From Bacteroidota bacterium (GTDB taxonomy: Bacteria; Bacteroidota; Bacteroidia; Bacteroidales; UBA12077): a DNA stretch of 54,264 nt. The stretch is from the NCBI GenBank assembly GCA_042584405.1, contig JBHOSR010000004.1, positions 1 through 54,264 on the forward strand, written 5' to 3'. Positions 1 to 54,264 of the stretch are shown piece by piece. The position numbers and the translations under genes were made by a program. The notes under the pieces are model-generated. The model made no database searches. It was not told the DNA's origin and worked only from the letters and a program-made list of their open reading frames with translations. Position 1 is the stretch's first letter. Each line of letters starts with the position of its first letter.

Positions 1-3000
1 GCAATATGTGATAGCCTGTGTAAAGGATTAGCAAAAAATATTACCGATACTTTATTTAGCAAAAACCATCCTGTTTTACCAATTTTATTTGTTGGAGGAG
101 TTTCTAAAAATGATGCAGTTATTAAACATTTAGAGCAGCTCTTAGAAACAAGGTTACTTCAACATGATCATTCTCACATTTTTGGAGCAATTGGAGCTTG
201 TTTATTAATCCTAAAGGAAGAAAAGGACTTGTCTCCTATCGAAATTAAATCGTTAGATGAAATACTAGATAATGATCAAAATAAAAGAGAATATTATTAC
301 GAACCTTTATCTTTAAAACTTAGCAAATATCCTGATTTTAAAAATCAGGATTCATATCTTTTTACACCAATTCAATCTTTACATTCAGATAAAGTGCAGG
401 TAGATTTATATAATACTTTAAATAAAAATACTGACTATAAAATATATTTGGGAATAGATATAGGATCAACCAGTACAAAAGCAATTATTATTCATGAAAA
501 CAAAGAACCTCTTGTAGGTTTTTATACTTATACCGCAGGAAATCCTTTACGCGCAGTTAAATCAATTTACGAAGCTATTGATAATATTGTTGATAACAGA
601 AAAATAAAACTTTCCTTTTTGGGAGTTGGAACAACAGGTTCAGGAAGAAAATTCATTGGAAAGATTATTCGAGCTGATTCAATTATTGATGAGATTACAG
701 CACATGCAAGGGCTGCATACGAGTTGAATCCTAAAGTGGATACAATTATTGAGATTGGTGGTCAGGATGCTAAGTTTACAATAATGCACGGAGGTATAGT
801 TACTTTTTCGCAGATGAATACTGTTTGTGCTGCAGGTACCGGTAGTTTTATTGAAGAACAAGCTAAGAAACTGAATTGCCCACTCTCTGAGTATTCTAAA
901 AGAGCTGAAAATGTAAGAGCTCCATATGCCAGTGATCGTTGTACCGTATTTATGGAACGTGATATCAACCAATTACTAAATATGGGATTTTCTGTGAACG
1001 AGACACTGGCAACGGCTCTACATTCTGTTACTGAAAATTATCTTAAGAAAGTAGCTACAGAAGCATCTATAGGCGAAAATATTTGTTTTCAAGGTGCTAC
1101 AGCCAAAAACAGATCCTTAGTAGCAGCTTTTGAACAGAAATTAAAGAAAGAAATATTTGTTTCTAAATATTGCCATCTTACCGGAGCATTAGGTGTAGCA
1201 ATATTACTACGTGAAGAACATGTGGGAAAAAGCAATTTTAGGGGATTGAATCTTTACAAAGAAGTTATACCCGTTAAAAGTGAAACATGTCTCTTATGCG
1301 CAAATAATTGCCATATAAGCATAGCGGAAGTTATGGGTGAAAAAGAAGCTTATGGTTTTTTATGTGGACGTGATTATACTGCAGAAACCCCAACAAAAAA
1401 GCTTAATAAGGAATTTAATTTAATTGTAGAAAGGAAAAAAATCCTATCTGAAAAGCAAAAATTTAAATATGATGTTGTTATAGGATTGCCTGCATCTTTA
1501 AACTTATTCGAAGAATTGATACTATGGAAACGTTTTTTGAACAATTTGTCGATTCGAACTATTACAAGCGAAAATTTTACGGATTCTTTAAAAACAGGTA
1601 AACGTATTGCTGGTGCTGAGTTTTGTGCACCCGTTGATTCAATGTTTGGACATGCTGCCTATCTGGCTAATAAAGTGGATTATATTTTTATTCCTGTTTT
1701 TCTTGAATCAAGAGAAAAACCAAAAGACACAGTTAGAAATTTCTGTTATTATACACAGTTTAGTTCATCCTTAATATATTCTTTAAAGGATATGGATATT
1801 CAGAAGAAATGTCTTTCACCTTTAATTGATTTCAATAAAGGAAGTTATTATAGTGCACTTCAACTATTAAAATGTTTAAAACCTATTTTAAAAAATGATT
1901 TAAATTATTTTGAAGTTAGTAAAGCTTATGATGAAGCGGTAAGTTTTTACGAGGACAAGAGAAAAAGGTTAACGGATCTGTTTGATCAGGAATTTAATCC
2001 GGAAAAAGATCTATCTGTAGTTTTGTTAGGAAGACCTTATATCGTATTATCGAAAACAATGAACAAAGGAATTCCCGATATTCTTTCAAATATGGGAGTA
2101 AAAACTTTCTATCAGGATATGATAAATTCAGATTTTGAAAAGTCGGATGATATTAAGTCTTTACTTAAAAAAGTTCCATGGCATTATGCTGCTCAAATCC
2201 TTGAAAAAGCTAAAGTTATTGCTACAACAAAAAATCTTTATCCAGTATTGATTACTGCATTTAAATGTGCACCTGATTCCTTTATTATCGAATATTTTAA
2301 AAAGATATTGAATAAACATCACAAACCATATCTTATCCTTCAAATTGATGAGCATGATTCAAATGTAGGATACGAAACCAGAATTGAAGCAGCTATTCGT
2401 TCATTTAAAAATCATTCTAAATCGGCTGAAATTATTCCTTCAGTAAAAGCTTTTGAAATACTGCCTCATATAGAATCACAAGTAAACGGTAAAACATTAT
2501 TATTTCCAAGCTGGGATTCAATTGTTTCACCACTGATAGTTGCCAACTTAAAAAGAACTGGAATTGATGCTCAATTGATGGAGTCTAGCGAAATGATAAT
2601 AAAAAAGAGTATGGCACATAATACAGGACAATGCTTGCCTTTAAATATCATTACACAAGAATATATTGATTATGTTGAGAAATACTCGTTAAATCCTGAA
2701 AATACAATACTATGGATGATAGAAAGCAAATTATCATGTAATCTGAGATTTTATTCGTATTATATGAAAAGTCTTCTAGAAAACTATGGTAATGGGTTTG
2801 AAAAATCGAATGTTTATAGTGGTCCATTAACACATTTAGAATTCTCATTAAATACTTGTTACTATGCATATTTTGCATATATGATTGGTGGTTTAATTCG
2901 AAAAATTAGCTGTAAGATACGACCATATGAAACAATTAAAGGAGCCACTGATACAGCAATAGATAAAAGTGTACTTATATTGGAAGAAGCTTTTCTAGGG

Positions 3001-3651
3001 AAAAAGTCGATGGATGAAGCTGTTTCTGAAGCAATAGTTTTATTTGATAAAATCGAAAAATCCAATGAGAAAAGACCTAAAGTAGCCATATTTGGAGATT
3101 TCTATGTCCGTGATAATGATCTAATGAATCAGGAACTTATTCATGCCATAGAAAATGCTGGTGGTGAGGTTATTACAACTCCCTACAACGACTTAGTAAA
3201 GATTACAATAGAAAATATTTTAAGACGAGCATTAGCTCGAGGTAGTTACTCTCAAACAGGACTTTATAAGATTGTAATTAGTATTTTTAAATTGTTTGAT
3301 GAAAAATATTATAATAAACATTTTAAAAAATATTTTGGAAAACAACCAGTTATTAACCCAAAGAAACTAGAGAAACATCTTGATAAGTTTAATATAAATC
3401 TTATGCATTCAGGTGAATCATATGAAAACATTTTGAAGGTTTTTTATATACTCGAAAATTATCCGGATGTATCACTATTTGTACAAACAAATCCTGCCTA
3501 TTGCTGTCCTTCGTTAGTTACTGAAGCAATGACTAATGAAATTAAAAGAATAACTGGTGTTCCAGTTGTAACCATAACATATGATGGTACCAGTGAATAT
3601 AAAAATGACATTATCATACCATATTTACAGAGCAAAAAGAATGTAACTTAA
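1..3651 (+). CDS. Multidomain CoA-substrate-specific enzyme activase / 2-hydroxyacyl-CoA dehydratase-like fusion (BcrAD/BadFG ATPase, DUF2229-like and dehydratase-like domains), 5'-truncated by the window edge
   Basis: Frame 1 is open from base 1 (AICDSLCKG...FVGGVSKN...HIFGAIGACL, the end of a first ASKHA domain). Then GIDIGSTSTK, TTGSGR, EITAHARAA, IEIGGQDAK, MNTVCAAGTGSF, CTVFME, CLLCANNC, FCAP, FKCAPDS, IDEH, QCLP and CCP. The TTG at 229 is not the true start. Confidence 0.9.
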   Translation, partial: AICDSLCKGLAKNITDTLFSKNHPVLPILFVGGVSKNDAVIKHLEQLLETRLLQHDHSHIFGAIGACLLILKEEKDLSPIEIKSLDEILDNDQNKREYYYEPLSLKLSKYPDFKNQDSYLFTPIQSLHSDKVQVDLYNTLNKNTDYKIYLGIDIGSTSTKAIIIHENKEPLVGFYTYTAGNPLRAVKSIYEAIDNIVDNRKIKLSFLGVGTTGSGRKFIGKIIRADSIIDEITAHARAAYELNPKVDTIIEIGGQDAKFTIMHGGIVTFSQMNTVCAAGTGSFIEEQAKKLNCPLSEYSKRAENVRAPYASDRCTVFMERDINQLLNMGFSVNETLATALHSVTENYLKKVATEASIGENICFQGATAKNRSLVAAFEQKLKKEIFVSKYCHLTGALGVAILLREEHVGKSNFRGLNLYKEVIPVKSETCLLCANNCHISIAEVMGEKEAYGFLCGRDYTAETPTKKLNKEFNLIVERKKILSEKQKFKYDVVIGLPASLNLFEELILWKRFLNNLSIRTITSENFTDSLKTGKRIAGAEFCAPVDSMFGHAAYLANKVDYIFIPVFLESREKPKDTVRNFCYYTQFSSSLIYSLKDMDIQKKCLSPLIDFNKGSYYSALQLLKCLKPILKNDLNYFEVSKAYDEAVSFYEDKRKRLTDLFDQEFNPEKDLSVVLLGRPYIVLSKTMNKGIPDILSNMGVKTFYQDMINSDFEKSDDIKSLLKKVPWHYAAQILEKAKVIATTKNLYPVLITAFKCAPDSFIIEYFKKILNKHHKPYLILQIDEHDSNVGYETRIEAAIRSFKNHSKSAEIIPSVKAFEILPHIESQVNGKTLLFPSWDSIVSPLIVANLKRTGIDAQLMESSEMIIKKSMAHNTGQCLPLNIITQEYIDYVEKYSLNPENTILWMIESKLSCNLRFYSYYMKSLLENYGNGFEKSNVYSGPLTHLEFSLNTCYYAYFAYMIGGLIRKISCKIRPYETIKGATDTAIDKSVLILEEAFLGKKSMDEAVSEAIVLFDKIEKSNEKRPKVAIFGDFYVRDNDLMNQELIHAIENAGGEVITTPYNDLVKITIENILRRALARGSYSQTGLYKIVISIFKLFDEKYYNKHFKKYFGKQPVINPKKLEKHLDKFNINLMHSGESYENILKVFYILENYPDVSLFVQTNPAYCCPSLVTEAMTNEIKRITGVPVVTITYDGTSEYKNDIIIPYLQSKKNVT

Positions 3652-3735
3652 ATTTTGAAGTACTATTGTATGGATTAGTGGAATTTGATCGTAATATGCC
3701 GTAAATTTGTTAAAACCACCATAACAGTTTTAATT

Positions 3736-5442
3736 ATGAGCTCCTGGCAATTCACGCCTATTGCAATTTTATATATTATAGCTGCAATTATAGCTTTTTC
3801 ACTATCATTTTTTGTAGGACAAATAAAGGCTGTGCGTGGGAAAACTTTTTTTAGGTTCCTTACATTATTTTCAGGTATTTGGACTCTTGCTTATACGCTG
3901 ATGTTTTTTAGTACAGAAGTTGCATTCAAACTCATAATGCTTCGTATTGAATATCTAGGGGTAATATGTGCTGCAACGTTTTGGTTGTTATTTGTATTGA
4001 GCTATACAAATTCTGATAATTGGTTGACAAAAAGGATAATAGGTTTAATATTCATTATTCCAGCTGTTACTTTTATCCAAATATTAACATTTCAATACCA
4101 TAAATTTTATTATCTCTCTTTTAAGTTTATTGAACTTGATGGCTTTTTAATTACAGAAAAGGAATACGGACCAGGTTTTTATATATGGATTGTTTATTCG
4201 TATTTTATTTTATTATTAGGTGGTGTTATCTTAATTCGCAGTATAATGAACATGCCTGTAAAATTCAGAAGACAAATACTGCCTATTATAATTAGTCTTG
4301 TGGTTATACTTATACCTAACTTTTTATATATAATTGGGAAAAATCCAATTGCACCGCACGATCCAACCTGTCTTTCCTTTGTGATTGTTGGTCTGTTATT
4401 TTTTATGATTATTTATGTTGATAAATTTCTAAATATTGTTCCTGTAGCATACAACCTGGTATTTAAAAACACAAAGAGTGGAGTTATAATTATTAACGAT
4501 AATGGAACAATACTGGATGTAAATCCCTCAGCAGAAAATATTTTTGGAATTAAACAACAAGAAATGGTCGGTTTAAATGTTTTGGATTATTTAACTGATT
4601 TTGAGGATGCTTATGAAAATCTTCTTAAAGATCAGGAATTTAGGGGCGAGCTAGATTTTACACAAAGCAACAGACATTACGAGCTAATTTCAGCTTCATT
4701 AAAGGATTATAAAAAAAGAATTATTGGCAGAATACTCGTATTTTATGATATTACAAAAAGAAAACTTGCTCATTTTGAGTTAGATGCTTATGCAAGAACA
4801 GTAGCCCATGATCTTAAAAGCCCTATGAGTTCCATTCTTGGATTTGCCGAAATTCTAAATTACAGTAATAATCTCGATAAAGATGAGCAAGGATATTGCA
4901 AATATATATATGACGGAATAATTAGAATGACGGATATTATTGATGGATTATTGCTTTTAGCACAGGTTCGAAATCAAGAGGAAATAGAAATTAAAGAGAT
5001 AAGAACCGATGAAATACTGAAAAAAGTGTTGTTAAGATTAGATGATTTGATAAAAAAATACGATTGTACAATTCAAATTTCTGATAAATGGCCATTAGTA
5101 TTAGGTTACCCGATTTGGATTGAAGAAATCTGGGTAAATTATATTTCAAATGCAATAAAGTATGGTGGAGATCCTCCCAAGGTTGAGTTAGGAGCTAAAG
5201 AATTAAAAGATTCGGTGAAATTTTGGGTAAAAGATAATGGTGAAGGTATTGCTAGTAATGAGGTGAAAGATTTATTTAAAGAATTCTCACAGCTCGAAAA
5301 TAGAAAAAGTGCTACTCAGGGATATGGTTTAGGCTTATCTATTGTAGAGCGTATTGCCAGTAAGTTAAATGGAACGGTTGGAGTTGAAAGTGAGCCTGGG
5401 GATGGTAGTTTATTTTACTTTACATTGCCAAAATCAGTGTAA
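3736..5442 (+). CDS. Sensor histidine kinase (N-terminal 7TM, PAS, HisKA, HATPase)
   Basis: About seven hydrophobic segments, PAS (DVNPSAENIFG), H-box AHDLKSP, N-box NYISNAIKY, G1 VKDNGEGI, G2 GYGLGL. ATG 3736 is preferred over TTG 3685. Confidence 0.9.
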   Translation: MSSWQFTPIAILYIIAAIIAFSLSFFVGQIKAVRGKTFFRFLTLFSGIWTLAYTLMFFSTEVAFKLIMLRIEYLGVICAATFWLLFVLSYTNSDNWLTKRIIGLIFIIPAVTFIQILTFQYHKFYYLSFKFIELDGFLITEKEYGPGFYIWIVYSYFILLLGGVILIRSIMNMPVKFRRQILPIIISLVVILIPNFLYIIGKNPIAPHDPTCLSFVIVGLLFFMIIYVDKFLNIVPVAYNLVFKNTKSGVIIINDNGTILDVNPSAENIFGIKQQEMVGLNVLDYLTDFEDAYENLLKDQEFRGELDFTQSNRHYELISASLKDYKKRIIGRILVFYDITKRKLAHFELDAYARTVAHDLKSPMSSILGFAEILNYSNNLDKDEQGYCKYIYDGIIRMTDIIDGLLLLAQVRNQEEIEIKEIRTDEILKKVLLRLDDLIKKYDCTIQISDKWPLVLGYPIWIEEIWVNYISNAIKYGGDPPKVELGAKELKDSVKFWVKDNGEGIASNEVKDLFKEFSQLENRKSATQGYGLGLSIVERIASKLNGTVGVESEPGDGSLFYFTLPKSV

Positions 5443-5468
5443 GTATTAATTTTCAATTTTTTTGTTAT

Positions 5469-6194
5469 TTACATTAAACTTTTAATTATCTCCGATTGAA
5501 ATTCAAGAATATTCAAACCTGAAGTTATGGGCAGACATCTATACCTGGTAGAAGATTGTTTCATACTTTTATAAAATCCTTTCTCAATCATGTGTTCTTT
5601 ACTACATCCTGCAACAAAGTAAAGATCGATAAGTCCATTTTTTAGAAAATCGCTGAATTCTTCCGCTTTCATTTCTTTTGTGTTATCAAACAAAGGTCTA
5701 ATATAGTGGTCAACGTAAGATTCTTTGGACTTTGATTTCGATATATATGGACCAATAATATCTAAATCGTTTATACCTTCAGTTAAGGTTCTTTTATATG
5801 TTACTGATGAACGTGATTCAATTTTAATTACTTTACTATCAGATCCATTCCTTTGAATTTTTAAATCATATTCATTTTCAGGACTACTAAAATCATCCGT
5901 TCTAACATCATCATATCTAACTACTTCACAGTTATGCAATTTATATTTTGCCAACCACGATTTCAGAAGTTCAAGAGCATAAATTTCAGCAATCATTCCT
6001 CGAAACTGATTTTGAAATTTAAGATTATTATTACGTACTCTTCCGTCCTGTCCAGCTTGTATAGTATGTTTAACTTTCAATTTCGCTTGTCTTGCTGCTC
6101 GCAAAATAAGGTCACTTTTTGGATCTAAATTTACTTTAACAATATTCCAAATTCCTGCTTTCGATTTTGTTTCATGATATTCAAACATGATCAT
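5469..6194 (-). CDS. Putative PD-(D/E)xK-like restriction endonuclease
   Basis: GMIAE helix, EYDL and IESRSS resemble the nuclease core, with Arg in place of Lys. Overlaps the upstream methyltransferase by 4 bp (ATGA). Confidence 0.55.
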   Translation of the reverse strand: MIMFEYHETKSKAGIWNIVKVNLDPKSDLILRAARQAKLKVKHTIQAGQDGRVRNNNLKFQNQFRGMIAEIYALELLKSWLAKYKLHNCEVVRYDDVRTDDFSSPENEYDLKIQRNGSDSKVIKIESRSSVTYKRTLTEGINDLDIIGPYISKSKSKESYVDHYIRPLFDNTKEMKAEEFSDFLKNGLIDLYFVAGCSKEHMIEKGFYKSMKQSSTRYRCLPITSGLNILEFQSEIIKSLM

Positions 6195-8659
6195 TTTTTA
6201 TTTACAGGTTTTATAGTTTTTAGTGAATCGGATTTAACTTTACGAACTTGTACAAATTCAACAGCTTTTTTTCGAATTATTTCTGTTTCTTTCTCTCCAA
6301 ATCCACAAGCATTCATAATAATCAGATCTAATTTTTTACGATCTTCAAATTCAATTTCTTTAAAAATTGATTCTTGTTTTCTTTTACTCATTGATTCCAT
6401 AATAACTTTCAATTCAGCCTCTTTATTAAGTAGATATTTGGGATGTGGAATAACAGTATCTTGTACAATATTAACATCGACATCGCTTAAGGTTTGACTT
6501 CCAGTTAATTGCCTGGCGAAAAGATCGATAAAATATCTAAAAATCGTACTATTTAAAATAGCAAATAATATATATGAGTATTGTTTAAATTCAGGTTTTA
6601 TGCAAATATTATAATTAACCTTATCGCAATATACTTTTGCATTTCGGTTATCAAGCAAACGGAACCGCTCTCCTATTTTTGATGGTATTATAAAATCACC
6701 AATAGCAATATCTTTACCCAGATTAAACCAATCTGATTCGCCACTCTTTGATATTCTTCCAGCACAGGTAGAACGTTTATTGATCTTGTATTTATAAGAT
6801 TCCCCAATCTTTATGTAATTACTGATTTCGGGATTCGATCCTTTCAATCTTTTATAGCTATTTTTTATATCTAATACACAGTACTTAAGATCATTTACTT
6901 TAATTGAAAGTTTAATTATTTCTCTTTGACTTTTCAGAATTGGTTTGACGTATTTTCTATTAAGTATATGATGATTTTTGTCGAGATTAGAGAAATACCA
7001 ACCATAAGTTTCCCAATAAACCGTATTCCTTTTATTTAATTTAATGGCTTCCTCGGTTTCATCTATTAAGTAGAAAAAATCATTTGCTCCTGTTTTTATT
7101 CCATACTTAACATCGCATATTTCTCTTAAAGCAACTAACTTATCTGCTGCTTTATTTATTATTTGGTTATATATTTCAGAAACTCTAAGGTATTTAGTTC
7201 CCCAATGACCATTTAAATACTTGCCTTTAACAGTACTTTGTAACTCAAGTTCTTTTTGATTTATGCTTTTTATACAGTAATTATCATTTTTAATATTCTT
7301 TTGGACACTCTCGATACTCTGAACAAAACCATTCAATTTTTCAAATCTATTTTTATCGGTAAAATGTCCAATTATTTTTGAATAGTCTTGAGTTATACGA
7401 ACGAATTTTACATTATTGTTTTCTCGTTCTTTTTGATTATTGCATTTTTCAACAATAAGAATAACCGTATTTACAGAAGCGGTTTCGAAGCTTCTGGTGT
7501 TTTGTTGGTCAATAATTGCGATAATTTTGAAACGATCTAATAGAAATTTTTGCAAGTCCTTTCCGTACGAAACATCTAACCAACTGCTAGCTATGACGTA
7601 ACCTAATCTGCCACTTTCTTTTAAAAAAGAAACAGTGTGCATTAAATAATAAACATAAAGATCGCTTTGTTTATTAAGATTTTTGAGGCCATACTCATTT
7701 TGAACTAGATCCAGCCACTTATCTTTGTTTTTAATAAGTTCTTGCCTAATGTATGGCGGATTACCAATACAGGCATCAAATGGCGGAAGTTTAATTTTCG
7801 ATGTTCTAGTATTTCCTGAAAAGTCTTTTTGATGTATTTGTGTAATTAAATCTTTATCTCTTAGGTTTAGAAAAAACAGGTTTACTTTTGTTAACAATGC
7901 AGGTAAAATATCAACCTCAATACCCCAAATTTTTTCTAATAGCTCATTATGGTTAAACGCAGGATTAGAATATTTTAATCTTTGGTAAGCTCTAACTAAA
8001 AAAGCTCCTGCTCCACATGCAGTATCTATAACATTCTCAGTATTAGTGTGTATACAAAATGTATTTATAATATCTATTTCATCATTGCTGGTAAAATGTT
8101 GCCCTTTTTCAGTTTGATCAGGATTTAATAATAGTGTATTATAAATATTCCCAAAAATATCAGTACCAATTTTATTTAAATTCAAATTCCCAATTTCAAA
8201 GGCATTTTGCAGTAATAATGGAAGGTGTTTTGCATTTAGTAAAAAATCATTTAAAAGTTCTAAACTAAAAATAAAATCATAACCTAAACCTATGGCATAT
8301 TTATATTTTTTTTGCAGCGTATCTTTGCTTTCTGAAGATTTAATAGGCGCTAATTTTAGATGTTTAGCTCCCTTTTGAAGTGAAATATAAATAGTAGCTT
8401 TTAAATAAAACAGAAAAGTAGCATATAAGGAAATTCTTTGCAATTCTTTATCATCACATGCTTTTCCTATTTCTAATGCTTTAAATTTTTTAACTTGTTT
8501 TATAATTTCTTTGAGTAACTGAGGATCATTTAATAAAGCTTTTTTCAGATCTTTAGCAATATTTATAGAAGTATAAGCGATGTAAGACGATATTTTTTGA
8601 ATATATATTTTATCTATAGTTATTTTCGATTCTTTCATAAATTGGTTTAATAAACTCAA
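6191..8659 (-). CDS. N6-adenine DNA methyltransferase, gamma class / Eco57I-type IIG-like, with C-terminal target-recognition region
   Basis: GQHFTS, DTACGAGAFL (motif I), GIEVD, IGNPPYIRQE (motif IV), SDLYVYY, YGIKTGANDFF. Start is TTG 8659 or ATG 8638. Confidence 0.9.
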   Translation of the reverse strand: MSLLNQFMKESKITIDKIYIQKISSYIAYTSINIAKDLKKALLNDPQLLKEIIKQVKKFKALEIGKACDDKELQRISLYATFLFYLKATIYISLQKGAKHLKLAPIKSSESKDTLQKKYKYAIGLGYDFIFSLELLNDFLLNAKHLPLLLQNAFEIGNLNLNKIGTDIFGNIYNTLLLNPDQTEKGQHFTSNDEIDIINTFCIHTNTENVIDTACGAGAFLVRAYQRLKYSNPAFNHNELLEKIWGIEVDILPALLTKVNLFFLNLRDKDLITQIHQKDFSGNTRTSKIKLPPFDACIGNPPYIRQELIKNKDKWLDLVQNEYGLKNLNKQSDLYVYYLMHTVSFLKESGRLGYVIASSWLDVSYGKDLQKFLLDRFKIIAIIDQQNTRSFETASVNTVILIVEKCNNQKERENNNVKFVRITQDYSKIIGHFTDKNRFEKLNGFVQSIESVQKNIKNDNYCIKSINQKELELQSTVKGKYLNGHWGTKYLRVSEIYNQIINKAADKLVALREICDVKYGIKTGANDFFYLIDETEEAIKLNKRNTVYWETYGWYFSNLDKNHHILNRKYVKPILKSQREIIKLSIKVNDLKYCVLDIKNSYKRLKGSNPEISNYIKIGESYKYKINKRSTCAGRISKSGESDWFNLGKDIAIGDFIIPSKIGERFRLLDNRNAKVYCDKVNYNICIKPEFKQYSYILFAILNSTIFRYFIDLFARQLTGSQTLSDVDVNIVQDTVIPHPKYLLNKEAELKVIMESMSKRKQESIFKEIEFEDRKKLDLIIMNACGFGEKETEIIRKKAVEFVQVRKVKSDSLKTIKPVNKK

Positions 8660-8835
8660 ATATACATTTTAAAAATAAATTCAGGATCTACTATGTAGGA
8701 TTATTCTGGTATACCTAATAATTTAAAATTTAAATTTGGACAAAAACTTGACAAGATATACATTGATTTCTTAACTTTATAGTACTTCAATTATAAAATA
8801 TAGAGTATTAAGTATTAATCCAAATTATGTAGCTT

Positions 8836-9009
8836 ATGTCACACGAAAAAACAATTCAAGACGGTAAAAAGAACAAGAATCCATTTAAAAAGATTAAAGA
8901 AAGAAGAACTGAATTAAAAGCCAAACGTGCAGAAAGAAAAGCTAAACGTGCTGATGAATTAAAACATAAGCGAAAACCACGTCGCAAAAAATATAAAGGC
9001 GTTGTATGA
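8836..9009 (+). CDS. Small highly basic protein, 57 aa (absent from the ORF track)
   Basis: Read by hand: MSHEKTIQDGKKNKNPFKKIKERRTELKAKRAERKAKRADELKHKRKPRRKKYKGVV, with 25 of 57 residues K or R. Promoter-like TTG...TAACTTTA at 8748-8779 and a terminator directly after the stop. Confidence 0.75.
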   Translation: MSHEKTIQDGKKNKNPFKKIKERRTELKAKRAERKAKRADELKHKRKPRRKKYKGVV

Positions 9010-9037
9010 AAAAATCCCGGTATTAACCGGGATTTTT
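9010..9037. terminator. Bidirectional intrinsic terminator
   Basis: AAAAATCCCGGT-ATTA-ACCGGGATTTTT between convergent genes. Confidence 0.85.
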
Positions 9038-9060
9038 CTTTTAGACAGATATGCTAGTTT

Positions 9061-10263
9061 TTATTTTTTCAATAATGCTTTGATAAATTCATCTCCTTTT
9101 AATATACCATAAAATCCTTCCTTTGTTGCTTCTTCATCATAACTAACAACGCTATCTGGTTTTTCATCAGGATGATAAATAATAAATGGTACTGGATCAT
9201 GAGTATGAGTTTTTAATTCACACGGAGTTGGATGATCAGGAATTAATGCAATAGCAACATCTTCATCCATTTTTTCAGTCTCTTCCATAATATATTTTAC
9301 AACCCGTTGATCCAAATATTCAATTGTCTTCTTTTTAAGTTCATGGTCACCTTCATGACCTGCTTCATCACTAGCTTCAATATGTAAATAAACTAAATCA
9401 ACCTCTTTAAGAGCATCTACTGCAGCTTTAGCTTTTCCCTCATAATTGGTGTTGTATAATCCTGTTGATCCAGGAACTTTAATGGCTTTCATTCCTGCAT
9501 ATTTACCAATTCCATATAACAAATCAACAGCCGAAATCATAGCTCCAGTTATTCCATATGATTCTTGTAATGTACTCATCTCAGGTCTGTATCCGGGCGA
9601 CCATGGCCAGATTGAATTACCTGAATCTTTTCCTTCTGATATTCTTTTTTTGTTGATAGGATGATCTTTTAAAATTTCCTGTGATTTAAAAATTAATTCA
9701 TTCAGAAGCTTAGCAGTTGTTTCATCATTACCTTTTGCCATAACCAATACATCTCTGAATGGAGTTCCTGGTACATCATGTGGAGGTGTACAATCAATAT
9801 TAGTTTTTCCGTTTTTTAATACCAATAAATGACGATAGCTCACGCCTGGATAAAACTTAATTTCTTCTGATTCAAGTTCTTTTTGTAGCGTTTTAATTAA
9901 TTCATGAGCTTCAGCATCGCTTATATGACCAGAAGAATGATTTTTAATCTTTTCATCCTCAATGCATATAATATTGCATCGCATAGCCATATCATTATCG
10001 TCCAAATCAATTCCCATACTTGCTGCTTCAAGTACACCTCTTCCCTGGTATACTTTTTTAACATCAAAGCCAAGCACGGCCATGTTAGCAATTTCGCTTC
10101 CTGGCGGCATGTCACTAGGTACAGTAACTAACTTTCCGCATCTTCCTCTTTTACAAAGCTCATCAATATTAGGTGTAACGGCAGCCATTAAAGGAGTTTT
10201 ATAACCGAATTCTTTTATCGGATAATCAGCCATACCATCACCAAGAATAATTATATATTTCAT
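9061..10263 (-). CDS. apgM: Cofactor-independent phosphoglycerate mutase family (ApgM-like; proposed homoserine kinase subfamily)
   Basis: GDGMAD, PPGSEIAN, GRGVLEAAS, GVSYRH, DEAGHEG, PDHPTP, THTHDPVP; adjacent to thrC. Confidence 0.85.
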   Translation of the reverse strand: MKYIIILGDGMADYPIKEFGYKTPLMAAVTPNIDELCKRGRCGKLVTVPSDMPPGSEIANMAVLGFDVKKVYQGRGVLEAASMGIDLDDNDMAMRCNIICIEDEKIKNHSSGHISDAEAHELIKTLQKELESEEIKFYPGVSYRHLLVLKNGKTNIDCTPPHDVPGTPFRDVLVMAKGNDETTAKLLNELIFKSQEILKDHPINKKRISEGKDSGNSIWPWSPGYRPEMSTLQESYGITGAMISAVDLLYGIGKYAGMKAIKVPGSTGLYNTNYEGKAKAAVDALKEVDLVYLHIEASDEAGHEGDHELKKKTIEYLDQRVVKYIMEETEKMDEDVAIALIPDHPTPCELKTHTHDPVPFIIYHPDEKPDSVVSYDEEATKEGFYGILKGDEFIKALLKK

Positions 10264-10297
10264 TTTTATAGTATTAATCTAATATGATTAACAAGTA

Positions 10298-11662
10298 TTA
10301 TTTATAGTTGTTTATCAAATATTCTTTAAATTTTGAATAATCATTTTCTAAATTATCACAAAATTCTTCTTTATTCTCTAGACCTTTCAAACTAGGAGGT
10401 AATTCAGGATCAATTTTAAGAATCTCAATAATTTCATCAGGAAATTTTGCTGGATGAGCAGTTTCGAGTGAAACGCATAATTGATCTTGATCAACTTTAA
10501 ATTCATTACAATAATCCATTAAGCCTTTCCAACCAACAGAACCATGTGGTTCAAGCAGCAAGTTATTCTCTTCAAAAGCTTTTTTGATCATATCTTTAGT
10601 TTCATTATCAGAAACACTGCTTGAATAAATATCATTACGCATTTTAACCATATCAGGTGCTTGAGAAATCTCACCTTTTTCGTTCATAAAACCATCGTAC
10701 AAAGCAACTAAGCGTGCTAAATTACTTGGATGGCCTACATTCATTGCACTTGATAAACAGTTCTTAGAAGGCTCTATTTTATCATATTTTCCTGTTTTTA
10801 GGAATGTAGGAAATTCATCGTTTTCATTCACTGAAATTACAAATTTCTTGATAGGTAAACCCATATGTTTTGCTAATACACCACCCATCATATCACCAAA
10901 ATTTCCTGAAGGTACAGAGAAAATTACGTCATCATTAATTTCGCCTTTTCTCAATCTAGAAAAAGAATAAAAATAGTATACAATTTGAGGAACCAGCCGA
11001 CCAATATTTATAGAGTTAGCAGAAGACAAGTTTAAATAATCTAAATCAGAATCAGAAAATGCTTCTTTAACTAATGCTTGACAATCATCGAATTTACCTT
11101 TTAGTGAAATAATCTGAATGTTTTTACCTAAAGTAGTCATTTGTTTTCGCTGACGATCAGTAACTTCTCCATCAGGAAATAGTACCAATACCTTTATATT
11201 ATCGAGATCGTAAAAAGCATTTGCAATAGCACTTCCGGTATCACCAGAGGTTGCAGTAAGTATTAGAAGTTTTCTATTTTGCTTTGTAATATAGTAATTC
11301 ATAAGTCTTCCCATCATACGGGCAGCAAAATCTTTAAATGATGCTGTTGGGCCTTGATCAAGACGCATTACATATTTATTTTCAACTCCCCTTTCCAATG
11401 GTACATCATAATTATATGCATCTTTAACCAACGCCAATAGTTTATCATCTGCAATTTGTCCAACCAAAAATTTTCTGATTACTTCAAATGCAATTTCATA
11501 ATATTCTTTATCTGAAAAACTCTTTATTTCTTCCTTTGTAAAGCTTGGAATTTCCTTAGGCATATATAGTCCTTTGTCAGGAGCTAAACCTTTAAGTAAA
11601 GCTTCGCTAAAAGTTACTTCACTAGCTTTTAGATTAGTTGAATAATATTTTATCGGTTCCAT
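10298..11662 (-). CDS. thrC: Threonine synthase
   Basis: GLAPDKGLYMP, GPTASFKDF (PLP Lys), ATSGDTG, SANSINIGRL, VPSGNFG, ETAHPAKF. ATG 11662 preferred. Confidence 0.95.
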   Translation of the reverse strand: MEPIKYYSTNLKASEVTFSEALLKGLAPDKGLYMPKEIPSFTKEEIKSFSDKEYYEIAFEVIRKFLVGQIADDKLLALVKDAYNYDVPLERGVENKYVMRLDQGPTASFKDFAARMMGRLMNYYITKQNRKLLILTATSGDTGSAIANAFYDLDNIKVLVLFPDGEVTDRQRKQMTTLGKNIQIISLKGKFDDCQALVKEAFSDSDLDYLNLSSANSINIGRLVPQIVYYFYSFSRLRKGEINDDVIFSVPSGNFGDMMGGVLAKHMGLPIKKFVISVNENDEFPTFLKTGKYDKIEPSKNCLSSAMNVGHPSNLARLVALYDGFMNEKGEISQAPDMVKMRNDIYSSSVSDNETKDMIKKAFEENNLLLEPHGSVGWKGLMDYCNEFKVDQDQLCVSLETAHPAKFPDEIIEILKIDPELPPSLKGLENKEEFCDNLENDYSKFKEYLINNYK

Positions 11663-11691
11663 TGTTTGAAATTTAAATATCAAAAGAATAA

Positions 11692-11718
11692 AAAGATGCA
11701 GAAAAATTCTGCATCTTT
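11692..11718 (-). terminator. Intrinsic terminator after the metY-like gene
   Basis: AAAGATGCAGAA-AAA-TTCTGCATCTTT, followed on the minus strand by a T-rich tract. Confidence 0.7.
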
Positions 11719-11732
11719 AAGATGTCAATTTA

Positions 11733-13196
11733 TTATCTTAATCTTGCTGATGATGCACCCCCAGCCGAATATTCAGGTGATGTGCTAGTAACTTTTATAC
11801 CGTCTAATACAGCTAAAGCTTGTTCTAAATCTGTAATAATATCACTTGGATGTTCAGCTCCAACATTTAATCTGATTAGGTTTCCAGGGATATCGGCTAA
11901 TTTTCGCCCTTCTTCACCTTGTTGTTGATGAGTTGAAATGGCCGGTATTGTTGCAACAGACTTAATTCTACCTAAGTCAGTAGCTCTCCAAATTCTCTGC
12001 AGTCCATCAAAAACATCTCTTGTTGCTTGAGCTCCTCCTTTTACACGGAATGACATTAGATGACCATATCTGTTTACTTTTTCGTTGTATAATTCATCAT
12101 GCTCTGAGTCAACGAGAACCAAATATTTTTTAGCAAGTTCATGCAAAGGATGAGATTGCAATCCTAAATAATCTACTTTCTCTATATGTTTATGACTCTC
12201 AAGGTATTTTGCAACTTTCATTGTACTTCTACTCATTAAATCAATTTTAGAACGTAATGTCCTAATATCGTTTAACGTAAGAATTGCATTCATTGGTGAA
12301 ATGTTAGGACCGTTATCTCTATTAGGTAATGCTTTAATATACATCCCAAAATCTTCTTTCATGCCAGGATTGTCAATATTCGAGGTAAGATTTTTTCTCG
12401 CAATAACAGCTCCCGAAATTCCAAATCCACTGGTTGTTAATGTTTTGGTAACAGATTGAACAACTATATCAGCTCCATAAGCAATTGGCCTCATTAACGC
12501 TGGTGTAGCAACTGTAGAATCAATAATTAGAGGTATTCCATGTTTATGTGCCAGTTGAGCTACTTTTTCAAGATCGAAAAACGCTTGCCCTGGATTACTA
12601 GGCATTTCGCCATATAAAAAACGAGTATTTTCATCAATAAGTTCTTCCCACTCATCTAAATTGTTAGAATTGATCACTTTTCGCCATTCGATATTTCTTT
12701 CTTCATCTTTTCTAACAGCAAACTGCTGGAATGTTCCACCATAAACCTGGCAACTAGCTACAAAATTTATAGGTTTATCCGGATTTTTTTTATCGACAAC
12801 AAGAAAAGGTTCACATGCACTGTATATAGCTGACATCCCAGAAGATGTTGCACAACAACTTGCTTCTATATCTGTACCATATGTCTCTAAAAGTGCTAAA
12901 ACTCCTTCTAGGTAATACATACTGGGGTTACCAATTCGTGAATAACACCAGGTGGGGATTTGATAACTTAAAGCTGCTTCCATCTCATCAGAGTCGCGAT
13001 AAGTTTGCGAAGCAGACATATAAATTGGTTCAATTGTTGAACCCTGGTTAAAATCTAATGCTTCTTGCATTGAATAAACACCATGAACAGCAATGGTATC
13101 AAATTTGCATTTTTTCATTTGCTTTTTATACTCATTGTGCCAGTTCATTGCACGTTTTCCAGCTTCGATGTAGTGGTTTATACCCTTTGGACTCAT
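11733..13196 (-). CDS. PLP-dependent trans-sulfuration enzyme (O-acylhomoserine sulfhydrylase / cystathionine gamma-synthase family)
   Basis: YSRIGNP, SSGMSAI, YGGT, EMPSNP, IDSTVATP, GADIVVQSVTK, IRLNVGAE. Confidence 0.85.
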   Translation of the reverse strand: MSPKGINHYIEAGKRAMNWHNEYKKQMKKCKFDTIAVHGVYSMQEALDFNQGSTIEPIYMSASQTYRDSDEMEAALSYQIPTWCYSRIGNPSMYYLEGVLALLETYGTDIEASCCATSSGMSAIYSACEPFLVVDKKNPDKPINFVASCQVYGGTFQQFAVRKDEERNIEWRKVINSNNLDEWEELIDENTRFLYGEMPSNPGQAFFDLEKVAQLAHKHGIPLIIDSTVATPALMRPIAYGADIVVQSVTKTLTTSGFGISGAVIARKNLTSNIDNPGMKEDFGMYIKALPNRDNGPNISPMNAILTLNDIRTLRSKIDLMSRSTMKVAKYLESHKHIEKVDYLGLQSHPLHELAKKYLVLVDSEHDELYNEKVNRYGHLMSFRVKGGAQATRDVFDGLQRIWRATDLGRIKSVATIPAISTHQQQGEEGRKLADIPGNLIRLNVGAEHPSDIITDLEQALAVLDGIKVTSTSPEYSAGGASSARLR

Positions 13197-13508
13197 TTTA
13201 TTGTAGTTTTAGTTAATATTTTTGATTTATTAATTTTCAAATTTTAGACGCTAAACATATTAATAATCTTTTCAAATATCAAGTTTAGAATATTGATCAA
13301 TATCTAATGATATGTTTTGCTTATAATTTGTAATTTCGTTTATTCAAATTTAAACAAGATTTAAGCAATTTATAAAATCTATATTGATTTATTTGGAAAG
13401 TTACAATAAATTTATTACGTAAAAGATTTAAATTTACAATAAGCTTTGTGAACATATAATGTGTACAATTGTTTTAAGATAAGGTGTTAAATATTAAAAC
13501 AATAGATT

Positions 13509-14459
13509 ATGAGAGCAATATTTTTAAAAAACATGAGATTAGTATTTTTAAGCTTAGCAGTAATACTAGTTTTTGAGCGGTGTGATGAAGATGATTTTGT
13601 AAAAAAACCTAAAAATCCCGATGAAGCAACTATTGTAAGTGTAGATAGATTTAGTGATGATGCAGCTACTTTAATGAAAAGAAGTGAAAATTCTGCATTG
13701 CCAGCAGCCAATGATCCAATAAATTTTGATCAGGGAGACTTCATTACTCAAAGTTTTGGTCCGGATGGACAGGTTGTAAAATATTATAACTTCGATGTAC
13801 AACCTCTGACTCCTGCTCCACTTTATGTTTTATTTAATGAAGGTAGTACTGAACCAGTTGAAGGACAGTTAAATATTATTGATGTTATTCCGGGCGATAT
13901 TGGTTATAGTGATTTCTGGGTAATATATAAAGTTACCGTTCCTAGTAGTTATGTGGCAAATACTGTAACTAGTTTTCAGGATATAATTTCAGAGGGGTAT
14001 AGTATTCAAACTACAACAACTTTGGTAAATTGCCCTCTAGCACCGCAAGGCAGTATAGCTAGTTTAAGACTAGGATTAGAAAGTAACGGTTTAGACCGTG
14101 GATGGTACAAAGATGAAATAGTTTATTATTTTACTTTCATGGAAAAAGAATTAGAAGCTAACCCTGCTGGATTAGTTCCTATTTCTCCAATTTATGTAAC
14201 ATTTAATATTAATCCTGATGATATGAATCCGAATAGCGGTCCACCTTCAGGTTTTGTTACTGAAACTGGATCAGTACAAACTCACAATGTTATTGCTACC
14301 ATTCCAACGGACAATGATTATTCACCATTATGGTCGGTATATGTATACGATAATGCAGATTTTGACAATGTTTCGGATCTTGCAACAGCAGAGGCTTCAA
14401 ATATTTTACCAGAAGAAGTAATGTATGTAAACTGTCCGGTTGTTTATATTGAGGATTAA
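13509..14459 (+). CDS. Exported or lipoprotein hypothetical with two internal repeats ending in VNCP
   Basis: Signal peptide ending FERC-DEDD. Repeat 1 NIIDVIPGDIGYSDFW...LVNCPL; repeat 2 NVIATIPTDNDYSPLW...YVNCPV. Confidence 0.75.
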   Translation: MRAIFLKNMRLVFLSLAVILVFERCDEDDFVKKPKNPDEATIVSVDRFSDDAATLMKRSENSALPAANDPINFDQGDFITQSFGPDGQVVKYYNFDVQPLTPAPLYVLFNEGSTEPVEGQLNIIDVIPGDIGYSDFWVIYKVTVPSSYVANTVTSFQDIISEGYSIQTTTTLVNCPLAPQGSIASLRLGLESNGLDRGWYKDEIVYYFTFMEKELEANPAGLVPISPIYVTFNINPDDMNPNSGPPSGFVTETGSVQTHNVIATIPTDNDYSPLWSVYVYDNADFDNVSDLATAEASNILPEEVMYVNCPVVYIED

Positions 14460-14491
14460 TTACAGTTATCAAACAGCTTTTAATATTGAGA

Positions 14492-14519
14492 AAACGTCTC
14501 TTAAATATAAGAGACGTTT
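14492..14519. terminator. Intrinsic terminator
   Basis: AAACGTCTCTTA-AATA-TAAGAGACGTTT between convergent genes. Confidence 0.75.
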
Positions 14520-14616
14520 ATGTTATTTTTTATAATATATTAACTTAATTAAATCTAATTTCAATTCATTCATATTATTGAAATCAACATTCTCTTATTA
14601 ATAAAAAAACAACTAC

Positions 14617-16347
14617 TTACCAATTAGCCATTGAAAGTTGGAATGCAACCATCTCCTGAGTATTCCGAACCAATAATATATCATCAACCAAAACGTGATG
14701 GTTCCATGTTTTACCTTTGATAGCGGGTATCTTTGCAAATTCTTTGAATTGATCAGGAACAGCCTCTACTAATATTAACTCACCCTTTTCAGTTAAAACT
14801 AGCAGCAAGTTTTGATCAGCTAAAAGGAGAATTTGTCCCCCATAGCGACCTGATTTCCATTTACGACTACCATCTTTTAAATCTAAACAAGCCAAACTGA
14901 GTCCTTCAAAACCATAAATATATCCCTTGTGTACTACAAGATCGTTAAAATCGGGTCTTATTTTTGTAGTCATCCAATGTTCTTTAATGTTCCATTCTTC
15001 GTTAACTTTAGAAACGGTTATTCGGTGAATGCCTTTTTTATATCCTTCACTAATCAATAAATCTCCATTTTCGGTCATGGCTGGTTGTATTATGGCGCCA
15101 CCTTCCCATGGATGCTCCCATAATATCTTACCGTTAGCAGGCGCAAAACTTGTTGCAGCAAACTGGCTCATCATCAAAACTTGTTTTATTCCATCAATGG
15201 TTACAAGATGTGGAGAACTGTAGTTTTCTCCACCTCTCGGTCCAGTCCAAAGATGTTCACCTGTTGCTATATCATATGCAACGATAGTCCCTGATATGGC
15301 AACTATAACAACACTATCAACCACTAAAGGTGAGCTAGCATATCCCCATCCGGGAATTGTATCATTAATGTTTGTTGCAGCATTTCTAGACCATACAACA
15401 CTTCCATCATCAATCTTTAGTACGTTTAAAATACCTGTTGCACCTAATGTATATAAAAGACTATCTTGTATTGTAGGTGTAGATCGAGGTCCTGCACCAG
15501 CATGTGAATCCCAGAACCGTGCTTTATCATTATGTTTCCAGATAAGTTCACCGTTTTTTAAATTGTAACAAGAAACAATTTCGTCTTCACCACGCTGCTC
15601 CTGAGTATAAAAAATGGGACCTTTTACAGCAAAAGAAGAACATCCAGGACCAATTGCTTTTCGCCACAATTCAACAGGAGGATGCGTTTTCCAATCTGTT
15701 TCAATTCTTACTCCATGCACAATCCCGTCGCGATTAGGTCCACGAAATCCGGGCCATTTGGTTTCTGTATTTATTTCAGTCGAATCCAAAAAGTGCGTTA
15801 TTAAATCGTCAGTTCTAATCATCAACTTTTCTTCATGTGTCTTAGTCCATCTCCACTTTAAATCAGGATGAAAATCTCCGGTAATGCCATCACTTCGAAG
15901 CAGAATCCATGATCCACTTGCAATAAAGATGGTTACAAACATCCACAAACGTCGTAGACTGATTGATAGATTTTGGCTAGCAATAGCCCAAATAACAAAA
16001 GCGAGGCAAAGTATTGGAACAGAAACTATGGGAAACATCATACCCTGTCCTCCGGTTGCGATAGACTCATGGATTAACTGAGATGTAATGAACAGTGCAA
16101 TTACCATCAGAAGAATTGCACTCAAACGATCGAATAGAAGAGCTCTGCTGAAGAACGCCCACCATACAAGGATAAACAATCCTCCAACAAGTCCTCCAAA
16201 TATTCCAATCATAACAGAAGTGTCTCCAGGTATAACAATAGGGATGACAAATCTAATTAGCCATTGTAATATTAATGCCGTAACGCCGGGCCACAAACGG
16301 AGCGACTTCTGGTTATAAGGTTTAGTTGCTTTTTTGTCAGAATTCAT
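14617..16347 (-). CDS. Membrane-anchored PQQ-binding-like beta-propeller protein
   Basis: About five N-terminal TM helices, WPGFRGPNRDG, repeated GxxxW docking motifs, ASSPLV, KTWNH. Confidence 0.85.
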   Translation of the reverse strand: MNSDKKATKPYNQKSLRLWPGVTALILQWLIRFVIPIVIPGDTSVMIGIFGGLVGGLFILVWWAFFSRALLFDRLSAILLMVIALFITSQLIHESIATGGQGMMFPIVSVPILCLAFVIWAIASQNLSISLRRLWMFVTIFIASGSWILLRSDGITGDFHPDLKWRWTKTHEEKLMIRTDDLITHFLDSTEINTETKWPGFRGPNRDGIVHGVRIETDWKTHPPVELWRKAIGPGCSSFAVKGPIFYTQEQRGEDEIVSCYNLKNGELIWKHNDKARFWDSHAGAGPRSTPTIQDSLLYTLGATGILNVLKIDDGSVVWSRNAATNINDTIPGWGYASSPLVVDSVVIVAISGTIVAYDIATGEHLWTGPRGGENYSSPHLVTIDGIKQVLMMSQFAATSFAPANGKILWEHPWEGGAIIQPAMTENGDLLISEGYKKGIHRITVSKVNEEWNIKEHWMTTKIRPDFNDLVVHKGYIYGFEGLSLACLDLKDGSRKWKSGRYGGQILLLADQNLLLVLTEKGELILVEAVPDQFKEFAKIPAIKGKTWNHHVLVDDILLVRNTQEMVAFQLSMANW

Positions 16348-16407
16348 TTTCTTTGGTTTTATGGTTTTGGAATATTATCAATTAGCAAGTTACAAAATAT
16401 ATTAATT

Positions 16408-17244
16408 CTAATTATTCGCAAGTACATTAATAAGTTTATCGCAACCACCATTTTTAATAAATTCTGTATGTTCATTTATTGAATTAAAACTTTTCCCACA
16501 TATTTCATGACACTCCATTTTATAATCGGTGACTTCATAGAATCTATTAATTATTTTTTCAGAATCCGGATCAGACATGGTAGTTTTCCATTCACCTTTT
16601 CTAATTAATTTGAGAATGGTTTTCCAAATTGTGGCACCAAGAGCTCCGCATCCACTACCGCCTAAACCAAGGCCTCCTGCAAATCCTGCAACCATAATTA
16701 TTTCTTCTTCGCTCCCTCCCATTTTTTTAAGAACTTCAGAAGCACAACTAATTGCTTTTTGGTCCGTTTCAAACTGTTCAATCGCTAATCCTTCATAAGC
16801 TGCTTTGATTGCTTCAGGAGCCCACTGTTCTGCTAATTTATAACAAGACCAGAATTTACCTGTTAACATATATTTTGCAAAACTCTTTTTGTTTTTAAAA
16901 TCAGTTTTAGTAAAATCTTCACAGTCTATACACTTTGTTCTATTTTCAAAAGAATTCATAATATTCTGAGTTGCCCTTATAGCAACAGCTATTGCTATAC
17001 CTTGATCTTTATGCCTGCGATATGATTCTGCACCAACGGCCATTGATGCTCCCCAAAGCATTCCACATTGATATCCTTGTTGTACTATACCGCCAGCTAA
17101 GGGATCTAAAGCTCGCTCTTCCATTTCTTTTGGATGGCCAAATTCGCGATTTAAAATATAAAAGAAGGTATTTGAGCAAGTACCCTTTTTTAGAAATACT
17201 CTTTTAGCTCTAAGTTTTGTTTTTTTGGTTTTAAATATATTCAT
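16408..17244 (-). CDS. Tandem C-GCAxxG-C-C family putative redox protein
   Basis: Two repeats: TCS...LAGG...QCGMLWGA...DC...SC and SCA...FAGG...GCGALGA...EC...GC. Confidence 0.8.
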   Translation of the reverse strand: MNIFKTKKTKLRAKRVFLKKGTCSNTFFYILNREFGHPKEMEERALDPLAGGIVQQGYQCGMLWGASMAVGAESYRRHKDQGIAIAVAIRATQNIMNSFENRTKCIDCEDFTKTDFKNKKSFAKYMLTGKFWSCYKLAEQWAPEAIKAAYEGLAIEQFETDQKAISCASEVLKKMGGSEEEIIMVAGFAGGLGLGGSGCGALGATIWKTILKLIRKGEWKTTMSDPDSEKIINRFYEVTDYKMECHEICGKSFNSINEHTEFIKNGGCDKLINVLANN

Positions 17245-17285
17245 GGTTATTCTAAATTGCTTTGATTTATGATTAATAATGTTTT

Positions 17286-17906
17286 CTACAACTTCTTAAC
17301 TACTATAAAGCCATTTGGTGTGGGATGACTGGATTTTTGAGTTTCGATAATTTTAAAATTCTCGGAAATCACTAATTTTTCAAATTCATTTGTTTTTAGC
17401 AATTTCAAATGAGGAACAATTCCCACTTTGCTAATAAGGAAAAAGATAAAACGAAACAATGACTTCTCACCTAAAAATGCTGACGAAGAAATAAATAATC
17501 CTCCCGGTTTAAGTAAGTCGTTTATTCTATGAATTTCTATTTTAGGGTCTTCTAATAAATGCATGATATTAAAAGCCGTGATAACATCAAATGATTCATT
17601 TTTAAATTGCTCATCAAATATGCTTGCATGAATAAATTTAATATTTTTAGTATTATGTTCATTCATTCTTTTATGGGCAACATTAATCATCCCTGAGGAA
17701 ATATCTATGGCTTGAATTTCTTCTACATAATCAACCATATTTAATGATGAAGTACCTATTCCACATGCGAAATCTAAAACTTTATCAGTATTGCTGAGAT
17801 ATTTTTTTGTTTTTTCAATGATCTTGATGAATGACTCTTCATCTTTATTGGTTAGCTTTTCAAATCTGATTGATTGTTTATCCCAAAATATTTCTGTTCT
17901 ATTCAT
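17286..17906 (-). CDS. Class I SAM-dependent methyltransferase
   Basis: VLDFACGIG, AIDIS, FDVITAFNIMH, LKPGG. Confidence 0.9.
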   Translation of the reverse strand: MNRTEIFWDKQSIRFEKLTNKDEESFIKIIEKTKKYLSNTDKVLDFACGIGTSSLNMVDYVEEIQAIDISSGMINVAHKRMNEHNTKNIKFIHASIFDEQFKNESFDVITAFNIMHLLEDPKIEIHRINDLLKPGGLFISSSAFLGEKSLFRFIFFLISKVGIVPHLKLLKTNEFEKLVISENFKIIETQKSSHPTPNGFIVVKKL

Positions 17907-17941
17907 TTTCTTCTAATGATGTTTTAAGATATTTAAGATTT

Positions 17942-18172
17942 CTATTTAACAGAGCCTTCTTTGAGTTTAAATGAGAATACTTCATCTAATGGTGATTCAA
18001 AGACAAGTGCAATACGAAAGGCCAATTCAAGCGTTGGTGAATATTTCCCGTTTTCAATGGCTACGATTGTTTGCCTTGTTACTCCAACTTTATCAGCTAA
18101 TTGCTGTTGGGTCATTTCATCATTATTGAAACGAAACTTCCTTATATTATTATCAATGTTACATTTACCCAT
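17942..18172 (-). CDS. XRE/Cro-family HTH transcriptional regulator
   Basis: NNIRKFR...MTQQQLADKVGVTRQTIVAIENGKYSPTLELAFRIA. ATG 18172 follows the upstream stop directly. Confidence 0.92.
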   Translation of the reverse strand: MGKCNIDNNIRKFRFNNDEMTQQQLADKVGVTRQTIVAIENGKYSPTLELAFRIALVFESPLDEVFSFKLKEGSVK

Positions 18173-18173
18173 T

Positions 18174-18632
18174 TTAAACTCCTCTTTTATAAAAGTAAAT
18201 TTGGGCAAATGCTTCAGCTATTGTAGATATAAAACAGGAAGAGATGAGTAAAATAAACATTACCCATATTTCCATTCCAATTAGTATTGAACCCATTGCC
18301 AATAGAAAGATGATAGAATTTACCCATCGTGAAATTTTTAATGCTTTTAGTTCAATTAATTTATCCATTTCGTCTGAAATGGTTGGGATATCTTCATTGG
18401 TAACAATTTTATTAATGATAGCGAAAATAATATGAATAACAATTTGTGTTACAATCATTACAGGAATAAAGATAAAAAAGGTTTTGCCCCAGAATTTAAG
18501 GTCGTTTAAGATTTCAGGATTTCCTGCTACATGTTTATTATAAACATATAGGGCATAGAATCCAAAAATTAGTATAGTACTGATTAAACTTACCAGTATT
18601 CTTGTTTCTTTACGGTACATTTTTCCTTCCAT
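18174..18632 (-). CDS. Four-TM membrane protein (DUF2178-like)
   Basis: Four hydrophobic segments with a central DEMDKLIELKA; usual partner of XRE regulators. Confidence 0.7.
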   Translation of the reverse strand: MEGKMYRKETRILVSLISTILIFGFYALYVYNKHVAGNPEILNDLKFWGKTFFIFIPVMIVTQIVIHIIFAIINKIVTNEDIPTISDEMDKLIELKALKISRWVNSIIFLLAMGSILIGMEIWVMFILLISSCFISTIAEAFAQIYFYKRGV

Positions 18633-18634
18633 AT

Positions 18635-18713
18635 GTCAAAATATTTATACGTGATGTAAAAGTTTATCGATACAAAGTTAAAATTTATATACATAAAGTC
18701 AAAAAATATAGAC
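18635..18713 (-). promoter_or_regulatory. Bacteroidota sigma70 promoter overlaid by four operator boxes at 21-bp period
   Basis: Minus strand TTTG (18703-18700), 19 nt, TAACTTTG (18680-18673). GTNAAA-starting 16-mers at 18635, 18656, 18677 and 18698. Confidence 0.75.
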
Positions 18714-18856
18714 ATTAAATTAAAATATCTTCCTCCTTGCACTGGAAGATGTTGAAATAAAAACAAATAGTCAGTAGATTAGACGAAGCAAGAAAATTTT
18801 ACTATTTAACAACTAAAATTTAAGGAATTAATCAAAAAAGATATAAAAGAGGTATT

Positions 18857-19834
18857 TTACTTATTATATTCACTTCTATAATCAGAGGGTAACCAATCTG
18901 AGATTCGTCTTTCACCCATTGCACCAGTCCACCATATACCTTCAAGACTAAAATTACCTTTTTTATCAAAATAGATAAGTTTTGATATAATTAATTTAGA
19001 TTCAATTTCATGGTAGTAAACTCTTAAGCTACCCTTGTATTTTATGAATTTATTATGGTTTTCATCTTCAATAATAATGTCTTTATATCTAACTCTTTTG
19101 TTTTTAGAATCTACGATTCTGAAATTATTTTCAAATAATTCATTAACCCAAAGAGATCTTAAAAAATGCATTCTTGAACCTCTATAAACATATTCGCGAT
19201 TTTTTTGAACAAGTTCCTGATCGGCTAAAGAATCTTCCTCGAATATGAAATTGCCAGAGAAAAATACATATTTGCTATCTTTATAATATTCAAATACATC
19301 TAAATAGTAAGTAATGTTATATCCCAAAGCTTTGTTCTCTATTATTAAAGGTTTCTTAGTATAAGCTTTTAGAGTGTCTTCGTCTTCGAAGTAATTGAAT
19401 GTAATGTCTTCTTCATTCAAAATCTTGCAATCCCATGAGTTATCTGTTGTACCAAGAAATTCTTCTCGAAATAGTCTTAAATTTGCTCTCCGTTTTCGTA
19501 CTAAAGATTTAGAACTAACTATTGCTTCATTAATATTGTAAATCTTAGGTATTAGTTTTATTGTAAGTTGCTCTCCATCTGAAAAATCTTCAATTGTATT
19601 GGAATAATAACCAATAGCACTTATAGTTATTGGCCGTGAAGCATGTTTTGAAATATCCAATTCAAATTTTCCATTTTGATCCGAACTTGTCCCACAAGAA
19701 GTTCCACTGAAATAAATTGTGGTAGACGGTATTTCTTTCTTGGTTTTCTTATCTATAACCAAACCAGTAATGGTTTGATTAAAAGCTATAAAATGAAAGC
19801 TTAAAAATGAAAGCAATATCATATATTTTGTCAT
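18857..19834 (-). CDS. Carboxypeptidase-regulatory-like domain protein
   Basis: Signal peptide, ITGLVIDKKTK...GTSSDQNGKF...SAIGY, FLG, ENKALGY, YRGSRMHF. Confidence 0.8.
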   Translation of the reverse strand: MTKYMILLSFLSFHFIAFNQTITGLVIDKKTKKEIPSTTIYFSGTSCGTSSDQNGKFELDISKHASRPITISAIGYYSNTIEDFSDGEQLTIKLIPKIYNINEAIVSSKSLVRKRRANLRLFREEFLGTTDNSWDCKILNEEDITFNYFEDEDTLKAYTKKPLIIENKALGYNITYYLDVFEYYKDSKYVFFSGNFIFEEDSLADQELVQKNREYVYRGSRMHFLRSLWVNELFENNFRIVDSKNKRVRYKDIIIEDENHNKFIKYKGSLRVYYHEIESKLIISKLIYFDKKGNFSLEGIWWTGAMGERRISDWLPSDYRSEYNK

Positions 19835-19875
19835 ATAGCTAAATTTAAAGGATTCTGTACGTTTAATTCAAAAGA

Positions 19876-20730
19876 TTATAATTGCTTAATCATTTCGAAT
19901 TGTTTACCAACTAATGGAATTAAAATTGAGTTCAAGAATCTTGCCAATGAATCACACCCGATCTCAGTATTTATAAATTTTATTGACTCATACTGATTTA
20001 ATTTCAATGCTTCTTTAAAAAGTAGACTTCCTATTCCATTTCTTCTATTTCTTTTGTCAACAGCTAATAGAGTAATATCTCCTGATTTTGGTTCAATTAC
20101 ACAATAACCTACTAACTGATTTTCTTTAAATGCACCAATAGCTTTGAAATCAACAGAATTTCTGAATATCGATTCAAAGCTGTTTTGCCATGATGGATTA
20201 AAATCATGAAATTCACCTAAGGAATTAATTTGAGTCAATTCGATTGACTTTATTTGATAGTGTTGGTTTGTATTTTTTTCTTGTAAATGAATGTTTTCAA
20301 TTTTTTGTGAAAAGTAATTAAACTCCCGTGTTACGTTGAAACCTAGTTTTTTATATAAGGAAACTGCTTTGGTGTTATGTTGTAATACTTCCAATAAATA
20401 TTGTTTCACTCCAGCTTCTTTCAAAAAAGGTAAAGAATATTCAAATATTTTTGTTGCAAGCCCTTCTCCACGATACTTTTTTATAGTTCCTGTACCTGTA
20501 TCATACGCGGTTTTAATACCATTAAATTCACCTATCCCATTAAATGTAAATGCAACCATTTTATCTTCATCAAATGCTCCAAAAGATAATTCAGGAACAA
20601 ATCCTCTTCGTGTTAACATTCTTTGGAGTTCATCCTTATTTAGTTGCATTTCGTAATCGACAAATGCTTCCTTAAATGATTCGTATAATAAATCAAAATC
20701 TATATTTTGTAATGATCTTAACTTAAACAT
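19876..20730 (-). CDS. Tandem GNAT acetyltransferase
   Basis: YRGEGLA...LEVLQHNTKAVSLYKKLGF, plus a second domain with RRNGIGS. Confidence 0.88.
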   Translation of the reverse strand: MFKLRSLQNIDFDLLYESFKEAFVDYEMQLNKDELQRMLTRRGFVPELSFGAFDEDKMVAFTFNGIGEFNGIKTAYDTGTGTIKKYRGEGLATKIFEYSLPFLKEAGVKQYLLEVLQHNTKAVSLYKKLGFNVTREFNYFSQKIENIHLQEKNTNQHYQIKSIELTQINSLGEFHDFNPSWQNSFESIFRNSVDFKAIGAFKENQLVGYCVIEPKSGDITLLAVDKRNRRNGIGSLLFKEALKLNQYESIKFINTEIGCDSLARFLNSILIPLVGKQFEMIKQL

Positions 20731-20748
20731 TTTTAATTATTTTTTAAG

Positions 20749-20889
20749 TTATTTATTATTTATGTTTTTCTTGCTATTCTTTGGTATGTGTATTTGTTCA
20801 TAAATTGAACACCACCATATGAAAGCGGCTCCCGCTAATAAGATACCTATGCCAGCAAGAAATTGTCCTAAATTTACTAATATTTCCAT
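20749..20889 (-). CDS. Small single-TM protein, 46 aa (absent from the ORF track)
   Basis: Read by hand: MEILVNLGQFLAGIGILLAGAAFIWWCSIYEQIHIPKNSKKNINNK. Fills the gap between co-oriented genes. Confidence 0.65.
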   Translation of the reverse strand: MEILVNLGQFLAGIGILLAGAAFIWWCSIYEQIHIPKNSKKNINNK

Positions 20890-20923
20890 ATTTCTTATTT
20901 TTTAGTTTGTAAATTTTTATGAT

Positions 20924-22051
20924 TTAATTATTACAAGTAACTAATTTATGAGTTAAGCCTTGTTTACTATTTATTTCATATTTATTTGCTCTATCGGCTT
21001 TTTTTAATCCAAAAACTGGTCTTAAAAAATTCACTCTTCTAATTATAAATTCATATAAGATAAAACATCCTATAAATGTTACAAAAACAGTTAAAACAAA
21101 TTTTAAACTTGTTGAAATATCAAGTAGGAAAATGAAATATGAGGCCAAGTATAAAAATATCATATGGATTATATAGATTGGATATGCTGCCTGACTTAAA
21201 TAACTTAATGCTTTGCTTGGGCGATTTAGGTATTTAAAAGCAAAACCAAATATCGAAAATATCCATACAATGGATTCAATGGCAACTAAATAATTTGGAG
21301 CTTCGAGATTAAAAACAGAAAGTCTTACCGCATAAAATGTGATTGCTATACATAAATACACCCACTTCCATTTTAGTACTGTTTGCCAAAATGCATTTCC
21401 TGTGATAACAAAACTAAAACCAAATAGAAATGCAAGGAATCCTAATACAAATCCATGAAAAGTCATCGCATACATAGTGTACATTTCGGGTTTAATAATT
21501 ATTGCCTCAAGTACAAATAAAACAGCAACTAGTAATAATCCAAGAGGATTGCTATACATGGTTTTCAACCATCTTATAATTTTCCCATTTTCATTTCTTT
21601 TTAAGTAAAAGAAAAATGGAATTAACAGAATAACATAGATAAATATATTTGCTAAGAACCATAAGTGTCCGCGACCAGGAGAATAGATCATTTCCTGGCT
21701 GTAATATTTCTGCCATAGAAATACATGAACTGGAACTATAAAGAATACCCCAAAAAGAAAAGGGATAAGTATTCTTTTGGTTCTTTCTACTATTAATTGT
21801 TTCCAGTTTCTCTTTCGAATAGCAAAACAAACACCCATTCCCGAAACAAAAAATAACAGAGGTATTCTCCATACATTTATCATAGCCATTGGTATCCATA
21901 GCCATTCCAATGCATTGTTACTCTGAATAAATCGGATAAATACTCCCCAGGGTTGAAATCCAATAGCGATATGATAAATTAAAAGTAATCCGATTGCTAT
22001 TACACGTAACCAATCTATATCGTATCTTCTATTTGTTTTAATTGTATTCAC
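20924..22051 (-). CDS. Acyltransferase-3 family membrane protein (OpgC-like)
   Basis: RRYDIDWLRV, YH, WRIPLLFFVSG, HLWFL, YPIYIIH. Start uncertain (GTG 22051 or TTG 22099). Confidence 0.85.
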   Translation of the reverse strand: MNTIKTNRRYDIDWLRVIAIGLLLIYHIAIGFQPWGVFIRFIQSNNALEWLWIPMAMINVWRIPLLFFVSGMGVCFAIRKRNWKQLIVERTKRILIPFLFGVFFIVPVHVFLWQKYYSQEMIYSPGRGHLWFLANIFIYVILLIPFFFYLKRNENGKIIRWLKTMYSNPLGLLLVAVLFVLEAIIIKPEMYTMYAMTFHGFVLGFLAFLFGFSFVITGNAFWQTVLKWKWVYLCIAITFYAVRLSVFNLEAPNYLVAIESIVWIFSIFGFAFKYLNRPSKALSYLSQAAYPIYIIHMIFLYLASYFIFLLDISTSLKFVLTVFVTFIGCFILYEFIIRRVNFLRPVFGLKKADRANKYEINSKQGLTHKLVTCNN

Positions 22052-22100
22052 AATAATAGTTTTTAAATTGATAAATAATAACAATCGAATTCTTAACAAA

Positions 22101-22685
22101 TTATTTTAACATTTCTGCAATAAGCGGACGAGTTGCTTCAATACGATCAAAATCTAGTTTTAAACCTAATGGTCCTAACTGCGTGGCAATTTGTTCATAT
22201 ATGGGTTTTACATTTAGGTATGGACCTGAAACAGATTCCAAAGCTGTTGAACCATAGCTATTTTTTAATGTTTTATCAGCACCTTTTTCTAATAAAGCTT
22301 TTACAATTTCAGTGCGACAAAAGAATGCAGCAGTATGAAGAGGTGTTGATCCTTCGTTATTTTTTATGTTTAAATCTGCTCCACCTTCCATTAAGGCAAT
22401 AGCAACTTCTGTTTTCCCAAATGTTGAAGCAATTGTAAGAGGTGTAGAACCGTATGCATCCTTCACATTTAAATTTGAACCAACCGCAATATGCTGTTTA
22501 ATTGCTTTAAGATCTCCCATAAAAGTAGCCGTATGTATATCCATACTTGGTGCTTTTACCTTTGTTTCTAAAGTTGCATTCTCTTTAACCGAGTTTTGTT
22601 GTGAGTTTCCGCAAGATGCCATAGTTAATGAAATAACTAAAGCCATTGTTACTGTTTTTACTGAATAATTCATTTGTGTTTTCAT
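22101..22685 (-). CDS. Ankyrin-repeat lipoprotein
   Basis: Lipobox MASC; repeats GSTPLTIA, GSTPLHTA, GSTAL. Confidence 0.88.
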   Translation of the reverse strand: MKTQMNYSVKTVTMALVISLTMASCGNSQQNSVKENATLETKVKAPSMDIHTATFMGDLKAIKQHIAVGSNLNVKDAYGSTPLTIASTFGKTEVAIALMEGGADLNIKNNEGSTPLHTAAFFCRTEIVKALLEKGADKTLKNSYGSTALESVSGPYLNVKPIYEQIATQLGPLGLKLDFDRIEATRPLIAEMLK

Positions 22686-22738
22686 CGTTTTTTGTTTTAA
22701 AGTTTAACATCGTTTTGATGATGTAAAGGTCTAACAAA

Positions 22739-22831
22739 CCGTGATGCATGACTTATCAATTATGTAGCCAATAATATTAAGTTTGATGAAGCTGTTGTAA
22801 TTATGATGCAAGAGTATAAATTATGACGCAA
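22739..22831. promoter_or_regulatory. Direct-repeat array, putative AraC-family binding sites
   Basis: AATTATGTAGCC (22758), AAGTTTGATGAA (22779), AATTATGATGCA (22799), AATTATGACGCA (22819), spaced 20-21 bp. Confidence 0.6.
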
Positions 22832-22989
22832 ATGCTTGCTTAAGGATCAAGAAAAGTAGGTGAAATAGAACTATTTGTTATTTAAAGAAATTAGTTTCCT
22901 CCTTACAGGTTGAAAGATGACAATTGTATCTTTATTCATTATTTGTATCTTTAACGAAAGATTAAATTTATCGATTGAAATTTTATACA

Positions 22990-25047
22990 ATGCAAGATTC
23001 CTACTCTATAGAAAATGAGTTTATAAATAAGATTACTGAAATTATAGAGAAGAACATTTCAAACGAAAGGTTTGGAGTGTCTGAACTTGCTGCTGAAATA
23101 GGAATGAGTCGTTCCAATTTGCTTCGGAAGGTTCAAAAACTTACAAAGTTATCGGTTAGCAAATTTATTAGTCAGATTCGATTACAATACGCAATGGAAA
23201 TATTAAAAGAAGGTTCTTGTAATGTTTCAGAAGTTTCGTTTAAAGTTGGTTTTAGTAGCACGTCTTATTTCATTAAATGTTTTCGTGAATATTACGGATA
23301 TCCACCCGGAGAAATTGGTAAACATGATGATAAAACTAAACTTAAACCATTACAGCAAACAAAAGCAATTAGCAGAAAACTTTATTGGGGAATTGGTCTT
23401 TTGGCAATAGTATTATCAATTATATTGTTTTTTGTTACATATCTTGTTTCTTTAAAACCTAAAGTACTTGAAAAATCAATAGCGGTTCTGCCATTTAAAA
23501 ATGACAGCAACGATTCTACCAATGTGTATATCATAAATGGTTTAATGGAATCTATTCTGAATAATCTACAAAAAATTGAAGAATTAAGAGTTTTAAGTAG
23601 AACTTCAGTTGAAAAGTATAGAAATACATCGAAAACAATACCTGAAATTGCTCAAGAGCTGAATGTGAATTATTTTGTTGAAGGCAGTGGGCAAAAAATT
23701 GGAGATCGGATATTATTGAATGTTCAGCTGATTGAAGCTCAAAGTGATAAGCATTTGTGGGCTGAACAGTACGAAAGGGAGACGAAAGATATTTTTCAAT
23801 TGCAAATGGATGTAGCCAGAAATATTGCAGGAAATATCAAAGTAATAATCACCCCGGAAGAGGAAAAAAGAATTAATAAAATTCCTACTGACAATCTGAT
23901 TGCATACGATTATTTTTTAAAAGGACTTGATTTATTTTATAAAGGTGGTACTGAAAATTTATTGGAAGCTATTGAATATTATAAAAAAGCTGTTGAGCTG
24001 GACAGTGAATTTGCACGAGCATATGCCGGTATCGCTATTGCCTATTACTTTTTAGACGTATTTCAAACAGAAAAACTATATACAGAACAAATAACAAACT
24101 TTGCTGATAAGGCCTTATTATTGGATCCTCAGCTTGCTCAAAGTTTAATTGCAAAGGCATTATCATACATGATTAGTGGGGAAAATGAATTAGCAGTTCC
24201 TTATCTCGAAAAAGCCTTAGAATACAATCCGAATTCGGCTGTTGTTATTAATATTTTATCTGATTTTTACACAAGTAACATTCCTAATACTGAAAAATAT
24301 CTCGAATATGCTCTCAAGGGCATTCAATTAGATATCGCAGCACATGATTCTGTTACTGCAAGTTTTATATACTTACATGTGAGTAATGCTTTGATTCAAT
24401 CGGGGTTTATTGAAGAAGCTGAAACGTATATTAACAAATCGCTCGTGTATAATCCTCAAAATATATATTCTGACTATGTAAGGGCTTATATACTTTATGC
24501 TAAAAATAAAGATCTAAAACAAAGTGAAAAATTATTGGTCAAGACTTTGGAAAAGGATACGACCCGATTAGATGTGTTGCAGGAAGTAGGTAAAATTTAT
24601 TATTACCAGAGAGACTATGAAAGTGCTTATACATATTATAAAAAATTTATAGATGTTAAAAAAGCACTGAGTCTTGATATATATCCTTCAGAAAATTCGA
24701 AAATTGGAGTTGTATTAGCGGAAGTTGGATTAATAGATGAATCTGAGAAATTATTTAATGAATATAGATACTATGCTGAAAATGATCAATCTATATACAG
24801 GAATTTAAGCTTATCAATGTATTATTCCTATATAGGTGATTCGTTAAAAGCTATTGAGCATTTGAAATTATTTTCTGAAGAAGACAATTATTTTTATTGG
24901 TTAATTCTATTTTTAGAAATAGATCCATTAATTGATAAAATGAAAGATGATCCGGAATATAAAAAAATACTTCAAGATATAGAGACCAAATTCTGGAATT
25001 ACCATAAGAAGGTTAAGGCTTCATTGGAAGACAAAGAATTACTATAA
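22990..25047 (+). CDS. Membrane-spanning regulator: N-terminal AraC HTH, single TM, TolB-like domain, TPR repeats
   Basis: GMSRSNLLRK...VGFSSTSYFIKCFREYYGYPP; TM; KSIAVLPFKN...RVLSRTS...VEGS; AYDYFLKG; TPR motifs. ATG 22990. Confidence 0.88.
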   Translation: MQDSYSIENEFINKITEIIEKNISNERFGVSELAAEIGMSRSNLLRKVQKLTKLSVSKFISQIRLQYAMEILKEGSCNVSEVSFKVGFSSTSYFIKCFREYYGYPPGEIGKHDDKTKLKPLQQTKAISRKLYWGIGLLAIVLSIILFFVTYLVSLKPKVLEKSIAVLPFKNDSNDSTNVYIINGLMESILNNLQKIEELRVLSRTSVEKYRNTSKTIPEIAQELNVNYFVEGSGQKIGDRILLNVQLIEAQSDKHLWAEQYERETKDIFQLQMDVARNIAGNIKVIITPEEEKRINKIPTDNLIAYDYFLKGLDLFYKGGTENLLEAIEYYKKAVELDSEFARAYAGIAIAYYFLDVFQTEKLYTEQITNFADKALLLDPQLAQSLIAKALSYMISGENELAVPYLEKALEYNPNSAVVINILSDFYTSNIPNTEKYLEYALKGIQLDIAAHDSVTASFIYLHVSNALIQSGFIEEAETYINKSLVYNPQNIYSDYVRAYILYAKNKDLKQSEKLLVKTLEKDTTRLDVLQEVGKIYYYQRDYESAYTYYKKFIDVKKALSLDIYPSENSKIGVVLAEVGLIDESEKLFNEYRYYAENDQSIYRNLSLSMYYSYIGDSLKAIEHLKLFSEEDNYFYWLILFLEIDPLIDKMKDDPEYKKILQDIETKFWNYHKKVKASLEDKELL

Positions 25048-25072
25048 CACTTATGTAAACTTATAATTTTGT

Positions 25073-28000
25073 TTATATCTTAAATCCTAAGATTATGATA
25101 TCATCGACTTGCGGCTCCTCTCCTTTCCAGTCTTCCAGAGTATCATTAAGTATTTCTAATTGTTCTTGAGCCGATTTATTTGAAATTTCCAGAAGTAGGT
25201 TGTTTAGATTTTTCGGTAAAAATTTCTTTTTGTTTTCACCACCAAACTGATCTTGAAACCCATCGGAATATAAATATAAGGAGTCACCTTTATGGATCTC
25301 TATAATATTATTTGTAAATGATTTCTTTTCTTTTATAAATATACCAATGGGCATTTTATCACCACTATGTTTAATTATTTCATTGTTTCTAATTAAGATT
25401 AAAGGATTATAAGCCCCTGCAAAATGAATGGTTTGATCTTTTCGGTTTAACACACAAAGTGAAATATCCATTCCATCTTTTGCTTCATTGTCTTTACCTG
25501 TTTGTCTTAGTGCGCTTTTAATTTCTTCGCGTAATAGAGTTAAAATGTCGCCAGCTGTAAAAGAATCTGGTATTTGGCTCATAATTTGATCAAGTAAAGA
25601 AATACCCAAAATACTCATAAATGCACCCGGAACTCCATGTCCTGTGCAATCAGCTGCAGCAACGACTATATTTCCGTTTTTAGCATTTAAATAATAAAAA
25701 TCGCCACTTACAATATCTCTTGGCCTAAAAAATATGAAGTGCTCACCCAGATATTTTACAAAATTTTCCTTGGGTGGTAACACAGCTCTTTGTATACGAC
25801 TTGCATATTCAATGCTCGCAGTAATATTTTTGTTTTGTAATTCAATTTTATCGCGTTGTTCCGTTACATAATTTCGTTGAGCTTCAATTTCATCTCTTTG
25901 TGCTTCAATTTCTTCTTTTTGTTGCATTATTTCAGCGGTACGTTTTCTAACTTCTTCTTCTAGAATTTCTTTATCACGCTTTAACTTTTTTAATTTCGCC
26001 TTAATATAGGCGAATATTATTATTAGAATCAAAATAATTGATGCTGATATAAACCAAATGGTTTCCCAAAAAGGTTTCTTTATGCGAAATGAGAATTTGG
26101 AATCAGGACTATCAATCCATTTTCCTCCCGAATAATTTACCTGTACTACAAATTTATATTCACCTGGAGGTATATTAGAATATGTTACCATACGAAGGTT
26201 AGTTGCAGGATTCCAATCCATTTCAAAACCATTCAGTTTATAGCGATATTTTAAGTCTTCAGATGACTTGAACCAAAGCGCAGTATAGTTAAAAGTCAGA
26301 TAATTATCGTTGTATTTAAGAGTTGTATTTTCGCCTAGAATAGTTTCTGAAAAGAGTCTTTTTTGAGTAATAAAAATTTTGGGTAATATTTCAAGTGAAT
26401 CGTTGCTGTCTGCATTTAATTTAACTATTCCAGATGCACTACCAATCCAAATATTATCGTCTTTATCCTTATAAACAGCGTTTAAATTAGGTTCTAAATA
26501 GGCAACTCCTGCTGATTCACCAGTATATTCAAAAGAACTATCTTTAATGATGAATTTATCAATACCCTCATTACTAATAATTACTGGATTACCCATTAAA
26601 TCTGTTGTTATTCCTTGAATAATATTGCTTTTTAATCCATTTTCTTCATTAAAATTTTGAAAGGTATTTCCGTCATACTTATATAATCCGTGGTTTGCGC
26701 AGTTATACCAGATGTTATTATTACAATCTTCTATTACCGCATAAACTGTTTTTTTAACAGAATCAAGTTTGGGATTTGAAGACTTGTGAATACTATCATT
26801 TTTAAAATATACAACACCTCCCCCGTCTGTTGCAATCCAGGTTCTGTCTTTTGAATCGGTAAAAGTAGAATAAACATAATCTGATGTTAAACCGTCGGCT
26901 GTTGTATAATTTCTGAACTCATCGGTATTACTAACACAATATTTTGTTACACCGCCTCCAAGTGTCGATAACCATATATTTTCCTTATTACCAGATATAT
27001 GAATAATATTATCGTTCGATAAACCATTTTCTGAGTTGTAATTTGTAATTTCAAGCGTAATAGGATTAATTTTAAAAACTCCGTATCCATATGTTCCAGC
27101 CCAAATATTACCCAAATCATCTTTGTATAGCGATATAAAAGAATATGAATTATCAGGATCGTAAAATAGAAGTTTCTGGTTAATCTCTCCTATTTTGTCC
27201 TTATTAACGATGTATAATCCTTCTTGTGATGCAACCCAATAGTTTCCTAAGTCGTCAATAACAAAGCTAAAAATGTCTTTAATTGTAAATCCATCATTCT
27301 CGTTAAGAAATTCAATATTGTTATTCTTTCTTAAAGACAATCCATTGCGTGTTCCTATCCATATATTATTTTCACGATCTTTGAAAATAGATTTGGTTCT
27401 GGTATCGGTTAAATCGTTATTTTTTCCATATACCGTATACCAAACATGATCATTCTTATCGTAATTTACTTTAATAATTCCTTTTCGTTTTGTGCTAATC
27501 CATAATTCTTTATCAGAAATACAAATGAAATTATTTATAGATCCAAATTCCCAATCTAAGGTTTGTGAAAATTCTTTATTAATTAAATTGTATTTACTAA
27601 TTCCACCATCTTCCATCGCAATCCACAAATCTGATTTATTAATAATCATATGCTTCACAATATTGTCTGGTAATCCGTCCGACATGGTTATTTCATCAAT
27701 AAATTCTTTACGATTGGGATTATATACAGAAATGCCTTTATCCGTTGAGAAATAAAGTAAAGAATCATGCTGAATTATATCATAAACATAATTGTCTAGA
27801 AGGCCATTCTCAGTACTTAAATTATAAAGTCTTTTGCGGTTTTGACCTTTATAATAATAAACACCTTCTCCGAAGGTAGAAAACCATAGTACATTCATTT
27901 TATCGATAAAAAATGAAGAAATTACTTCAGCTGGCAAACCTTCTTCCGGATCGAATTTTGTGAATTCGAATCCATTATATGACGTGATTTTTCCAGTTTT

Positions 28001-28291
28001 GTGACCTATCCATAAAATACTATTAGAATCTTCTCCAATTGTTGAAATATTAATATCGTAGAGACCATCTTTCTCTGTAAACAAATGGAAATCTACTCCG
28101 TCGTATTTAACTAAACCATAATTGGTACCTAACCAAATATATCCTTTATGATCCTGAAAAATTGCTGAGACTTCAACACTTTTTTTATTCTTTAAAACTT
28201 TATAAGAATCAAATCTTGGACTTTGAGCATGTAATCCAATAAATATTAAGAATAATATTAAAGTTAATATAAGATGTATTCGATGCTTCAT
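25073..28291 (-). CDS. Sensor phosphatase: beta-propeller/Y_Y_Y periplasmic region, TM, coiled coil, SpoIIE/PP2C domain
   Basis: Repeated D..G.IW.GT motifs, YRYKLNG...YSNIPPGEY, IVSGDFY, ADCTGHGVPGA, DGMD, SDGFQDQFGG, QVDDI. Confidence 0.92.
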   Translation of the reverse strand: MKHRIHLILTLILFLIFIGLHAQSPRFDSYKVLKNKKSVEVSAIFQDHKGYIWLGTNYGLVKYDGVDFHLFTEKDGLYDINISTIGEDSNSILWIGHKTGKITSYNGFEFTKFDPEEGLPAEVISSFFIDKMNVLWFSTFGEGVYYYKGQNRKRLYNLSTENGLLDNYVYDIIQHDSLLYFSTDKGISVYNPNRKEFIDEITMSDGLPDNIVKHMIINKSDLWIAMEDGGISKYNLINKEFSQTLDWEFGSINNFICISDKELWISTKRKGIIKVNYDKNDHVWYTVYGKNNDLTDTRTKSIFKDRENNIWIGTRNGLSLRKNNNIEFLNENDGFTIKDIFSFVIDDLGNYWVASQEGLYIVNKDKIGEINQKLLFYDPDNSYSFISLYKDDLGNIWAGTYGYGVFKINPITLEITNYNSENGLSNDNIIHISGNKENIWLSTLGGGVTKYCVSNTDEFRNYTTADGLTSDYVYSTFTDSKDRTWIATDGGGVVYFKNDSIHKSSNPKLDSVKKTVYAVIEDCNNNIWYNCANHGLYKYDGNTFQNFNEENGLKSNIIQGITTDLMGNPVIISNEGIDKFIIKDSSFEYTGESAGVAYLEPNLNAVYKDKDDNIWIGSASGIVKLNADSNDSLEILPKIFITQKRLFSETILGENTTLKYNDNYLTFNYTALWFKSSEDLKYRYKLNGFEMDWNPATNLRMVTYSNIPPGEYKFVVQVNYSGGKWIDSPDSKFSFRIKKPFWETIWFISASIILILIIIFAYIKAKLKKLKRDKEILEEEVRKRTAEIMQQKEEIEAQRDEIEAQRNYVTEQRDKIELQNKNITASIEYASRIQRAVLPPKENFVKYLGEHFIFFRPRDIVSGDFYYLNAKNGNIVVAAADCTGHGVPGAFMSILGISLLDQIMSQIPDSFTAGDILTLLREEIKSALRQTGKDNEAKDGMDISLCVLNRKDQTIHFAGAYNPLILIRNNEIIKHSGDKMPIGIFIKEKKSFTNNIIEIHKGDSLYLYSDGFQDQFGGENKKKFLPKNLNNLLLEISNKSAQEQLEILNDTLEDWKGEEPQVDDIIILGFKI

Positions 28292-28836
28292 TATTTTTTG
28301 GGAACTAATTCAAGATCAACATTTATAATAATCTCTTCTGCAATTTTTTGGCTAACAACTGTTGGTATCTTTATATTATGATCTTCGAGTAAAACGGTAA
28401 ACTCTGAACTTACCGAGATTTTGTTTTGAGCAATAATTATTTTGCATTTTAAAATTCTTTCTTGTTTAACTCCATGACATGTAAAACTCCCTTTCGCTCT
28501 TACATTGTATGTGCCAGGTGTTTTAAAATCTATTTCTTCAATAATTTTGCCTTCGAAAATAGTATTTGGATATTTGGCTGATTCCAAGTAATTTTCATTA
28601 AAATGTGTTTTTTGAAGAGAACTATTAAATCCTTCGAAACTTTTCATTGGAACACGGAAAGCAAACGATCTATCAGAAATTTTCAGAATTCCTATTAACT
28701 CATCTGAAGCCGCTTCAATTAATTCAAGCGGGGCATCTGATGTAAATTCAATTTCACTTTCTGATAGTATAAATAAATCTTGTGCAAATAAACTTGAAAC
28801 AAATAATAAAAGAATTACTGTGAATGTTGCTTTCAT
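28291..28836 (-). CDS. YceI family protein
   Basis: Signal peptide, IEFTSDAPLE, HFNENYLES.KYP, G.FTCHGV, DHNIKIP. ATG 28836; TAATG overlap with the next gene. Confidence 0.88.
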   Translation of the reverse strand: MKATFTVILLLFVSSLFAQDLFILSESEIEFTSDAPLELIEAASDELIGILKISDRSFAFRVPMKSFEGFNSSLQKTHFNENYLESAKYPNTIFEGKIIEEIDFKTPGTYNVRAKGSFTCHGVKQERILKCKIIIAQNKISVSSEFTVLLEDHNIKIPTVVSQKIAEEIIINVDLELVPKK

Positions 28837-28846
28837 AACTATATTT

Positions 28847-29722
28847 CTATTTAAAACTAAATAATCGAATGATATTAAATCCAATTCCTACGTCACCATT
28901 TATCCATTCTCCCATTGTTTCTGTTATAAATGCTTTTTCTGTCATTCCATTTGAATTGGTTGCATGTATTTGAAAAACGTGTCCACCAGTTTCTATTTCA
29001 ATACCTATGGCGAGTGAATTATTGTACTTATCGGCTGTATTTCCAGGGATAAGATAATAATATTCACCAACAGCAGTAAATCTATTAGTTATTTTGTATC
29101 TGCCTCCTATACCTACAGCTCCAACAGTATTTTGATCTTCACGAGTTTCAACCATATTTCGGTGAATAATTACCGGAGATAATTGTAATGATAATTTTTC
29201 GGTAAATTTTCGGGCTATAAATAATTCATGAATATAGTAAAAACGTCCTGTGAGTGGATAATCAACTTCATCATTTGTCCACTCTTGTGTTCTAACTGAT
29301 ATTCCTTCGAGCCAGGTTATTGTTACCGGAAAACTTTTCTTCCCTGAAGATTGTTGTGTTAATTTAACTTTTATAAAACCATCAATAATGTCTTCAAAGT
29401 TACTTCGCCCGATACCAAGATCTATGCGGTCGTTTAAACCATATTCAAAACCAAATCTTATGGTTGATTGATCAAGACCGTAAAAATCTTTTATACCTCC
29501 GTTTATGTTACCAAATCGATGTGAAATTGAAAATATTAGCTCTTTTTTCGCTGCTGTTTCACTGGTATAACCATTAATTAGTCGAACACTTTTAAAGGTT
29601 CCTTCAACGTACTGATTCTTGTCTGTTTCTGGTTGTATAGAATCGAGCATTGAAAGTAAATCCTGACCATATCCATTCAGTTGGATACATAAAATGCAAA
29701 TAAGGAAATAAAGTTTTTTCAT
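28847..29722 (-). CDS. Outer-membrane beta-barrel, DUF5777-like
   Basis: QDLLSML, TFKSVRLING, ISHRFG, FYGLD, IETGGHVFQIH.TN, terminal GFNIIRLF. Confidence 0.82.
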   Translation of the reverse strand: MKKLYFLICILCIQLNGYGQDLLSMLDSIQPETDKNQYVEGTFKSVRLINGYTSETAAKKELIFSISHRFGNINGGIKDFYGLDQSTIRFGFEYGLNDRIDLGIGRSNFEDIIDGFIKVKLTQQSSGKKSFPVTITWLEGISVRTQEWTNDEVDYPLTGRFYYIHELFIARKFTEKLSLQLSPVIIHRNMVETREDQNTVGAVGIGGRYKITNRFTAVGEYYYLIPGNTADKYNNSLAIGIEIETGGHVFQIHATNSNGMTEKAFITETMGEWINGDVGIGFNIIRLFSFK

Positions 29723-29728
29723 AGCAAA

Positions 29729-30106
29729 CTAATTTTCAGGCATTCCAGCATTTATCCATGCTTCAATTTTTTCAATATCACAATCGGATAATTTTGGTCG
29801 CTCGAAAGGCATTTTATATTGACCTTCATGTTTTATTGCAGGTAAAACACGATCTGTGTTTATTGAGATTCTAACATTCTCAATCGTATTCATTTTAATA
29901 TCTCTATAGAATAAGGTCTCATTATGACAATCAGCACAATTATCTGAAAAAATATATGTTAAATCATTATATACTATTCCTACTGTATCACATTGGAAAT
30001 CTTTAAGTAGATCTTCTTCATTATCGTAAGTACATGACGAAAAGTAATTTATTATAAATGTTAAAATCAGTACTTTACCTACCAAAATGTATTTTAAGAC
30101 TTTCAT
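29729..30106 (-). CDS. Monoheme cytochrome c lipoprotein
   Basis: Lipobox FSSC then TYDNEED; CADCH heme motif; KMP distal Met; WINAG. Confidence 0.85.
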   Translation of the reverse strand: MKVLKYILVGKVLILTFIINYFSSCTYDNEEDLLKDFQCDTVGIVYNDLTYIFSDNCADCHNETLFYRDIKMNTIENVRISINTDRVLPAIKHEGQYKMPFERPKLSDCDIEKIEAWINAGMPEN

Positions 30107-30170
30107 AATGAATAAATGATTTTACATAAAAATACTCAATTTAAATATAAATAACCATTATTGGATTATA

Positions 30171-30791
30171 TCAGTTTTTTATAATCCTGGAAGTATAGCT
30201 AGTATTGTCAACAAATAACTGAATAATATAAATCCCTGAAACCAGCTCTGAACAATCAACAACTAATTGCTTGTTTTTTAAGTTCCCATTCATAACAATT
30301 TTTGATTTGCCGGTAATATCAAATATTGCTAATTCAAATTCTGGATTTGAATAACTTATATTCTCAATAGTAAGCTGGTTTGTATTTAAAGGATTTGGGA
30401 AAACTTTAAAGTCTTTGAAGGATTTTAGATCATTTACATTTGTTGCGGTAGATACGATGATCCTCCCTTTCATGCCACTAGATATGTGATTTTCACAAAT
30501 ATAATAATAGGTTCCTTCTGCATTTAGCATTTTATCTCCACTACCGGAAGGAAAAGTAAAACCCCCAGCTAATGGTGTATTCCCGTTTGAATTCCATGTG
30601 CTCATACTAACTTCTAAAACCGGGTGACTTGAACCAACATCAAAAGAAACAATATCACCTACAGAAATTGTAATAGTTGGCGGAGAAAAAGAAAAACCGC
30701 TAGCATTTATTGTGTGAGTAGTTTGTGTTAATGCACTTAAATGAAAAACAAATACAACTATCGAAGTTAATAAATATCGTTTCATGGCCAT
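30171..30791 (-). CDS. Cupredoxin (plastocyanin-like) domain with T9SS type A sorting domain
   Basis: Signal peptide, FSPPTITISVGDIV, H(PV), GTYYYICENHISSGMKG (type-1 Cu ligands); CTD VFPNP...IFDITGK...GIYII. Confidence 0.88.
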   Translation of the reverse strand: MAMKRYLLTSIVVFVFHLSALTQTTHTINASGFSFSPPTITISVGDIVSFDVGSSHPVLEVSMSTWNSNGNTPLAGGFTFPSGSGDKMLNAEGTYYYICENHISSGMKGRIIVSTATNVNDLKSFKDFKVFPNPLNTNQLTIENISYSNPEFELAIFDITGKSKIVMNGNLKNKQLVVDCSELVSGIYIIQLFVDNTSYTSRIIKN

Positions 30792-30864
30792 AAATTTTAA
30801 TTCAATATAGAAACATATGGCTGTTTTATATTGTTCATTTCCAATTTAAGTAAATAAAAAGTTG

Positions 30865-31338
30865 TTATGGCTTACTATTTATCTGATTGCGAACGATCTT
30901 CCTTGATAGCTTATCTACTTCACGATTATAGTTAGTTTTATCGGAAGCCTTTTGGTGAGCTTTAACTTTAACAAATTCGATTTTTACAGATTCCATTAAG
31001 CATATAATTTTTTGAATTAAATCAGCATTTTGAAGTGTGTTACCTGCTTTTGTAATAAATTTCCTGGAAATTAATTTCGCTGCTCTAAAAGGTATTTGCT
31101 CAACATATTGACTATCCGTGTATATTTTAATTAAGATAATTTCAGAGATTTCTTTTAATACAAATTCTATGGCTTTGATTACTGCCATTAGTTCCATCCT
31201 ATTGTGTGTAGTTTCAGTTTCAGAACCTTGTAATACAATTTTTTCATCCGTATATAAAATTAAAGCTGCCCATCCTCCAATTTGATATTTTGGATTGCAG
31301 CTCCCGTCTGTATATATTTCTATCGTTTTATTAATCAA
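30865..31338 (-). CDS. rnhA: Ribonuclease HI
   Basis: YTDGSC, THNRMEL, YTDSQYV, KVKAH, NREVDKL. Confidence 0.9.
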   Translation of the reverse strand: MINKTIEIYTDGSCNPKYQIGGWAALILYTDEKIVLQGSETETTHNRMELMAVIKAIEFVLKEISEIILIKIYTDSQYVEQIPFRAAKLISRKFITKAGNTLQNADLIQKIICLMESVKIEFVKVKAHQKASDKTNYNREVDKLSRKIVRNQINSKP

Positions 31339-31368
31339 AAGACTTTTGTAAAATGATTTAATTTTAAT

Positions 31369-31755
31369 CTATTTGATATTAAAAGGGAAACATAATAATG
31401 GATAAATATTATTAAGTATCTTTTGTTGAGAATCATTAATCTTTTCAATTACCAATCGTATTTTTTCATGCTCAATATAATGCAAATGTTTACTTGAAAT
31501 TGGATAGTCAACAGCATAATATCCCATTTCATATTCCATGGTTTTAATCTTATTCTTTGCAAGCTCTATTTCATTTAGTTGGGTTTCAAGGATTTCAATA
31601 TTTTTTTTATTGAAAGTAAATCCAGAGTGCTCTTTTTCAAGAACTTCTACTCTTCTTTTCATTAATTTTATCTCTTTTCGATAAAATTCAAGTTTATTTT
31701 TCCAAAGTTTATATTCAAAATCAAGATCCAGAATTTCAATATTGCCTTCTTTCAT
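31369..31755 (-). CDS. Hypothetical helical protein
   Basis: 128-aa ORF with coding-like composition; no motif recognised. Confidence 0.65.
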   Translation of the reverse strand: MKEGNIEILDLDFEYKLWKNKLEFYRKEIKLMKRRVEVLEKEHSGFTFNKKNIEILETQLNEIELAKNKIKTMEYEMGYYAVDYPISSKHLHYIEHEKIRLVIEKINDSQQKILNNIYPLLCFPFNIK

Positions 31756-31955
31756 TGTTAGGGTGTTTTTGTGATTAGATCAAATTTATGATTTTATTCA
31801 TTAAAAATAAATAGCTACCATAAAAATCTATGCAAAATCTGTTTCCCTAAATCATATTAGCATTACATCCTTTCATTTGTCCTGTTTACTAATTCTAGAT
31901 TGAATCTTAAAATGTTCCAGTCTAATTTAGTGTAATAAACTAAAACGAAAATACC

Positions 31956-33014
31956 ATGAAAACATTAAAATCATTATTAATTATAGCTCTATATTTTTTA
32001 GCTATACAAGTCGAAGCACAAACCTTACCTAATGTAGCAATTAAAGATCCTGAATCTTATAAGAATTTGCAAATCTTTTATATCATTAGTAATGAAAAAC
32101 TGGTCGATAAAGAATATTTATCTCTTTCGGAAGCACTTGAGAAAAAATATGTGACCGTATATGAAACGGGAAATGTGCAAGAACTCTCAATCAAAAACAG
32201 TTCAGATAAGTATGTTTACATTAATTCTGGCGACATAGTAAAAGGTGGACAGCAAGACAGAACTATTCGCTTCGATTTGATTTTACCTCCTAAATCAGGC
32301 AAGATTCCACTTAACAGTTTTTGCGTTGAATCAGGTAGATGGCAGCAACGAGGAAATGAAGAATCTGAAGAGTTCACTGAGAATACAAAAGTTTTATCTT
32401 CGCGTAAACTGAAAGTTGCAGCTAAATATATGCAAGATCAGTCAAGTGTTTGGTCGGGTGTGGCAGAACAACAAGAAAAGTTAAATGATAAAGCTAGTGA
32501 GCTTAAAGGTAGTAATGTTGACGTTCGATCGAATGATTCAGAATCTAGTTTGCAACTAACGCTTGAGAATAAGGATGTAAATGAACTTATAGCTATATAT
32601 AAATCAAAGCTAAATAAAGCTCCTGTGAATGCTATTGGTTTTGCTTATGCAATAAATGGCGAATTATATTCAGTTGATATTTATAATAACACTCACCTAT
32701 TTAAGAGCTATTTAGATAAGCTTTTAGAAGCTGCAATTGTAGAGTCTATAAGTGAATATTTAGATGAAAAATTAGGTAAAGCAAGAAAAAGCGATGTACA
32801 AAATTTAATAGGCTCAAATCAATTTAAGTTAGAATCAATAAAAGATGTAAATTCAATAACAATATTCGAAACTTATAAAACGGAAAAAGCTTTAAAGTTT
32901 GTAACAAGGGATAAATCCATAAACTCTGAGTGGATTCATATGAACTTTATACAAATTGATGAGACTGAAATTTTATATAAGTCTGAACAGATTAATCAGC
33001 AAAGACAATACTAA
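31956..33014 (+). CDS. ARPP-1 / DUF6569-like exported protein
   Basis: Signal peptide, GDIVKGGQQDR, FCVESGRW, QSSVW, AINGE...D.Y. Confidence 0.75.
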   Translation: MKTLKSLLIIALYFLAIQVEAQTLPNVAIKDPESYKNLQIFYIISNEKLVDKEYLSLSEALEKKYVTVYETGNVQELSIKNSSDKYVYINSGDIVKGGQQDRTIRFDLILPPKSGKIPLNSFCVESGRWQQRGNEESEEFTENTKVLSSRKLKVAAKYMQDQSSVWSGVAEQQEKLNDKASELKGSNVDVRSNDSESSLQLTLENKDVNELIAIYKSKLNKAPVNAIGFAYAINGELYSVDIYNNTHLFKSYLDKLLEAAIVESISEYLDEKLGKARKSDVQNLIGSNQFKLESIKDVNSITIFETYKTEKALKFVTRDKSINSEWIHMNFIQIDETEILYKSEQINQQRQY

Positions 33015-33027
33015 AATTAGTAATAAC

Positions 33028-33055
33028 CCAAAAAGTAAGTTTTCTTACTTTTTGG
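33028..33055 (+). terminator. Hairpin, probable terminator
   Basis: CCAAAAAGTAAG-TTTT-CTTACTTTTTGG. Confidence 0.6.
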
Positions 33056-33107
33056 ATTAGCTCTTATAAAGTTATTTAATTTAACATTCCATTGTTAACG
33101 ATTGTAG

Positions 33108-33115
33108 TATCTTTG
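33108..33115 (+). promoter_or_regulatory. Bacteroidota -7 promoter element
   Basis: TATCTTTG, 25 nt before the ATG at 33141. Confidence 0.55.
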
Positions 33116-33140
33116 ACGATATTAAATCTATTGAAATTAA

Positions 33141-34403
33141 ATGCATAAATACGATACAATTATTGTTGGTGGTGGTGCAGCTGGTTTAATGGCAGCAGGT
33201 AAGTCGGCCGAATTAGGAGCTAAAGTGCTGGTTTTGGAAAAAATGAATAAACCCGGAAGAAAATTGGGAATAACAGGAAAAGGCCGATGCAATATTACAA
33301 ATACAGCTCCCCTTGCAGAATTCATAAGCCAGGTTAAACCCAACGGTAGATTTTTACGCTCATCTTTTTCTAATTTTTTCTCGAATGAACTAATTGATTT
33401 TTTTAATGGAATTGGTGTAAAAACTGTTACTGAACGTGGTGGTAGAGTATTCCCTGAAAATGGTAAAGCTGTTGAACTTGTTAAATCGATGCTTGGTTGG
33501 TGTAAGAACACTGGAGTAATAACCAAAACTAATTTTACAGTAAATGAATTGTTAATCAATGAAAACCATATAATTGGTGTTCGTGGAATTTCAGAAGAGT
33601 CTGGTAGAAAAGAAGATATATCTTATTTAGCAAGCAAAGTAATTATTACAACTGGAGGATTATCGTATCCTGCTACTGGTTCTACAGGTGATGGTTATAA
33701 ATTAGCAGAATCGGTTGGACATAAAGTAAATCCACAGAGTCCATCGTTGGTACCTTTAGAAACTGAAGGAATCAAAGCAAAACAGTTAAGTGGATTGGAA
33801 TTAAAGAATATTAGAGGAACAGTTTGGATTGATGGCAAAAAGGCTGCTGAAGATTTTGGTGAAATGAGCTTTTTAGATTTTGGAATCACCGGTCCTATTG
33901 TTTTATCATTAAGCAGATTGATAGTTCCTGCAATTCAAGAAAATAAAGATATCATTTTTAGTATAGATCTTAAATCAGCCTTAGACGATAAAAAATTGGA
34001 TAATAGATTATTGCGCGACTTTAATGAAAAAGGGAAAGTTACTTTTAGAAATATATTAAATGGATTGTTACCCAAATCATTGATTCCAGTTTGTATTCAG
34101 GAAACTAAAATTGAATCAGAAAAACTTGGGCATCAGATCACATCCAATGAAAGAAAAGAACTCAGAAAATGGCTTAAGAATTTTAATTTTAAAGTTACAG
34201 GGCACAGACCCTTCGAAGAGGCAATTATTACGGTTGGTGGAGTTGATACAAATGAAATTAATCAGAAAACAATGGAGTCTAAGCTAATTAAAGGTTTGTA
34301 TTTTGCCGGCGAAATTCTCGATTTAGATGCACCAACAGGAGGTTACAACTTGCAAATAGCTTTTTCTACTGCCTGGGTTGCCGCTCAAATTGCCAGTGAA
34401 TAG
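33141..34403 (+). CDS. HI0933/YhiN (BaiN-like) NAD(P)/FAD-dependent oxidoreductase
   Basis: GGGAAGLMAA, TGKGRCNITN, GRVFP, TGGLSYPATGSTGDGY, FAGE...TGGYNLQ. Confidence 0.93.
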   Translation: MHKYDTIIVGGGAAGLMAAGKSAELGAKVLVLEKMNKPGRKLGITGKGRCNITNTAPLAEFISQVKPNGRFLRSSFSNFFSNELIDFFNGIGVKTVTERGGRVFPENGKAVELVKSMLGWCKNTGVITKTNFTVNELLINENHIIGVRGISEESGRKEDISYLASKVIITTGGLSYPATGSTGDGYKLAESVGHKVNPQSPSLVPLETEGIKAKQLSGLELKNIRGTVWIDGKKAAEDFGEMSFLDFGITGPIVLSLSRLIVPAIQENKDIIFSIDLKSALDDKKLDNRLLRDFNEKGKVTFRNILNGLLPKSLIPVCIQETKIESEKLGHQITSNERKELRKWLKNFNFKVTGHRPFEEAIITVGGVDTNEINQKTMESKLIKGLYFAGEILDLDAPTGGYNLQIAFSTAWVAAQIASE

Positions 34404-34452
34404 TGATTAGTGAGTAATGAATAACCTAATAACAAATAATTAGTAACTAGTA
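34401..34452. repeat. Degenerate heptamer tandem repeat
   Basis: TAGTGAT TAGTGAG TAATGAA ... TAATAAC AAATAAT TAGTAAC TAGTAA. Confidence 0.45.
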
Positions 34453-34527
34453 AAAAGAAAGCAGCCTAATTTAAAATTTGAAATACCAATTTACTATTTA
34501 ACCGTCTCCAGCTTAAGCAATTCATTT

Positions 34528-35688
34528 TTAGACTATTTCAATTCCTGTCAACTTGCAAAAATATTGAAGTAACTTAACATGATTTCCCGGTAAAATTAAA
34601 TGGTGGTTCCCTAAAGGATTTTCTTTAAGTTTTTCAATATCCTCGGTTGGAATTTTAATTTTTATTTGTGTTCTGCACGAATCTTCTCTTTCAGGTTTAT
34701 CAACTACTTTTCCATAGGATAAAAAAGCTTTTGTTAAATCATTATTTAATCTAAACACAGTTACTTCTTCTGATTTAAATTTTCCCTGAACTGCAGTTCC
34801 CTGGTTAGTTTCAAAATGTGTATTTATTTTAAAATCAGACACTAAATCAGTTGCAATGGTGCAATGTGCAAAGAATACCTTATCGTCTTCTATTGCAGCA
34901 AGGTTTGCCATCCATGGAATTTGACCTGTTAATTCCTTAATAATTATTTTGCCAGTAATGCTTGTAATATCACCTTCACAACCTGCAGGAATTCCGTTTG
35001 TATTAAACCGTGATAAAGCCAAACATGCAGTCACAGCATTTTCTCTTACCAAAGGAAAACATTCCACTGTAATGGCATCTAGTTGCTTTTTTGCAATTAT
35101 ATCGTTTAAAAGATTATAAACTTTTGACGAGTCTTTTATATCCAGTTTTGAGTCATTAAACTGTTCCAGAAAATCTTCATTTAAATCATATTCAGAATAT
35201 TTAGAAAAACTACTCCATGCAATTTTCTCTAGTTGAAGACCCAACTTGTTTGTTAAAATTTCGTTGCTAATTTCAGAACTAATAAGCCATTCAGATACTT
35301 CCCCAATTAAACCAACTTTATACTTTGAAATATTGTTTAAAGCAATATTACATTTTGAGTATATTCCAAGTTTATTAACGATATCTGTTTCGTTATCCAG
35401 GTTATATAAAATCGATTTAATGTTATTTTGATTGCCATATGTTTTTATTTCTGAAGCAGCTGCGTAGCTATTATTTTCGGTCATTGCTAGAATTAAGATC
35501 TTATCTGCATTTTTTAAAATGTTTTTAGCTTGATTTTCTGATCCACCAGTCAAAATAAACAACACATCGGGATTTTCGTCGGTATAATCAAATTTTATAT
35601 CACTAAATTTATTTTTTAAAACTGATTCTCCTCTTTTAATAATTTCAGTAGGTGCATTAGGAAAGGCTATTAGGCTTATTTTTAACAT
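34528..35688 (-). CDS. L-fucose/L-arabinose isomerase-like protein
   Basis: TGGSE, VECF, GCEGD, AHCT, HFET, CRTQ, GNHH. Confidence 0.75.
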   Translation of the reverse strand: MLKISLIAFPNAPTEIIKRGESVLKNKFSDIKFDYTDENPDVLFILTGGSENQAKNILKNADKILILAMTENNSYAAASEIKTYGNQNNIKSILYNLDNETDIVNKLGIYSKCNIALNNISKYKVGLIGEVSEWLISSEISNEILTNKLGLQLEKIAWSSFSKYSEYDLNEDFLEQFNDSKLDIKDSSKVYNLLNDIIAKKQLDAITVECFPLVRENAVTACLALSRFNTNGIPAGCEGDITSITGKIIIKELTGQIPWMANLAAIEDDKVFFAHCTIATDLVSDFKINTHFETNQGTAVQGKFKSEEVTVFRLNNDLTKAFLSYGKVVDKPEREDSCRTQIKIKIPTEDIEKLKENPLGNHHLILPGNHVKLLQYFCKLTGIEIV

Positions 35689-35732
35689 AATTATGCATTT
35701 ATTTAAAGAAAATAAATTTAAACAAATATTGT

Positions 35733-37088
35733 TTAAAATTTAAAGAGCCGTTTCAAAATGGATGGAAAAAGATAAATTAAAACAAGAATTCCTAAAATAA
35801 GTATTAGGCCGGAACTTAACCATTTGCCAAAACCTAAACCCCACTTAGGTATAAGATTTTTAAGTCCAAAGCTTTTATAGTATGCTTTAGGAGATTCCAT
35901 TTCTGGTAAAATTTCCGAAGGAATTTGAACATCCCAGCTACCAACAACTAATAATGGCATTAAGAAAGTATATTCAACTTGCTCATCGAACTTTTTAGTT
36001 CCTAAAAAGCCCTGTTTACGCGATCCTATATTTGCGGAGTATAGTTTTATATAATATTTCTTATTCCAGATATTTTCATTTTGAATATTTTCTAAATCGT
36101 TCATTACATTTTGGATAGATTCATCCAAATCTTCTGAAAAAGGATTGTCATTTTCAAAGGCTTTATGGTACAATGGTGCTGCCATTCCTTTATAAGTTTG
36201 CAAATGAATTTTATTTTCATCCTTAGGATGTTTTATAAGTTGTTCGCAAAACACAGCTCCTACTGCAATATCTGGCATTTCCGTCTGGGTATTTTCGGTT
36301 TTAATATACCAGGGTGAAGCATTTGGATTTACTTCCAGTACAAACGTAATATCGCTATACTGATGATTCTTATATTCTTCGATATGCTCCAAATCATTCA
36401 TGGCAATGTATCTTCTTGAATCTTTATACCAATAACCCGGATATTTCTTTTCATTTAAGGATGCTTCTGTTGGATTAATTTGCGGTTTATCCCTATCGGC
36501 AATAACAGTAATGCTAACTTTAAAAGAAGTTAACCACAACTGCATTTCCAAAAACTTATTCTGTATGCCTAAACTATCAATTATTAGGCGTTTTTTGTAT
36601 GTTCTGTAAGGTTTTGGTTTATTATCGATACCAAGCTTTATAAGCGATTCTAAAGCCGTTTTTTCGGGTTCGTATAAATTCACAGGTCCAACTGCAATTT
36701 CTATATCGGGTAAACCAAACAAAGGATGATCAGGATCTAACTTAGCACTATTGCAATTGTAAACATAATAAGGTTTTTTACTTTTTTGTCTAAAAATGCT
36801 ATCATACACTTGAATACCAGCTAATTTTACTTCGGCACCTTCGAAATTTGAACCTATACAATCATCAACACGTATTGCTTTTTGTGCATTAAACTGAATA
36901 CGATAATCTTCTTCTAATTGAGCGATTATTTCGTTGTATTTGCGCTCTGTTTCAGCTTTATAATTAGCTATATACTCCTGGTACTCCGGATTTGGTCTTT
37001 TTGTAGACAGTTCATCAAAATCGTTTACAATACCTATTATCCATATTAAGCTTAAAACGGATATAATTAACAGTAGTTTTCTATTCAT
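35733..37088 (-). CDS. Hypothetical membrane protein with N- and C-terminal TM segments
   Basis: 451-aa ORF with hydrophobic ends; no family recognised. Confidence 0.75.
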   Translation of the reverse strand: MNRKLLLIISVLSLIWIIGIVNDFDELSTKRPNPEYQEYIANYKAETERKYNEIIAQLEEDYRIQFNAQKAIRVDDCIGSNFEGAEVKLAGIQVYDSIFRQKSKKPYYVYNCNSAKLDPDHPLFGLPDIEIAVGPVNLYEPEKTALESLIKLGIDNKPKPYRTYKKRLIIDSLGIQNKFLEMQLWLTSFKVSITVIADRDKPQINPTEASLNEKKYPGYWYKDSRRYIAMNDLEHIEEYKNHQYSDITFVLEVNPNASPWYIKTENTQTEMPDIAVGAVFCEQLIKHPKDENKIHLQTYKGMAAPLYHKAFENDNPFSEDLDESIQNVMNDLENIQNENIWNKKYYIKLYSANIGSRKQGFLGTKKFDEQVEYTFLMPLLVVGSWDVQIPSEILPEMESPKAYYKSFGLKNLIPKWGLGFGKWLSSGLILILGILVLIYLFPSILKRLFKF

Positions 37089-37494
37089 GCTAAATAGTTA
37101 TAATAAAGTAATTAAATTGAATAGTTAAAATTCATTCTTTTTCTTCACTTTACAAAAAAATATGAATAAATAAGTCAATTTAGAAAAAAGACATGGAAGT
37201 CTTTATATATAAAGGATCTTTATTCGACTGAATATTTATGTAAATATGTATATATTTAATAAATAGCATATTAGATGAAAATTAATTTCGAACGTTTGTA
37301 ATAAAAAAATGAATGTCTATCAAAAATTATTTGATTTCCGTCACATATTTTCTTAAATTGTATTGAATTATTAAGAACGCTATATTACCCTCTTAATATC
37401 TACCATTTACGGTTGCATACTTTAATTTAGTTGAACATCAACAACAAATAATTAATGTATTTCCTTCTGAAGAATAATTAAAACCACATAAGTC

Positions 37495-40400
37495 ATGAAA
37501 AAATCTACCCTAGTATCCAAGTGGATATTTTTTGTTTTAGTATTAAACCTAATTTTTAGTATTAATGTTTTTTCTCAATTAATTAGTGGTACTCATTATA
37601 TTGGCCCAGGTCAGGAGTACGAAACTATTAACGAAGCTGTTGATAGCTTAGAATCTATAGGGGTTGACGGACCAACCATAATGAAAATTAAATCCGGCAC
37701 TTATAATGAGCAAGTAAAGATTCTTAGTATTTCTGGTACATCACCTACTAATACCGTAACATTTGAATCTGAAGCTCAACATGTTGATAGCGTGTCAGTT
37801 TTTTGGAACGCAAGTACGGAATCAGGATACAATTATGTATTCTTCTTCGGAAATTGTGATTATGTTACTGTTCAGTACATGAAGATATCAAATACTAGTG
37901 CAGCTGCATTTAATCGAGTATTCTTCTTAAATGGTGATGATTGTTTTGGAAATAAAATAAAATACAATCAATTAATAGGAAAGTCTACAACAAGTAGTAG
38001 TAATGAATATGCTGTAATTTATATGTATACAGATTATATTGATGAAACAGAAATTATTGGTAATGATATAGTAGACGGCAGTTACCCTGTTTATTTATAT
38101 GGGAATACAAAAATATCGAACGATGTTAAAGTAAATTACAACAAAACAAATTCCTATTATGGAATGTATCTTTGGAAGCAAAATAATATTGAAGTTATAG
38201 GAAACGAAATAAACTCAAGTTATGGTAATGGAATAGAGCTTAGGGAGTGTCATACTTCAGCAAGCGGTGCTATAACTGTATTAAATAATAAGGTGTCAGC
38301 ATATCATGCCTCAGCACATGCCGGGATATACTTGAATAATTCTGATGGATCTGGTGCCTTTAGTGGTTTAATTGCAAATAATGTTGTTTTTGTAACTAAT
38401 AATGATGATGCCGATGCAAATACGGGCATAAATTTAACCAGCTCAGACTATCATGATGTTTTTCATAATACAGTTTATTTAAAGAATTCAAACTCTACTG
38501 GATGTGCTTTTTATGCAAATGGAGGTGGTAATATTGTTGTAAAAAATAATTTATTTGCTGTACGCTACCATGGATACGCTTTGAACAGCAATAATGGAAC
38601 GAATATCACAGCCAGTGATTACAATAATTTCTATACTTCAGGAAATTATTTAGCATATTGGGGAGGTGCTGTAAAAGAATTAGCTGATCTGCAAGGAGTC
38701 GGATATGATGCCAGTTCTAAAGCCTGGTATCCAAGCTTCTTATCAATCGACAATATAAGTGGTTTAATTCCACAAACGCACTGGATAGACGATATGGGTG
38801 ATGATCTTACTGGCACTATTGATTATGACATTGATAGTGTTGCAAGACCTACTTCTCCATCTGTTGGTGCATACCAGTATACTGCTTCGAATACCACAAC
38901 TTATTCAGGTCCTTTAACCATTCAGGCAGCAGCAGGAACATTTACTTCATTTTCTGAAGCAGCTGATTCTTTAAATAAGTTGGGTGTATCAGGTGCAGTA
39001 ACTATTAGTGTTGAGACTAATACATATAATGAGAATTTTTTCTTAATTGATATTCCTGGGGTAAGTGCTGCAAATACGATTACATTCCAATCCGCTACGG
39101 GTGATTCAACAGATGTTACTGTAGAATACTCATCTCCATCAAGTACAGATAATTATGTTGTTTACTTAAATGGAACCGATTATATTACCTTTAAAGAAAT
39201 GTCTTTCAGAAATACCGGAGCAACATATGCTCGGATATTCAGAATGAATGGTCTGGCACATGATATCACAATTACAAATAATGTATTCATCGGAAGTGGA
39301 AATGCAGCTTCATCAACCGATAGAGCAATTATTTCTAGTACAAACGATAATCTAGATAATTTAACCATTACAAATAATTCATTTACGGATGGTGACAGAG
39401 GTGTAAATTTATCCGGAATATCAGAAGCGGATAGGACATCAGGATTATTAATATCAAACAACCAATTTTCAGGGCATAGAACAAATATAGGTGTTAGTAA
39501 TCAGACAGATTTCGAGATATCAGATAACTTATGTGAAGATTTTACTTATGGAGGAATTACTACAACTAATTGCAGCTCTCCTTATAAAATTCATAGCAAT
39601 CAAGTATATTCTGATGTCAATCTCGATAATTATGCTAATGCTATAAGCACATATAATAATGTAGGTAGTGGTGATGGGGGATTAATATATAATAACTTTG
39701 TATATATTGAAGATAATGATGATATGAGAGGTATACGATTATATTCATCAGGTAACCAAAGTGTTTATAATAATTCTGTTAATGTAGTAAGTTCTAATGC
39801 GAATTCTAAAGCTTTCTTTTATGACTGGAGTGCTAGCCATTCAAATAATATAATAAAGAACAATAATTTTGTAGTAAAGGGTTCAGGTTATCCTATGTAT
39901 TTGGAAAACCCAGACCTTGCCGTTTCTGAATGTGATTATAATAATTATTATACTTCGGGATCATATCTTGTACATTGGGATGGAACAAATTATGGCAATT
40001 TAACATCATTAAATGGTGCTACAGGAGAAGATGCCAATTCTGTTAATTATTATCATGGCTATTTTTCAGATACAGATTTACATACTAATTCACCATGGTT
40101 AGATAGCGCAGGTGTTGCACTGGCTGGATTGGTTGATGTTGATATTGACGGAGACGTAAGGGATGCAACCTATCCTGATATTGGAGCTGATGAATATTCA
40201 TCTACAGTTAAACCTTATGCCGGTGAATATACCATTGGTGCAACCGGTGATTTCTTAACTTTTAATGAAGCACTTGATTCGTTAATTGAAAGAGGTGTTA
40301 ATGATACGGTAATATTTAAAGTACAAACTGGGACTTATACAGAAAATCTGGCAATTCCGTTCATTTCTGGTATTTCAAGTACTTCGCCTATCATATTTGA

Positions 40401-43400
40401 ATCAGAAACTGGTAATGCTGCTGATGTTAAAATGGCATACAGTTCTACAGGTTCTTCAGACAACTTTGTTGTAATATTTAATGGTGCTAAATATATTACT
40501 TTTAGAAATATGACTCTAGATAATGATGGTGTAAATTATGCAAGAGTATTTAGCAATACCGGTTCACCTGAATACAATACTATTGACAGCTGTATTCTTG
40601 AAGGATCAGGTGCTGCTAATAACAGCCACGAAAGAGCCGTTATATATGCTTATGGTCCAAAACCGAATTACTTTACAATTACGAATAATATTATTAATGC
40701 AGGATCATATGCAATATATCTTAGAGGTCCAAGTGTATCCGATCGTGTTTCAAATCTAACTATTTCAAATAATGAAATAAATGGTGGATATATGGGAATT
40801 TATCTTCTATATTATTATGATTTTGAAATTTCAGAAAATATCGTTAATGATTTTACTCAAAATGGTATTTATATCCAAGAATGCTTTACACCATATTCAA
40901 TTGCAAGTAATAAACTATCTTCAACCAATGTCGCAGAAGCTGGTATAAATATCTATAATTGCAGTGGTACTGGTGATGGAGGTTTAGTATACAATAATTT
41001 TGTACACGTTGAAAGATCAACTGCAATTGTAGGAATATACATATATAGAGGAAACTATTCAAGTGTTTATAATAACAGTGTAAATGTTGTTAGTGCAAAT
41101 TCAGCTAGTAAAGCATTACAATATAATGACTATTACGATTCCGGGGACAATATAATATTTAAAAATAACAATGCTGTAGTTGATGGTCCTGGATATCCTT
41201 TACATACAGACCATGGACCTGCCATTTCAGAATGTGATTATAATAATTATTATACATCAGGATCATACATTGCTCACTGGCATGGTACTAATCATTCAAG
41301 CATAGCTACCTTATCATCAGCAAACAGCATGGATGATTATTCAGTAAACTATAATCCTGTTTACACATCAAGTACTGATTTACACTCAAATTCATACTGG
41401 ATAGATGGTAAAGGAACACCAATTGCCTTGATTGTAACAGATGACATTGATGGAGAAGCTAGAGATGGAGCAAATCCAGATATTGGTGCTGATGAATTTA
41501 CCTCTACCCTGGTACCTTATGGTGGAGAATATACCATTGGTGCTTCAGGTAGATTTGCGACCTTCAATATTGCGATTGACTCATTAGCAGAAAGAGGTGT
41601 TATTGATACTGTTATTTTTAAAGTAGAATCCGGATTTTATACTGAACAGTTCGTAATTCCACAAATAGCAAATGTATCAAGTAATGCAATTATAATTTTT
41701 GAATCAGAAACAGGAAATGCCGCTGATGTAAGTGTAATATTCGATCCTACATCAGGTAATAACTATATTGTTAAATTCGCTGGTGCTGATTATATCACAT
41801 TCAGAAATTTAAATTTCCAATCCGGTACCGATCAATATGCTAGAATTTTTAATTTCTCAGGCAGTTGTGAAAATATTACAATAGCAGATAATATCCTTTC
41901 AGGACGATCAGAGTCAAGTACAGTTGAAAACGATGCTATATTACATACTAATGGAGGTATTTTAAACAATTTGAGTATTACAAATAATACTTTTTCAAAC
42001 GGAAGTTTTGGAATTTTTATTGTTAATAATTCATCATCTCTCGGAACTAATCTGGAAATTTCAAATAATTCGTTTAGTAATTATCATCAAGGTATTTATG
42101 CTAATTGGTTTGTTGCACCAAAAGTGGATAATAATCAAATTGTATTTTTATCTAATGATGGAATGGGGATGAATATTCAAAATTGTTCAAGTGCTGCAAC
42201 ATTTGGTATGTCTATTCAAAACAATCAGATATATTCCGATACTTATGCAAACGATTATGGTGCAATGTATATTAACGCATGTGATGCAAATCCTTCATTT
42301 CCTGGCTTAATAGCTAACAATGTTATGCGAATTGGAATAAATGGTACACGTTCAATAGGTATGGATATTCATGAATCCGATTACTTAAACTTCTATCATA
42401 ATACAGTTAATATAACAGGTAATGCGGCTAATGATCATGCATTTGTTTCATATACCAGTAATGGTATCAATATTGTCAATAATAATTTTGTAATTAAGGG
42501 AGATGTGCTTGATAAAACATCTAGTCATGGTTACCCTATATACATTGCTAGTGGTACTATTGGTACATGCGATTATAATAATTACTATACAGCAGGTAAC
42601 ATTATTGGTTACTGGCTAGGTACAAATTATGGTACCTTGGCAGAATTACAAGCAGGAACCAGTAAAGATGTAAACTCTGTTAACTATTTCCCTGGATTTA
42701 GGGGTACTAATAACTTAAAAATGAAGTCATCATGGTTAGATGGTGCTGGCACACCAATAGCAACGGTAACTGAGGATATTGAAGGTACAACTCGAGATGG
42801 TTCTAATCCTGATATTGGGGCATATGAATACACGGCAACCTTAAATCCAATAGCAGAGGGAACTTATACGGTTGGAACTTTTGGCGGCGATTATCCAAGT
42901 TTGGATTCTTTAGTTTGGACATTAATGGAAGCTGGAATTGCTGGGCCGGTAACGTTTGAATTACTTTCTGGATCGTATACTAATACGAATATCACAATTA
43001 AAGATATTCCAGGAACTAGTTCAACGGATACTGTTGTTATTCAATCACAATCAGGCGATCCTTCTAATACAACTATTTCACATACACAGGAGTCATCTCA
43101 TAATTATATGCTTCGATTTGCAGGAACGGATCACCTTACAATAAAAGATTTGGCATTTAATTCAGGTGGTACCACATATGCCAGAATATTATATTTTGAA
43201 GGTAATTCTCAATATGTTAAAATACTAGGCAATGTCTTTAATGGAGTATCTAGCACAAGTGTAACCAACAATCAGGCAAGTGTTTATATTGCTAATGACT
43301 ATATAGTTGATAATTTGTTGATCAAAGAAAACACTTTTATTGATAATAGTTATGGAGTGTATTTTGGTGGAAATTCTTCTTATAACCATAACAGTATAAA

Positions 43401-46400
43401 AGTAGTAGACAATATATTTAATAATCAGTATAGAAATGTTTATATTCAATACACCAAAAAGCCTTATGTGTATGGTAACCAATTAATAGCAGGTAAACAA
43501 GAAGGGATATATTTATATTATTGTGATGATGATATTAATATTTTAAATAATGAAATTTTTGTTTCTGATGACTCATATTATGCAATTTATCTTAATAATT
43601 GTGACGGTTCTCCATCCAATAAAGGATTAATTGCCAATAATTTTGTAGGTGTTTATGGAGCAGGTGGTACTTATGGCTCTTTTGGTATTAAATTAGATAT
43701 TTCTACCTACCAAAGGGTATATCATAACTCAATTGAAATAACAGGAACAAAGGGTTCTGCATATCATGTATATCAAGGTGGCAATAATGAAGTAGCAAAT
43801 AATGTATTTGTCAATTCAGGAACAACCACTTATTCATATAATATTACAGTTGCATCATCTTTATCTGCTTCTGATTATAATGATTTATACTCTATTGGAA
43901 CTAATTATATTTATTACAATGGAACAAATTATACTACATTAGCTGATTATCAATTAGCAAGTTCATTTGATTTGAATTCTTTAAGTGTTAATCCTGTTTT
44001 CACTTCATCAACAGATTTCCACTTATTAGCAGATTCTGTGGTAGGAGAAGCTGCTCCACTAACATCTGTTGTTCCATTTGATTTTGATGGAGAAACACGT
44101 GATGTAACAGCTCCAGATATGGGTGCAGACGAATTCTCTTGTGCGTTCTTCCCTCCTCCTGTTGTTGAGGATGTAACAGTTTGTACAAGCGATAGTATTC
44201 CAAGTTTATATGCTACTGGTTCAAATATTAAGTGGTATAGCGATCCTGCTTTAACCACTGAGGTATGGAGTGCCAATGAATATGATCCTGGACATACTAC
44301 AGCTGGTGTTTATACTTACTATGTAACTCAATCTGCTATTGGATGTACAAGTAGTGCCGATTCTGTTGTATTGACTATACTACAAGCACCAGTATTATCG
44401 GCAGATATTACACATCTCGATTGCCAGGGAACAGATTATGGTGCAATAAACTTAACTGTTACAGGTAGTACAGCTAGTCCATTTATTTACGAATGGTCTA
44501 ATGAAGAAATTTATGAAGACATAGATGATTTGAATCCAGGAGATTATACCGTTACGGTTGAAGATCTAAACGGATGTACCGAGGTAGATACCTTTACTGT
44601 AACAGCACCTGCTGATATTATTTTAGATATGATAATTGAAGATACCCAATGTGATACTAGTACTGGTAGTGCTACTGTAGTTGCATCGGGTGGTGAGGCA
44701 CCATACGAATATCAATGGACTACAGGGGACACAGTAACCGTAATTGATAACTTATATTCAGGTATTTATGTGGTAACAGTGTCCGATAATCGTGGTTGCG
44801 AAGCAGTTGGAATTGGTACCGTAAGTGATTATGGTGCACCAATAATAGCAGATAGTACGATTATAGATGTTAGTTGTTATGGTAACGAAGATGGTCAAAT
44901 TAGTTTAACTGTATCAACAGATTCAGTTAAATTTGAATGGTCTAATGGAGATACTACCGCAGTCATTAGTGATTTGAGTGCAGGACCATATGAAGTAATT
45001 ATAACTGATACCATTGGTTGCAGAACTGTTGAAAGCTTTATGGTTGATGAACCTGATCCAATAAAAATAGGGCTTAACATTACAGAAACGTCTTGTGGCC
45101 AATCAAATGGAGCAGCTGAGGCTATTGTTACGGGAGGAACAGTGACTACAGATTATATTTATAGTTGGAGTACGGGAGATAATACTTCTGAAATAACAGG
45201 CTTAACTTTAGGTGTGTATAACATCAATGTGATTGATGATAATGGATGTAGCAGAACCAAATACTTCTCAATAAGTGAAATTGGTGCACCAAGCGTAATA
45301 GTAGATTCAATATACCAGGGAACTTGTGGAAACTCAGATGGTGCAATTTATATTTCAGCATATGGCTATTACACAAGTTATACTTATAATTGGTCAAATG
45401 CTTCCACAAATCAGGATTTGATTGGAGTAAATCCTGGAACATATAATGTTACAGTGTCTGATGCCGGAGGATGCGATGCAGTTCAGGTTGCGACCATTGA
45501 AGCAGATCAACCAGAGGTTAATCCAATTTGCATGGTGTCTGTTGATTCAGCTACAAATCATAATGAAGTAATTTGGGAAAAACAATATACAACTGGAGTT
45601 GATCATTATAATATTTATAAGGAAACTACACAAAGTGGTGTTTATGCAAAAGTTGGTGAAGTTCCTGAGGCAAATGAAAGTGTGTTCGAGGATGTGAATT
45701 CAGATGTAATGCAACGTTCATGGAGATATAAAATATCGGTAGTGGATGTTTGCGGAATTGAATCGGAATTAAGCAAAGAACATAAAACAATGCACTTAAC
45801 CATCAATTTAGGTTTAGACAATGCAATCAACTTAATCTGGAATCATTACGAAGGATTTGACTATGAGACCTATTATATTCATAGAAAATCTAACACTGGT
45901 TGGGAATTAATCGATTCTGTTCCAAGTAATCTGAATTCATATACTGATGCAGATCCAATCGCAGATGAAAATCTATACTATATGATTGAGATCAAGCATC
46001 CAACTGGAGGATGTGATCCAGCTGCTAAAGCAAGACGAAGTTCTTCGAGATCCAATATTACAAATCCTGTACAAGCTGCACCAGACGAAGAAGCACCTAC
46101 TGCACCAACATCTTTGGAAACAACTGCAATAACAGATACCACAATAAGTTTAAGATGGGTATCATCAACCGATAATGTTGAAGTAACTGCTTACGAGGTA
46201 TACGTAGATGGTACATTAGAAGATGAATTAACTGATACAATATATGAATTAGATAGTTTAACGCCAGGTACAACTTATGCAATTTATGTAAAAGCTAAAG
46301 ATGCAGCCGGCAATCTTTCTGCTGCAAGTAATACTATAAATCCAGCTACTACATCTCCTTCTGGTATTGGACCTCTCACTGATACAGGTATTAAAAATAT

Positions 46401-46644
46401 AAATCTGTATCCAAATCCAAATCAGGGTGAATTTATTATAAATATTGAAACTTCAGAAAAGCGTGAAGTTTGGTATGAAATATTTACAATAAATGGCAGA
46501 CTTGTAACAAATGAATACATAGGATTTATTTTAGGCGAGTATGAGAGTAAAGTTGATATGTCGGATCAAGGCGATGGAATGTATATAATGAAGATATATA
46601 CCAATAAAGGAATACAAGTTGAAAGAATTCTTCTAAGTAAATAG
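37495..46644 (+). CDS. Giant T9SS-secreted surface protein: five beta-helix modules, Ig-like, SprB repeats, FN3, type A CTD
   Basis: Signal peptide; five modules ending (P)D/S-I/V/M-GA-D/Y-E/Q-Y/F; SprB-type C.G...G.I....GG..PY.Y.WS...D.NGC; FN3 DEEAPTAPT...LTPGTTY...DAAGN; LYPNPNQG CTD. Confidence 0.9.
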   Translation: MKKSTLVSKWIFFVLVLNLIFSINVFSQLISGTHYIGPGQEYETINEAVDSLESIGVDGPTIMKIKSGTYNEQVKILSISGTSPTNTVTFESEAQHVDSVSVFWNASTESGYNYVFFFGNCDYVTVQYMKISNTSAAAFNRVFFLNGDDCFGNKIKYNQLIGKSTTSSSNEYAVIYMYTDYIDETEIIGNDIVDGSYPVYLYGNTKISNDVKVNYNKTNSYYGMYLWKQNNIEVIGNEINSSYGNGIELRECHTSASGAITVLNNKVSAYHASAHAGIYLNNSDGSGAFSGLIANNVVFVTNNDDADANTGINLTSSDYHDVFHNTVYLKNSNSTGCAFYANGGGNIVVKNNLFAVRYHGYALNSNNGTNITASDYNNFYTSGNYLAYWGGAVKELADLQGVGYDASSKAWYPSFLSIDNISGLIPQTHWIDDMGDDLTGTIDYDIDSVARPTSPSVGAYQYTASNTTTYSGPLTIQAAAGTFTSFSEAADSLNKLGVSGAVTISVETNTYNENFFLIDIPGVSAANTITFQSATGDSTDVTVEYSSPSSTDNYVVYLNGTDYITFKEMSFRNTGATYARIFRMNGLAHDITITNNVFIGSGNAASSTDRAIISSTNDNLDNLTITNNSFTDGDRGVNLSGISEADRTSGLLISNNQFSGHRTNIGVSNQTDFEISDNLCEDFTYGGITTTNCSSPYKIHSNQVYSDVNLDNYANAISTYNNVGSGDGGLIYNNFVYIEDNDDMRGIRLYSSGNQSVYNNSVNVVSSNANSKAFFYDWSASHSNNIIKNNNFVVKGSGYPMYLENPDLAVSECDYNNYYTSGSYLVHWDGTNYGNLTSLNGATGEDANSVNYYHGYFSDTDLHTNSPWLDSAGVALAGLVDVDIDGDVRDATYPDIGADEYSSTVKPYAGEYTIGATGDFLTFNEALDSLIERGVNDTVIFKVQTGTYTENLAIPFISGISSTSPIIFESETGNAADVKMAYSSTGSSDNFVVIFNGAKYITFRNMTLDNDGVNYARVFSNTGSPEYNTIDSCILEGSGAANNSHERAVIYAYGPKPNYFTITNNIINAGSYAIYLRGPSVSDRVSNLTISNNEINGGYMGIYLLYYYDFEISENIVNDFTQNGIYIQECFTPYSIASNKLSSTNVAEAGINIYNCSGTGDGGLVYNNFVHVERSTAIVGIYIYRGNYSSVYNNSVNVVSANSASKALQYNDYYDSGDNIIFKNNNAVVDGPGYPLHTDHGPAISECDYNNYYTSGSYIAHWHGTNHSSIATLSSANSMDDYSVNYNPVYTSSTDLHSNSYWIDGKGTPIALIVTDDIDGEARDGANPDIGADEFTSTLVPYGGEYTIGASGRFATFNIAIDSLAERGVIDTVIFKVESGFYTEQFVIPQIANVSSNAIIIFESETGNAADVSVIFDPTSGNNYIVKFAGADYITFRNLNFQSGTDQYARIFNFSGSCENITIADNILSGRSESSTVENDAILHTNGGILNNLSITNNTFSNGSFGIFIVNNSSSLGTNLEISNNSFSNYHQGIYANWFVAPKVDNNQIVFLSNDGMGMNIQNCSSAATFGMSIQNNQIYSDTYANDYGAMYINACDANPSFPGLIANNVMRIGINGTRSIGMDIHESDYLNFYHNTVNITGNAANDHAFVSYTSNGINIVNNNFVIKGDVLDKTSSHGYPIYIASGTIGTCDYNNYYTAGNIIGYWLGTNYGTLAELQAGTSKDVNSVNYFPGFRGTNNLKMKSSWLDGAGTPIATVTEDIEGTTRDGSNPDIGAYEYTATLNPIAEGTYTVGTFGGDYPSLDSLVWTLMEAGIAGPVTFELLSGSYTNTNITIKDIPGTSSTDTVVIQSQSGDPSNTTISHTQESSHNYMLRFAGTDHLTIKDLAFNSGGTTYARILYFEGNSQYVKILGNVFNGVSSTSVTNNQASVYIANDYIVDNLLIKENTFIDNSYGVYFGGNSSYNHNSIKVVDNIFNNQYRNVYIQYTKKPYVYGNQLIAGKQEGIYLYYCDDDINILNNEIFVSDDSYYAIYLNNCDGSPSNKGLIANNFVGVYGAGGTYGSFGIKLDISTYQRVYHNSIEITGTKGSAYHVYQGGNNEVANNVFVNSGTTTYSYNITVASSLSASDYNDLYSIGTNYIYYNGTNYTTLADYQLASSFDLNSLSVNPVFTSSTDFHLLADSVVGEAAPLTSVVPFDFDGETRDVTAPDMGADEFSCAFFPPPVVEDVTVCTSDSIPSLYATGSNIKWYSDPALTTEVWSANEYDPGHTTAGVYTYYVTQSAIGCTSSADSVVLTILQAPVLSADITHLDCQGTDYGAINLTVTGSTASPFIYEWSNEEIYEDIDDLNPGDYTVTVEDLNGCTEVDTFTVTAPADIILDMIIEDTQCDTSTGSATVVASGGEAPYEYQWTTGDTVTVIDNLYSGIYVVTVSDNRGCEAVGIGTVSDYGAPIIADSTIIDVSCYGNEDGQISLTVSTDSVKFEWSNGDTTAVISDLSAGPYEVIITDTIGCRTVESFMVDEPDPIKIGLNITETSCGQSNGAAEAIVTGGTVTTDYIYSWSTGDNTSEITGLTLGVYNINVIDDNGCSRTKYFSISEIGAPSVIVDSIYQGTCGNSDGAIYISAYGYYTSYTYNWSNASTNQDLIGVNPGTYNVTVSDAGGCDAVQVATIEADQPEVNPICMVSVDSATNHNEVIWEKQYTTGVDHYNIYKETTQSGVYAKVGEVPEANESVFEDVNSDVMQRSWRYKISVVDVCGIESELSKEHKTMHLTINLGLDNAINLIWNHYEGFDYETYYIHRKSNTGWELIDSVPSNLNSYTDADPIADENLYYMIEIKHPTGGCDPAAKARRSSSRSNITNPVQAAPDEEAPTAPTSLETTAITDTTISLRWVSSTDNVEVTAYEVYVDGTLEDELTDTIYELDSLTPGTTYAIYVKAKDAAGNLSAASNTINPATTSPSGIGPLTDTGIKNINLYPNPNQGEFIINIETSEKREVWYEIFTINGRLVTNEYIGFILGEYESKVDMSDQGDGMYIMKIYTNKGIQVERILLSK

Positions 46645-46657
46645 CAAATAGCTCTGC

Positions 46658-46700
46658 AAGGCAAAACTCAAAAGAATTCCTTTTGAGTTTTGCCTTTTTA
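46658..46700 (+). terminator. Intrinsic terminator
   Basis: 17-bp stem AAGGCAAAACTCAAAAG / CTTTTGAGTTTTGCCTT plus T tract. Confidence 0.85.
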
Positions 46701-46719
46701 TTAACTTAAATTAAATATT

Positions 46720-49700
46720 ATGAGATCCCAAAGATTATACTTCATATTCATCAAGCTATTATTAATTCTTATATTTTCTGAGATTAATTATACTTCAAGC
46801 GCCCAGTTTTCTGAAGAAGCGGGATTTTTCCCAATAACAAATTTTACTCCTGAAGATTATGGTAATGCATTGCCTCAGAACTGGGATATTGTTCAGGATA
46901 AAAGAGGTGTAATGTATTTTGCTAATAATGAGTGCGTTTTGGAATATGACGGTATTCGTTGGAAACGATACAATGTTACCAATGAAACAGCTGTACAATC
47001 ATTAGCTATCGATAAAAACGATAGAATATATGTAGGTGCTATCAATGAATTTGGATACCTTGCTCCTAACTCGTTGGGTGATTTAGAATACGTTTCATTG
47101 CTGCCGAACATTGAAAATAGTTTGAGATTTTTTAATGAGATAAGAAATATATGTATTAATTCAGAAGGTGTTTATTTTCAATCCAATAGTCATATCTTTT
47201 TTTGGAATGGTGAAAAAATGGATTTTTGGCTTGCTGGCGATAATTATTTTCATACTTCTTTTCTAATTAATGATAAGCTAATCATTAATATAAGTGGTAA
47301 AGGGCTTCATGCAATATTAGATAATGAATTAATAAAACTTAAAAAAACCGAAGCTTTAGTAGATAAAGCGATTTTTTCAATTATTCCTTATGAGAAAGAC
47401 AATTTTTTGCTTGTAACAAAAAGTAATGGTTTTTATAAGGCTAAATTTAATGATACAATGACTGAGATTAATGTATCACCTCTTGATGAACATAACCAAG
47501 AAATATTAAAGGACTATTTACTTTATAATGCCATTAAAATAAGTGATAATACTTATTCAATTGGAACCTGGGGCTCCGGATTATTAATATATCAAAATGG
47601 TCAAATTGTACAGTTAATAACCAAGAAGTCAGGTTTGGGTGACGAAGTTATTAATAACCAGTTTTTAGATAAAGACAATAATTTATGGTTAGCTCTTTCG
47701 GATGGTATTACAAAAATTGAGATTAAATCTCCCCTAACAACTTTTACAGAAGAACTTGGGGTAGATGGAACCATTGAGGCCATTGCCAGGTTTAATAAGA
47801 ATTTATATTTAGCAACAGAAAGAGGTTTACTTCTTTTATTGGATGAATGGTCGGATTCGAAAAAGATATATGAACAAAACAAATTTAAAAAGATTGCAAA
47901 GTTTGAAGGTGGACTTTGGGACTTAATGGATTACAATGTTGATGGAGAGAACTATTTGTTAATAGCTTCAAATGAAGGTATTATTCAAATGGATAAACAT
48001 CAAAATTTTAATTTATTTCATAGTTGTTATCCATGGAGAATGTATCAGTCCCAACAGAATCCACATAGGGTTTATATTGGAACAGACTATGGATTAATTT
48101 CAATTATAAGAAAAAATAGGAAATGGAATGTTGAGTATGAATTTCCGCAAATTGATGAAGTGGTAATTTCGATTTGCGAAGATGATAAAGGTAACTTATG
48201 GTTAGGAACATACGGCATGGGAGTCTTATACCTTGAATTTGCTACTAAAAATAGTTTTAAAGGCATCAAGGTTAATCGCTATAATGCAAGTAATGGATTA
48301 CCAGAAAATTGCGATTTTCAAGTTACTTATTTTGACGATAAAGTACTTTTCGGAACCGATCAGGGAATATTTGAGCAGTTTGAAAATACAGATTCATTTG
48401 CTATTTCAAAACGTTTTCCACCTGAACTAACAAGCAAGGACAGGATTATAACCAAAATGAAACCGGATAAATACGGGAAATTATGGATTACGACCTTTAT
48501 ACAATCTCAGCGAATGATAGAAGCAGGATATGTACTCAAGGATAGTTCTGGCTATAAATGGATTGAGACACCTTTTAATACTATTGCTCAAGGGGATTTA
48601 TTTTCGATTCATTTCGATGAAGATGATATTGTGTGGATTGGAGGTAGTGAAGGACTTTATCGTTATGATCCAAGTGTTAAGAAGAACTATCAAAAAGATT
48701 TTGCAGCATTAATAAGATTAAACATTATTGGTGAAGATTCAACTATCTTTTTTGGATCATATTTTGATGAAAATGGTTATGTAACGACCATTCAACCCTC
48801 TGTTTTAAAACCAATCTTAAAATATAGATATAACTCGTTGGAATTTGAATTTGCAGCTCAAAATACTGAAATAGAATATCCTATTCTTTTTAGTTATTAT
48901 CTGGAGGGATATGACAAAAAATGGAGTGAATGGTCCGAAGAAGCTAAAAGATATTATACCAATTTAAACCAGGGTGATTATGTATTTAGAGTAAAAGCAA
49001 AGAATGTATACGAACATGAAAGCGAAGAAGCTGCATATGAATTTAGTATAAAACCACCATGGTATCAAACTATTGTTGCCTACATCTCCTATTTCTTTGC
49101 TCTGCTTGCTTTAATTTACGTTATTGTAACCCAATATACCAAATACTTAAGGGGAGTTATAAAGTTAAAAACAAAGGAGATAAGACATCAAAAAGAGGTT
49201 GTTGAGCAGAAAAACGAAGAAATAATGGATAGCATAAAATATGCTAAGAGAATACAAACAGCCTTACTCCCTCCTAAAGAAATTTTGGAAGAATCCGATA
49301 CAGATCATTTTATTTTATTTAAACCGCGCGATATTGTAAGTGGCGACTTCTACTGGTTTAGAAAAATTGGCGATTTAATTGTTATTGCTGCAGCCGATTG
49401 TACAGGACATGGTGTTCCAGGGGCCTTTGTGAGTATGCTGGGAATGGCATTCCTTAATGAAATATCGGTTGAAATTAAAGAAGTAAAAGCCGACAAAATA
49501 CTTAATTTCTTACGTGCATTAGTTATTAAATCGCTTCGACAAACCGGTAAGGAAGGAGAATCGAAAGACGGTATGGATATAGCTTTATATGTTATTGATA
49601 AAAAGAATATGAAATTGCAGTTTGCAGGTGCTAATAATCCATTAGTTATTATTAGAGATGGTGAAATAATACAGATTAAAGGTGATCGTATGCCAATAGG

Positions 49701-49974
49701 TTACCACATTATTATGGATGAATTTAAAAACAATGAGATTGATTTACAAAAAGGTGATATGATGTATACCTTTTCTGATGGTTATCAAGATCAGTTTGGA
49801 GGTGAAAAAGGCTCTAAGTTTATGATTAAAAAAATGAAACAATTAATGGTAGAAAAATGTCACCTGCCTGTCGAAGAACAGCATAAATTTTTCGATGAAA
49901 CAATTGAAGAATGGAAAAGAATTGGCAATGAAGAACAAATAGATGATATAATTTTATTAGGTGTTAGGATATAA
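46720..49974 (+). CDS. Second sensor phosphatase (propeller/Y_Y_Y, TM, SpoIIE/PP2C)
   Basis: QNWDIVQD..G.MYFAN, YYLEGYDKKWSEW...YTNL..GDY.F.V, IVSGDFY, ADCTGHGVPGA, DGMD, SDGYQDQFGG, QIDDI. Confidence 0.92.
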   Translation: MRSQRLYFIFIKLLLILIFSEINYTSSAQFSEEAGFFPITNFTPEDYGNALPQNWDIVQDKRGVMYFANNECVLEYDGIRWKRYNVTNETAVQSLAIDKNDRIYVGAINEFGYLAPNSLGDLEYVSLLPNIENSLRFFNEIRNICINSEGVYFQSNSHIFFWNGEKMDFWLAGDNYFHTSFLINDKLIINISGKGLHAILDNELIKLKKTEALVDKAIFSIIPYEKDNFLLVTKSNGFYKAKFNDTMTEINVSPLDEHNQEILKDYLLYNAIKISDNTYSIGTWGSGLLIYQNGQIVQLITKKSGLGDEVINNQFLDKDNNLWLALSDGITKIEIKSPLTTFTEELGVDGTIEAIARFNKNLYLATERGLLLLLDEWSDSKKIYEQNKFKKIAKFEGGLWDLMDYNVDGENYLLIASNEGIIQMDKHQNFNLFHSCYPWRMYQSQQNPHRVYIGTDYGLISIIRKNRKWNVEYEFPQIDEVVISICEDDKGNLWLGTYGMGVLYLEFATKNSFKGIKVNRYNASNGLPENCDFQVTYFDDKVLFGTDQGIFEQFENTDSFAISKRFPPELTSKDRIITKMKPDKYGKLWITTFIQSQRMIEAGYVLKDSSGYKWIETPFNTIAQGDLFSIHFDEDDIVWIGGSEGLYRYDPSVKKNYQKDFAALIRLNIIGEDSTIFFGSYFDENGYVTTIQPSVLKPILKYRYNSLEFEFAAQNTEIEYPILFSYYLEGYDKKWSEWSEEAKRYYTNLNQGDYVFRVKAKNVYEHESEEAAYEFSIKPPWYQTIVAYISYFFALLALIYVIVTQYTKYLRGVIKLKTKEIRHQKEVVEQKNEEIMDSIKYAKRIQTALLPPKEILEESDTDHFILFKPRDIVSGDFYWFRKIGDLIVIAAADCTGHGVPGAFVSMLGMAFLNEISVEIKEVKADKILNFLRALVIKSLRQTGKEGESKDGMDIALYVIDKKNMKLQFAGANNPLVIIRDGEIIQIKGDRMPIGYHIIMDEFKNNEIDLQKGDMMYTFSDGYQDQFGGEKGSKFMIKKMKQLMVEKCHLPVEEQHKFFDETIEEWKRIGNEEQIDDIILLGVRI

Positions 49975-49992
49975 TCGCTATGTCTTTGTTTT

Positions 49993-50023
49993 AAGCTCCT
50001 TAAATTATTAAGGAGCTTTTTTT
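49993..50023 (+). terminator. Intrinsic terminator
   Basis: AAGCTCCTTAA-ATTA-TTAAGGAGCTT plus T tract, between convergent genes. Confidence 0.8.
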
Positions 50024-50633
50024 ATTTCAGTTTATCCTTAAAAACCTTTTTAAATTTATCCATTTTAGGTGTAATTACAAACAAACAATAAGGTTGTGTT
50101 TTATTATTATCGTAATACTCCTGGTGATAGTCTTCTGCTTTAAAAAATTCTTCGAATTCAGAAATTTCTGTGACTATTGGATTGTTAAAAACTCCAGCTT
50201 TGTCTAATTTAGTTTTATACGTTTCAGCTAATTCTTTTTGCTCTCTGTTGTGATAAAAAACAGCAGACCTATATTGTGTTCCAACATCAGCACCTTGCCT
50301 ATTTAACGTGGTTGGATCATGTATTTGCCAGAATACCTCTAACAATTCTGTGTAGCTTATTATTTCAGGATTAAAAGTAACTTGGATTACTTCAGCATGG
50401 CCAGTTTTTTCGGTACAAACTTCTTTATATGTGGGATTTTTAACCGATCCTCCAGAATAACCAGAAACAGCTGATTCTACCCCGTTAAGCTGTTGAAAAA
50501 TAGCTTCTGTACACCAAAAACATCCCGATCCGAAAGTTGCTATTTCCATAGTTTTATTGTTTTGTGAATGTATTTCTTGTTCTAAAACGAAGACAAGAAA
50601 CATAGTAAGTATTAAACTGTATTGTTTCATCAT
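50022..50633 (-). CDS. msrA: Peptide-methionine (S)-S-oxide reductase with signal peptide
   Basis: GSGCFWC, GYSGG, TGHAEV, HDPTTLNRQGADVGTQYRS, AEDYHQ. Confidence 0.95.
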   Translation of the reverse strand: MMKQYSLILTMFLVFVLEQEIHSQNNKTMEIATFGSGCFWCTEAIFQQLNGVESAVSGYSGGSVKNPTYKEVCTEKTGHAEVIQVTFNPEIISYTELLEVFWQIHDPTTLNRQGADVGTQYRSAVFYHNREQKELAETYKTKLDKAGVFNNPIVTEISEFEEFFKAEDYHQEYYDNNKTQPYCLFVITPKMDKFKKVFKDKLK

Positions 50634-50700
50634 ATTTTTTCATATTAACAAGATAATCGCATATAATGTTTATGCAATAGTTTGTATTTTTATAGTTTGA

Positions 50701-50733
50701 AGACCTAACAGGTTTTAAAAACCTGTTAGGTCT
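50701..50733. repeat. REP-like perfect palindrome
   Basis: AGACCTAACAGGTTTT-A-AAAACCTGTTAGGTCT with 16-bp arms, lying between divergent genes and so unlikely to be a terminator. Confidence 0.75.
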
Positions 50734-50766
50734 AATAATAAAACCAAATAGTTTTTAAAATAAGAA

Positions 50767-51297
50767 ATGAACTTTAGGGATCAGTTATTAGCCGAATTAT
50801 CGAAAAGAAATACCGATTATATTGCTTCAATAGTAGATAAGGATGAGAAATTATTTAAGCAAATTTTCGATTTGGTACTTACCAATGAGCAATATGTTTC
50901 TGGACGCGCCGCATGGGTTATCGAAGTATTATGGTTAAAATATCCGAATATAGTTGATTCATACATTAATGATATGATTGATTTTCTTACCCAATCGAAG
51001 TATGACAATCAAAAGCGGCATTTTACAAAGATTTTATCTACTATTGATTTAAATACATTAGATGAAGATCGATTAGGAATTTTAATTGATCGTTGTTTTT
51101 CTTGGCTTGAGGATCCTATTTACCCTACTGCGGTTAAAATGTTTTCAATGCAAATAATTTATAATTACATAAAAATTGAGCCTATTTTAGCATCAGAACT
51201 TATAGCAATAATCGAAAATCAGTTTGAAGATAGTACTCCTGGATTTAAAAATAGAGGAGAAAAATTGCTTAAAGAGCTATATAAACTGGTCGATTAA
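50767..51297 (+). CDS. Hypothetical alpha-solenoid (HEAT-like) protein
   Basis: RAAWV, CFSWL...AVK.FSM, GFKNRG helical pattern. Confidence 0.7.
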   Translation: MNFRDQLLAELSKRNTDYIASIVDKDEKLFKQIFDLVLTNEQYVSGRAAWVIEVLWLKYPNIVDSYINDMIDFLTQSKYDNQKRHFTKILSTIDLNTLDEDRLGILIDRCFSWLEDPIYPTAVKMFSMQIIYNYIKIEPILASELIAIIENQFEDSTPGFKNRGEKLLKELYKLVD

Positions 51298-51360
51298 TAG
51301 TTTGTTATAAAGCATTTATTAATATACATATCTATATATTGTAATTTAAAATATTTCTAT

Positions 51361-51368
51361 TAGTTTTG
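51361..51368 (+). promoter_or_regulatory. Bacteroidota -7 promoter element
   Basis: TAGTTTTG upstream of the ferredoxin gene. Confidence 0.5.
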
Positions 51369-51399
51369 CACTCGATTTGAATTATAAATTGATTGTAAA

Positions 51400-51588
51400 A
51401 TGAAAAATATTGTAGTTAACGAAAACTTTTGTCCGCAAAATCATCCATGTCCATCAACAGGTATATGCCCAGTTGGAGCTATAAATCAGAAAAGTCCGTT
51501 TAGTGCACCCGAAATTGATTATGACAAATGCACAGGTTGCGGAATTTGCACAAGATCATGCATGGCATTTCAGTGTACAAACTGTTAA
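51400..51588 (+). CDS. Small 4Fe-4S dicluster ferredoxin-like protein
   Basis: CPQNHPC....CPVGAI and CTGCGICTRSC. Confidence 0.88.
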   Translation: MKNIVVNENFCPQNHPCPSTGICPVGAINQKSPFSAPEIDYDKCTGCGICTRSCMAFQCTNC

Positions 51589-51589
51589 A

Positions 51590-51619
51590 AAAAAGAGGCT
51601 TTAGAATAAGCCTCTTTTT
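51590..51619. terminator. Bidirectional intrinsic terminator
   Basis: AAAAAGAGGCTT-TAGAAT-AAGCCTCTTTTT between convergent stops. Confidence 0.85.
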
Positions 51620-51794
51620 ATTTAGGTTCCCAAAAACATACTTTTGGAGATACAATTTTTTCTTCTTTCTTTAAAATTTTCATGGCTTTATCTACTTCCT
51701 TCTTATCTATTCCAATAATTTCAGCAATTTCTCCGGCCTTAAGTGCTTTACCTGCTTTTTTCATAGCCTCTAGTACTTTTTGAGTATTTTCCAT
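51618..51794 (-). CDS. Small winged-helix protein, 58 aa (absent from the ORF track)
   Basis: Read by hand: [58 protein letters not shown]. Confidence 0.85.
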
Positions 51795-51925
51795 AATGAA
51801 TGTTTTAAAAGGTTAAAAATAAATCAAATGTTAAAATTAACGTAAATCATTTACAAAGCAGAATATAATACTACAAAATTTGTAATCCCCTATTTATAGG
51901 AGTTTAACATTTTTTAACGTATTAA

Positions 51926-51998
51926 TACGAAAATAATCGTAGAAAAGTTTGTAAGTACGAAAGTTGTCGTATATATTTGTAGTACGAAATTATTCGTA
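51926..51998 (+). promoter_or_regulatory. blaI promoter with three TACGA-N6-TCGTA operators
   Basis: Boxes at 51926, 51956 and 51983; TTTG (51948-51951), 20 nt, TATATTTG (51972-51979). Confidence 0.85.
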
Positions 51999-52033
51999 AT
52001 GCATCAAAATATATAATTATTCGTCTATATGTT

Positions 52034-52492
52034 ATGAGTATAAAAAGTAAATACAATCCTACAGAATCAGAACTTGAGATTTTACAGCTTTTATGGGAAT
52101 TTGGACCATCAACAGTTCGATTTATTAATGAAAAACAAAACGAAGAAAAAGACCTGCCTGCCGGCAAGGCAGGAGTTGGCTATACAACTACCTTAAAAAT
52201 AATGCAAATTATGGTAGAAAAAGCTATGCTAAACGTAAATAAAGAAAGCCGCCAACATATCTACGCTCCTGCTCTAGACGAGGATGAAACCAAAAGCAGA
52301 TTATTGGATGGCTTTCTAAAGAAAACTTTTTCTGGTTCAGCCATGAAATTAGTTATGCAAGCTTTAGGAAATCACAAACCTTCGAAAGAAGAGCTTGATG
52401 AGATCAAGAGCTTAATTAATAAAATTGAAAATCCATCTGCCCTGCCTGACCGGCAGGCAGGCGACAGGCATGATAAATCTTCTGAATCATGA
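52034..52492 (+). CDS. BlaI/MecI/CopY family repressor carrying palindromic insertions
   Basis: PTESELEILQLLW..GPSTVR, YTTTLKIMQIM.EK, F.GSA.KLV.QALG; extra peptides LPAGKAG and PSALPDRQAGDRH. Confidence 0.92.
   Translation: MSIKSKYNPTESELEILQLLWEFGPSTVRFINEKQNEEKDLPAGKAGVGYTTTLKIMQIMVEKAMLNVNKESRQHIYAPALDEDETKSRLLDGFLKKTFSGSAMKLVMQALGNHKPSKEELDEIKSLINKIENPSALPDRQAGDRHDKSSES
52153..52173. repeat. 21-bp GC-rich palindromic insertion inside blaI
   Basis: CCTGCCTGCCGGCAAGGCAGG; removing it restores GAA GTT GGC TAT (EVGY). Confidence 0.85.
52432..52472. repeat. Nested GC-rich palindromic insertions at the blaI 3' end
   Basis: Inner CCTGCCTGACCGGCAGGCAGG (52441-52461) inside a decayed TCCATCTGC/CGACAGGCATG. 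Confidence 0.75.
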
Positions 52493-54045
52493 ATTTATTA
52501 AACAGTTTATTTAACGATAAAATCATTGATGCCCTGGGCTGGAATATATTTCATATTCTATGGCAAGGATTTTTAATCGCAATTGTTCTAGGTTTTGTTC
52601 TTCGATTATTAAAACATAAATCGGCCAATATTAAATACCTAATTTCCTTTACTTCGCTAATTCTGTTAGTTGGTTTATCGGTGTTTAATTTTACAAATAA
52701 CTATAATCAAACCTCTCTTTTAAGTAAAAATCAATATGAAAATTTAAATCGAGCAGAAATTAATGAAGCAATACTTATAGATTTAAATGAATCAAATATT
52801 GAATTGTCGCAAGGCTTTGTAGATGATATAAAGATAAAAATTAAGAGTATCGATAAATACTTCCCAATTATTGTGAATTTATGGATTATTGGTGTATTTG
52901 TTTTTACATTAAAATTTATTTTAAGTTTTTTATATACAAGTAGATTAAGAAGTAAAAGTTTAAATAAAATAACAGAACAGTGGTTTAGCAGATTCAAAAA
53001 GATTGAGAAACAGTTAAAAATTAGGAAAACTGTTAAATACATTGAATCCAAATTTGTTAAAATCCCATTAGTTTTAGGCTATTTTAAGCCGGTTGTAGTA
53101 ATTCCGATCGAAATGCTAACAGGAATGCCATCTAATCAAATAGAGGCTATTATAGCCCATGAATTAGCTCATATACGACGAAACGATTATATATTAAATG
53201 TATTACAAACTATTATTGAAACGGTGTTTTTCTTTCATCCTGCGATTTGGTACATATCATTGCAAATAAGAAAGGAAAGAGAAAACTCTTGCGATGATAT
53301 GGCATTAACTGTTTGCGATGGATCATTAGTATATGCAAAAGCATTAGTTTCAGTTCAAGAACTTACTCTAAGAAAGCATTATTCCGCGGTTGCTTTTTCG
53401 GGTAGAAAAAAACATTTGTTAAACAGAATTAAACGTATGATTATGAAACCAAAAGTTAAATCAAATTTTACAGATAAAATAATTGCAGCTGTTATCATTT
53501 TATCGGCTGTATTGACACTATCGTTTACTTATGCTGCTAAAACATCAAATTATGTTATAGAAGAGGGATTTAAAATCAACAAAGTTAATCCCCCTGTAGT
53601 AAAAAGTACTGTTGAATCACTAGAAAAATATGAGATAGTTGAGATTAAAAAAGCAGAAACTCCAGTTATCAGCGATACGGTTAAAATCAAGAAAAGTCAT
53701 CATAATGAAATTGATATTGAGGATAATACAGTTGTAAGAACTTATAGAGATGATAATGGAAAAAAGAAGGAAATGAAATTTACTATGAAAAATGGTAAAG
53801 TAACAGAGCTGTATGTTGATGGTAAAAAGGTTCCTAAGGATGAATATGATAAGTATCAAGCTGAAATTGATGAAACCATTGCAGATCTTAAAGAAGCTAA
53901 AACTGATATTCGTGAAGCAATGAAAGATATTGAAGAACTTGATATTGAAAAAATTCAATTTGAAATTCAAGAAGCTATGGAAGATGTTAATATTGATATG
54001 ATAGAAATTCAAGAAGAAATTGCTAAATCGATATTGAAGATTTAA
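52489..54045 (+). CDS. M56 family (BlaR1/MecR1-like) metallopeptidase sensor, probably frameshifted near the 3' end
   Basis: GW..FH.LWQ, HELAHIRRND, FFFHPAIW, ERENSCDD, L.NRIKR; ATGA overlap with blaI. Confidence 0.9.
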   Translation: MNLLNSLFNDKIIDALGWNIFHILWQGFLIAIVLGFVLRLLKHKSANIKYLISFTSLILLVGLSVFNFTNNYNQTSLLSKNQYENLNRAEINEAILIDLNESNIELSQGFVDDIKIKIKSIDKYFPIIVNLWIIGVFVFTLKFILSFLYTSRLRSKSLNKITEQWFSRFKKIEKQLKIRKTVKYIESKFVKIPLVLGYFKPVVVIPIEMLTGMPSNQIEAIIAHELAHIRRNDYILNVLQTIIETVFFFHPAIWYISLQIRKERENSCDDMALTVCDGSLVYAKALVSVQELTLRKHYSAVAFSGRKKHLLNRIKRMIMKPKVKSNFTDKIIAAVIILSAVLTLSFTYAAKTSNYVIEEGFKINKVNPPVVKSTVESLEKYEIVEIKKAETPVISDTVKIKKSHHNEIDIEDNTVVRTYRDDNGKKKEMKFTMKNGKVTELYVDGKKVPKDEYDKYQAEIDETIADLKEAKTDIREAMKDIEELDIEKIQFEIQEAMEDVNIDMIEIQEEIAKSILKI

Positions 54046-54264
54046 TGAATGAGGTCGAAATGAATTTGGAGCATTTAGAAGATTTAGATTTTGACTTCGA
54101 TTTTGATTTTGACCATGATATTAAAATTAAAATAGATGGAATTGATATCGACATGGAAGAAATTCATAAAGAAATGGAAAAAGCGCGTGAAGCAATTCAT
54201 GAAAATATTGATATGGAGGAGATTCAGAAAGAGTTACAAAAGGTTCAAAAAGAACTAAGTAATA
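54027..54264 (+). pseudogene. Out-of-frame continuation of the M56 protein C-terminal repeats, running off the window
   Basis: The -1 frame reads IDIEDLMNEVEMNLEHLEDLDFDFDFDFDHDIKIKIDGIDIDMEEIHKEMEKAREAIHENIDMEEIQKELQKVQKELSN with no stop, in the same IDMxEIxxE repeat style as the upstream ORF. Confidence 0.65.

Follow-up and report, generated by a model that had tools for sequence, protein, structure and literature searches.

A DUF5777 barrel-cytochrome module joined to a YceI-sensor pair in Bacteroidota: a possible outer-membrane electron relay

The window analysed here, a Bacteroidota DNA stretch of 54,264 nucleotides, carries five co-oriented minus-strand open reading frames packed tightly across positions 25073..30791, as defined by ORF calls on the window. 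In the direction of transcription, these encode a type-1 copper protein with a T9SS type A C-terminal domain (CTD) (30791-30171; 206 aa), a monohaem class I cytochrome c lipoprotein with predicted His/Met ligation (30106-29729; 125 aa), an outer-membrane barrel of the DUF5777 family with 12 predicted strands and an N-terminal segment (29722-28847; 291 aa), a YceI protein of the lipid/polyisoprenoid-binding family that belongs to a sensor-dedicated clade (28836-28291; 181 aa when counted from the ATG) and a predicted inner-membrane propeller/Y_Y_Y sensor with a SiaA-like PP2C domain (28291-25073; 1072 aa). The genes are separated by gaps of 64, 6 and 10 nt, and the YceI stop codon overlaps the sensor start codon as TAATG. 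The five genes, their spacing and their domain calls had been listed in a first-pass annotation of this DNA, and were confirmed on re-examination. The barrel-YceI-sensor order is identical in all six same-genus loci with this barrel type, and the arrangement is hence not due to chance; all five genes are visible in four of these loci, the remaining two being truncated by contig ends. The locus is best described as two modules and an accessory, rather than as one fixed five-part machine: the barrel-cytochrome and YceI-sensor modules are two previously unstudied Bacteroidota units that are joined at this locus.

A candidate GAACAA-N16-GTT element lies upstream of the cupredoxin gene (30812..30836, minus strand). 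It is conserved across the window and the four of four same-genus loci having the region, with variation in the spacer, and is found at five genes in genome G000 versus 1.0 in shuffles; for the looser GAAC-N18-GTT pattern there is no enrichment in that genome (15 versus 11.5 shuffled). This element may constitute an alternative-sigma promoter or an operator. Within the 64-nt gap downstream of the cupredoxin gene, an AT-rich element (30127..30143, minus strand) aligns between the window and five same-genus loci, an agreement that has no chance expectation for comparison, and could be an internal promoter of the four genes downstream of the cupredoxin gene.

The cupredoxin comprises, according to domain search, a Copper-bind domain and a Por_Secre_tail domain, which corresponds to the T9SS type A CTD. 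It presents the complete ligand set of a type-1 (blue) copper protein (H56, C99, H102 and M107), with C99, H102 and M107 aligning with plastocyanin, and its identification as T9SS type A cargo is based on matches above cut-off to both PF18962 and TIGR04183 and on the presence of SprA in the genome. A gene of the barrel-cytochrome module adjoins the cupredoxin homologue in only one of the 29 best homologues. In this genus, and at a few loci elsewhere, a cupredoxin is a neighbor of the barrel; for the version with a CTD, this also holds in one further family of the same order and in two genera belonging to another family. Judging from these sequence comparisons, the T9SS cupredoxin is an optional, predicted extracellular add-on.

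The neighbouring lipoprotein matches the cytochrome c domain weakly, below cut-off, and contains CADCH as its single CxxCH motif, with MP downstream; the axial Met is present in 71 of 83 cytochrome homologues. Its lipid-anchored Cys25 is followed by TYDNEED, and two spare cysteines, Cys39 and Cys109, likely form a disulfide. An acidic stretch after the lipidated Cys occurs in 61 of the 83 homologues, a figure that has no periplasmic lipoprotein set for comparison. In the available text of PMC5080379, the Bacteroidota surface lipoprotein export signal (LES) is defined as a polar or Lys residue followed by acidic residues at +2 to +6. The C-TYDNEED stretch is similarly polar and then acidic, and is an exact match to none of the published LES consensus strings.

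The barrel aligns with model positions 1-247 of DUF5777 (PF19089), the only Pfam family matched, at 301 bits against a cut-off of 23.1 (E 6e-90). The first-pass annotation thus had the family right, but its term "DUF5777-like" was too weak for a full member. Of 301 genomes sampled from across Bacteroidota, 127 contain the family, and no paper in the literature searched names it. The AF2 model (pLDDT 94.9) has 12 strands, and its N-terminal segment is predicted to resemble that of plugged channels. Two histidines are near-invariant, His68 (codon 29519-29521, minus strand) and His248 (codon 28979-28981, minus strand), which in the mature numbering of the barrel are His48 and His228 and are each kept in 118 of 119 barrels. 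Both share parity with the lipid-facing residues F50, F230 and F262, and the lipid face of strands 11-12-1 shows, where the mean entropy is 1.84, a value of 0.98, which was reached in 0 of 5000 shuffles. The most conserved surface of the barrel appears to face the lipid and to carry both histidines, an orientation that is derived from residue alternation in the alignment; the distance between the histidines could be 12-28 Å, depending on register. Among 19 long barrel homologues, 16 are tandem barrels. The GH.FQ motif occurs twice in all 16 and HRFG occurs twice in 12 by strict pattern, and both His columns are invariant in both halves of the tandem-barrel alignment. For one natural tandem, AF2 modelling gives a pTM of 0.78, with no control model against which to read it, and a linker pLDDT <50. 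These natural two-barrel fusions suggest that barrels dimerize. No barrel-cytochrome fusion was found among the 19 long homologues, nor was a YceI-sensor fusion found, which constitutes weak evidence.

The genomic context of the barrel was surveyed across the phylum for 103 barrel domains from 100 loci, spanning 60 genera and 18 families, with neighbors defined as genes on the same strand within 3 kb. The profiles used in these counts were built from the counted loci themselves and the counts are, to that extent, circular. At least one carrier (monohaem cytochrome, Rieske or cupredoxin) lies beside 90 of the 103 barrels, and the individual neighbors are cytochrome (80), YceI (73), OB-fold (29), Rieske (7) and cupredoxin (6). 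Since all seven Rieske loci, from four families, are devoid of the cytochrome, which is also absent from three of the six cupredoxin loci, the carrier slot looks swappable. Further redox neighbors are EB_dh-family proteins (6), Bcp (5) and NrfC/NrfD (11 and 10 loci). Carrier genes account for 126 of the 701 genes within three places of the barrel and for 6 of the 646 at five or more places, again with circular profiles. No carrier was detected on either strand near 11 of the 103 barrels, only one of which (L132) is without the histidines. In the paralogous C2 locus of G000, which encodes a barrel-type YceI, the carrier slot is occupied by a LamG lipoprotein. The envelope redox role that had been proposed for this locus is therefore supported for the barrel and carrier core, both by the prevalence of carriers and by their mutually exclusive swaps.

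The nearest folds to the barrel in a fold search are solute channels and lipid enzymes, none of them redox proteins, and no natural barrel was matched among PDB sequences at E 10. The COG4313 channel Pput2725 matches with Z 16.9 (rmsd 4.4, 216 aligned, model 30-268), including the N-terminal segment. This match would fit a barrel acting as a plugged, COG4313/SphA-like uptake channel for a hydrophobic molecule, with YceI as periplasmic carrier, the cytochrome as electron acceptor for the oxidation or detoxification of the molecule and the YceI-sensor pair as its detector, a reading that we consider rather unlikely. It would agree with the YceI genes adjoining 73 of 103 barrels, with the proposal for COG4313 that exit is lateral, at a patch of the wall that is conserved (PMC4493636, in part), and with the regulon shared by the Pseudomonas SphA barrel, the lipoprotein cytochrome c SphB and the oxidase SphC (PMC11398299, in part). 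However, KdgM, FapF and NanC lie within ~1.5 Z of COG4313, which is near-tied with these other 12-strand barrels and not singled out by fold, no oxidoreductase family recurs among the neighbor clusters, the conserved patch is assigned to the lipid face and not to the lumen, and most of the cytochromes have a stretch resembling an export signal, one accessory being predicted to be T9SS-secreted.

The outer-membrane enzymes OMPLA, PagL and LpxR use lipid-facing catalytic histidines with conserved Ser/Thr and Asn/Asp partners. The fold matches to LpxR (Z 15.6) and OMPLA (Z 12.1), the conserved and putatively lipid-facing His/Arg/Phe patch and the likely dimer are consistent with a lipid enzyme with catalytic histidines that, together with YceI and the carriers, would act like BcnA-LcoA, repairing or removing oxidized envelope lipids. 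The 5 of 103 barrels that adjoin a Bcp peroxiredoxin gene, only one of them with a carrier, and the protection against lipid peroxidation attributed to a YceI-cytochrome b561 system (PMC9113575, in part) are also in line with this reading, but no Ser, Asn or Asp column is found among the 90%-conserved barrel positions, leaving neither His with a near-invariant partner of this kind. A hydrolase, moreover, needs no swappable one-electron carrier, yet one is present at 90 of 103 barrels, and cytochrome b561 is absent from the five genes and found only in the multihaem-type paralogous loci (5). We hence deem a lipid enzyme decidedly unlikely.

The sensor contains Reg_prop and Y_Y_Y domains, which form a predicted periplasmic input, a SpoIIE domain and one TM helix near residue 745, and the intact motifs GDFY, ADCTGHG, DGMD, SDG and DDI identify its output domain as a PPM/PP2C phosphatase. 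It does not reach the SiaA equivalog NF038263 (184.8 versus 700 bits, C-terminal part only). Genome G000 harbors eight SiaC and three DUF6272 genes, the latter presumably SiaB-like, on other contigs, with no sia partners in the operon; it also encodes ccsA, SprA, ACIII-like and oxidase genes. All 30 sensor-adjacent YceI proteins fall on one side of a single tree branch (SH-aLRT 98), and in the corresponding 30-row sensor clade YceI lies upstream in 28, with one more recovered by six-frame search and one at a contig edge. The YceI protein of the window is the partner of this sensor clade and is distinct from barrel-type YceI; the only place where its clade occurs is immediately upstream of these sensors. 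In this locus the sensor output is PP2C, elsewhere it is a LytS-type kinase, and the pairing of YceI and sensor clades is kept with either. A genuine link between sensor and YceI is supported by these matching clades. The pair adjoins the module in several families, with varying gene order, and the sensor input domain is a neighbor of the module at 7 of the 100 phylum loci, all seven with a kinase output, and in 7 of 40 reverse-survey loci. Within the surrounding DNA examined, no barrel or cytochrome accompanies the PP2C-output pairs from outside the genus (4 loci), and the module cytochrome is absent from 10 of 17 reverse-survey pairs.

These distributions bear on the earlier proposal of a single conduit with one component per envelope layer. 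Formulated as an obligate five-part trans-envelope conduit, in which the cytochrome would act through the barrel lumen, as porin-cytochrome complexes do, and all parts would be wired to the phosphatase, it is very unlikely. Tight packing, the four same-genus loci with all five genes, the CTD-bearing cupredoxins beside barrels in other families and the sensor input domains near the module would all fit such a conduit, but the five parts occur together at 0 of 101 phylum barrels, the cupredoxin is module-linked in 1 of 29 homologues, every phylum sensor near the module has a kinase output and the possible internal promoter would set the cupredoxin gene apart. The 12 strands also contrast with 16 for Cyc2 and 26 for MtrB (PMC8406198, in part). 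The obligate five-part unit is thus largely refuted and, given also the four PP2C pairs lacking the core, the notion of one component per layer is left unsupported; the lack of conservation beside the core that the first-pass annotation named as refuting its proposal holds for the cupredoxin and for the PP2C output, though not for the sensor input domain. That the cupredoxin and this output are not kept in place would agree with rearrangement in the genus having brought together envelope genes that are only loosely related and have no common pathway. Such a gathering is nonetheless extremely improbable, in view of the carrier concentration near the barrel (with circular profiles), the matching YceI and sensor clades and the recurrence of the pair near the module in several families under different gene orders.

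The reading we favor, with a probability that falls somewhat short of even, is an electron relay of the outer membrane that has haem or quinone on the outer wall of the barrel and is monitored by the YceI-sensor pair. The barrel-cytochrome module would relay single electrons through the outer membrane. Barrels would dimerize via the conserved face of strands 11-12-1, and the dimer would hold haem b (bis-His) or quinone within the membrane, so that electrons would bypass the narrow lumen. Isoprenoid quinol bound to YceI, which could be the barrel-type YceI of the C2 locus, would supply the barrel site from the periplasm, and the putatively surface-exposed His/Met cytochrome, here also the T9SS cupredoxin, would accept the electron outside. 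The combination of a YceI-bound quinone with a cytochrome has precedents (PMC9113575, PMC8981238). The potential of menaquinol is low and those of His/Met cytochromes c, type-1 copper and Rieske proteins are high, and electron flow would on this basis be outward. It would fall to the sensor-type YceI to display the same lipid, or the redox state of that lipid, to the propeller domain, and the substrate of the sensor's PP2C phosphatase would be a SiaC-type protein with its gene at another site. A more speculative formulation, which we hold to be fairly improbable, regards DUF5777 as a counterpart of cytochrome b in beta-barrel form: its dimer would clamp haem between lipid-facing histidines in the outer membrane and connect the quinol pool carried by YceI with surface carriers that are interchangeable (cytochrome c, Rieske, blue copper), and the duplicated YceI would serve a family of sensors, which read the envelope redox pool via phosphatase or kinase, as their dedicated subunit for ligand presentation. 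If true, this would provide a function for the DUF5777 family and add a new type of electron path across the outer membrane, one that some four in ten of the sampled Bacteroidota genomes would have. The outer-membrane electron routes known to us place haem inside a wide barrel, and a cofactor on the outer wall of a small barrel would be a different and widespread solution. The YceI-sensor pair offers a testable handle on in vivo YceI cargo and on the non-sugar signals of Bacteroidota propeller sensors.

Compared with published systems, as described in the accessible portions of the sources, the module resembles Cyc2 and MtrAB/PioAB/MtoAB (PMC8406198) in that its outer-membrane barrel has a c-type cytochrome as partner, which is monohaem like that of Cyc2. 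Those barrels have 16 or 26 strands against the 12 predicted for DUF5777, and the present locus differs in its separate lipoprotein cytochrome, its Rieske and cupredoxin substitutes, its YceI partner and its lipid-face conservation. An MtrAB/PioAB complex is ruled out by 12 rather than ~26 strands and by no decahaem gene lying beside the barrel, and Cyc2 by the separate genes, the 12 strands and the lack of a fusion among 19 long homologues. The putative EET cluster of Bacteroidetes_1 (PMC8258643), with six cytochromes and one barrel of a family that the available text does not name, resembles the paralogous C18 locus of G000 and differs in arrangement from the window. The 12-strand COG4313 channels Pput2725, SphA and TcpY (PDB 4rl8; PMC4493636) share with the DUF5777 barrel the strand number, an N-terminal segment and a length of 270-320 aa, but show 9% identity and no sequence-family match, and the available description mentions no counterpart of the His pair. 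The SphA/SphBC regulon (PMC11398299) likewise includes a lipoprotein cytochrome c, SphB, but no SphC-like oxidase is linked to the DUF5777 locus. BcnA-LcoA, a YceI-family lipocalin and a cytochrome b561 (PMC9113575), similarly ties YceI genetically to a redox protein, and quinone-bound YceI is there proposed as an envelope redox carrier; the partner is an inner-membrane b561, whereas here it is an outer-membrane barrel and a lipoprotein cytochrome c, with YceI a sensor-dedicated paralogue. Cbp2D and Cbp2E of Cellvibrio japonicus (PMC8981238) combine a quinone-binding, YceI-like domain with monohaem c domains, one of which reduces copper enzymes in vitro, but are secreted multidomain CBM proteins, described with no barrel or sensor in the text available. 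The sensor, finally, is akin to SiaA-type PP2C sensors (NF038263) in its PP2C domain match of 184.8 bits and in the SiaC and DUF6272 genes of the genome, and to Bacteroidota propeller/Y_Y_Y sensors in its input; unlike both, it belongs to a clade with a dedicated YceI in which PP2C is swapped for a LytS-type kinase with LytTR.

Re-examination of the sequence bears out the five minus-strand open reading frames of the first-pass annotation: the first three gaps measure 64, 6 and 10 nt, and the last two genes overlap at TAATG. Pfam and NCBIfam searches assign Copper-bind and a T9SS CTD to the cupredoxin (30791-30171), DUF5777 (E 6e-90) to the barrel (29722-28847), YceI to the gene at 28836-28291 and Reg_prop/Y_Y_Y/SpoIIE to the sensor (28291-25073), with a sub-threshold cytochrome c match for the cytochrome gene (30106-29729). 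The copper ligands, a CADCH motif with Met-Pro downstream and the PP2C motifs are intact. The window's genome (completeness 63.65%) encodes ccsA, SprA, a bd oxidase and a haem-copper oxidase adjoining an ACIII-like cluster, and haem attachment and T9SS export are therefore available. That cluster and oxidase (G000:C1:9438-22602) are adjoined by what we take to be SCO-like and haem synthase-like genes, the ACIII-like label being likewise our assumption from the sequence. Cytochrome c maturation does not discriminate between DUF5777 carriers and non-carriers, as 297 of 301 genomes have it. Elsewhere in the window, an AraC-HTH/TM/TPR regulator gene (22975-25047) and the PP2C gene are convergent, with 25 nt between them, and an ORF of 3049 aa whose C-terminal tail is T9SS-CTD-like (37495-46644) is followed by a second propeller-PP2C sensor (46720-49974).

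DUF5777 matches were identified in 127 of 301 genomes sampled phylum-wide and in 13 of 24 genomes of the genus. The phylum survey took 103 of the 147 non-own matches listed (19 more lie outside the list), in 100 regions, leaving out surplus genomes of heavily sampled genera, and the search among relatives took 20 of 27 matches. The 103 barrel domains come from 60 genera in 18 families. Their neighbours were counted in six frames, on the same strand and within 3 kb, with family profiles built from the same loci, and the counts cover these families only. The module cytochrome was found near 80 barrels, YceI near 73, an OB-fold protein near 29, a Rieske protein near 7, a cupredoxin and an EB_dh-family protein near 6 each, and Bcp near 5. 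At least one of the three carriers (cytochrome, Rieske, cupredoxin) accompanied 90/103 barrels, which supports a redox role at the envelope for the barrel and its carrier. The cytochrome was absent from all 7 Rieske loci (4 families) and from 3 of the 6 cupredoxin loci; the probability of the Rieske/cytochrome exclusion arising by chance is ~0.002 if 4 genera are taken as independent, which kin are not fully. A redox role of the barrel module is best supported by the occupation of one slot by three unrelated one-electron folds. Loose clustering of the genes is hardly credible as an explanation. Against a redox role, 11 of the 103 barrels have no carrier nearby on either strand, and a LamG lipoprotein occupies the carrier slot of a paralogue on contig C2 of the window's genome.

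This third paralogue (G000:C2:52590-55269, L002 region) comprises the LamG-domain lipoprotein, a barrel, a barrel-type YceI and an OB-fold protein, without an electron carrier, an arrangement shared by 4 same-genus loci. Another paralogous DUF5777 locus (G000:C18:14796-29972, L003 region), a candidate multihaem envelope conduit, encodes in order ccsA, a Crp/Fnr-like regulator, a hexahaem lipoprotein, a monohaem c lipoprotein, the barrel, 19-haem and 7-haem proteins, a cytochrome b561-family protein, a 4-haem protein and two further genes, presumably HmuY-like and TonB-receptor-like. In relatives, NrfC/NrfD genes come after the barrel instead. A Bacteroidetes cluster with six cytochromes and a barrel, as described in the accessible part of PMC8258643, resembles the C18 locus in gene make-up. 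Across the surveyed loci, EB_dh-family lipoproteins lie upstream of cytochrome and barrel in L114, L117, L121, L129, L133, L135 and L032, often close to NrfC/NrfD, and are replaced by a YceI-domain lipoprotein in L118, L121 and L123. Barrel loci such as L063, L066, L081, L084, L091, L111, L115, L120, L122, L131 and L141 are notable for genes with ECF-like sigma-70 regions 2/4 (21 loci in all) and a recurrent 440 aa partner gene (14 loci).

Within the genus, this barrel type occurs at six loci, each of which continues into YceI and sensor; four contain all five genes, the other two being cut by contig ends. The complete set was found at 0/101 barrels of the phylum draw. A reverse search across 401 genomes from the class matched the cupredoxin-CTD protein in 78. 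The 29 best loci all have the copper motif, and one of them has a module gene within 1.5 kb. The cupredoxin, expected to be conserved beside the core, is therefore an optional accessory of the module, though its gene again neighbours the barrel gene in L039, L069 and L076. The first-pass annotation had envisaged a five-component redox conduit with one part per envelope layer, wired to a PP2C phosphatase. This reading is partly right: its genes hold, and a redox role is supported for barrel plus carrier, but the obligate five-part unit is rejected on the phylum and cupredoxin counts: the five-gene form is local to the genus, and such a conduit is very unlikely. Upstream of the cupredoxin gene lies a conserved GAACAA-N16-GTT element, a candidate promoter or operator, and a second conserved element, within the 64-nt gap downstream of it, may be an internal promoter. 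A looser GAAC-N18-GTT element is not general (10/121 barrel loci), and a scan for sigma-70 sites and terminators did no better than chance, with 40 sites against 46.9 in shuffled sequence.

The PDB matches of a profile of 83 cytochrome homologues are class I cytochromes, FoxE being the best. Spare cysteines number none in 49 homologues, two in 28, one in 1 and three or four in 5; since they are mostly both present or both absent, they point to an optional disulfide, and a role as metal ligands is rejected. Among 112 cytochromes, the single-motif proteins include 35 with CX4CH and 56 with CX2CH, and the L031-L150 cytochrome cluster also holds dihaem forms combining CX4CH with CX2CH, as well as single cases of CX3CH and CX6CH. 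An acidic stretch, present in 61/83 cytochromes, resembles without equalling the export signals in the accessible text of PMC5080379, and on this basis the cytochrome would be surface-exposed.

The AlphaFold2 model of the barrel (pLDDT 94.9, pTM 0.88) has 12 strands and an N-terminal segment. Its nearest folds are KdgM (Z 18.4, rmsd 2.0, 167 aligned) and FapF (17.6, 3.7, 211), then NanC, COG4313 Pput2725 (16.9, 4.4, 216), LpxR (15.6) and OMPLA (12.1), in broad agreement with Foldseek. The barrel has more than 6000 homologues; among PDB sequences, its profile matched only a designed barrel (E 0.14), and in the ESM Atlas DUF5777 clusters alone. Because Cyc2 has 16 strands and MtrB 26 (PMC8406198, accessible part), a cytochrome inside the predicted 12-strand lumen is unlikely, and classical porin-cytochrome or Cyc2 membership is rejected. 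His48 and His228 (mature-protein numbering) are each present in 118/119 homologues and, judging by hydrophobic alternation, would face the lipid together with F50, F230, F262 and R266. Strands 11-12-1 form the most conserved lipid-facing stretch (lipid-face entropy 0.98 vs 1.84; 0/5000 shuffles as low). The single barrel without both histidines comes from a carrier-less locus; ten other carrier-less barrels keep them. Among long DUF5777 homologues, 16 of 19 are tandem barrels with the histidines in both halves. Retention in both halves and a model of one natural fusion (pTM 0.78, linker disordered) tentatively suggest a defined barrel-barrel packing, with a His-His distance anywhere in 12-28 Å. 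Natural DUF5777-DUF5777 fusions of ~600 aa, some named from Panacibacter, are represented by P0003-P0018 and L078:7000-8650, and three barrels (P0019-P0021) carry an extra C-terminal domain of no assigned family. Fusion searches returned no barrel-cytochrome or YceI-sensor fusion, which is weak evidence. By analogy with SphA/SphBC, the barrel might instead be a hydrophobic-solute channel with an oxidising cytochrome, a rather doubtful alternative.

The propeller domain of the sensor is the reciprocal best match, among sensors of its genome, of kinase-output sensors of barrel loci in 3 of 4 cases tested. Such a sensor occurs in 7/100 phylum loci, and in every case its output is a LytS-type kinase with LytTR. 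The proposed link of the sensor to the system is upheld for the conserved YceI-sensor pairing but not for the PP2C output, which a kinase replaces in 7/7. A reverse search with the sensor matched 123/401 genomes. In the best 40 rows, excluding the window's genome and G041, a YceI gene lies directly upstream in 17, including the first 10 (gaps -4 to 31 nt); within the sampled DNA, 7 of these pairs have a module cytochrome and 4 a barrel. Outside the genus there are four PP2C-output pairs, with neither cytochrome nor barrel in the sampled DNA. A quick tree of 118 YceI proteins has a branch (SH-aLRT 98) that sets all 30 proteins encoded next to a sensor, including the window's, on the same side, and these share clade-specific residues. 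A FastTree of 57 sensors contains a 30-row clade with YceI upstream in 28; one of the remaining two has a YceI by six-frame search and the other starts at a contig edge. These trees are evidence that the window's YceI belongs to the sensor as its dedicated partner, and the window thus joins a [cupredoxin]-cytochrome-barrel set to a pair of YceI and sensor. In kinase-type relatives there are often two YceI genes, one barrel-type and one sensor-type. The SiaA match of the PP2C domain is far under the cut-off; the genome has 8 SiaC and 3 DUF6272 genes elsewhere, whose products are likely PP2C targets. In a sister clade of propeller-PP2C sensors without YceI (L161-L189), the upstream position is mostly taken by an ORF of 410-470 aa, suggesting other dedicated partners, and in genome G004 the sensor gene (L035:2737-5958) is split into two ORFs by a frameshift or assembly error. 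The locus adds a PP2C-output form and evidence for YceI as the sensor's dedicated partner.

Tentatively, we favour an outer-membrane electron relay: surface carriers would take up electrons outside the cell, a barrel dimer would hold its cofactor, haem b or a quinone, at the lipid-facing side, quinone-loaded YceI would serve the periplasmic side and the YceI-sensor pair would monitor the lipid carrier. Electron direction and carrier potentials in this relay follow general background values. An unlikely alternative, by analogy with BcnA-LcoA, is that the barrel acts as a lipid enzyme or in peroxidation repair. For the relay, YceI-quinone precedents with cytochromes appear in the accessible parts of PMC9113575 and PMC8981238; PMC5429918, as far as accessible, lists an iron-induced YceI gene and gives no link to a cytochrome c lipoprotein operon. 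In the literature searched, mostly the main text of open-access papers, no paper naming DUF5777 and no YceI-LytTR-kinase link in Bacteroidota was found, nor, in titles and the starts of abstracts, a bis-His haem b barrel. The barrel-carrier and YceI-sensor locus is a real system for which no published description was found. Porin-cytochrome complexes are defined, in the accessible text of PMC7399161, by four other porin families. The locus shares features with porin-cytochrome complexes, Cyc2, BcnA-LcoA and SiaA but does not qualify as a member of any of them.
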